Source: Dipteris shenzhenensis
Lineage: Eukaryota
Direction: 5' to 3' (one strand)
Length of the DNA stretch: 64,000 nt
NCBI GenBank assembly: GCA_047967505.1
Contig: CM106538.1
Both the position numbers and the translations under genes were made by a program. This document shows, in pieces, positions 1 to 64,000 of this stretch (positions within the stretch are counted from its first letter, which is position 1; the number at the start of each line of letters is the position of its first letter). The notes beneath the pieces are model-generated. The model ran no database searches, was not told the origin of the DNA, and saw only the letters and a list, made by a program, of their open reading frames with translations.

Positions 1-1790
1 ACAGTTTGGGATGGTCCCTGTATTGCTTCTTGAAAAACTTCCAGTTAGCTTTGTCTGCCCAGCTGGGTTTAGCCTTCCCCTTTGCGATGGAAGTATGCAA
101 GGTTGACCTCTGATGCTTCAAGAGGACCCCCATGTGCTCTTTCATGTAATCTGAACTCTCAATTTGGGAGGTTAGGATATTATCTTTTCAATTCATCAAT
201 GATTGCCTGCTTCTTTTGGTCATCTTGGTACCGCCAGTCAGTAGTTATGCTGCTCCTAAAGCGATGGTTTATCAACCGCCTCATGGTGGCCAGCACTGCT
301 ATTGAGCCCTTTTTATTTTCTATTATCTCTCTAGCAACCATGATTTCATAGGAGAGGTCCTCGGCTGGGTAAGGAGGACTCATGGTAGTGGCAGAGTCAG
401 AGTGAGCGGTGTTACTGCAAGCGCTTACGGAGTGAGGAGTAGTAGTGGAGTAGGAGAGGGCAAGGGATCTGACTAGTATTGGGTCTCGGGACCAAGTAAA
501 GACCTATAGGGATGTGAGTATGCTGACTCGTCTACATCTCCTGAGTCAACACAACATAAGCGACCCTTCCTACTCTTCCTTCCCTTATGATGGGCATGCC
601 CAGGTGATGACCCCTCAGTTGAAGGGGCTAGAGGGGATGGCTGGTGGATAGTAGGTCCAGCCATCGGTGTAGGAGAGGGATTTGTTGAGGTCCTCTAGGA
701 TAGCAGAGACAAGAATCTCACTGCCTCTGCATCAGTCATCTGTGCGACAAACTTGTCGGGACTCTCGACAAAGCCATGGGCTGCTAGCAAAGGAGTTTCC
801 CAAGGGGTAGTCACAGTGCTACGTCTGAGAGGAGCCAGGGGTAGTCACAGTGCTATGTCTGAGAGGAGCCAGGGGTAGTCACAGGGGTAACTCAGGGGTA
901 AACCCCTGAGGTGTCGCCTGACTAGATTCAAAGTCATCTGGAGAGTAGAGAGCATGATGTCTCCTTCTACGAGGGTTTTTGTACTCGTTGGACGTGCGAC
1001 ATGATCCCATGTCTAATTTGGGGGTATTGGACAAACATAGACACAAACACAAAGATAGAAAACAAAAAACCAAAAACAAGAGCGGGTAAGAAGCGGATAG
1101 ACAATTAATTACTTAAGACGATTATGAAATTCAAACTTAAGAAATTATGAAAAGGCAATTAATCACTTGTGAAAATTATGAAATGACATCAATGCAAAAA
1201 GGATAAACATGAAAGAAGGATTATTTACTTAAGACAATTATGAAAAGCTAGTTTTGAAATGACTAATATTTATGAAAGACAAGTGGAATCCAATGAGATT
1301 TTCATATATATATATATAAATTAGAGACCAAAAGCACGTCTCCAAAATTATGTATATAAAAAATATGTCTCCAAAAGTATGCTTAAGCAAAATTTGTCTC
1401 CAATATAGGTCAACTACTCTGTGTTACTGTTTGAGGTGCTTTCCTCCTCCGTACTGCTAGGTGGGTCACTGGGGACCTCATCCTCCACCTCTTCTAATAT
1501 GCGATCATGCTCTTCAGTGATTATGTACTCGCAATCCACGAATGCCTCCACACAATCCATTATGTCCTTTACACGATCATATTTGAGGCTCCACCGGTTG
1601 TGGTAGTCTCTCTACAACCTACGAAGATTCCATAGATTGTGTCGTGCATTCCTCAATCGCCCTTGCTCCACTACCCTTCGGCTTCAACCCCACCTAGAAG
1701 CAAGCACCCCCACGTTGTACTTCACCTAGTCACTCTCTTGTGCAATCTTCTCTTTTACATGAGCTAGCAGAGAAGCTATGTCTATAATCC
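1..1790 (-). pseudogene. Degenerate transposon ORF, probably CACTA TnpA/Ptta-like, fragmented and running off the left edge
   Basis: Minus-strand frame around 1-383 reads ...TTDWRYQDDQKKQAIIDELKR*YPNLPNWEFRLHERAHGVLLKHQRSTLH...PSWADKANWKVFQE, which resembles CACTA ORF2 proteins; a further acidic coding-like block lies at about 1420-1790; in-frame stops. Confidence 0.35.
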
Positions 1791-1879
1791 CTACAACGTG
1801 GGGAACCGGGTTGGGGTTTAGGGAGGACACCCATGGGTGAGGGCTAAGGAGAATCTGTTTGAAAAAAAAAAAAACCAAA

Positions 1880-3290
1880 TACGGCTAAGGAGCATGTGAA
1901 AAAAGAAACGAATATGAATAAGAAGAGGGGAAAAGAAGAGAAGCATAAACATAAGCATAAGCATAAGAGAAGCATAACCATATGCATAAGAGAAGGAAAA
2001 ACATAAGCATAAGAGAAGGAAGAGGGGAAAAGAGATTGAAAGAGAGGAAAAAGAAGAGGGGAAAAGAGCATAAGAGAAAAAGAAAGAAAGCATATGCTTA
2101 TGCTTATGCATGAGCATATGAGCATAAGAGAGAAAGAGAGAAAGCATATGCTTGTGCTTATGCATGAGCATATGAGCATATGCTCATGCATAAGCATAAG
2201 CATAAGCATAGGCAAATACATATGCTTATGAAAAGAGGAGAAAAAGAGATTGAAGGAGAGGGGAAAAGAAGAGAAAGAAAGGAGAAGGAGAAGGAGAAGG
2301 AGAAGGAGGGGAACAATACAAGAGGAAAAGAGCATAAACATAAGAGAAGGAAGAGAGAAAAAGAGCATAAGCATAAGAAAAGGAAGAGGGGAAAAGAGAT
2401 TGAAAGAGGGGAAAAAGAGATTGAAAAGAGGGGAAAAGAAGAGAAGGAGAAGGAGAAGGAGAAAGAGGGGAACAATACGAGAGGAAAAGAGCATAAGTAT
2501 AAGAGAAGGAAGAGGGAAAGAGATTGAAAGAGGGGAAAAAGAGATTGAAAAGAGGGGAAAAGAAGAGAAGGAAGAAGGAAAAATGAGATTGAAAGAGGGG
2601 AAAAAGAAAAGGGGAAAAGAGCATAAGAGGAGAAAAAGAGGAGAAAGAGAGATTGAAGGAGAGGGGAAAAGGACAGAAGGAAAGGAGAAGGAGACATATG
2701 CTTATGCTTATGCTTATGCATGAGCATATGAGCATATGCTCATGCATAAGCATAAGCATATGCATAGGCATATGCTTATGGAAAAAAGATAAGGAAGACG
2801 GGAAAAGAGATTGAAAGAGGGAAAAAAGAAGAGGGGAAAAGAGTATAAGAGAAAAAGAAAGAAAGCATATGCTTATGCTTATGCATGAGCATATGAGCAT
2901 AAGAGAAAAAGAGAGAAAGCATATGCTTGTGCTTATGCATGAGCATATGAGCATATGCTCATGCATAAGCATAAGCATAAGCATAGGCAAATACATATGC
3001 TTATGAAAAGAGAAGAAAAAGAGATGAAGGAGAGGGGAAAAGAAGAGAAGGAAAGGAGCCATATGCTTATGCTTATGCATGAGCATATGAGCATATGCTC
3101 ATGCATAAGCATAAGCATAGGCATAGGCATATGCTTATGAAAAGAAGATAAGGAAGAGGGGAAAAGAGAAGAGAGGGAAGAAAAAGGAGAGGGGAAAAGA
3201 GCATAAGCATAAGAGAAGGAAAAGCATAAGCATAAGCATAAAAGAAGGAAAGAGGAAAAGAGGGGAAGAAGAGGGTATAAGAGAAGCAAG
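1880..3290. repeat. Low-complexity array of GA-rich tracts alternating with GCATAA/TTATGC hexamer palindromes
   Basis: Recurrent core (TTATGC)n-ATGAGCATATGAGCATATGCTCAT-(GCATAA)n near 2150, 2700, 2925 and 3062, separated by purine-rich blocks; the ORFs here are compositional artefacts. Confidence 0.85.
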
Positions 3291-3639
3291 GTAAAGAGAG
3301 GATTCCTACGCCCATCACTACAGCTAGCGCTTAAGGAGTTAGCTATAGGCCAATGCAAATAACAAAAACAACAAATGGAAAAAGACGAAGCACTTTCTTA
3401 CCTGGAAAAGTCCCTCTCAGTGTTTCATGGACTGGCCCTACAAAAAAGAGGAAACATGTACCATTTTTTTCGATAACTAGTTAGAGGAAGGAGGAGTTTG
3501 GAGAAGCAACTTTTCAAAGGGATTGGATTGAGGAGACAAGCATAAGCCTACAAACAAGGAGAAAGAGGAGGAAGAGAAATACCAAAAAGAGAAGAGGTGA
3601 GTCTTCTTTCTTTCACCAAACCTTGTTTTTTATCCTTAA

Positions 3640-6600
3640 CCTTACCACCAGAATGCTGGACAACTTCCATGCCCAAAAAATAGGAGAGAAGACCGAAATC
3701 GGTCATCTCGAATGTGGTGCTGAGTTGTGTTTTAATGGATTGAAGCGTGATGGTGGTAGAGCCCAAAAGCAAAAGATCATCTACATAAAGTAAGATAAAG
3801 CAGACCCCCTCTAAAGATTGATGTATATATAAATTCGGATCAAAAGGAGTGGAATGAAACCCATTAGTTTTGAGGAAGGTGTCTATTCAGTGGAACCAGG
3901 ACCAAGGTGCTTGTTTAAGCCCATAAAGAGCTTTGCGGAGATGGAATACCTTATTTTCATGGCCAAGAGGAGAAAAACCTGGTGGGGGAGCCATATAGAC
4001 TTCCTCATCGAGGTAGCCATTGAGAAAGGCACTCTTGACATCCATCTGATAGATAGACCAGCTGTAATGAGTGGCTAGAGCGAGGAGGAGGCGAAAGGAT
4101 GTCAACCGAGCAGTAGGTGCAAAGGTTTCCTCATAATCGATACCATGTTTTTGGCAAAATCCTTGCACTACTAAGTGAGCTTTGTACTTGTCGAGGGTTC
4201 CATCTGCTTTGAGTTTTGTTCGGAAGATCCACTTTGTTCCTATGACCTTTTTGTGACTGGGTCGATCGACCAAAGTCCAGGTCTCATTGTGATCAATGCT
4301 CTCATGCTCCTGTTCCATGGCACGATGCCACTCAAGATGTTGAACTGCTTCCTGCCAAGTGGCGAGTTCAGAATGTATGATATAAGCTGTGGTAAAAAAA
4401 GAGGCAGTGGTAGGGGAAGAAGCTGTCTAGGTAGAGCGGCGAGGACCGGGAGGAGGAAGTTCTAGGGGAATAATCCCGGAATCCTTCATAGTTTGTCGAT
4501 ACCAGCATGGCAGTGGGTCCTGAGAAGAGGATCCGGGAATTGGAGAAGCAATGGGTGGGGAGAAAGAAGTTTTGGGGGGAGAGAAAGAGGTTTCGAGGGG
4601 AACGGGGATAGGTGCATCATCAGTAGGGAGAATAGAGGAATTTTTTAGAACATCTCTTTCATTGAAGACCACATCACGGCGAACCAAAACTTTGTTTGTG
4701 CGAGGATGAAATAAGCGATAAGCCAATGAAAAGTAGAAGTTCAGCACGAGGTTCTAGTTTCTTGCGAGTATCATTGGGAGCATGAATGTACGCGCAGCAT
4801 CCAAAGATGCAGATATGAGAAATAGAGGGTCAGTAGCCATAGAAAGCCTCAAAAGGCATCATGTTCGGGATGGGCTCAGTAGGGCAACGATTAAGGAGAT
4901 AGAAAAAAGTGTTCACGGCTTCCGGCCAAAGACGTTCGGGCAACTCGACTGCAAAAAGCATGGAGCGTGCCATATTCATGACTGTGCGCTGTCTCCTTTC
5001 AACATGAGCATTTGGGGCGGGCGAATTGGGAGATGTGAGATGGCATTGGATACCATGCTCATGAAGGAAGTGAATGAATTCATGGGAAATAAATTCACCA
5101 CCATTATCACTACGAGCAATCCCAATAGGCTTCCCTGTTTGATTCATGATCAATCGAGCCCAAGTAGCAAAAGAAGGAAAAAGTGTCAGATTTCTCTTTC
5201 ATGAAGAACACCCATTGATATCGAGAGTAATCATCCACAATTAAGAAGAAATATTGTGAGCCATTTCATGAAGGAACAGGAGATTTGCCACTAATATCAA
5301 GGTGGATTAGACGCAATATCTCACTGGCTCGAGAAGTGGAATGAGGAGGAAAAGGAGTTCTGCTTTGTTTGCCTAATTGGCATGGACGGCAAATATCTTT
5401 GGCTCGCGATTATTGAGGTAGGCCATTAACCAAATGATCATGAGACATTTCATATAAAGAGTCATAGGACAAATGTCCCAGATGATAATGCCACAACCGT
5501 TCTGTGTCAGTCGGATCTTTTAGGGTAGCAAGACCATGAAGCCGATGAAACTCAGAGCCGGTATTGGAGGGAGTCTCAAGAAATTGTGTCATGAGGTACT
5601 GAACATGAGCTCAGTTGGGCTTCACCTTGGGCTAATCTCCCTGAGCTAAAAGGAGTCCCGATGTCTCATCTATGATTTCGACATGCATCTTTGTAAATAG
5701 CACCGTGCGGTCAAGAAGGCAAAGTTGATGGACGGAAAGAAGATTGACCCCTAATTGCGGGACATAAAACACTTGATCCAATTGAACAAGATTGGGTCCT
5801 TTGTTGGTATCAAATTTGATTGAACTAGCACCACGAGTAGGAGCGATAGAGTTATTGCCACAGCGGACTCCCCCTATTGCCGGTTGGTGAGAAATGAAGA
5901 GATCACGATGAGGGGTCATATGACGAGTGGCTCCACTATCCACAATCCAAGGGGCTTTATGGCCACATGGTAGAGTATGAAATGTTGATCCAGATATGGA
6001 TGGGGAGGAGTCAAGCTCGGTGATATGGATCAAGGCCTGGGATGTGAAGTCTAGAGAATCTCTAGTACACCAGTCAGACACGCCTTTGGGAGTGATGGAG
6101 GGGATGGGGTGAACTGATTAGTGACATGGCCCTATGGTCTCCAAGGGCTAGCGTTAGGTGGAGGAGGACCACTCCTAGGGTGCCAATGAGGTGGCAGAGG
6201 AGTCGTGTTGGGGGGCTATGGGAGAATGCCTTTGGCTTTGGAGCGACATTCATCATCAACATGCCCAACTTTCTAGCAATGCTGACAAAACCAGTTCCTT
6301 TTGGGAAGGTTGTGCCAGGCGGGTTTAATACCATAGAAATTATTGGAGTTAGGAGTGGGAGAGGGCTTCCGAAAGCTGAGTTGATCTTTTTGAATCCCAG
6401 AGAGAAGAGCCCCCTCTGAAGTAGTAACACTATTTTTTTGGTGAACCTGCGAGAAGAGATGAGCATAACGCAAGAGTTGACATTCGAACTCATAAAAGGT
6501 AGGAAGGGAGGGTTGAGAAATGATTTGCTGCATAAAACTAAAGTACTTAGGTGGGAGTTTTTTCAAAAAGAAAGTAACTTGGTCATCCTCGGATTTGGGA

Positions 6601-8559
6601 GGACCAGTTGTGGCGAATTCAGCAATTAACCGCCGATAGTCTGCTAGCTTTACCTTGAGATCATCATCATCACTAATCTGGAATTCTTGGAGATCGTGGT
6701 CAAGATTGATGTGATGAGTATGATCTCCGGCTGCATAGCGGTCAGTGAGATATGCCCATCGCTCAAAGGCAAGGTCAAAATGTTGCAATTGAGAGTGAAA
6801 TTCAGGCAAAAGCCCTTGCATGATTTCGACAATGGTAGTGGCATTACGATGCCGCCATGAGCAAACTACCTGATCAGGATAAACATGAGGATCAGGTTGC
6901 GGTTTAGTACCTTGAATGAGTTCCCATAAGTCTTGAGAATCAAGCACATGATGCATGAGATTTGACCAAGTGGTATAATTAGAACCGTTAAAACGAGTCA
7001 TATTAGTAAAAGCATGTTTGGCTGTTGCAAAGACCAGGTGAGAGGAAGAAAGGGAATGATAGGGAGAAACAATCGGTGGATGCATGAGAGGAATCAAGAC
7101 AGGAGTGGAGTGAGAAGGTGGGAGAGGCGGCACCGTCGGAGGAACAAAAGGATTAAGAGAAGGCCCTGAGGGGGAGGGATAAACATGGGAGGCAGGATAC
7201 GACATGAGAGGGGAAAAAGGGGATAGAGGGAAAAAGGCTATAGGAGCCCAGTGGCATGGCAGAAGATGGAGGATGAGAAGCCATTGGAGGGAAGATGGCA
7301 GCAGAAGATATGAGAGGGATGGGAGGGAAGGAAGAATGAGAATCGAAAGCAAACTCATTGCCTGACGAATTTCTCCTTTCTTGTCTACGAGTGTTCACAT
7401 GCATGTATGGATCTGTGTCCTTGTGATTACTCATTCCTATGCCTTGCATAACAAACGGATTTGCACCAAAGGGATAGGGCAACATACCTTGCACTGATTC
7501 TTGTGGGATAGGCATTGTCGAATAACCCATTGTCCTCATGCCGGCCTGTCCTCTTTTGTCAAAATATACTTGTTCTTCATTGGCACTGAACTTGAAATGT
7601 TGCTCTGCTTCTTCCGAGCTAAATAGAGGTCCTTGTTGATGTATTGGAGAAAGTCGTGGAGAAGAAGAAGCTTGGGGTGTGTAGGCACCTGCTTCAAGTT
7701 CCTTCCATTTCTAAAATTCAGCAAATTCTTTAATGAGTTTGGAGAGGTATTCATCACCTTCGATCCTTGCAAACTCTCTCTCGACATATGACAAGGGTGG
7801 TGGTTGAATAGAGGTCGATTCGGGCTGATATCGCTTTGGGGAAGAAGGAGAAGACATCTTCAGTTGATGATCTATCTTCCAAGATTTCCAGGTCAAGGCT
7901 CAGGTGTCAGCAAGCACACCTTGCTCTGATACCATATAAAGAAAGTTCTTGGAGATAAATAAGACAACACTAAAGATGAAAGATAGCTGAAGAAGAAATA
8001 TATATCACCAAAGGAACTCAATACAAGAGAAGAGATATCTGCAAAAGAAATTGTGGAGGGAGCGAACAACAGTCTTCCAGAGCAGTCAATTGAAGTGGGC
8101 TCTGCACTAGCTCCACAAGTTGGAACTAAACCAGATCTGAGTCAGCAACCTATTGCTAGAAGAGCAAAGGTTTATTGCAGATCTACAAAGAAGGGTAGCA
8201 ACAATAGAGGAGTAAGTCAATGCTGATCTAGAGTAGCTGCAGGAGAGGATGATGGAGCAGAGGCAGAGGAGATGATGAAGCGGAGGCAGAGAAGTTGGAG
8301 AGGATGCAAGAGTAGAGGCAGAGGAGGTAGAGATGTTGGAGTGTAGGTGTGCAGCAGCCTGTTTCAAAAGTCATCTGGTAGCCAGGGGGCTACTGCCTTT
8401 TATAGGCCTGACCCATGAGGTCGACCAGCTGGTCGGCCAGTTCTAGTTGGCCAGTAATGGTTGGCCATTTTCGGCCTTTCTGGCCACTTGTTTGGCCATG
8501 GCCTTTTTGGCCACTTGTTTGGCCCTGGCTTCTGCATTTAGAGATTGCCTGGCTTAACA
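3640..8559 (-). mobile_element. Ty1/Copia LTR retrotransposon, degenerate, 3'-truncated within RT (no RNase H, PPT or 3' LTR)
   Basis: gag (FNGSNYTTWS...WELIQG; zinc knuckle start FCQHC), protease (WIVDSGATRHM), GAG-pre-integrase (LWHYHLGH), integrase ([17 protein letters not shown]), RT (KWIFRTK, QMDVKSAFLNG, LYGLKQ); PBS and 5' LTR upstream. Confidence 0.93.
7935..8559 (-). repeat. 5' LTR of the minus-strand Copia
   Basis: Begins TGTTAAG on the minus strand at 8559 and is immediately followed by PBS TGGTATCAGAGCAA (7934-7921, tRNA-iMet type); ends TA rather than CA. Confidence 0.7.
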
Positions 8560-8752
8560 CACAATTGTATGAGGGTGCTAGGATGTCTAAACTACAGGCT
8601 TGTCTCTCAATCTTGAAACTACAAGCAAAGTATGGGTGGTCAGATACAAGTGTCTTGGCCTTAATGAGGTTGCTCTAGAAGATGTTGCCTACACCAAATA
8701 CCATGCCTATATCAAGAGATGAATCAAAGAAGATGCTAACAACGGTGGGTTG
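8560..8752 (+). pseudogene. CACTA/En-Spm Tnp2 transposase N-terminal fragment
   Basis: TQLYEGARMSKLQACLSILKLQAKYGWSDTSVLALMRLL*KMLPTPNTMPISRDESKKML matches the conserved PLY.G...SKL...GWSD.S...MLP..N region of En/Spm transposases. Confidence 0.8.
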
Positions 8753-8755
8753 ACA

Positions 8756-10060
8756 TAGATGATATGCCACTCACTTCCTCCACTTGGGCAGGTATTTTTA
8801 CGCGAGGCAGTGTTCTGCTTCAAGTTTTGGCCTTTCGAGATGCACAGGAGGATGCTTGAGTTTTTAGTGTCCAGGATGGTGGCAGATTGCTTAGGTCCAC
8901 AGAGGACATCTTGCTTGAGTCTGCTTTTCAGCCTATCAGGGTTGTAGGTCTTTTGGTGCAAGGATCAGATTTAGAGTGGTTCCTAGACCCAAACCCCTAG
9001 CTACTCTCCACTGGGTCTTGGAGGCTCTGGCTCTATGGGGGAGTTCCCATCAGGTATTTGTAGTGGGACCCTGGAGAGTGGGAGTGGACTGATGCAGGGC
9101 ATCGGGAGAAGAGCATCCCCTTCTTTCGTTACACGGTCAGTAATGCCAGGAGATATCAGCTCAGTAGTAGAGGTTGGAGACCTTTTAGAGTTCCTCATTG
9201 GGAGACATTTGATATCACTGCAGATTTGCAGGTTTCTGGAGGAGACTCTGGAAATCCCATAGGAATAGAAAGATCACTATCTTCTTTTGGATTTCTATCC
9301 ATGGTGGGATTGCAGTGAACCTTTGGAGGTCCAGGTTCGGAGCCCACCCTACTTGCCCCCGATGCCTCTCTGCTTCGGAGACTATTCAGCATTGCTTATG
9401 GGATTGTAGACAAGCGAGGATGATTTGGATGGGGGTAGCCAGGATTTTCAGTCACTTTGCCCACTCCCCATTTTTTATGACATGGGGCTCAGTGGCTTGG
9501 CTTTCTCTTACAAGGCCTCAGGTATTCTATGAGAGATTTGACTCCTCTCGGGCCATTTCTATTCGACGTCAGTGGACTGAGTCCTATTCGTTGGATGTGG
9601 TACCACACCTTCCTTTTACAGCTGTACGTGCCTCTGTGGATACTTCTTGGGAGATTCTAGTGAGCATAGCATCCTAGCATATCTAGAGAGCTAGATGCAC
9701 AGAGGCTTTTGAGGGTACTCAATTTCATCCCTCGCACACATTGGCTAGTATCTGGACAGATATCTGGACAGATACCGTACATACTTTGATGGCTGTATGG
9801 ACAGGTATGCAGGGAGACTCCCGTGCAGCCTTAGCTAGGAGGGCTTCTTTCTTCAGGGAATGGAAGGATTCTCCTTTCTTCTCTGAGACTACTACAGGGT
9901 TGAGGTGGCACTTTCAGCCTCAGCCTTGGTTGTTTTCCACCTCACTCTGAGGGGGTTTTTATTTATCCTCATGATTTCATGATGTATTCCGCTTTGAGCT
10001 TGCTCTCGCGGGTTTTTTCTCTTACTTAATAGAAGTCTCTTTCTTGGAAAAAAAAAAAAA
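8756..10060 (+). mobile_element. 5'-truncated LINE (L1-like) 3' end with zf-RVT region and poly(A) tail
   Basis: WKSHRNRKITIFFWISIHGGIAVNLWRSRFGAHPTCPRCLSASETIQHCLWDC (zf-RVT motif); A-tail 10048-10060; same family as 40893-41729. Confidence 0.85.
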
Positions 10061-10099
10061 CAAGAAAACTTTCTTATTTCTATAGTGCATGCATCATAG

Positions 10100-10630
10100 A
10101 GGATCATGACAATTGTTAGAACATTGCAACTGTGAAGAGATGGGAGGCAGTTCAAGTTTTTCCTCTATGTGAATATGGACTGATAAACAATGGAGAGATA
10201 AAAAATGACTCACCATAGTATGGGGAGTGTTTTGATGACCTCAATAAGACTGTCTGGAAGAGGGGGATGACTTTGCAATTTTGTCTCGTTGACACTAGGG
10301 AGAACAAGAAAGATGATGCATACTTTATGTTATAGTGTACCAAAACCAAGCACAAGGTTGAGGAAGCATTTAAGGATAATTGGGGAACAAGCTATGAGAA
10401 GTGGGATGTAGTAGTTGGAGCTATCTGGTACAAAAAAACATCCAAGAGCCCACAATTACATTCTATTACACAAGACTCCGCAAACATTTGTGTACTCTCA
10501 TCTAGTAAGAGCTATTAATTTCTAGTGTTGCAAGCTATGCCTAGATGAAAGAAGGGCAAGAGTGTCTTCAAAATAGATTTACACATGCATGAGCACATCA
10601 AGGGTGTCTTGCAATATTGGATGACTAAGA
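10100..10630 (+). pseudogene. Degenerate coding remnant, possibly the C-terminal domain of a DNA transposon protein
   Basis: Frame reads ...DDAYFML*CTKTKHKVEEAFKDNWGTSYEKWDVVVGAIWYKK... with scattered stops; family not assigned. Confidence 0.35.
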
Positions 10631-11159
10631 TAGCACAAGAAAATGCATTCTCAATGTGTGGGTGTAGTTAACCAAGAAAAATATATTCCACTTATCCTAG
10701 AAAAATGGAAAATGTATTTACAATTACCTTCTATTTAGTAAATCGCAAACCCATCATGCCTGTTTTACAACCATTGCACTTTGTTTTAGTAAATCCCATA
10801 CCTACCGTGCTTGTTTAATGTACATCCCCATCGCACTTGTTTTACAAAACCACTATGCTTGTTTTTTACACTAACTCCCAAACCCACCACCACACTTGTT
10901 TTAGTAAATCCCAAACAACCTATGCTTGTTTTAGTAATCTCAAATGAGGGAAAATGTATGCGACTTATCTTGTAAAACCATCAGGCTAGTGACCATAAAT
11001 ATTAAATTAATGAACTGTATGCCATTCATCTTGTAATAATTGAAGGAAACCACTGCACTAGTGGCATTTAATCCTAAACTATGTATTGTGTGCAACCAAC
11101 CACCGCGCTGGTTACAAACCTAAAAAAACATTTATAAAAATAACTTGTATAAATGCAAT

Positions 11160-13325
11160 TGTCGATATGTCCCTTGAGGGGTCCCCTTTAGGGTAAAGCT
11201 CCATATTAGCATGCCACCATGCCAGCATGCTGGCAATTATTTTTGGGGCAAAACAAGCAATCTAGTCTCAGTCACACTGTGGTGCCCTCACCTTTAATAA
11301 GAAGGCCAAATTTTACTCGACTTCTAAATTTTAGAAATGGTGGACTTAGTTTGAAGCCCAAATTTTTTTAAGTCCTTCTAATGAAGCTTTACATGCTAGC
11401 AAAGAATGTTAGCAAAATATAGCACTACCCGAGTGGAGGCATGTGATTAATTGGTATTATTTGGATGGCACCACACCGTGGTGGCTTGAATTTTGATTAA
11501 TTTAAGGTGGCTCATTATCATGATTAATTGAAGATGGCTCATGATTATTTGGATGGCACCACTAGGCCTCTAATCACCGTGGTGACTCAAATTTTGATTA
11601 ATTTAAGGTGGATCATTATTATTTAGACGATTATAAAGAGTGCCATTGTTATTACTTAACCATGTCCCCTAACATGCAGAATGCTATTTGGCTACTTTTC
11701 TCTCATCCACCCCTACTCTGCTACTTTGCTCCATGCTCCCTCCTCTAGCTCTCATCCACTCCAATGCTCACCCACTCTTTTTACCTCTTCATTATCACCA
11801 TGGCAAGAACCAAAGCCAATAATATTAATCCCCCTCAATCAACGTGATCCCAATTGTCTACTTTTTTGTACAAGATCATTGTATTACACTCGACAAGAAT
11901 TGAAATGCCTACTCTCGTGGATAGGCTTCCCTCAACATCTCCGTGTCATCACCTTGGATGGCATGTATGCAGTTGGCTTGTGTATGGCTATGTTCTATGG
12001 ATTCTCTAGAGATGTTGACAAAGGGATAAGGACTTTCAAGACAGAGTTTTATTGTGTTGTTATCGGCCCCAACCCTAGATTTTGACTCCTGCAATTGTGC
12101 AAGTCTTTGGCCTCTCCATCATCTCCTCCTTTGCCTCTCCGAAAATTTGGATGTAGCAAGCTCGCCTCTATGAATACGATAATGTATAGTGGTCTATCAT
12201 CGAGGCTCTTAGCAATACTGAGCTGTACAAGTATCGCCTTTGAAACTTTTACTCAATGAGGATCATAACCATTCACTAATGGGCTGAGTGGTTATCCTTG
12301 TCGAGTGTAATCTTTTAGGCTCTTGCCAATGGTTGGGTGGTTATCCTCACCAAATGTAATCTTTTATTTTTAATTTAATATAAAACTATTATGGGAAATG
12401 TTATCTTTGGATATAATCTCTTTTGTTTTAATTTTTGTTCGATGAGACTCTCAACAATTGTTGAGTTGTTATTATCTATCCTTGGATGTAGACATAATCT
12501 CGTTTGTTTAATTTTTGCTCGATGAAGGTTCTCAATAATTGCTAATTTGTTATAAACCATCTTTGGATGTAGATGTAATCTCTTTCGTTCAAATTTTTCT
12601 CGATGAGGCTCTCAACAATTGCAGAGTTGTTAGTTGTTATAAACTGTCTTTGGATGTAGATGTAATCTCTTCTGTTTAATTTTTGGTCGAGTTGTTAATA
12701 GTTATACTCATCGGGAACATAATATCTTTTAAGTTTTAATTTTAATATACATAATACTATTATCGCAATTGTTGCTAGTAGTAGTCATTGTTGGTAGCAG
12801 TCATTGCTAATTATAATCATTGCATAAGCAATTGGTACATAAGAAAATACCTTGTTCTTGGTTTTAGGATTAACTACAAGCAACTTTGAAATAGTTCCAA
12901 GAACCAGCACGGTGGTTGCAAGGAAATACATTTTCCTTGTTTTGGGATTAACTGCAACCCACATTGAAAAAGAGCCTGGTTTTAGGATTAATTGCAAGCA
13001 GCGATAAAATAGTTCCATGAACTAGCCCGGTGGTTACAAGGAAATACATTTTTCTTAGTTTAGGATTAACTGTATCCTACACTACGATAGAACTAGCACG
13101 GAGGTTACACAATGAAATAAATTTTCCTTGGTTTAGGATTAAAATTTAACCACTCATTTCAAACTATTAATTGCACTCTCATTACACTATAACAACATGC
13201 TATTCCAGCCATCGGATTGGTTTTAAACCTATTCAATGGCACAATAAGAACATAAATTAAGCTATACGTGGCATGTTGATATGGACATTGCCCCTAAAGG
13301 GAACCCCTCAAGGGCTACATCAACA
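11160..13325. mobile_element. Putative non-autonomous TIR element bounded by about 58-bp imperfect inverted repeats
   Basis: 11160-11217 tgtcgatatgtcccttgaggggtcccctttagggtaaagctccatattagcatgccac is the approximate reverse complement of 13268-13325; internal short repeats at 11440-11620, 12400-12700 and 12840-13140. Confidence 0.55.
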
Positions 13326-14454
13326 TGACAAAGAACCCCTCAATGTGAAATATATGAACAAGTGTGGGACTCCAATGTGGGTCTCATGTGACCTAGCCAA
13401 TTGAGGTAAATATATTTTCTTTGGTTTTATTAGGAGTAGCTACAACCACCACTAAAATAACTCCAAGAACTAAGGCGGTGGTCACTCCAAGCCAATGTCA
13501 CCACCTTGTCACTGCAGTGGTCATGAATCTAGATCAATGCAGAAAAGCTATGTGCATGGGTAGATCACAGGGCAGACTGTGGATAGTCTTATGCACAAAG
13601 ATGCATCATAGAGACTGTGTGAAGCAGGCCAGAACTACTCATGTAGTTACATGTGTCAAGCTCTGCGATATTCAGAAGAGTAGGTTTTGACAAATTGCAT
13701 CTCATTATTATGCTAGTATGGCAATCATTACGTTGGAAAATTTTTGGAGAGAGGGCGAGTCACCCAAATTGCTCATTAACATGTCACATCATGGCCCCAA
13801 AATTGCCCCTAAAATAGTTTGGCGATTGGTACACACAATTGTGCATTAACCCAAAGGTATATATAAATATACATATATCAACATCTAAGGAGATCAATAA
13901 GCTAGAAGGATTGTTCTAGATTACGAAGACTTTGTACAAAGCATTGTAATTCAAATATAGAAAACAAGCAAAAACCAACCCAATAGTCATATATAGGAGG
14001 AAAACCCAATGGTTGAGATTTTTGAGTTTCAAGTCCACCGAATAGTTGACCATAGTAAACATGTGGCATTGCCATGTTACCAAATCGACCATAAAAGAAC
14101 ACATGGTGTTACTATGTTTGCACCAACTCAACCATACATCAGACCTAACCTCAATTAGCCAAAGTTAACCCTAGATCATTGAACCTTAGTCAACTCAACC
14201 ATAGGTTAACCTAATGCATGGCCACCATCACCTAACCATTAGGTAGATGAACCTATAGATTGCAAATAGTTAAAGCAACCCATCAAGTACATTAACAATC
14301 TTTAGTCATCATTTCTAGGGATAAGACAAGCATTAGTTTACAATAGCTTTCAACATTTTCCTAAGCCGTTTAAACTATTCAATGTTGTGCAAGGTCTTCA
14401 TCAAAATTTTATCACATCAAAGGCTACAATCTCACACCTCACTTGAGACTCTAC

Positions 14455-14670
14455 AACACACATGCACATGCACATGCACACGCACGTGCACGTGCATGTG
14501 CACATGCACATGCACATGCACACGCACACGTGCACACACATGCACACATGCATGCACATGCACACACACACACACATGCATGCACACATGCACACATGCA
14601 TGCACACATGCACGCATGCACCCATGCATGCATTCACGTGCGCACACATGCACAAATGCACGTGCATGTG

Positions 14671-14698
<28 letters not shown>
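14455..14698. repeat. (CACATG)n/(CA)n microsatellite
   Basis: Direct inspection; the His/Cys/Val-rich ORFs here are artefacts. Confidence 0.95.
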
Positions 14699-14701
<3 letters not shown>

Positions 14702-15109
14702 CTTTCTAAACTTCTCTTTCAATACCCTCCAAAAAACCTACTCTTCCTAACTACCAACTCCCCCTAAACTTCACTAAGTAATATTTACCCCCCCCCCTCC
14801 CAACGACTCTTTCAATTCACATTGTCTCTTCATCTCCCTGCTTATTGTGGCTCCTCATTTCTTGACCCCCCCAACTACTTGCTACTCCACCTATTTATCT
14901 TTTACAATTGAGCTATTATTTGCCATCGTTGCCTATAGTTATTGCCCTTGCGTCTTGCCTACTACAGCCTCCACACTACCTAACCTGAGGTATTCCCCTT
15001 ATGACTTCAACTTTTGCACTCTATTGATGCTTTACATACATATATTCTTTCAATAATAAGTGTAAGAACTTATAACTTAAGATTAAAAATTAATCATCTA
15101 GAGCCAATT

Positions 15110-15420
15110 TTAGATCTTAGCCAAGAGATAGCCTCTTCTTGGCTATGATGGTGTGGAGTTTTGATGCCTTCATGTGAGCAATTTTGGCCTTTGGATTTCA
15201 AAAATCCCATTGTGCAAAGTATTTGTCTAGCCTCTTTTTGGCCATGAAGGTGTGGAGTTTTGAGTCCTTCACCTTTAAATTTTGGTAGAACCAATAGTAG
15301 ACCTTGGCCAAGAGAAAGGCTCTTCTTGGCCATGAAGGTGTGGAGTTTTGAGGCCTTCACTTGAGCAATTTTTGGCCTTTGGATTTCAAAAATCCCCTTG
15401 TGCAAAGTATTTATCTGAGT
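15110..15420. repeat. Short degenerate tandem repeats within an old, unassigned TE remnant
   Basis: ttggccatgaaggtgtggagttttga occurs three times (one degenerate) and gagcaatttt(t)ggcctttggatttcaaaaatccc twice. Confidence 0.6.
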
Positions 15421-16343
15421 GCACTTTTGGAGGCTTGAACCCATGACCACTTGCTTAGGGAAGAAGAGCCTTACCATTGAGGTAATCAGTTTCTCCTTCA
15501 TTTGCAACTGCTTCTTTCAAAGCTACTCATATGTGGATGTTATCAGCAACTCCTCCCTATCGTACAACTCTTTGGCTCTCTCCTAGGCTCGCATGCATTT
15601 TATTTTCATAGCTCAAGCTATCCATTTAAAGACCTTCTTATTGCATTTCAACTACTCCTAGGGTTGTCCATACACCAAGCTACTATGAGTTGTAGTCTCC
15701 TTATGACCTTCTCAGAAGCTTCTTGTCTTGGAATTCTATGAACTTTGAAATTTCTCTCAATCTTCTTGAATTCTTCTCTTCACTCTCCTAGTAGTGTTGA
15801 GCTTAGGACTCTATGCACAGGGTTGGTGTTTGATGAAGAGCTTCTACATAGTTCCTCCATGGTTGTGGCTATTAAAAACAAGCTTCTACACACTTTTATA
15901 GTAGCATGGTACTTGATACAATTGGAAAATTTGTTCATTGCATTTCACCACAATTTCTGTGGACAAATAAGACTTGGATATTCATGGACTATATCTATTT
16001 TCACAAGTAATAGAAAGCATATGCAAAACCTTTGTAGGGTAGTTATATAAGCAATTGCTTTTGAAGCATGTATGCTAGTAGTTAGAACTATCATATAGAT
16101 GGGATGGTTGTTCTCAGTTCTATGTTGTTGATCTAGAAGTTCAGGAGTTCCGAATGAGGAAGCATTATCTATCCACAGAACTCTATTTTGTTTAGTCTTG
16201 ACTATGTTTCCTACATTAGGGGAATTTTGGACTAAAAAAGGCCTTATAAGTGGATTAGCAAAATGGATTAAGGACTAATAAGGCCTATAAAGGGTCCCAT
16301 CATCCCCATATGAGTCCAAAAAAGTACACCTCCCTAGGATTTG

Positions 16344-18373
16344 GTGAGTGCACCTCCCTCTCCCACTTGGAGGATCCCCACCATGTGCAAGAAGTCCACC
16401 CTCTTTATACCCCAAGGTGGTCCCCGCTCCTAAAAGTATCTCGTGGGTACTACTCCCCCCAAAAATTTGAAATTTTTCAAAAGTGCCAAAAATGACGTGA
16501 AACCCTTCCAAACCGTCCCCTAAACCATGCATATGGACCCAGATTCCTTTCCAACCCTTGAATCCTTCTTCTACTCACCATAGTCACTTTCCAATGCCTC
16601 AATCCTTCTTCTTCTCATCTAATCACTTTCTAACCCCTGAATCCTTTTTCTTCTCACCATAATTATTTTTCATCATTTTTCTAACCATCTCATGGCTCCA
16701 TTGCAAGATTCTCCTATAATGTGGTGCTTGGTAGTTGATAGTGTAACAACAAAGCTATTTTGTAATCTACATTTTTTAATTACTTTCACTCAGTAACTCA
16801 AATCTATTTTCTCACACCTCTCATTGTTCCATTTCAATGTTACCAACAAGATGTAGAAGTGTTCCCTGAGTTACAAGTGCATGTGACAAAATGTGTTCTT
16901 GGTAGGTTGCGGTGGAGCAAGCAATCAATCAAAGGGTGCAAGCTACATGGCACATGAGGGCTACATCTAGGGATTATGAACTACCTTGTCCCTGTAGCTT
17001 ATTGGATAAACATTATTCAAATCTTTTCAAATATGTGGAAGTAATCTCAATTAGATTTCAAGGAACTTGAGCATGGATGGATAGAGCATTGAGGCAATCA
17101 AAGGTTAAGGGAAGAATCTTCTTCAACATGATGGAAGTGGTCATTCTTTAACATTTACCACTATACCCATCAACATTTATCTGTCTTGTATGTGTTCTTT
17201 TCCTTTAGAGGACACCTATTATATTATAGTGTGTCCTTTTGTAGACACTATATTTTGGCTGCCCAACGGAGGTTGCTTGTACTTTCCCTTTCTATGGTAA
17301 TTGATATTATTTCATTCTAAAATAAATAAATGTTATCATTCTCATAAAATAAAGTAAAGTGAGTGCACCTCCCTCTCCCACTTGGAGGATCCCCACCATG
17401 TGCAAGAAGTCCACCCTCTTTATACCCCAAGGTGGTCCCCGCTCCTAAAAGTATCTCGTGGGTACTACTCCCCCCAAAAATTTGAAATTTTTCAAAAGTG
17501 CCAAAAATGACGTGAAACCCTTCCAAACCGTCCCCCAAACCATGCATATGGACCCAGATTCCTTTCCAACCCTTGAATCCTTCTTCTACTCACCATAGTC
17601 ACTTTCCAATGCCTCAATCCTTCTTCTTCTCATCTAATCACTTTCTAACCCCTGAATCCTTTTTCTTCTCACCATAATTATTTTTCATCATTTTTCTAAC
17701 CATCTCATGGCTCCATTGCAAGATTCTCCTAAAATGTGGTGCTTGGTAGTTGATAGTGTAACAACAAAGCTATTTTGTAATCTACATTTTTTTAATACTT
17801 TCACTCAGTAACTCAAATCTATTTTCTCACACCTCTCATTGTTCCATTTCAATGTTACCAACAAGATGTAGAAGTGTTCCCTGAGTTACAAGTGCATGTG
17901 ACAAAATGTGTTCTTGGTAGGTTGCGGTGGAGCAAGCAATCAATCAAAGGGTGCAAGCTACATGGCACATGAGGGCTACATCTAGGGATTATGAACTACC
18001 TTGTCCCTGTAGCTTATTGGATAAACATTATTCAAATCTTTTCAAATATGTGGAAGTAATCTCAATTAGATTTCAAGGAACTTGAGCATGGATGGATAGA
18101 GCATTGAGGCAATCAAAGGTTAAGGGAAGAATCTTCTTCAACATGATGGAAGTGGTCATTCTTTAACATTTACCACTATACCCATCAACATTTATCTGTC
18201 TTGTATGTGTTCTTTTCCTTTAGAGGACACCTATTATATTATAGTGTGTCCTTTTGTAGACACTATATTTTGGCTCCCCAACGGAGGTTGCTTGTACTTT
18301 CCCTTTCTATGGTAATTGATATTATTTCATTCTAAAATAAATAAATGTTATCATTCTCATAAAATAAAGTAAA
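16344..18373. repeat. Near-perfect tandem duplication of a 1015-bp unit (16344-17358 / 17359-18373)
   Basis: The two copies are collinear, with only a handful of differences by eye (e.g. cccctaaac/cccccaaac, tataatg/taaaatg, ggctgccc/ggctcccc). Confidence 0.95.
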
Positions 18374-18719
18374 ATCATAATCTATGTTGTTTTATTCTTG
18401 TTGCTTGTTGAAGTTTACCCAAAACTCAATTTCAAAAAGGCCTCTTGGCCTCAATGTTCATGTGGGTGTGCAATTGGATCAAACAATGTAAGTTTGGCCC
18501 AAATGTGTGCTTGGCCAAGCGGACTTTGTTATGTCTTATGAGATTACTTCTTGCCCCTAATCAGCTCCTTCTTGGTGATTAGCAAGTTTCTCTATAATGA
18601 ACACCAGTACACCCCATTAGCCACACATCTATACAAAAAATCAGTTAAGCCAAGAAGAAAAAGTATTCTGTAAATAAAAGAAAGGCAACCACTTGAACTA
18701 CGCTTCAACAAGATTGAGC

Positions 18720-19110
18720 CCCAAATAGTGGTTCCCAATAAATAGGAGAGAAAAAATATGATTTGGAAAAATATTAGGCAATCTGGACCCCCCCCCCCAA
18801 AAAAAAAAAAAGACTATTTGTGGGAACCAGTATTTGGGGCATGGAGAGGCATTCCCCCCAAAACAATTTGAAAAAAAATGGCCAGATGGCCCCAGGTGTG
18901 AGTAGGCACGACTTTGGGCGATTCGGGGACCAAAGTCATGCTTGCTCACACCTAGGGCCATCTGGCCATATTTTTTTGGGGGGAATGTCTCTCCTTGCTC
19001 CACATAGTGGTTCCTAACAAATAAAAGAGAAAAAAAATTATTTGGAAAAATATTAGGCAATCTTGAACCCCCCCCCAAAAAAAGAAATTATTTGGAGGGA
19101 CCACTATTAG
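18720..19110. repeat. Compound palindrome: central hairpin flanked by two direct repeats that are themselves self-complementary
   Basis: tggccagatggccccaggtgtgagtaggcacgactttgg / ccaaagtcatgcttgctcacacctagggccatctggcca form inverted arms; flanking atagtggttcc...ttggaaaaatattaggcaatc...gg(a/g)acca units at about 18720 and 19000. Confidence 0.85.
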
Positions 19111-21559
19111 GCATCCTTGATTTGTTGGGAACCAGGTGTTTAGGGTTGAATTCTAGGTGTTTAGGGTCAAATTTTTAGAATTGGGCATGCAAATCCAAGC
19201 CAAGAAAGCACCTTAGAGTGCCTTGTTTACATATTCGGGCCATTATTTGCCCATCTGAATGGTTGAACCATGTAAATCACAAAGTATCAAAGTCGTAGCT
19301 TGGTGTAAAATCTACAACCCTCTCTTACAGATTTTTCCCAAAACCAATCATCTTCTTAGACATATTTGCCTTTCCAAAGTGCTCACTCTCAATATGTTGA
19401 TGAAATTGTGAAAACAAGTCATGGAAGCAAAAATATCGTGCAATGACCTATGGCCTCACAATGGGTACTCACAGAAAGTACGCATATTATACTCTACAAG
19501 GTTGATCTACAAATTCTATTCATATATGTCCCATGTGCATCCCTTTTACTTTTCATGCATATGCATATTATACTCCAAGATTGATCTATTACATAAATTC
19601 AATCGACATATTTATTTCTTATGTATTATGTCCTTCTCTAGTTATCGTTTTAGTGTTTACACTAAAACCAATAAGAACAAATGCCACTCTCAAACTTTTA
19701 GAGACAATTTGTCATTACAGATAATTGTTGCCTTATACAAGAATCATCGATATTATACAGATGTATGCCCCTAATAATCTCAATGTACCTCAATTCAATA
19801 GCATGGATATGCATGGACATGTTCCACAGGGGATTCACTAGTAGTAATAAGGAGATGTCACCTACGTGCAATAAATATATGAAAATTCCCCTTATCTACC
19901 ACCTATTTACAGGACCTTACCTTATAAAATGTACCTTCCTTCCCTTATATAACCCCCCTCCCTTACACTCACGTGGTACCATACGATAAACCCTAGTGGA
20001 CCCCCAGAGACATGTTCTATGCTTATGGTACAATTGATTTACAGGTGTTGCTTCTTTTAGATGCTCAACTACTTTTACTTTTGGATGCCAAACATTAGAA
20101 TATGATATGGATATCATTCATCGAGTCTTGATGGATATGTTAACTTTGAACTTTCAAAAGCTTTTCGCTTCTTTTAATAAAGAAAATTGAACATTTTTTT
20201 CCCACCCTTGTCTTGTCCTGTCTTCTTACTAAATCTTTGCATGCTTGATTTCCAAATAATTTAAATTTAAAAATGATGCATTTTGTTTATTACATCCAAG
20301 TTTTTGGTAAATTTGAAAAAGATCTTTAAAAAATGTTATATAATTTACAAAATTATGAAAGCAAAGTTTTTAAATACATATTCAATTATAATATTCCCTC
20401 TAACTTATATTATTCATGAGTCAAAGTTATTAATTCAATTAAAAAATCAATCTAGCTCTAAATATAAGCAATACCTAAGAGTGGAACCTTCCCAAAATGT
20501 TACTTGGAGTATTCCATCAAAGCATGTATTACTTGGGGGTTCAAGTTGCCAACTCCCATTCTAAGTAAATAATAAATACAAGTGATCACATGCAATTATG
20601 TCTGATTGTTTTCAAATGTGATGTAATGTCCAAGAAGTAAAGATAACTTCCAAATAGCTACATACATATTTCATATACACAACATAATACATATTAATTT
20701 GTCTCATCCATGCATGAGGTGGTGTATTTTGGCACCATTGGGATTTATTAAGCAAATAAAGACTCATATCTAACTAAACCTACATAATCTTTAAAAGTAG
20801 TACATTTTCAAAGACCATATACCTGTTGATTTAAAATCCCAAACACAACACGTATATCTATACCTCATCCACAAGATCCCAAAGACAACCTACTACCTAA
20901 TAAAGGAATTCATTCTAAGGGAATCTATGCCCCATCACTTTTTCTCAAGACTTACATCTACACTTCATTGACAAGATCCCACAAACAACCTAGCTACTCT
21001 CATCCATGCACAACAGATTGTTCTTCATCACACTGATTCATGTAGTAATTCAAAGTTGTCCTGGCTAACTAAATACAACAATTAACCTAAAGTAATACAT
21101 TCTGAAAGAATTATTATGATAATTTACAGAAAAAAATATAGATTCCAATGTGGTATAAAAAAATTATTGGAATATTGAATCAAATCATTTTAGCCAATGT
21201 ACATGAATGCTTCCATTCAATGAAAGATAGTATTACATCCATGTGCCTTTCTAATAACTTCTTGATTTTTAAATTTTTGATCTATAAAAGAAAATAATAA
21301 TCATTGTAAGGCATGCCCTCCCATTATGGTCATGAATTCACTTCTCATAGATATTGTAGTAGTGGTGCTTGGCAAGTCCCTAAATGATCAATTTTGATGC
21401 ATCTTGACAATTGCAATAAGTCAATCATTAGTATTTCTTTAAAATCATTAACTTAGTAATAGAAATTATAATATTTACAAAATAACTTCAAATCAAACAA
21501 AGTCTAAGAATCAGATCAAATCCTTATTATGTCCACTACATCATGATCCATAGGAATCC

Positions 21560-30131
<8,572 letters not shown>

Positions 30132-31704
30132 CAACATAGTCCTCTTACCCTTGCTCCCATACAAGCCCCTTTTGGGCAATGAAATACTCCTTCAAAATGT
30201 GTCTTACATCTAGTCTAGGGGAAAAGGAGCACTTCATAAATATGGAAAGAGTGGGAGAAAGAAAAAAGGAAGAGATTGAGAGGATGAGGCTACGAGCAAG
30301 AAGAGATTGTGACGATGTTGAGAGGAGGCTAAGGATATTGAGAGGGGGAGGATGAGTGGAGGTTGATAGGAGGAAGTTGAGAGGAGGAAGAGCTTGAGAG
30401 GACGATGTTGAGGGGAGGTTGAGAGGAGAAGGAGGAGGCTAAGAGGAGGCTGAGAGGAGGCTAAGAGGAGACAGAGGCTAGGAGGAAGGTTGAGAGTCAA
30501 TGGGGATAGTTTGGGGGGCCTCTTGGGAGGTGTTTGGGGGGTTGGGGAGACTTTTGGAAATCTTTGATTTTTTGGAGGGAAAAAAATTCACGATTTTGGG
30601 GACCACGGAGTGAGGGAGGAGGGTAGGGGGACCATGAAAAAGTCAAGGGGGGGAGTAAATGCCCCAGGAGGTGGTGGGGGAAAGACGAGGCAAGTGAGAG
30701 TCTAGTGGGGACCAAGGGACGTCTCTCCACCAATGAGAGGCCAATATGGAATCCTCCATTCTTTTAATGCCCAAGCCTTCCTATTGGCTGGTTTACTAAT
30801 CACAAATCTTAAGGGACTAATCCAAGAGGCCCTTTTTGAGTCCAAAATTCCCCTAATGTCTGATGTACTAAGTTTTTAGCTATACAATCAGTATTACTCA
30901 TTATGATCTTTGCTGTTCTGAATTCAGAATTGAAATGTTAGTTGTCTTTGAAAGTTCTTACTATGCTTATCTATTTATCTCAATAGATAGTTTTTCAGAT
31001 AAGTCTCTACCTATTACATTGGCAATCCTGCAAATAAATTGGACACTTGGATTGTGAGAGATGTGTGAAGAGCGCACATGGCTTCTTTATGCAAGCATTG
31101 TGGAGAAAATGCACATGTTGTAAAGCATAGGGATATGCTGCTAAAATCAAAGAAGGAGAGTATTCAATGTCTACAGTGACAAATCCAAGTCTTGTGAAGC
31201 AATGTTCAAGCGCTCAAGTCCCCGTTCAATAAACTTCAGATGTCAAGAGCGCACGGGGTAGAATTTAGTTAACAATTGCAAATTTTCAATAGATGATTTG
31301 TAATTTTCAATAGAGGATACGTGAAATTGTCGAAGGAAAAATTCTAGATTGAGTTGCAGTCCATGGTGGCTGAAGATGGTGAATTTTGGGAGCAGTGAAT
31401 TCTTATAGCATGTTCATGGAGGCATTGGTAGCGAATGTTAGACGTAGGAGAACCTGCGACATCTCCTCGATGAATTGGCCATCCATACTTCACCAGGGCT
31501 CTCGGGCTAGAGGTCAAACAAGTGCCTTTGAAGAGAATTCGTTGGGCGAGCCTACACAAGGGCGTGGTCAGAGAAGCATCCTAATGTCTCTATGCCAACA
31601 TGGACTTAGGTAGCCATAATGTGTGTGTAGAGTAGCGGCAACAAAGCTCCTCATGTACTTGCATAAGGTTAGGAATAATCTCTCTTAGGAATCCTCAACA
31701 TGTC

Positions 31705-31990
31705 TTCAACATGCAAGTTCTACATATGATTCCTACATGCAATTTGTACATGCAACTCCTACATGCAACTTCTACGTGCAACTCCTACATGCATGTTCTA
31801 CATGCAAGTCCTACATGCAATTCCTACATGCAACTCCTACATGCAACTTCTACATGGAAGTCCTACATGCAACTTCTACATGCATGTTCAACATGCGAGT
31901 GTCCTACATGCAGTTCCTACATGCAACATGCAACTCCTACATGCAACGTGCAACTTCTACATGCGCATCCTAGATGCAAGTTCTATATGT
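31705..31990. repeat. Minisatellite of about 13-bp units TCCTACATGCAAC
   Basis: Direct inspection, roughly 20 degenerate copies. Confidence 0.85.
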
Positions 31991-33468
31991 AGAGAGAGAA
32001 TGTCTTACAATTCCTACATGTAGAGAGAGAAGCTCTCCAACTTGTATAAATACCCCATAATGGAATGAAGCCCACACTCTTTGGAGAATTGTGTTGAGTT
32101 CTACTTTGCTATTCCAAGCAATTGTCTCCAAGTGTCCATGCTTCCTTGCACTCCATGTCCAAAAGCATGTCCTAACCTTGTAACTCCTCCTCCCCTCTCC
32201 TCCAACCTTGCAACCCCTCCTCTCCCTCTCCTCCTCCCAGCTCCTCCTCTCCTCCTCCCTCCTCCTCTCTCTCCTCCCTCCTCCTCCACCCTTCTCCTCC
32301 CTCCCCTCCTCCCTTCTCCTCTCTCTCCTCCCTCCCATGCTCTTACACCTTCTTCCTCTCCCACTCCTATGCTCCTTTTAAACACTTAGTCCCTCAAACC
32401 TTGACCTCTAGGATCTATGAGGGAGAGGAGTTCTCCGCCATGTACTCTATCCTGCCTTGGATCTTCTTTCTAACCCTTAATCCCTTCTAACCCTTGGAGC
32501 CTCTTCTAAGCTTTAGACACTCTTCTAAACCTTGGAACCTCCTTCTAAACCTTGAATCTCTCTAACTCTTAAAACTCCCCCTAAATCCTTCAACCCCCAA
32601 TGAAGGTGAAAGCCTCCATTACCCCAATCATGATGATGCATGTTCCTTTCACACATGCATGCACTGGCTATGTCTCTTACCGGAATATGACCTGAGGTCC
32701 TAAGCTAGACTTATACTACAAACAATGACACTGATATATGTGTAGGTGACAAAACACTGTTAGAATGCTGAATACTAGGAATACCCTGCTCTTCCTGTGG
32801 AAACCATGGGAAAGAGTCAACATTTGGCATCATAGCCGGGGAGACTAGTGTCTCAAATAATCAAGTAAACATACACAAGTATGTGTGAAGAACAAACCAC
32901 CATTAATTATCACAAACAATGCACTCAAGGGCAAGGAGAGAGAATTTTTTTTCCAACTCTAGCCAAAAATATCAACCCCAAGCATCAACCTTGGATTTCT
33001 TAAAAATAATCCACTTGAAGAACAAATCAGGCTATCTAATGGACACCAATGTGTAGAGCTCACAATTTTGAACATTTCACCTTTTTATAGAAGAGTGATT
33101 CGAGCTAACCATGAAAAATTATGGCTCGGGAAGAGTTTAGGGTTTAATCCTAACCCTAAGCCCATTCCTATAAAAACCCACTCCACCCCCTCACTCTTCT
33201 TCTTCCACATCTAGCCTCCATCCTCAAACCCATTCCGAGCCCTATGCAAGACCCTCCTCCCTCTCCATAGACCACTATCCTACTCCCATCCTCATCGTCA
33301 AGTTGCTTTGATCCCTTCTTGTAGTGATAACCTAGCCCATCCACCCACCATCCATTCGCCCTCAACAATCCTGTTACATCAAGAAAGAATTCGAAGAGCA
33401 TTGAAGGTGATCATCTCCTCCTCCCTTTGAATTTCCGTCAAGATTTCCATCCGTCAAGTTTTCACCAC

Positions 33469-34085
33469 CATTAGGAAAGAAGAGAACTCATTTTGGGGCC
33501 CTCTAAGAAATTTGCTATCTACCTATTTTTGTTACACCCAAAATATGGAAACTGCCATAAGATGCAGATACTTATTACTGCAAAAAAACCAATGTAGTAC
33601 CTAGGCTTCACATTGAATATGAATATAAGATCCTCTATTTTTTGTGCAGAATTTAATGATTATGACATTGTCGACGTGTCTGGAGTGGTGGGCTGAAACT
33701 CCCAAATCAACCCTAGAGACACATAATGTTGGAGAAATACCAAAAATCATGTAAAAAGATAAAAGAAGTCATATTCAAAATCTCTCTCTTTTATTATGTC
33801 TGACATACGTGATCTTCGAAGAAGTTTCTCTGTGCAGAATTTGATGATTTTGACATCGTTGGTGGATCCGAAGCAGGCCAAAACCCCCAAAGACACTAAA
33901 AATTGACGCCTGGAGGCCCGAAAAAGGAAAAAAATGTATAGAATGGAAGAGACAGTAAAATACGATTTGGCCTCTGGGCGTCGGTTTTTGGTGTCTTTGG
34001 AGTTGATTTGGGGGTTTTGGCCCACTCTAGATGCATCGACGATGTTAGAATCATCAAATTCTACACAGAGAAACATTAAGATCAA
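33469..34085. mobile_element. Truncated CATTAGG-family MITE-like element (left TIR plus internal palindrome)
   Basis: cattaggaaagaagagaactcattttggggcc at 33469 matches the TIR at 40147; internal tgtgcagaattt(g)atgatt...aatcatcaaattctacaca inverted arms resemble those at 40346-40713; right end replaced by Copia sequence. Confidence 0.8.
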
Positions 34086-34086
34086 G

Positions 34087-36299
34087 AGAATCTTCTCAAA
34101 GCAATGCAGATAGTGGTACGCAAGTATCACACGAAAAGGAAAAGAGAAGGTAGATCAGCCCATGTTTGATGTGAATGTAGGTCACTCTTATGTGGATGGT
34201 GAATCCAGTGGCTTAGAATAGAGCATTGATGATGAGTTGGGTATTCCTTCTGTTGTTACACTTGGAGTACAGAAAACCAGGGATGTTTTGAGAGCACCTG
34301 GAAGTGAGCCTATTTTGTGCAGGTCTACCAGAGCTAGATATCCTATGGATAGGCTGAAATATGATGGACTTACAACCATTCACTATGCCTATATGGTCAA
34401 AGTGATGCAGGATCCAGAACCCACTTCTTTTTGAGCAAGCCATGGATGAATAAATGGATGCCTTGGAAGCAAATGCTACATGGGAATTGGTGCCTTTGCC
34501 TAAAGACAAGAATTCAATTGGCTGTAAGTGGGTTTATAAGGTGAAGCACAATGCAGATGGTTCTGTGAACAGATACAAGGCAAGATTAGTTATCAAGGGG
34601 TATGCACAGACATATGGCATTGATTATGAAGAAACATTCATCCCAGTTGCAAGGATGGCAACCGTAAGAGCAGTCATTGCTATGGCTGCATCAAAGGGAT
34701 GGTCTTTACATCAGATGGATGTAAAGAATGCCTTCTTGCATGGTGATTTGCAAGAAGAGGTATTTATGGAGTAGCCACCTAGTTATGTTCATGCTGTTCA
34801 TCCTGAGTTTGTTTGCAAGTTAAAGAAAGCCTTGTATGGCTTGAAGCAAGCGCCTAGAGCATGGTCTAACAAGATAGGATAGTATCTTGTCACTATTGGC
34901 TTTCAGATTTCCAAGGCAGATTTCTCACTTTATGTGAGAAAAATAGAGAAAGGTATTATGCTGCTTGTCATTTATGTTGATGATTTGATCATCACAGGTG
35001 ATAGTGATGAAGATATTCTTCACGTGAAAATGCTATTGAAGCAAAAGTTTGAGATCAAGGATTTGGGAGAGCTACGTTATTTCTTGGGCATTGAGGTGAT
35101 TAGATCACCAAGTGGGATATAGCTCTTGCAGAGGCAGTATGGACTGGACATGCTGTCCAAATATGGGATGACAGGCTGTAAGCCTATTTCAGTTCCTTTG
35201 GAGCAGAATGTGAAGCTGAGCACAGATGCAGGTGAGCTTCTAGAAGACCCTACTATGTACAGATGCATAGTAGGAAGTTTGATTTATATGACTATTACCA
35301 GGCCAGATTTGAGCTATGCTGTTGGATTGGTAAGCCAGTTTATGTAGGCTCCAAGGAAACTACATTTGGATGTGGCTAGACACATACTCAGGTATGTGAA
35401 GTCCACATTGCAGTATGGACTATTTTATGAGGCTGGGGTTCAGATACAATTGCATGGATACACTGATGCTGACTGGGCTGGTATTATTTCTGATAGACGA
35501 TCTACCAGTGGATATATGTTCTCTTTTGGGAGTGCTTTTGGGAGTGCTGCAGTCACTTGGAGCAGCAAGAAATAGCCTACAATTTCCTTGTCAAGCACAG
35601 AGGCTGAGTACAGGGGTGCAGCAATGGTTGCATGTGAGGTAGCTTGGTTGCATAAGCTACTCTATGATATGCATCAGTCTACAGATGGGCCAGTTGTCAT
35701 TTATTGTGACAACATGAGCTGTATACACTTGGCAAATAACCCATTCTATCATGCTAGAACAAAGCACATTGAGGTGCATTATCACTATGTGCGGGAGAAG
35801 GTTTTACTAGGTATTATTGATCTAGTTTATGTTAGCACAGAGGATCAGGTAGCTGACATATTCACAAAGGCATTGGGCACAAAGAAGTTGCGCAAGTTCA
35901 GAGACCTGCTTGGTGTGCAAGAATTGGGATTGAGCTCGAGGGGGAGTGTTGAGATATCGAGCTCCACTCGTGATATGCCAGGGTGACCGTTGTGCATTTA
36001 TGTCACTGACTTGTTAGCTGCAGATGCGGTTGGTACATCACCCATGAATAATAGCTGGATGATAGCTATCCTTATCTACTCTAGTTCGTGGCTCAGTCAA
36101 TATGCCACCTTAGTTAGCTGAGTTTGGTTTGAGACCCATATATAGGGTTCTTCTATTTCTTTGTACTAGAGTTCTTTTGGCTTACACAACTAAGAAGAGG
36201 AAAACTATTTTCAGCCTTCGCCTTTTGTGTGTATTTCCCTATTGTGTATGTGAGAAAGCCACAAGTGAGACTCTATCCCTCTCTCCCACTATTTTCACA
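34087..36299 (+). mobile_element. Copia retrotransposon 3' half (RT, RNase H, PPT, 3' LTR 35947-36299), older copy of the 55524-61555 family
   Basis: Collinear with about 59330-61555; YVDDL, YTDADWAG, KHIEVHYHYVRE; multiple CAG>TAG stops; LTR TGTTGAGA...TCACA. Confidence 0.96.
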
Positions 36300-36389
36300 G
36301 GCGATCTACTCGGAGACACTTCTATGATGAGGGGTTGATTACTGAGGACCAAAATACTAGTGAGCACTATTATAAGTTTGTCTTGCTAT

Positions 36390-36543
36390 TTTTAAAAGCA
36401 CGTCTATACATGCATCTCTCTATTATATAGATGCACCTTTAGATGTGGGTCTGTGGATGCACTAATAGAAGCACCTATAACTTTTTAAAAAAATTCAATA
36501 AACGCATTTGAAAATGCATCTATGGAAGCATTGTGTTGTTGTG
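36390..36543. mobile_element. CACTA-like right terminus (subterminal repeats plus ...TGTGTTGTTGTG)
   Basis: Subterminal motifs (tagatgcac, gcactaataga, gcatcta) shared with 44840-45078 and 50400-50547, ending in the reverse complement of CACAACAA. Confidence 0.65.
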
Positions 36544-39500
36544 GTTGTCTTTTTGAATATTGAAGTTGTATGCAACGGTTGAGGGTTCAAACACTGGGTC
36601 TACTCTTCATTCATCATGGATTTAGCATCACATCCCTCACCAGTCTCCTGTGGGGTGCAGCAATTGCCAATTGCCGATTTTCTTAGAGTGGGAACTCATG
36701 CTTCGAGCTAATTAATGTCTATGATTGCTATTGCATCTCGACTTTTTTTCTATGATTTGGCGTTCATTTTGACTCACGAGGTGTAAAGAAGCAAAAAATC
36801 AAAGTGCAAGCATTTTACTTCAACTATGACTATCATCATGCCCGATCCCTTCTCATTGTCATGTTGAGAGCTCATGCTCAACATCATGTGATCATGTGTG
36901 CATAGCACCATCATGTGATCATATGTGCATAGCACTAACCCAATAGAGTGCTATAAAGGAAAGGGTTAGATCCCCTAACGCTAAATGGGTTTGTATATAT
37001 TCTACATTTTCAACTAAATCTAGTGTACAGTTAGTCATTTGTGGTGTGCTCTCTAGCTGTGCCCTCTCTCCTCATCCCCACTCTTCTCCTCTCCCCTCTT
37101 CATATTTTATCCTTGTATTAAAGCTCCCTTGCCTTCTGCTGAGGCATTGCGATCCTTGAGAGTGCGAGAGAGATTGAGAGATCGAGAGAGATTGAGTGTT
37201 CCATTCACTTCCGTAGAGTGATAGAAAATTTTCCTTCATTGGAAGAAATTCCATCCATTTCCATTCATTTAGAGTTCTTTCTTTCATGAGAGAAAGAGAG
37301 GTATTCTATTAAGAGTTTTTCCATCCATGCATGCTCATTGCGGAGAGATTTCTGTGAGAAAGAGGTACAGAGAGAAAGAAAGGTTGATTGATGTGAGCAT
37401 ATAGTTCTTTGAGAGACTATTGAGAGTTTGAGAGAGTTCTTCATTGAGAAATATTTGTGAGAAAAGAGAGATTTTTGAGTCATCTGAGAGTGAAAGAGTC
37501 TGAGTGCTATTGTGCTAAGACTCTGGTCAACAAGCTCTCCTTGAGAGCTCAATTATCCTCTCCAGCGACTCCAACAGAGCTCCAACGGCTCATCAAGCCA
37601 AGCCACTCCTCCATTCTAGGTGGCTACTATAGCAAGCTCTCCTTTATTGGTTCAAACGATACGCGGCTTCCTTCCAAATGCCATCACGACTCCAACAACT
37701 ACCTGTGCTTGCAAGCTCATGGCTTCCACGAGCCTTTGCAACACAATGTTGTTGCTGCTTGCTTCCGGACTATGTGCCCACGTACCAAGCCTTGCAACTG
37801 TTTCACAAGCTCGAAGAGCCCACTGAGCCAAGTAGCCCCTGAAGGCCTTCTCTACTTACGCCTCCAATAAACAACGAGTGTCAATTGCTTGTTAGATGAA
37901 CAATAGCCGCAGCTGCCTCATTTCGCTATTCGTCAGGGGTGCTTTGGAAAGGGCAACAGTTACAAGAAGTTGTGGATGAGGATATCTATGTAGAAGAAAT
38001 AATTCGCCATGAAATAATCTCGATAGCTGCCATGACAGCCATTGCATACTTATCTGGTTTGGCTTCCTCTCCAATGGCGGGCTGCTCCATTGCCTTCTCC
38101 AGCACACGATGCCAGTAGCAAACGATGCCACAAGTAGCTCCGCACTCCAAGCTGCTCCAACACGAGCCCTCAACGAGCCAACGTCCCAGGCCTTTTGCAA
38201 TTGCATTAGCACCAACCAAACATCTACTGCTACACTGTTACAACTTCACCGACTTCAACTCCTCCATGAGCCAAAGCTCCACGAGACGTAATAGCTGAGC
38301 GCCAATGACTGCAACTACTACAACGCTATGCCAAAGCCTCACCTCCACCGCCAGCTTGTAGCAACGACTCGAGCGCCTTCTCTTGCAAGGCAACTTCCAG
38401 CGCCCACCGGCCTCTAACAAGTACACAGTCCATTTGGATGCGCCTCCTCGATAGTCTATTATCAGGCTCCACGTAGACAGCAAGGTCTAGAGTTCACAGA
38501 GCTCCCTCACCTACACAGAGTGGAAGATGGCACTCCATCACAACAAAGGCAGCCACGGAGAAGACGACAGAATCTTCAAGATTCCATCGAAATCAAAAAG
38601 ATTTTGGTTGCCCACGTAAGGAAATGTGGCCTCTACAGAAGGCCTTATCCTCTAGGTGACATGTGGCACCTTATCATGCAACATCAGCAACCACCTCCAG
38701 CTACCACATCAATAGCTCCGTTAGGTTGCCACATCATCATCTAGCTGGTCAACTGCCATGTCATCCTTATCTGCCACGGTGGTAACCACGTTAGCACTAC
38801 CAAGTCAATAGTCCACATCAGCATCCACATCACTTGCCACATCATATGCCACATCACTTGTGCCACATCATCATTGCCCAGTTAGCTACCACCCCATCAG
38901 TGCCATTATGCCAGCCTTGTAAAGCCTCTTGGCTATTCTCAACTCATTTGCCACAAGCCTTGTAGCACACATCATATTTTATATATTGCGGTTCTATCTT
39001 CACCGCCGACAGTTTAGATTTCACTTGGCACAGTTAATGTTTTGTAGTTGATTCATACAGTGATTTTCATGACACTTTGAGTACATTTCTTGCACCATGT
39101 CTATGACTCGCAACCTCAATCTGGAGGCATCTACTAAGCTAGACAACTCCAATTATGGCACATGGAAATACTGAATGGAGACCATTCTTGTACTTCAGGA
39201 CAAATGGGAGTATGTCGATGGATCTACACCTAGACCATTGGACGATCCAGCCACCAGTAGCTCTACTTTACCTATTGTCATAGCACTAGCAGTGGGATCT
39301 ACAGCTACACAAATAGTTTACGCACTTGTAGCAGATCCTACCATTGCATGAGCTTAGGCAGAATGGGATAAGAAAGATACGTACGCCTATCATCTGATCA
39401 AGCAGAATGAGCAGGATGTCATGCTAGGACAGCTCAACATAGTTAAGACATCGAAAGAAGCATGGGATACGTTCGTAGCTCTCTACGAATCCAAGAACAC

Positions 39501-40146
39501 ATCCAGGATTCTCACATTGAGAAACCAAATCAATTAGAGTTTTCGCAACAGCAAGCAAAACCGGTCATGCTTATGTACTCTAGATAAAAGACTACAACAA
39601 TCAACTTGCAGCAGCATAAGAGACTATGAACCATGCAAAAATGGTTCAAGTAGTCTTGAATGGACTAGGAGAAGGATACGAGAATCTAGTCCAGAGTATT
39701 GCCATCCAACAGCAAATTGTGACACTTTAAGAACTTCAGTCAGTTCTACTTGGTGAAGAACTCAGGACACAAGCCATTCAAGCATGCAAAGGTCATTCTA
39801 ATAATTAGGCATTCACAGCTTCAGACAGAAGAAAAGGCAGAGGTAGATCATTCCACAAAAGTGGTCATCATCAGCAACAAAATAAAAGTTAGAATCAGGA
39901 TCAGCATCATCCTCACAGCAACATCATAATCAACAAAGAGGAAATCATTCCAACCGAGGAAGATTCCAAGGACGAGGAAATGCATCCACCAATATGTCAA
40001 ACATTCAGTGCAACTACTTTCACAAGTTTGGACACTATGAAAGAGATTGCCGCAAGAAGCAGCACGACCAAGGCGGTCAATCCAATAGTAATCGAGGAAA
40101 TTTCTGCGGCAAAGGAAATCATCATGGTGGACATTCTAGTCACAAT

Positions 40147-40887
40147 CATTAGGAAAAAAGGGAGCTCATTTTGGGGCCTTTTAGAAAAGAGAGAAAATAG
40201 GCTCTCAACCAATCAGGAGTGGGCCAACGTAACGTTGAAAATTCAACAAAAGAAGATGAAAATAAGAAAAAGAAATAGTACTATATGTTCGTAGAAGCAT
40301 GTCACATTAATGAGGTGATCTAATTTGAATCTTTTAAAAATTTATTTTTTGTGCAGAATTTGGTGATTCTGACACCGCAGACGCGTCCGGAACGGCCCAA
40401 AACCCCAGAAACGGCACTGGAAACACTGGAATCGGACATCCGGAGACCCAGAAACGGCCAAAAAAGGCCGAAAAGTGGGATTTGCAGTAAAACGCGATCG
40501 GGCACCTTTTGAATCTACATCCGAAGGCCCGGAAACGGCCAAAAAAGGCCGAAAAGTGGGATTTGCAGCAAAACGCGATTTGGCACCTTTTGAGATTTGG
40601 CCGTTTCCGGGCCTCCGGATGTCCGATTCCAGTGTTTCTAGTGCCGTTTCTGGGGTTTTGGGCCGTTCCGGACGTGTCTGCGGTATCAGAATCACCAAAT
40701 TCTGCACAGAAAAGTGTTGCTCTTATATGAACATTGAATGTAAAGCATGTGAAAGAATATATTTATTCCTTTTCACAGTGACATTTCTCATGCAAGTATC
40801 CATATTTTCTTGCTTTTGTAGAGAGAGAAAAGAGAAAATAGTGAATTTCTTACAGGGCCCCAAAATGAGCTCTCTTTTTTCCTAATG
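40147..40887. mobile_element. Complete 741-bp CATTAGG-family MITE-like element with nested inverted repeats
   Basis: 32-bp outer TIRs with one mismatch (cattaggaaaaaagggagctcattttggggcc / ggccccaaaatgagctctcttttttcctaatg); inner inverted arms about 40346-40462 and 40596-40713; central duplication 40451-40512 / 40532-40593. Confidence 0.92.
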
Positions 40888-40892
40888 CATTT

Positions 40893-41729
40893 CTGAATAG
40901 TAGGGGTTGGATTCTCTCTAGAGCCCCCCATTGGGAAAGCTTCTTCATCACCACAGATTTGCATAGAAATTTCTGGAGGAGGCTCCGAAAATCCCTCAGA
41001 AATAGAAAGATCACTCTTTTCTTTTGGCTTTCTATTCATGGAGGGATTGCAGCAAACCTGTGGAGATCACGATTTGGGGCTGATCCCACTTGTTCTTGTT
41101 GTCATTCTGCAGAGGAGTCAGTGCGACATTGCCTTTGGAACTACAATCAGGCGAGGACTGTTTGGAAAGGGGTTGCTCGGATACTCAGCATCTTTCATGC
41201 TTCCCCTTCCTTCATGACTTGGGGCTCGGTCGCATGGTTACTGCGCCCCAGGTGTTTTATGAGGGTGAGCCTTCTTCTTGGGCACTCTCGGTCTGCCGGT
41301 AGGTGATAGAGCCCTACTCTCTTTAGGATGTACCACTTACTCCCTTCAGAGCTTCTCATGCTTCAGTGGACACCTCTTGGGAGATTTTGGCTAGCATTTC
41401 CTCTTGGCACATTTGGAGAGCCAAATGTACAGAGGCTATGGATGGCACCCAGCATCACAGGTATTTGGACTGACACGGTTCACACTTTGATAGCCATATG
41501 GGCTAGCATGTAGGGCCCTTCATGAGCAGCCTCTTCTAAAAGGACTATATTTCTTTGAGTTTGGAGGGGTTCTCCCTTTTTCTTGGAGGTTTCTATCAGA
41601 TTGAGATGGCACTATCAACCTCAATCCTTTCTTTTTGGCTCTTGAGCTTTTCATGCATTGCATGATGTATCCCGTATTGCTCCAACGGTTTTCTTTGATA
41701 CTTAATAGAAGTCTCTTTTTGCAAAAAAA
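40893..41729 (+). mobile_element. 5'-truncated LINE with A-tail and 14-bp TSD
   Basis: zf-RVT region (FFWLSIHGGIAANLWRSRFGADPTCSCCHSAEESVRHCLWN); tail ...cttaatagaagtctctttttgcaaaaaaa; TSD agtcacaat|cattt versus agtcacagtcattt (41729-41742). Confidence 0.9.
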
Positions 41730-42683
41730 GTCACAGTCATTTTGCAAATGAACATGGGAATATATTTCTTGCAAGCAAGGAAATGCAACAAACTGATACA
41801 GTGTACCTTCACACTGATTTCAATCCAAAAGAGAATTTCAGCTATCAAGTCGATCAAGCAAAATAGGATCCTTGGTATATCGACAACGGTGCATCATCTC
41901 ACATGACAAATCATCAATATTGGTTCATAGAGATGAAACCATTAGAAGGCCAAAAAAAGGTCATCTACATAGCAAATAGTACATCGAATCCAGTTTAAGG
42001 GACAGGTGTTATCCTTATGAAAAATTTCACTGGTACGAAAGGATTGGTGAAAGATGTACTCTATGTTCTGAAGCTCAACAAGAACCTCTTGTCAGTAGGT
42101 CAAATGGCAGAACACAACTACCGAGTCATCTTCGATGGAGATGAATGCACTATCAGAGACAAATCCAGAACATGTCAACTAGTAGCAAAAGGTATCAAGG
42201 AAGGACACTTGTACAGAATGCTAGCTACAGTACCAATAGATAAGCATGCCATGTCAGCTCAACCGCAATAGATGCCACTATCTGCAAAATGGAACAAGAG
42301 ATATGGTCATGTCAATTTCAAGTACTTGCTAGACCTTAGGAATTAGAATATGGAAATTGGGATTCCAAAGCTACAATTTCTTGGAAAAGTTTGCAAGCAT
42401 GCTACTTCGGCAAACAAAAGCGAACCAACTTTGGGAGAAGTACCTCTCATGCATGAGGTATTCTTGATTTGATTCATACAAATGTATGGGGTTATGCCCA
42501 AACCCGCAGCATCAATGGTTCACTTTACTACTTGACTTTCATCGACAACTACAGTAGATATTGTTGGGTCTAATTTTGGAAAGAGAAATTTGAAGTCTTT
42601 TCCAGATTTCAAGAATTCAAAGCTATGGTAGAAAACTAGACATGCAGAAAGATCAAGGTCATGAGATCAGATACAGGAGAGTA

Positions 42684-45078
42684 CACTATTACTACAATTC
42701 GTACTCTCACTGAATGCATGAGGTGTTTGAAGAGGGCCTTTACAAAGAGCAAGAAAAGAGGTGTAGAGCAATTATATGGCTTGAAATGTCATGATTGGCA
42801 CAAGATGCTCCAAGAAAGTATTTTATGTGCACAATATCTTTTTCCTTTCAAATTTGTGAGTGAATTAGAAGCAACTAATCAACTATTTCTCGTGTGTTCA
42901 GTTCATACTACCTACTAGCATTTCTCGTAGTGCATCGAAGGACATGAAGGATTGTATTTACAAGATGGGTGAGCTTGTGAGGTACTTTACATGATACAAA
43001 ATGTGATGCGTATCAATGCTCCATGCAAGGTGTTCATATTGCTAATATGGTGTACTTTTTCATTTCTAGGTATGTGAGCTCAAAGGAAATAGATTCCACC
43101 ACGCTTGAGAATGCTCAAGTTATGTCAGTGGAGGTGGTTTGTTTAGTGGAGGAGACATTTCCACGTTCTATTCTCACAAATCAACTAGATCTCATAGTGC
43201 ATTTGGTGGATGAGATTGCTATATGCAGTACTATACATGCACGATGGTTGTTCTTCCTCGAGCGCTTCATGAAGACCTTGAAGGGTTTCATGAGACAAAA
43301 TGCAAGACCCAAAGGTAGCATGGCCGAGGGTTGGTTGGTACAAGAGTCACTTGTATATATTTTTGAGTTTCTTGTTGGTGCGGATAGCTCTCTCCCACGA
43401 CTATGGAGAGATGATGAAGACCTAAGGATGACCTCCATTGTGTCTCATGGGAAAGGATGCAACAAAGTAATAGACACGGAGTTGCTTAATAATATCAACC
43501 TCTATTGCATGCTTAACAGTGATGTGATGAAAAGATGGGTGACAAGATACGAGGATGCAAAGGCAAGAAGACAAGAAGAAAGGGCCCTCTTTTGTACACA
43601 CCACAGATCTCGTGTGCCATACCCTCAATATCTAAGAGCACTTCCAAAGGATATTCATGTGGATTGGCTACTTGACGAAATGGAGAAAGCAGAGAAAGAC
43701 GAGGGGATGCATATCACAATGGAAGAATGGGAGTATGCTAGGAGATGCATAAGCAAGGTTGGTATATAGAATGTTATGCATAAGTTAGGAGCTTTCAATA
43801 ATTTAGATTGCTTATTTAATTGATTTTGGTCTAGTGCACTATGTTCAATGCTATATGGTCTGAGGGCAAGCATTTTCAAACACAACGGATTGATGATAAG
43901 AGAAAAACACAAGATTGCGGCATTATTGCTAGCTTTGAGGGAGCCAATGGAGCCATGGATGATTATTGTGGCATAATCCAAGATATTATTAAGCTTGACT
44001 TTTGACGCTTCTTTGTGTATGTTTTGGATGTAAAGTGGCTTAAGGACGTGGTGGAAAGAGGCCCTAATGCAACAATCAAATGCCATGCAAATGGCTTTGT
44101 AACTATTGACTCCACAAAGTTTTGGCAAAGTAAGAAGGACACACTAGTACTACCACAACGATGTGAACAGGTACTGTACACACATATAAAAATACTCACT
44201 TTTAAATATTTGATACCTTCGATGCAAGGAAAATAACATGATTGTATTTGTGTTTAAATTAGGTTGTCTATCAACCAATGGTGGATAATAATAGATGGTG
44301 GCATGTCATACCTATTATGCCATGTTCCAAAGTGATGTATAGTACATTTACTAATATGGAGCATATGGAGGATGATCATGGCCATGGAGCTGATGATGAC
44401 CATGATACGAGAGAGGAGGATGATCATGAGATAGGAGATACAGATATTGAGGCCATTACCTATGAGAACGAGCCTACCATTGGTGATGCTGATTTCCATG
44501 AGCACATGAGTAGCACAAGTAGTAGTGGGTTGAATGTATTTGTAGATCTAAACACTCGTTTGGATTTTGAAGTAGATAGTTTGGCAAGGGTTGACCTCAT
44601 TGAGGATGAGATTGAACCGTAGCCCATCATTAATATTGGCAAAACTATTTTACATATTGTCTCATTCTCCTCACCTCACTTAATTTTTTAATATGTGGGT
44701 TTGCAAAAAAGCATTGATGTTTTTGTTAAAATTATGTGCTTTGGTAATCAATATGGGCAATGTTTGGAAAGCACTGATGTACACCAAAATCTCAATTTCT
44801 GTATTCTCTGTTTTGTGTCTAAATATGCATCTAGTTCTTAATGTAGACACACTAATAGACACGCTAATACACGCGTAAATAGATGCGCTGTCTTTGTGCT
44901 ATTAGATGTAGTGTTAGACGAGCCTGTATTTTCTCAGTGTAGATGCACTAATAGACACGTCAATACACACGCAAATAGACACGTTGTTAGGTGCACTGTT
45001 ATTCAAGCAACGCCTATAGACACGCCTATTATTTTGCGCATCTATCTAGCACGTCTCTAGGTTGCTTTGTGTTGTTGT
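42684..45078 (+). mobile_element. CACTA/En-Spm element, 3' part (transposase C-terminal exons plus right terminus); paralog of about 48250-50547
   Basis: LYGLKCHDWHKMLQ, HLVDEIAICSTIHARWLFFLERFMKTLKGFMRQNARPKGSMAEG (DUF4218-like region); GT-AG introns; subterminal tagacacgc repeats; ends ...gctttgtgttgttgt. Confidence 0.9.
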
Positions 45079-45079
45079 C

Positions 45080-48000
45080 AGTGTTAGGTGCACTTTTAGA
45101 CGCTCCAAAAAGTTTTGACATTTACAACTCATGCAAGAACAAATTTTTTGGGTTGTTTATTTGTAGGATGTCTTCATCTTCAACAAGTAGCTCCAGTGAG
45201 GATGCATCCCTCCATATCCACCATCGCAAAATGTGGTTGGAGCAAAAAATCCAATGTATATGTGATCGATGTTGAGAAAACATGTATCGTGCACGCAGAA
45301 TTACACTCAATCACGTCTCAAAGTATGGAGAAAGGGATGTGACCGTAAACATGGTAAGTGTTAGAGTTAAGGTTGATTGAGATACCTATGGATGTTCATG
45401 TGTATGAGTTATAATCCCATTTTCATTTGATACAGGATGCAGTGCCACACCCGCATATGTTGCCCTATGCTCATCGTGAGGAGGCGAAGCGTCGGTGATA
45501 TGAGGTGGGATCTTCAGGAGGGACCGTTACGAATGCATGGAGTGATGGTTATAGTAGCCCTCCACCATTACCTCATGAGGCCATGGAGGAGGAGGTATTT
45601 GATGATATGGTGCAGGATTTATATGTCCATCAATCCTCAGGTAGGGATGATAGCATGGAGTAGGATTATCTTTTTACTGTAACATTGACTCCACTATTTG
45701 AGGGGTGCACATTCTCTGTTCTACGTGCCTCCCTTGAGTTACTAAACTTAGAGATGATCTATGGATGGAGCAATGCAAGTTTGAATGCATTACTCAAGTA
45801 AGCTTTAAAGTCTATTTTGCAAACATGGTGAATTATGCTAGTGGGTCAATTACTCGAATGCTTTTTCTCATTCATGATCTTCATGTGCACGCTATTGTGT
45901 AAAATGCTTCCAAGGGAGAATAAATTACTGACCTCAAGAGATATGGCAAGGAAACATGTGACCTCTCTTGGAGGATTAGATTACAAGCGCATCCATGCAT
46001 GCGTCAACGATTGCGTTCTGTTTTGTGGACCACATAAGGATGCAAGAGAGTGTCCTACTTGTGGAGAGGCAAGATATAGAGCAGATCTCGAAACTTTGGA
46101 TGTGCCTCGGAGGTGCCTCGTAAGGTTCTGTGACATTTTCCCATAATCCCTCACATCCAACATATAATCAAGTGCAAATCCATTGAAGAGCTCATGTCAT
46201 GGCATTCCTCCCATCGATCAACCGATGGCAAGTGGAGAACTCCTGCAGACACTCCTGCGTGGAAGCATATTGAAGACACATGGCCAATGGCCAAGCTTCA
46301 AGGAAGAACCTAGGAGCTTGAGACTTGGATTGGGTATGGACGGTGTGAACCCATTTGGTCTCAAAAGCACCTCTTACAGTATATGGCCAGTGATATTGGT
46401 GAATTATAATCTTCCACCCTCTATGGCGATTAAGAAAGAACATGTTATGTTATCCCTTCTAATTCTAGGGAAACATAAAGTAAAAAATCATGATGTTTAT
46501 TTGGAGCCTTTGATTAATGAGCTAGAGATACTTTGGAGAGGTATCGAGGTGCATGATGTGAGCAGGCCTCCCTCGTCACGAGACTTTAACTGCAAAGCAG
46601 TCTTGATGTGGACAATGCATGACTTCCCAAGCTATGGCGAGTGTTCAAGTAAGCATTGCACTTTTAATTATGAGTAGGCAATCGATGTGGCACCCTAAAC
46701 TCACCTTTAACTCTTAATTATGTCTATTATTCAAGTCTCACTACATTGGGTTACCATGCATGTCCTGTTTATGGTCCTTCGCTAGTTGCCTCATGGGCAA
46801 ATGCATTGAATAAGGTCATCTATGAGAATCACCATCGATTTCTTCCACCTAATCATCCTAGATATGTTGCCCCTTGGAATGAAGTCCCCCCACAGTCACT
46901 CACTACAAGATATTGGATGGCGCCACGACTCCTCCACCACTTGGCATGAGTCGATAAGGTTTTGTAACTATTATGTCCTATATTGAATGGAAATAAAGAT
47001 TGCCCGCTAACACCAGCTTTTGTTTAGATACTCCATCTTTTATCGTTTACCATATTGGTCCCACCTCAAGATGAATCACCTACTTGATCCCATGCATACC
47101 TTCAAGAATGTGGCATCTACCATTTGGGAACATTTGAATGGGACATGAGATTCCGCAGGCATAAGGTAGGATCTACGTGTTAGATATCAATGCTCCACTC
47201 TCGTGTAACTACACGAGAACTAGCTAACTCTACTTATAAGCTCCCCATATGAGGAGAAGGCATTTGACTAGCTCGATTATCCGGTAGGTCCTGGTTTGGA
47301 CACCAGATGGGGGCCATGTGTGGCTTGATGGCTTGGCGGCTTCAGATAGAGTTGGCACACTGCCAACTAGGCTACATGAAAGTGCGAGAAGGCATCCCAT
47401 GAGTGACCGCATTGAGGGTAGATGGAGCATTTCTCGGGGTAGCCCACTCTCAAGTTATGGGGCCCGTTTGGAGCCCCAGATGATCCCGGATGGCTCTATT
47501 TTGCACCATAGTTCTATCGTGTGGTCGGTGGCCTATTTCGAGACCGACCCCCAGTCGGCCGTTTTGGGTGGACTAGGTCGGTCACCCAATTGGATCTAAC
47601 TGACTACTAGTGGTGGCTATATAAGAGCAAGCCCGTGAAGCCCACTCGAGGGGGTCACTATGTATAAACCCTCTATATCACATGCATCTAAGGCCTATTT
47701 TTAAAATCCCTTATCTGTAATTTTTTCATTAATATAATGTACCCCTTTTCTATACAAATCTGTAATTTCTTTCAAAACTATTTTAAATAGTCCCTTATGT
47801 ATATTTATTTTTGTAAATTTTAGAAATAAAAAATATCCTTATGTTGAACTCATGTGATAGGGTTACATATGATGAATGACCCCCCCGAGGAAGCCCATTT
47901 CATCACTGGCTACAGCAACCCTGATTCCTTAGCATCCAGCCTCCATCCTCTATTGTTTCCAACATGCCATCAAAGCTTCTTTCACAGGAGTGCACGGTTG

Positions 48001-50547
48001 GGAGGCAGCGCCATCTATTGTATCAGTTCTACAGTAATCAAAATTTTGATTCTCCATACTATCTACTTTTCTTTCTTGCATACGAGATCCTGTTATCTGT
48101 TGACCACAGACATTGTATTGTTTTCTTACACTGTGCACCACAGGGAGGATGCGTGAAGCTTGGCCACAAGAGAGGCCAAATGGGCGTGTCTTTTTACCTC
48201 GTGCACCGTGGAGGTTATCAAAATTAGAGATGGTGGCGGTGTAGCAAGCTATCACTACAATTCTTACTCCCACCGGATGCAGGAGGTGTTTGAAGGGGGT
48301 CTTCACAAAGAGCAAGAAAAGAGGTGTAGAGCAATTATATGGCTTCAAATCTCATGATTGGCACAAGATGCTCCAAGTAAGTATTTTATGTGCATAATAT
48401 CTTTTTCCTTCCAAATTTGTGAGTGAATTAGAAGCAACTAATCAACCATTCCTCGTGTGTTTAGTTCATACTACCTACTAGCATTTCTCGTAGTGCATCG
48501 AAGGACATGAAGGATTGTATTTACAAGATGGGTGAGCTTGTGCGGTACTTTACAGGATAGAAAATGTGAAGCGTATCAATGCTCCATGGAAGGTGTTCAT
48601 ATTGCTAATATGGCATACTTTTTCCAGCTTTCTAGGCATGTGAGCTCAAAGGAAATAGATTCCACCACGCTTGAGAATGCTCAAGTTATGTCAGTGGAGG
48701 TGGTTTGTTTAGTGGAGGAGACATTTCCACGTCCTATTCTCACAAACAACATCTCATAGTGCATTTGGTGGATGAGATTGCTACATGCAGTACTATACAT
48801 GCACGATGGTTGTTCTTGCTCGAGCGCTTCATGAAGATCTTGAAGGGTTTCATGAGACAAAATGCAAGACCTGAAGGTAGCATGGTCGAGGGTTGGTTGG
48901 TACAAGAGTCGCTTGTATATATTTCTAAGTTTCTTGTTGATGTGGATAGCTCTCTCCCCCGACTATGGAGAGGTGATGAAGACCTAAGGATGACCTCTAT
49001 TGTGCCTCAAGGGAAAGGATGCAGCAAAGTAATAGACACAGAGTTGCTTAATAATATCAACCTTTACTGCATGTTGAATAGTGATGTGATGAAAAGATGG
49101 GTGACAAGATATGAGGATGCAAAGGCAAGAAGACAAAGAGAAAGGGCCCTCTTTCGTACACACCACGGATCTCGTGTGCCATACTCTCAGCATCTCAGAG
49201 CACTTCCAAAGGATATTGATGTGGATTGGCTACTTGACGAAATGGAGAGAGCAGAGAGAGATGAGGGGATCCATATTGCAATGGAAGAATGGAAATATTC
49301 TAGGGGATGCATGAACAAGGTCGGTATATAGAATGTTATGCATAAGTTAGGAGCTTTCAACAATTTAGATTTCTTATTTAATTGATTTTGTCTTGGTGTA
49401 GTGTACTATGCTCAATGGTATATGGTGTGAGGGCAAGCATTTTTGAACACAACAGATTGATGATAAGAGAAAAACACAAGATTGCGGCGTCATTGCTAGC
49501 TTTGAGGGAGCCAATGGAGACATGGATGATTATTGTGGTATAATCCTAAATATTATTAAGCTTGACTTTCGACGCTTCTTTGTGTATGTTTTGGATGTGA
49601 AGTGGTTGAAGGATGTTGTGGAAAGATGCCCTAATGCAACAATCAAACGCCATGCAAGTGGCTTTGTAACTATTGACTCCACAAAGTTTTGGCAAAGTAA
49701 GAAGGACACACTAGTACTACAGCAACAATGTGAATAGGTATTGTATACACATATAAAAATATTCACTTTTAAATATTTGATACCCTTGATGCAAGGAAAA
49801 TAAAATGATTGTATTTGTGTTTGAATTATGTTGTCTATCAACCAGTGGAGGATAATAATAGGTGGTGGCATGTCATACCTATTACACCACGTTCCAAAGT
49901 GATGTATAGTACATTTACTAATATGGAGTGTATGGAGGATGATCATGGCCATGGAGGTGATGATGACTGTGATATGAGAGAGGAGGATAATCATGAGATA
50001 GGAGATATAGATATTGAGGCCATTACCCGTGAGCACGAGCCTACCATTGGTGATGCTGATTTCGATGAGCACATGAGTAGCACAAGTAGTAGTGGGCTGA
50101 ATATATTTGTAGATCTCAACACTGGTTTGGATTTTGAAGTAGATAGTTTGGCAAGGGTTGATCTCATTGAGGATGAGATTGAGAACCGTAGCCCATCATT
50201 GATATTGGCAAAACTATTTTACATATTATCTCATTCTCCTCACCTCACTTAATTTTTGTATATGTGGGTTTGCCAAAAAGCATTGATATTTTTGTTAAAA
50301 TTATGTCCTTTGGTAATCATGGGCAATGTTTGGAAAGCAGTGATGTACATTTATCAGCCTGCACCAAAATCTCACTTTCCGTATTCTCTGTTTTGCGTCT
50401 AAATCTGCATCTAATTCACAGTGCAGATGCACTAATAGACACGCTATTAGACACACCCATATTTTCACTATTCTAGCAGCACCTATAGACACGCCCGCTA
50501 TTTTGCACATCTATCAGGCACATCTATAATTGCTTTGTCTTGTTGTG
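45080..50547 (+). mobile_element. CACTA/En-Spm element with multi-exon Tnp2 transposase pseudogene; left TIR missing, right end ...TCTTGTTGTG
   Basis: YKRIHACVNDCVLF..CPTCGEARY; PRSLRLGLGMDGVNPF...WPVILVNYNLPP...DVYLEPLINEL (Transposase_21-like); HLLDPMH; GFKSHDWH; ERFMK.LKG; stops and frameshifts. Confidence 0.93.
47178..48130 (+). mobile_element. Solo LTR (953 bp) inserted in the CACTA transposase
   Basis: TGTTAG...CTTACA ends; TATA-like ctatataag near 47618; flanks CTACG/CTGTG form a degenerate 5-bp TSD; removal restores the transposase frame DLRTTGRMREAWPQERPNGRVFLPRAPW. Confidence 0.8.
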
Positions 50548-53183
50548 GGAGAAGATGAACCTAAACGACACGGACGTCTTCTTCAAAGACATTATCACAA
50601 AGTACTGAAAAAGACCATCTACGATGAATTAAATTTGCTTATCAGACTTTAGCAGCAACTACACGATAAGTAATTCAAAAATAGTAAAAAAAGAAAATCA
50701 AGAATTATACGCTTTAACAACTACAATCAAAACAAAGATCTAGAGAACCATTACAGGGAACTTTCTTTACTATATCTACCTTTCACACTTAGTGAACACC
50801 AGTTGGATGAAGTAAATACTAATTGGCATGACTTATACATTCAAAACAAGGACACAATAGAAATAAACAAATCAAACTTTAATCAAAAGATACTTCCACT
50901 AAATGAGAGCAACAATGCAATTGCAAAATTAGAAACATCATCATTTGGCACAACACACCAACCAATGACGCAAGAATATGATCTGGCATTGGATATGAAC
51001 TTTCAACCAAAAAATGATAAAACTACTATGGCAATACACAAAACATACAAAATAATGGAAAATAAAGAGTACCACGAATGATATCAAAAATTGAATTGCA
51101 GCAGCAACGTTTAATTGTCGATGACATTGCCCTAAAGAAAAGAACCAAACCAAGAGAGCAAATAAAGCTATTTCTTTCGGGGAATTCTAGGATAGGAAAA
51201 ACATAATATGTGCTGTTGCTACTAGTTCAAATGCTGCTTTGACACTACACACACAAGCAAAGAACAACATTAACAACCCAAGGGCACTTCTACTAGCGTA
51301 CACAGGAAAGGCCGCATACAACAGTGGCAAATCTACAATACACTATGCTCTTCATCTACCCCTCCTAACGGCAAAGTATATGGGTTTATCTCCAAACAAG
51401 CTTCAAATGTTAGCAATGCTATATGCAGAGTTAGAATTACTAGTCATCGATGAAATATCATTGGTTGGGCAAAACACACTTACAGCAATTGATATGCGCA
51501 TGCGTGAAATTAAACATAACCGCTCAAAAGCATTTGGAGGTGTAGACATTATATTTTTTGGAGACCTGTGTCAAGCAAGCCCAACAAAAGACAATTGAAT
51601 TTTCACTCAAAAAACAGGGGAATTGACACCAGCAAATACAATTTGGAGAGAGCACATAAAGTACTATGAGCTCCGTCAGCCAATGAGACAATAACATAAA
51701 GAGTACATCCAAATCTTAAATAGAATACGAGTAGGGAAACAAACCAAAAAAGACATCACTACTATAAACAACCAATACCATCAACAACCAATACTCAAAC
51801 AACGTACTCCACACTTATTTTACACATCCTAGATGGAAAAGCTCATTTGCTAAATGCAATAGACAAAAAACATAGCCCGTGTAGCAAATCTATAAAAATA
51901 CCAAATGATCTAAAGAGCACAGTGGGACTTCACCACCAAATACAGCTTAAGGAAGGTATGATCGTTGAAATTTGCTCAAGAAACTTAGATATACTAGACG
52001 GAATAGTAAATGGAGCAGATGGAATTTTCATGAGATATAGTAACCGAAATAACAAGCCTTTCATTTGAGTTCTCTTCAGAGATGAGAAACAGGAAGAAGA
52101 ACACGCTATAACAACAAGGATGCCTATCATGATCTAAACACGCCAATAATATGGACACCAATCACACAAATATAAAGAGAGTTTCAAGTAGGGAAAAACC
52201 AATTAAATGTCATTACAAGAACACAATTCCCAATCCAACCAGCATCAGCAAGAACAATCCATCGATCACAAGGCTTATCATTAGATTCCCTTGCATTTGA
52301 TCCAACAAATATAAGAACACATGGTTTAGTATACACTGCATTGTCAAGAGTACGAGACACAGCGCACTTATACTGACTAAACAAAATTGAACCAAAGCAC
52401 ATCAAAGTCGACAATCATGTATCATAAGAAATTGAAAGACTACAGAACCATTCAGCATGGCAATTTCAACAAATAGATTGGCAAACATTTGAACATAACA
52501 AAATCAATATCCAATCACTAAACACCAGTGCGTCGTTCACAACCCATAAAGAAAATATATTAGTAACAACAAAAAGCCTCATGGAAGCAGACATAATATG
52601 CTTTCAAGAAACACATGCAACAAAAAACAACATACTAGAATTACAAGGATTTCAACATATTCAAAGAGAACAAGGACATGGACTCGCAACATATTATAAA
52701 AAATATATGAAATTAAAAGAAACACATTATAGAATAAAAGAAGGAGCTGAGTGCTTATTGACAATTTTCGAAACACAAAAAAACAAAGAAATTGGAATAT
52801 TTAACGTCTGCAAAAGCCCACGAACTCAAGTAGAAAAAATTATTCAATGCTTGCAAGATTTATATAAGATACCAAAACAAGAAACAATAAATTACATCCT
52901 CGAAGACTTCAACATCAACTACTACAACCAAACAACTCATCTAAAAAAGCTACAACAATTCATGCATCAAATGCATATGACCCAATTAATAACTTCACGA
53001 TCAACTATATATGGATCCACTATAGACCATATTTGGACAAATAACAACATACAAATTATTACCTATGGAACAAACTTTGCCTATTGGTCACATCACTCAA
53101 TTCTTTACACAACAATTTAAAGTAACAAAGCATAAGGGCAGGCCTAAAAAAAGCTAAGATTTTAGGACTGTCTAAATTAGTAG
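50548..53183 (+). mobile_element. Helitron 3' part: degenerate PIF1-family helicase, then APE/EEP endonuclease, then terminal hairpin
   Basis: LFLSGNSRIGKT (decayed Walker A), AYTGKAA, LLVIDEIS, FGGVDIIFFGDLCQ, RTQFPIQPASARTIHRSQGLSL, YTALSRVR; then DIICFQETH...EDFN...TIDHIW...WSHHS; hairpin ggcaggcctaaaa...ttttaggactgtc followed by ttagtag|t. Confidence 0.85.
52581..53120 (+). pseudogene. Apurinic-like (EEP) endonuclease domain of the Helitron
   Basis: QETH, EDFN (from GDFN), IDHIW and SHH (from SDH) motifs; some catalytic residues decayed. Confidence 0.8.
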
Positions 53184-53473
53184 TCAAGAATAATTGTTCT
53201 CGACGTTTCCTGAAGATGACACGTTTCTTCTACACTGGCCAAGCTAGAGTTAAATGATTTCACTTTGTTTTGAAGTACTTTCTCTACATGCCTTGATGCC
53301 CAAGGCGACCCCCCCGCACCTCGAAACTGCACTGATTTGGAATCCAGGCTCCTTTTCCTTCTTTCTTCCTTGAAAATGCAAAAGAGGAATCACTTGATTT
53401 GCAAGCTGATCTACCTTTGTTGACTTCGTGCAGAATAAAACACTCCTTGCTGACTACGGTGCCTCACATGTAA

Positions 53474-54136
53474 ATGCTTTTTCGTGGCTCTCACTTTATC
53501 ATGATTCCATTTAAGCTGGCAATGCGATTGCTCCATGACGCTGTGCGCATAATCTCCCAACTTGACTTCTTTGTCGAAACCACCTACCCGGACGTGTTGC
53601 CAAATAGCTGCTGTTACATGGAGGGAATCGGCAGGACAGCTCAACAGCAACCCCGCATGAAAGTGTCTGGCAAACCACGTTCGTCAAGCTGTGGTTATCG
53701 AGGCGTGCGTAGGCGTCCTTGGGGCAAGTGGGTGTCTGAAATCAGAGAGCCGAAGAAGAGGTCTCGCATATGGTTGGGTTCCTATTCCACACCGCAGGCT
53801 GCTGCTCGTGCATTTGATACTGCTGCAATTTGCTTGCGAGGCCCATATGCTCAGCTAAACTTCCCTGATTCGCCCCCACAAATCTCAGCTGATAGTGCTA
53901 ATTCGTCGAAGTCCATACAGCAAGCAGCGTCTTTGGAAGGTGCTGCATTTGATAAGATGTATGGTACACACTCTGATTCGATGCAGGTCGTCGAAAGGGT
54001 TATCGACCCTGCGATCAAGGCCCTGCAAACTGTGTCCGATCGAACTTCGGAGACTCTGGCCGGCCAGACTGATTCTCAAGCTAAGGTGGATGAAAACTAT
54101 ATAGGAGATTTGGAGGCGTTCTTGTTGAGCAATTGA
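53474..54136 (+). CDS. AP2/ERF transcription factor, DREB subfamily (A-4/A-5-like), intronless; true start may be the ATG at 53618
   Basis: [57 protein letters not shown] with the DREB-diagnostic V14/E19; downstream SKSIQQAA motif; acidic C-terminus; open frame. Confidence 0.93.
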
Positions 54137-55145
54137 GGAGCGAGATGTATAGAACGAACAAGTGTGGATGTTCACATTGTGAAAGATATGATTTGGAACG
54201 GCTTGGTGCGTACTATAGATGCCATTATGACGATAGACGTCGTATCAATCCCCTTGCAGTATGTTCACAATGGAATTAGGGCATCTCACACCCCATTGTA
54301 AAATTGCATGAAGATGATAGTACGGCAATAAAATCATGATGTAAAAGTTTTATGCAAGATGGTACTACGGCAATGTAAACGTAAATGTTTACTCCCTCTA
54401 CTAAAATCTTCGTTAGTATGGCAATGTAATCGTGATTTTACATGATACTATGGCAATGTAAACGTAAATGTTATGTACAAACATTACTTACTCCCTCTCC
54501 TTAAATCTCCGCACCACTTCGAGTGTGTTTTTAAGAGGACCCACCCATGAAAAACGAGTGCCCAAGTGGGCTATCCTACGATCCTCACCCTTGAGAAACT
54601 ATAGCCTAAAGTGGGCGACCTTACTATAAACTTGGTGGATAAAACTAGCCATATATTTGGATGTTAGCTCGGTGAATGGCGCTATGGTGTTTTATGTTTC
54701 ATGTAAGCAGGCGGTTATAGATAGTTGGATGTTAGCTCACTAAGTAATAAAAGAGTAGACCACTTTCAATAAATAAAAAAACTAGCCATATATAACTTCA
54801 TAAAATCATGATTTTCATGCACGTAACTTTACCAAATGATGCAGAAAACATGACAAATATCTAAATCACGTCTTGGCATTTGATTTGATATGCTACATGA
54901 TACCATTTGAATTTGTCAATTAAAAGATATAGGTTGGCCATTTTTTACAATCAACATAGACTTTTAAAAAATGGCCATGGCCGGTCAGCAAATGAGCACC
55001 TAATTTTTTACTTTTCTCCTTTAAAAAACACTCTAGCCCTCATTTGTTCAGCACTCATTGTTCTAATCGGAGACACATTTCATTTCATAATGCTTGGTAA
55101 ATGTATGTTATGAATTTTGGGGGTGCACTACTTATAAGTTCCCTA

Positions 55146-55348
55146 TGTATCACGTGCATTCAAGGGGTATTTTAAAAACCCCTCAACTAAAATTTTCCCC
55201 CCAATAAAAACACCCCTCTTTACTTATGAACTAAGTGATTTTCTTCTGAAGTTGAATTTAAAAACACCTCCTGTTACTGCTCTAAACCTATTAAAATTTT
55301 TGAAAAAGCTAAAATAAAATACCCCTCCTTTTGAATGCACGTGGTACA
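55146..55348. mobile_element. Small MITE (about 200 bp)
   Basis: TIRs tgtatcacgtgcattcaa..ggggtatttt / aaaatacccc..ttgaatgcacgtggtaca; flanked by CTA on both sides (possible 3-bp TSD). Confidence 0.7.
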
Positions 55349-55523
55349 CTAAAATTTTATGAGGTGAATCCCTTGAGGCTATGAAAGCCCAAATTATTTG
55401 GGTTTATCTTAGTTTCACGTCAGATGTAACGAATCTCAATTGTTGATTGGCCATTTGTTTCTTGGTGTACCTTATCTTTTAGTGTCCATCCTCAATCAGG
55501 CTATGGTAAGATGCACCAATTTC

Positions 55524-56334
55524 TGTTGAGATATCGAGCTCCACTCGGGGGAAGATTTGGAAGCGTGGCTCAAAGAACTTGAAGATTTCTTTGCCCTACG
55601 AGAGTTTGATGAAGCAGGAAAGGCTAATATCATGGCACTACAGTTACGTGGAGTTGCAAAACTATGGTGGAAGTCGCATGTGCAAATCCGACAACGTCAA
55701 GATTAACCAATCACATGGGCTGAATTCAGAACTGCAGCTAAAAAGAGGTATTGTTCTCCACATTATTATATGGAAAAGAAGATGGAGTTCTATAATTTTA
55801 AGCAAGTACAAGAGGGAAAACATAATCTCTCTATGGATGAGTATAAAGAGAAGTTCCAGCGATTACATAAGTATGCACCTGAGGTCTTAGGTGAAGCTCT
55901 TACTCACGAATTTGTAGAAGGGCTTAAGGAAGATCTTTTATATATGATGAAAGGAACAGGATCAAGTGATTTCTCGGATGCTGTGGCTAAGGCCAAAAAC
56001 TTTGAAGATATGCCAGGGTGACTGTTGTGTACTTATGTCACCGACTTGTTAGCTGGAGATGCGGTTGGTACACCGCCCACAAATAATAGCTGGATGACAG
56101 CTATCCTTATCTACTATAGTTTGTGGCTCAGTTAGTATGCCACCTTAGTTAGTTAAGTTTGGTTTGAGACCCACATATAGGGTTCTTCTATTTCTTTGTA
56201 CTTGAGTTCTTTTGGCTTACACAACTAAGAAGAGGAAAACTGTTTTCAGCCTCCACCTTTGTGTGTATTCCCCCATTTGTGATTGTGAGAAAGCCGCAAG
56301 TGAGACTCCTTCCCTCTCTCCCACAATCTTCACA
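55524..56334 (+). repeat. 5' LTR (353 bp plus a 458-bp foreign insert at 55548-56005)
   Basis: Matches 61203-61555 apart from the insert and four transitions counted by eye. Confidence 0.95.
55548..56005 (+). pseudogene. Ty3/Gypsy gag (capsid) fragment inserted in the Copia 5' LTR
   Basis: GEDLEAWLKELEDFFALREFDEAGKANIMALQLRGVAKLWW...PITWAEFRTAAKKRY...MEFYNFKQ...SMDEYKEKFQRL...FVEGLK, typical retrotransposon gag motifs (L.G.A..WW, TW..F, F..GL). Confidence 0.85.
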
Positions 56335-56877
56335 TGGTATCAGAGCCTTGTTCGTGGTAAAGAGCTCAAGAAAGCAAGCCAAGTTCGTGGTGTCCTGGTA
56401 AGAGGACCAGTGTTGCTTTCCTATTTCAAGTTTGGGAGCAAATCTCTGTAGGTAGCACAGCCAGAAGTGCAGGAGTGCACTGTTTCAGATTGAGACGCCC
56501 TTCGCGGTGTGGCGAGAGCGCAGTATATGCTGCGGGAAAAGGCAAAGCCCTTAGTTACTTTATTTTTCTGATTTGAGGCCGTTTCGGGGCCCGTTTTGAA
56601 GGCGGAAGTTCTTCGCAGGCACTCAGAAAAAGGCCCTGTTTTTTGCTGTGCGACCACTGCGCGACTAGTCGGTGGAAAGGTGCCGCAGAAATTGCATCGT
56701 ATGCCTATGTGCAGAGATATTGGGAGTTGCAGATTCATGCCTATTGCCTGTTGATGCAAAATCGTCACTAGGAAGTGACTGTGTGGTGAAATACCACTCT
56801 CGTCGGTTTTGCAGATCTGCCCGTGTGAGGCAAAAGCTGTTTTTTTGCAGTGACAGAATATTTTGCAGTGTTCTGTA

Positions 56878-59800
56878 ATGGCATCTGATTCTCTTTCACA
56901 GATTGTCACTGAAAAGCTTGACAAGAACAACTTCCAGGCATGGAAGTTTAGAATGACGAATTTCTTGATGGGAAAAGGCTATTGGGAATTCATTACAGGA
57001 AATGAAGAAGAACCTGTTCTTCCTAATGTTCCCAGTCAACAGGAAATGCAGGCATTCAAAGGATGGCATGAGAGAGCCAGGAAAGTTATGTACTGGCTGT
57101 CTATCAGTATTTCGGACTCCATGATTGTGCATATTCAGGATGCAAGTACGCCAAAGGAGGCATGGGATACTTTGGCAAAAATGTATAGCACAAATACGCA
57201 AGCCAGGAAAATGCAACTCAAACAGGAGTTGCACAATGTGCAGAGAGAAAATTTGAGCATAAATGACTACCACATGAAAGTGAAGAAAATTGCAGATGCA
57301 CTTGCTTCCATTGGGTCGCCAGTGGATGATGATGATTTGGTTTCTGTGACCTTGAATGGTCTAGGAAAGGATTATGCACAATTCCGGACATCCATTGCCG
57401 TCCGTGAAAACTTTCCTGATTTTGAGGAGTTGATTGCTCTTCTAATTTCTGAAGAGCAGAGAAATGGGGGTGCATCTTCTTCAGGAGGAACTTCAAAAGA
57501 AACTGTCTTCTACTCAAATGCTGGCAGAGGTAGAGGCAGAGGTAGAGGAGGCCGATCTTCAGGCCATGGTAGAAATCAGAATATGCAGCAAACGCAAGAA
57601 AACCAGTCCTATGCAGGAGGACGTGGTAACTCTAGAGGCAGGGGGAGCCAAAGAGGCCGTGGTGGATGGCAGAGAAGCCAAAATGCAAACAGCAATGTTG
57701 AATGCTACTATTGTGGCAAAATGGGTCATATGGCTAAGGACTGCTATAAAAAGCAGAATGACATTATGAGTGGAAAATTGCAGCAAGGCAATTATGCATC
57801 TTCTAGCAGGCAGGGTGATGACAGAAATGAGCATCTATTTATGGTGCAGCATATGACCAATTCTGTGACAAGTGCAGAAGAACAAAATGATGTGTGGTAT
57901 GTTGACTCAGGTGCGTCAAACCACATGACAGGTCATGCAGAATGGATGCAAGATGCAAGGAAGATGGAAAAGCCAGGATTTGTGGAGACTGGTGATGATA
58001 CTGCACATCCTATTGTGCAGATTGGCAAAATTCCTTTGTCTATGCAGGATGGGAAAAAGAAATACTTGTCTGATGTATTTCATGTCCCGAACATCACCAA
58101 GAACCTGGTTTCTGTTGGTCAGATGGTTGAGCAGGGCTTGCAGGTCAGATTTAATCCTCATGGATGCTTTGTTGAGGATATGAAAAATAATGGTCGCTTG
58201 ATAGCAAAAGGAAAGAAGAAGGGCAGGATGTTTACGTTGGATGCAGACATGCCTAAATTGAGTGCAGCAATGTTTGCACATGGGACCGGTGTAGTTGCAG
58301 ATATTGATATCTGGCACAAACGCATTGGTCATGTTAATATACAGCGACTAAAATCAACGCAAGCCCAAAATATTGTTGCAGGATTGCCTAAATTCAAGGA
58401 TGCAGAAATGCACAAGGTTTGTGAAGCCTGTCAATTTGGGAAACAGGCAAGGAAACCTTTTCCTAGGCATGTTCAAGAGAGTAAAAAGCCATTGGAATTA
58501 ATCCACTCTGATGTGTGGACTACAAAAGCTGCATCTATTGGAGGCTGTCACTATTTTGTCACATTTATTGATGACTTCAGCAGAAAACTGTGGGTGTATT
58601 TTATGAAAAAGAAAAGTGAAGTGTTTGGGCACTTCAAAGCTTTCAAAGCTATGGTTGAAAAAGAAACAGGCCTGCAAATAAAATGCCTAAGGTCAGATGG
58701 AGGGGGAGAGTACCTCTCAAATGAGTTTGCAAGGTTCTTGCAGGAGCATGGTATAAAGCAGCAATATTCATGCAGTCATACCCCACAGCAAAATGGAATT
58801 GCAGAAAGAAAAAACAGGCATATTGGAGAGGTATCTCGAGCTATGCTAAATGAAAAATATCTACCAGATTATTATTGGGCTGAAGCAGTTGCTACAGCAG
58901 TCTATATAATGAACAGGACTCCCACTGCAGCAATACATGGCATGACGCCAGAGGAGATGTATACTGGTAGGAAACCAGATATTTCTCATTTGAAGATTTT
59001 TGGTTGCATTGCCTATGTCCATGTGCCAGATGAGTTGAGGTCCAAGTTGGATCCAAAAGCTGAGAAGTGCATCTTTATTGGTTATTCTCTACAGCAGAAA
59101 GGGTATAGATGCTATAACCCTTCTACACGTAAGTTCACAGTGAGCAGAGATGTTGTTTTTGATGAGATGAGCAACTGGTATAAACCAGTAAATGTGATGA
59201 TTGATGTAGATGCACAAAATGGTAATGCTGCACAGAATGCACAGCAGCAATCACAAAATATCAGTGGACCTGGAGTGTCCTCTACCAGTGGTTCACATAC
59301 TTCGCCATGGACAAGCAGATTGAGATTAGGAGAATCCCCTCAAAGCAATGCAGATAGTGGTACGCAGGTATCACGAAAAGGAAAAGAAAAGGTAGATCAG
59401 CCCATGTTTGATGTGAATGCAGGTCACTCTTATGTGGATGGTGAATCCAGTGGCTCAGAACAGAGCATTGATGATGAGTTGGGTATTCCTTCTGTTGTTA
59501 CACCTGGAGTAAGGAAGACCAAGGATGTTTTGAGAGCACCTGGAAGTGAGCCTATTGTGCGCAGGTCTACCAGGGTTAGGTATCCTGTGGATAGGATGAA
59601 ATATGATGGATTTACAGCCATTCACTATGCCTATATGGTCAAAAAGATACAGGAACCAGAACCCACTTCTTTTGAGCAAGCCATGGGAAATGAAAAATGG
59701 GAGAAAGCCATGGATGAAGAAATGGATGCCTTGGATGCTAATGCTACATGGGAATTGGTGCCTTTGCCTAAAGGCAAGAATGCAATTGGTTGTAAGTGGG

Positions 59801-61242
59801 TTTATAAGATCAAGCACAATGCAGATGGTTCTGTGAATAGATACAAGGCAAGATTAGTTGTCAAGGGGTATGCACAGACATATGGCATTGATTATGAAGA
59901 AACTTTCAGCCCGGTTGCAAGGATGGCAACCGTAAGAGCAGCCATTGCTATGGCTGCATCAAAGGGATGGTCTTTACATCAGATGGATGTAAAGAATGCC
60001 TTCTTGCATGGTGATTTGCAAGAAGAGGTCTTTATGGAGCAGCCAGCAGGTTATGTTCATGCTACTCATCCTGAGTTTGTTTGCAGGTTGAAGAAAGCCT
60101 TGTATGGCTTGAAGCAAGCACCTAGAGCATGGTCTAACAAGATAGGACAGTATCTTGTCACTATTGGCTTTCAGATTTCCAAGGCAGATTTCTTACTCTA
60201 TGTGAGAAAAACAGAGAAAGGGATTATGCTGCTAGTCATTTATGTTGATGATTTGATCATCACAGGTGATAGTGATGAAGATATCCTTCATGTGAAAATG
60301 CTATTGAGGCAGAAGTTTGAGATGAAGGATTTGGGAGAGCTGCGTTATTTCTTGGGCATTGAGGTGATTAGATCACCAAGTGGGATACAGCTCTTGCAGA
60401 GGCAGTATGGATTGGACATGCTGTCCAAATATGGGATGACAGGCTGTAAGCCTATTTTAGTTCCTTTGGAGCAGAATGTGAAGCTGAGCACAGATGCAGG
60501 TGAGCTTCTGGAAGACCCTACTATGTACAGACGCATAGTAGGAAGTTTGATTTACATGACTATTACCAGGCTAGATTTGAGCTATGCTGTTGGGTTGGTA
60601 AGTCAGTTTATGCAGGCTCCAAGGAAACCGCATTTGGATGCGGCTAGACGCATACTCAGGTATGTGAAGTCCACATTGCAGTATGGACTATTTTATGAGG
60701 CTGGGGTTCAGATCCAGTTGCATGGATACACTGATGCTGATTGGGCTGGTAGCATTTCTGATAGACGATCTACCAGTGGATATGTATTCTCTTTTGGGAG
60801 TGCTGCAGTCACTTGGAGCAGCAAGAAACAGCCTACAGTTGCCTTGTCGAGCATAGAGGCTGAGTACAGGGGTGCAGCAATGGTTGCATGTGAGGTAGCT
60901 TGGTTGCATAAGCTACTCTATGATATGCATCAGTCTACAGATGGGCCGGTTGTCATTTATTGTGACAACATGAGCAGTATACACTTGGCAAAGAACCCAG
61001 TCTTTCATGCCAGAACAAAGCACATTGAGGTGCATTATCACTATGTGCGGGAGAAGGTTTTACTAGGTCTTATTGATCTAGTTTATGTCAGCACAGAGGA
61101 TCAGGTAGCTGACATATTCACGAAAGCATTGGGCGCAGAGAAGCTGCGCAAGTTCAGAGACCTGCTTGGTGTGCAGGATTTGGGATTGAGCTCGAGGGGG
61201 AGTGTTGAGATATCGAGCTCCACTCGAGATATGCCAGGGTGA
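56878..61242 (+). CDS. Copia gag-pol polyprotein (gag, CCHC knuckle, protease, integrase, RT, RNase H)
   Basis: First ATG 56878; CYYCGKMGHMAKDC, WYVDSGASNHM, RSDGGGEY, QNGIAERKNR, YVDDL, YTDADWAG; no internal stop; stop codon lies inside the 3' LTR. Confidence 0.97.
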   Translation: MASDSLSQIVTEKLDKNNFQAWKFRMTNFLMGKGYWEFITGNEEEPVLPNVPSQQEMQAFKGWHERARKVMYWLSISISDSMIVHIQDASTPKEAWDTLAKMYSTNTQARKMQLKQELHNVQRENLSINDYHMKVKKIADALASIGSPVDDDDLVSVTLNGLGKDYAQFRTSIAVRENFPDFEELIALLISEEQRNGGASSSGGTSKETVFYSNAGRGRGRGRGGRSSGHGRNQNMQQTQENQSYAGGRGNSRGRGSQRGRGGWQRSQNANSNVECYYCGKMGHMAKDCYKKQNDIMSGKLQQGNYASSSRQGDDRNEHLFMVQHMTNSVTSAEEQNDVWYVDSGASNHMTGHAEWMQDARKMEKPGFVETGDDTAHPIVQIGKIPLSMQDGKKKYLSDVFHVPNITKNLVSVGQMVEQGLQVRFNPHGCFVEDMKNNGRLIAKGKKKGRMFTLDADMPKLSAAMFAHGTGVVADIDIWHKRIGHVNIQRLKSTQAQNIVAGLPKFKDAEMHKVCEACQFGKQARKPFPRHVQESKKPLELIHSDVWTTKAASIGGCHYFVTFIDDFSRKLWVYFMKKKSEVFGHFKAFKAMVEKETGLQIKCLRSDGGGEYLSNEFARFLQEHGIKQQYSCSHTPQQNGIAERKNRHIGEVSRAMLNEKYLPDYYWAEAVATAVYIMNRTPTAAIHGMTPEEMYTGRKPDISHLKIFGCIAYVHVPDELRSKLDPKAEKCIFIGYSLQQKGYRCYNPSTRKFTVSRDVVFDEMSNWYKPVNVMIDVDAQNGNAAQNAQQQSQNISGPGVSSTSGSHTSPWTSRLRLGESPQSNADSGTQVSRKGKEKVDQPMFDVNAGHSYVDGESSGSEQSIDDELGIPSVVTPGVRKTKDVLRAPGSEPIVRRSTRVRYPVDRMKYDGFTAIHYAYMVKKIQEPEPTSFEQAMGNEKWEKAMDEEMDALDANATWELVPLPKGKNAIGCKWVYKIKHNADGSVNRYKARLVVKGYAQTYGIDYEETFSPVARMATVRAAIAMAASKGWSLHQMDVKNAFLHGDLQEEVFMEQPAGYVHATHPEFVCRLKKALYGLKQAPRAWSNKIGQYLVTIGFQISKADFLLYVRKTEKGIMLLVIYVDDLIITGDSDEDILHVKMLLRQKFEMKDLGELRYFLGIEVIRSPSGIQLLQRQYGLDMLSKYGMTGCKPILVPLEQNVKLSTDAGELLEDPTMYRRIVGSLIYMTITRLDLSYAVGLVSQFMQAPRKPHLDAARRILRYVKSTLQYGLFYEAGVQIQLHGYTDADWAGSISDRRSTSGYVFSFGSAAVTWSSKKQPTVALSSIEAEYRGAAMVACEVAWLHKLLYDMHQSTDGPVVIYCDNMSSIHLAKNPVFHARTKHIEVHYHYVREKVLLGLIDLVYVSTEDQVADIFTKALGAEKLRKFRDLLGVQDLGLSSRGSVEISSSTRDMPG

Positions 61243-61555
61243 CCGTTGTGTACTTATGTCACCGACTTGTTAGCTGGAGATGCGGTTGGTACACCACCCA
61301 CGAATAATAGCTGGATGACAGCTATCCTTATCTACTATAGTTTGTGGCTCAGTTAGTATGCCACCTTAGTTAGTTGAGTTTGGTTTGAGACCCACATATA
61401 GGGTTCTTCTATTTCTTTGTACTTGAGTTCTTTTGGCTTACACAACTAAGAAGAGGAAAACTGTTTTCAGCCTCCACCTTTGTGTGTATTCCCCCATTTG
61501 TGATTGTGAGAAAGCCGCAAGTGAGACTCCTTCCCTCTCTCCCACAATCTTCACA
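61203..61555 (+). repeat. 3' LTR
   Basis: TGTTGAGA...TTCACA, follows the PPT. Confidence 0.97.
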
Positions 61556-62866
61556 TTTTCCACCAAACCTTCCAATCATGCTACAATGTGGACACCCATG
61601 CATTGTGAGATTAGATAATGCATCCCCTCAAGTAGCTCCTATGCCCCACACTTTTCCTCATCATTACCCATCCCTTGACAAAAACCTTAGATTAATTGTG
61701 CTCTTTAATGCTTCTTCCTTTTATCCCGCACCTACTTCCACTCACCTACACTCATACAAATGAATAATAATACTCTTTCCTTGTTTTCATCCCTTACCCA
61801 CTCACATAAACTCATACTAAGGCAAATCTCCATTTTTCAATGAATAGAGGGATATACACTCTATTGACACCTTAATTCTTATTTAAAGCATTTATAAAAC
61901 TCATCTACTTATTGCTCTCTTATAGAACATTTAGAGTTGTATGTTCATAGTGCCCTTTCCACAACAACTGATGCACTTCATCTTCTAATAGCTAGTATCA
62001 CATAAACACCTCAACAAGGAAGGTGTAGGCACTCTATTGATTAGCTATGGGTGATTTCATGAATATTTCTAATGGCCATTATTATTACTAGGATTCACAC
62101 TAAGATTCAAGCTTTTCTAACAAAAAATGACTTAGAATTTTATTGCGAAAGACAAATAGCATCAAAATTAACATAAGATAAAGCATGAATGTAGGTCCAT
62201 TGGAGTTAGATTGATCTTAGAATTAGTATCACAAATTTCCATGGTTTCACCACCACCTATTTCGAATCTAACTTTTACAAAAACATTTGCATCTATAGCA
62301 AGGCTATTGATTTTGGGAAAATATTTGTTAGGGCATAGCCAATTCCCTCAACCACATGTGCGTGCGTGTGCGTGTGCATGTGTGTGTGCGTGTGCGTGCC
62401 TTTTGTCTATACAAATTGACCTTTGAGCCTCATGTGGGGTTCCTCCCCTTCACTAGGACCTACCTACATGGATCGCACAACCCCTTCGACATCTACCACA
62501 GCTCTCACATCTTATACAACCCTATCAGGGATTAAATAAGTACATCTATTTTGAATAAAATACATACTTTTTTATTTAAAATTGCATCCCGATGCCTTAA
62601 ATGCAAAAAAACACTTTTTTTCCACCAATCAAACGTGACTTGTCGACCGGGAAAATACTACAAGGTATGCCCAGTTACCGTGCGATATATCCCTCCTCAT
62701 ACTATGCGGTGTAACACCACATCGTGGAGTATGTATCATATCACATAGTACCATACCCCTACCGTGTGATGCATTTTAAGACACCACATGTCACATCAAG
62801 GACCGTTCAATTTTCTAGAGTTTCCAATCATGGCTGTTGAGACACTGCACGGTCAGTGGAGGTACC

Positions 62867-63832
62867 ATGTGGTATCTCTATGATAGGTCATCAAAGATTC
62901 CCACCCTTGCCCTTGCATTCTTTGCAAATGAACCGCATGCACAGTTGTCACTTCCGTCTGTCTGTCCGTCTGGTGAGTTTCCATCCTTTGGTGTTAATTA
63001 GTCGAGCCAAGTGATGGCCCACCTTGGTAGGTCAAAATCACCTTGTCGTGGTTGACTGTAGGATGTTAGAGAGGGAAAGAGATAGATATATATAGAGAGA
63101 GAGAGGGAAAGAGAGAGAGAAAAGAAAGAGAAAGCAAGAGATGCATGTTTGTGTATCAGTTAGGCCTAGAGATGACCCACTTCGGTCGGGCGAAATCGCC
63201 TCACCTCAACTAACGTGTGTAATAGAATAATAAAGATTGAAGCCAGGTGATGGCTTGCATCTACCAATTGGTTCCACATGTTTTGATCTTCTTATATATC
63301 ATATCTATTTATGTATTATTTATATACATAGGTGTCAGTGGAGTCGAGTTTTATCCAGATGATGGCTCGCTATTGCCGGTAATTCTCGTATAAGTTGAAT
63401 GACATATGTCCATTTTGTTAATGGATTTTGGAGATGATGGAATAAATTATAATATGTTCCCATGCTGTATTGCGCGTATTTGCAAATTACTATCTTTTTT
63501 AATGTTAATTTTTCAAAAACAGAGTTTTGAGTGCTGTATTTTAAATGTTACGATATTCTTAAATGTTGAGCGATTTTAATCATTGAGTTGTTACAAATTG
63601 ATACTCTTCAGACGCTCTGCAATCGCAAACATGTTAGTGATCTTGCTCTCCATCCTGGCTACCCTCGTATTGATCATGCTGCTATATGGCATGTTCACTA
63701 TTTTGTGGTAATCTTGGCACCATCGTAATATTTAGCACTTGCTTTATAAAAAGTTTTTGTTGGCTGAAATGAATCTCATCATGTTTGCAGCATATTCTCT
63801 ATGCACATGGACAATGGTTTGTACAAAATTGA
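62867..63832 (+). CDS. Putative multi-exon host gene of unknown function (exons 62867-62972, 63332-63378, 63612-63632, 63791 onward)
   Basis: GT-AG boundaries (TCTG|gtgagt, catag|GT, CCG|gtaatt, ttcag|AC, CAT|gttagt, tgcag|CA) are phase-compatible and give ...SLPSVCPSGVSGVEFYPDDGSLLPTLCNRKHHILYAHGQW...; T-rich introns; start and end uncertain. Confidence 0.45.
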
Positions 63833-64000
63833 GGCCCTTTGTCCATTTGGAATACACAAGGCATGGAGAAGTTGCACTATAGAGCCAAGGTAGCCTACTT
63901 CAAGAACTCAAGGCATGGTGGTGGTGTCACTCGTAGCAATGCATTGCATGAGATGTTCGACTGGTTTTTTAGATGTTTACTAGGAAGGACTTTGAATTCT

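Follow-up and report, generated by a model that had tools for sequence, protein, structure and literature searches.

Flush integration by inverted-repeat elements is described so far, in the accounts available, for Spy alone. Spy elements (PHIS superfamily; Han et al. 2014, PMC4122938) have inverted ends and integrate flush, as seen from paralogous empty sites in the part of that account available here. The same part describes insertion exactly between AAA and TTT, a terminal consensus 5'-GGANNNNG, repeats of 10-12 bp in silkworm and a distribution reported from invertebrates only (PMC4122938). The element analysed here, designated El-1, resembles Spy in having inverted ends and an insertion consistent with a target duplication of 0 bp (one empty site, with 0-4 bp formally possible). 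It differs in its plant host and in its insertion site, ACAAT/CATTT instead of AAA/TTT (a slash marks the point of insertion), a difference that the initial annotation had pointed out correctly. The ends are CATTAGG and also depart from the Spy consensus; read from the internal GG they give GGAAAAAAG, with A at position 8. Autonomous Spy copies encode a PHIS-type DDE transposase, and no autonomous copy of the El-1 family was found in the window. Because flush integration is known only from Spy, in invertebrates and at AAA/TTT, its prior probability in a plant is low.

Like El-1, the CACTA/En-Spm (CMC) elements have 5'-CA...TG-3' termini with an A-rich stretch behind them, and non-autonomous derivatives occur in both groups. 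The CACTA termini are 5'-CACTA...TAGTG-3', whereas CATTA is found at all five termini examined here. CACTA insertions carry a 3-bp (2-4-bp) duplication, whereas the El-1 flanks are aat and cat, and a duplication of 3 bp is at odds with the 14-mer empty site described below. Long CACTA copies encode a Tnp2/TnpD transposase; the window does contain remnants of CACTA transposases, but their Transposase_21/DUF4218 ORFs are not linked to CATTAGG ends.

An unmodified target, inverted repeats, hairpins and internal tandem repeats are also features of the Helentron-associated HINE/DINE-1 and HLE2 elements in the descriptions available. The HLE2 elements are described there with repeats of 12-16 nt, a stem-loop-bearing 3' tail that follows the right repeat, and insertion at T/T in T-rich DNA. 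In contrast to these short subterminal repeats, the 42-nt repeats of El-1 end exactly at both junctions, there is no 3' stem-loop tail and the site is T/C. Crypton, IS607-like and other recombinase transposons are, according to the same limited literature, without inverted ends, unlike El-1. The plant MITEs (Tourist, Stowaway and those derived from hAT and Mutator) are similar to El-1 in being short, non-coding, hairpin-forming and repeated, with inverted ends. The target duplication is TA in Tc1/mariner (Stowaway), 8 bp in hAT and 9-11 bp in Mutator, and for PIF/Harbinger (Tourist) the accounts available give TWA; no TWA, TA, 8-bp or 9-11-bp duplication flanks El-1.

Structure of El-1 and of its host

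The window, i.e. the whole stretch of 64,000 nucleotides that was analysed, contains El-1 inside a LINE target-site duplication (TSD) which itself lies in a Ty1/copia element (Table 1). The 741-bp element and the 3' TSD copy had been located by the initial annotation, and every coordinate and string given there was recovered.

Table 1. Positions of El-1, its flanking sequences, its host elements and the other CATTAGG termini in the window
Feature	Position	Strand	Description
El-1, non-coding element with inverted ends	40147-40887	+	741 bp, 5'-CATTAGG...CCTAATG-3'
El-1 left terminal inverted repeat	40147-40188	+	42 nt, 88% complementary to 40846-40887
El-1 right terminal inverted repeat	40846-40887	-	1 mismatch in 32 nt against the left end
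El-1 inner long inverted repeat	40345-40713		arms 40345-40462 and 40596-40713, 118 nt, 95% complementary
5' LINE TSD copy, first 9 nt (agtcacaat)	40138-40146	+	El-1 left flank
5' LINE TSD copy, last 5 nt (cattt)	40888-40892	+	El-1 right flank
3' LINE TSD copy agtcacagtcattt, empty site within the window	41729-41742	+	directly 3' of A run 41723-41728
5'-truncated LINE fragment, short A run at end	40893-41728	+	zf-RVT match and LINE paralogue
Decayed Ty1/copia host (gag, CCHC knuckle, protease, integrase start)	39085-42684	+	tblastn
Partial second family copy	33469-34074	-	CATTAGG terminus kept at 33469; remainder rearranged
Second-family candidate: one 14.6-kb element or a pair of ends, CATTAGGGGAATTTTGGACT...	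16214-30858		inverted arms

El-1 is without coding capacity. The ORFs in it are all short and of low complexity, none of them a real ORF, and the ORF reading across the left terminus gave no protein at E <= 0.01 (proteins of 73-233 residues searched). The loop of the inner inverted repeat contains an 81-bp tandem duplication (40436-40593, period 81, 2.0 copies, 92% matches). As a single strand El-1 is predicted to fold into one long hairpin with -228.8 kcal/mol (z = -25.7, 20 shuffles). Its first 32 nt have three matches within the window where none is expected (100 shuffles). The length of 741 bp, the lack of coding sequence, the inverted ends and the two copies in the window agree with the definition of a MITE as a short, non-coding element with inverted ends and several copies.

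The LINE fragment has a zf-RVT match just below the cut-off (E 5.9e-6, 27.3 bits against 27.5) and shares 78% identity with another LINE of the window (9165-9328 and 9969-10053). Its insertion point is the gag-protease linker of the decayed Ty1/copia host. In tblastn with the intact copia protein of the window, residues 257-303 correspond to 39937-40068 and residues 346-524 to 41867-42397; a CACTA-type element cuts off the host at about 42685. The left TSD copy reads S-H-N-H in the host gag frame (S-H-N from agtcacaat) and the right copy gives S-H-S-H-F in the frame that continues into the protease motif DNGASSHMT, so that the host reading frame crosses both TSD copies in the same codon phase. 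That cattt might be part of the LINE, a point raised in the initial annotation, is ruled out by the paralogue at 9165, where the homology starts at ctgaatag and atcag is found in place of cattt; cattt is therefore target DNA.

The junctions and the empty site

Removal of 40147-40887 restores a 14-mer that differs from the 3' TSD copy at a single position, by a G/A transition, the other 13 being identical. The A at 41729 can be assigned either to the A run or to the LINE duplication. The empty site agrees with the left junction over 13 nt and with the right junction over 5 nt; the site reads acaat/cattt, between T40146 and C40888. The host frame through both TSD copies fits a single original 14-mer with nothing gained or lost. 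El-1 entered after the LINE, an order of events that is supported. This empty-site evidence concerns one insertion and comes from within the window.

The two flanks of El-1 have at most 4 nucleotides in common, and there is no target duplication longer than 4 bp. CATT is found at the start of El-1 (40147-40150) and again in the right flank (40888-40891), whereas CATT occurs once in the empty site, and a duplication of 0, 1, 2, 3 or 4 bp is for this reason formally possible by arithmetic. The initial annotation had claimed an insertion without any TSD; the empty-site 14-mer with its one transition and the intact frame agree with this claim, but the ambiguity of 0-4 bp caused by CATT had been overlooked. 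Only 0 bp keeps the termini of El-1 symmetric, as a duplication of 1-4 bp would leave one end shorter than the other by C, CA, CAT or CATT. CATTAGG is present at all three family termini, each time beside another flank (acaat/, accac/ and, in reverse, aaatg/), and the outer C is therefore the first base of the element. The true duplication length is thus probably 0 bp rather than 1-4 bp.

TA, TTA and TAA are all missing from the empty site agtcacagtcattt, which excludes the usual plant MITE superfamilies. TA, TWA, 8-bp and 9-bp duplications were rejected on the flanks together with the empty site. The 3-bp duplication of CACTA and the 8-bp duplication of hAT are lacking, as are TWA of PIF, TA of Tc1/Stowaway and 9 bp or more of Mutator, in support of the initial annotation on this point. 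Two further explanations of the junctions were rejected: CATTA as a host target, in the manner of the AAA/TTT of Spy, since CATTA is missing from the empty site, and a chimeric LINE-mediated retrocopy, which would put the duplication entirely upstream of El-1.

Other CATTAGG termini in the window

The end at 33469 has three mismatches against the first 32 nt of El-1, and the best alignment of the copy is with the right side of El-1 in reverse complement. The two sequences are alike up to the outer base of CATTAGG and no further, and the flank of this terminus (...tcaccac) is unlike either flank of El-1. At the other side the copy adjoins a copia fragment at 34075, a breakpoint set against a paralogue at 59319. 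The inner inverted-repeat module is at the same relative place as in El-1, and was therefore already present in the ancestor of the family. A 7.4-kb element formed by the ends at 33469 and 40887 was rejected because host copia sequence reaches 40146.

The pair of ends at 16214 and 30858 is unrelated to El-1 and has the terminal heptamer CATTAGG alone in common with it. The arms are 29 nt long with 28 positions matching (97% complementary), and the end sequence has two matches in the window where none is expected. The flanks, ...tttccta/ and /tctgatg, contain neither a 3-bp nor an 8-bp repeat, cta and tct agreeing at none of three positions. If the repeat is lengthened by one base (ACATTAGG...CCTAATGT), CT is found on both sides, which could be a 2-bp duplication or a chance agreement at 1 in 16. 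The pair is without an empty site and may not represent one insertion. No Pfam family was found between 16214 and 30858 in all six frames. The 33469 copy and this pair both favour 0 bp.

No transposase linked to El-1 or to the 16214 and 30858 ends was found in the window, and a short-word comparison with the five end sequences revealed no further ends there. Pattern scans of metagenome contigs gave no match and then one, in a GC-rich, bacterial-looking contig, that was judged to be chance; scans of genome contigs gave none and then one chance 20-mer in bacterial coding DNA, with similarity ending after the 20-mer; those of viral contigs gave none on both occasions. A literature text search for the end sequences returned primers and viral sequences only, and Rfam gave three matches for 33300-42000, all far under the gathering scores.

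Origin of El-1 and its implications

El-1 is here considered a non-autonomous member of an inverted-repeat transposon family that integrates flush, with a probability of about 0.5. The heptamer in 5'-CATTAGG...CCTAATG-3' is best read as the terminal mark of this family, a hairpin-rich DNA transposon. A 5'-truncated LINE entered the gag-protease linker of the Ty1/copia element and generated a duplication of 13-14 bp, and El-1 then integrated into the 5' TSD copy between T40146 and C40888, probably with target bases neither duplicated nor deleted. A transposase supplied in trans, probably of the DDE type, would recognise the CATTAGG ends, cut flush with the outer C and join both 3' ends to the target strands at one position, i.e. 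with zero stagger. Zero-stagger joining may likewise apply to Spy, to judge by the flush insertion in its published description as far as available. Flush insertion may be the rule across the El-1 family. That the CATTAGG-ended elements make up a plant superfamily, or a deep lineage, not described before and moving by cut-and-paste with zero stagger at ordinary, non-AAATTT sites, can be put forward tentatively.

El-1 could instead have arrived by a one-off aberrant insertion in a family that normally duplicates its target, either because end joining caught an excised copy in a broken chromosome or through an abortive transposition. Plant double-strand breaks do capture filler DNA, there is one empty site alone, and the 16214 and 30858 pair does not add another. 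End joining usually trims or adds bases, however, whereas El-1 is complete at both termini, down to the final base, and no target base is missing; that the second CATTAGG pair is also without a 3- or 8-bp duplication makes such an accident still less expected, and this origin is unlikely. An atypical CACTA (CMC) element is improbable. CATTA would be the CACTA end with one transition, aat and cat a decayed 3-bp duplication and the match of cattt to the host a coincidence. CACTA-type ends such as CACTACAAGAAAA do resemble the El-1 end CATTAGGAAAAAA, the AAT and CAT flanks agree at two of three positions, and Transposase_21 and DUF4218 transposase domains lie nearby (42981-46674). This reading nevertheless requires a 5-nt chance match (1 in 1024) together with a specific substitution, and it breaks the agreement of both the 14-mer and the reading frame. 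The flanks of the 16214 and 30858 pair give no trace of a 3-bp duplication despite the near identity of its ends, and the DUF4218-bearing repeat copy in the window (48249-50446) begins with CACTACAATTC, not CATTAGG.

A non-autonomous Helentron/Helitron2 (HLE2) rolling-circle element would account for the lack of a duplication, the inverted repeats, the large hairpin and the 81-bp internal tandem repeat. Land-plant HLE2 elements are reported in the literature available, and the window also contains, at about 51.2-53.1 kb, an in-frame fusion of helicase and endonuclease, the hallmark of Helentrons. El-1 is not similar in sequence to the region at 50-56 kb, however, and its repeats reaching both termini, the missing 3' tail and the T/C site make this origin very improbable. 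Least probable is a site-specific recombinase acting through a 4-bp core CATT, by which a circle with the palindromic junction CCTAATG/CATTAGG would recombine with a target CATT and leave CATT at the left end and in the right flank, a 4-bp 'duplication' with asymmetric ends. The two CATT copies around El-1 and the single one in the empty site have the arrangement expected, but a 4-nt repeat is weak evidence, arising by chance in about 1 in 256, and tctg, not catt, follows the right end of the 16214 and 30858 pair. The tyrosine- and serine-recombinase transposons described in the accounts available are without inverted ends, and the recombinase-mobilised option is for this reason the weaker half of what the initial annotation had proposed.

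The main structural key in the classification of DNA transposons is TSD length, on which annotation pipelines for plants depend; inverted-repeat candidates without a duplication are discarded by them. Even as a one-off event, El-1 would still be a clean, duplication-free capture, dated by the nested LINE. If El-1 does belong to a flush-integrating plant family, such a family would have been systematically missed, the chemistry of eukaryotic transposases would be widened beyond Spy, and CATTAGG would be a new terminal signature for finding the enzyme. As an undescribed superfamily, the CATTAGG-ended elements would be the second group of TSD-less inverted-repeat transposons after Spy and the first in plants.

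Nested insertions and the junctions of El-1

The window is made up of plant-type repeat DNA with Ty1/copia elements, zf-RVT LINEs and CACTA transposase domains. Two nested insertions, a LINE fragment and the CATTAGG...CCTAATG element here called El-1, lie between the CCHC knuckle and the protease motif of a decayed host copia, which is cut off at ~42685 by the first of two CACTA-type copies. A short A run closes the LINE fragment, which has agtcaca[a/g]tcattt on either side. El-1 is missing from the 3' copy of this duplication (41729-41742), the empty site; the LINE therefore arrived first and El-1 second.

Coordinates of El-1, related ends and neighbouring repeats
Feature	Position	Strand	Details
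1015-bp tandem duplication	16344-18373		99.5% identity; begins 130 bp inward from the left CATTAGGGG end
Palindrome, ~190 bp	18823-19014		two nested arm pairs, 85-89% complementary
Direct repeats	21586-22495 / 25808-26718		91% identical, offset ~4.2 kb
Direct repeats	24020-24790 / 29176-29955		87% identical, offset ~5.2 kb
Partial second copy of El-1 family	starts 33469		best alignment to reverse complement of El-1 right side
Second hairpin module of partial copy	33824-34074		GTTTCTCTGTGCAGAATTT...AAATTCTACACAGAGAAAC
Decayed host copia	~39085 to 42684	+	CCHC knuckle 39937-40068; protease motif DNGASSHMT from 41867
El-1	40147-40887		741 bp; inside 5' copy of LINE duplication
LINE fragment, 5'-truncated	40893-41728		836 bp; zf-RVT match E 5.9e-6, just under curated cut-off
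CACTA-type copies	42686-44866 and 48249-50446	+	92% identical; second begins CACTACAATTC
DUF4218 ORFs of CACTA-type copies	42981-43766 and 48675-49328	+	
Transposase_21 ORF	46168-46674		between the two CACTA-type copies
Helicase-endonuclease remnant	50674-53117	+	PIF1-like helicase 51281-51751, E 4.6e-15; Exo_endo_phos endonuclease 52428-53117
AP2/ERF DNA-binding-domain ORF	53474-54133	+	E 2.8e-13; directly downstream of remnant
Intact-looking Ty1/copia	56006-61556	+	330-bp LTRs 56006-56335 and 61227-61556, 98.8% identical; uninterrupted 1462-codon gag-pol frame 56854-61239

The initial annotation described El-1 as inserted without a target-site duplication, and all its coordinates and sequences were right on re-checking of the window. 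It had also considered that the cattt following El-1 might belong to the LINE. Alignment with a paralogous LINE at 9165 begins at ctgaatag, and the bases immediately before it in that LINE are atcag, not cattt; cattt is thus target sequence. In the host gag frame the left copy of the duplication reads AGT CAC AAT CAT (S-H-N-H), and the right copy reads AGT CAC AGT CAT TTT (S-H-S-H-F) in the frame leading to the protease. Since the host frame reads through both copies, the 14-mer belongs to the host, keeps one phase and has neither gained nor lost bases. The two copies differ solely in a G/A transition (A at 40145, G at 41736), and since that G is opposite a C in a CTG context, the difference would fit ordinary methylation-driven decay.

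The match to the empty site is 13 nt at the left junction and 5 nt at the right. Because these matches overlap by CATT, arithmetic allows a duplication of 0, 1, 2, 3 or 4 bp, an ambiguity overlooked in the initial annotation. The ends of El-1 are symmetric at 0 bp only; any longer duplication would take C, CA, CAT or CATT off the left end and leave the right end unchanged.

Structure of El-1 and further CATTAGG ends

El-1 has terminal inverted repeats of 42 nt (88% complementary) and an inner inverted repeat of 118 nt (95% complementary) with an 81-bp tandem duplication in its loop. No credible ORF was found in the element, which as a single strand folds up as a single long hairpin (z = -25.7). 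In the window there are three occurrences of the 32-nt end sequence, versus none in 100 shuffles.

The partial copy carries the inner hairpin module in the same relative place. Its similarity to El-1 ends exactly at the C of CATTAGG and its flank, ...tcaccac, is unlike either El-1 flank; its opposite end is missing owing to a rearrangement that involves a copia fragment at 34075. The copy also contains a second complete hairpin module, which lies 180 nt past the first arm and stops exactly at the copia-fragment junction. The inner hairpin may be a separately mobile unit in its own right.

A scan of all CATTAGG sites in the window gave a second inverted pair, CATTAGGGGAATTTTGGACT... at 16214 and its complement ending at 30858, with arms of 29 nt that are 97% complementary (2 matches versus 0 expected). 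These ends have nothing but the heptamer in common with those of El-1. That two families share this terminal heptamer suggests that the same site is recognised or cleaved by the transposase in both. The flanks, ...tttccta on the left and tctgatg on the right, contain no 3-bp or 8-bp repeat. Extending the inverted repeat by one base leaves CT on both sides; this may reflect a 2-bp duplication or simply coincidence, with a probability of 1 in 16. The window holds no empty site for this pair, and no Pfam domain was found in six frames of the 14.6 kb between the ends, which may delimit one large non-autonomous element or be two separate ends. Within this interval the 1015-bp tandem duplication looks very recent relative to its surroundings, the palindrome may be another hairpin element, and both pairs of direct repeats suggest an old segmental tandem duplication.

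Mode of insertion and possible relatives

The most likely reading, with a probability of about one half, is that El-1 is non-autonomous and mobilised by a transposase supplied in trans that recognises its CATTAGG ends. This enzyme would make a flush cut at the outer C and attack both target strands at one position, so that no duplication would arise. Ends that read 5'-CA...TG-3' typify the hAT, CMC, Transib and P groups, and the best guess is accordingly a DDE enzyme of that general type. The sequence itself shows the junctions and the order of the insertions; the enzyme, and flush insertion as the habit of the whole family, are inferred. End-pattern scans of public metagenome, genome and viral contigs for El-1-type copies gave just two chance bacterial matches, and a protein search with an ORF across the El-1 terminus gave no match at E <= 0.01 among proteins of 73-233 residues. 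The observation in the initial annotation is confirmed and its interpretation partly supported: El-1 is a clean case of flush insertion, the 16214/30858 pair is suggestive of another, and the terminal heptamer is common to both.

Stowaway- and Tourist-type insertions are excluded under the duplication rules commonly ascribed to them because the empty site has no TA, TTA or TAA. At most 4 shared bases at the junctions leave no room for the 8-bp duplication of hAT elements or the duplication of at least 9 bp made by Mutator. An origin as a CACTA element has some support, as CATTA differs from CACTA by one transition and the El-1 flanks aat and cat match at two of three positions, but it requires a 5-nt coincidence and is at odds with the host-frame evidence; moreover, the flanks of the 16214/30858 pair differ at all three positions and the CACTA-type copy at 48249-50446, with its DUF4218 domain, starts CACTACAATTC. 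A Helentron-type (HLE2) element deserved a look, since such elements leave no duplication and an in-frame fusion of PIF1 helicase and Exo_endo_phos endonuclease occurs at ~51.2-53.1 kb of the window. The 12-16-nt repeats, 3' tail bearing a stem-loop and targets between two Ts, given for HLE2 elements in the available text of PMC4067079 and PMC11417382, are however all missing in El-1.

The helicase frame of the remnant itself runs on, with two stops, into the endonuclease. Such a fusion is the hallmark of Helentron (HLE2) rolling-circle transposons, which the text available from PMC11417382 describes as reported only recently in land plants. No Rep domain was found upstream of the remnant, and the copy thus looks 5'-truncated. 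The AP2/ERF ORF may derive from a gene fragment that was captured or be the relic of a host gene.

A transposon of the recombinase type is unlikely, as such elements are described, in the portion of PMC3627910 available, as lacking inverted ends, which El-1 has. The only inverted-repeat transposons without duplications found in the literature, as far as the literature searches and the accessible parts of PMC4122938 and PMC4482050 extend, are the Spy elements, reported from invertebrates with insertion between AAA and TTT and ends of the form GGANNNNG. Neither target, end sequence nor host group matches El-1. The AAA and TTT of Spy turned out to be host DNA, whereas CATTA is missing from the empty site and so belongs to El-1. 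If flush insertion by El-1 is family-wide, it would represent Spy-like integration in an inverted-repeat DNA transposon with other ends, another target and another host kingdom.
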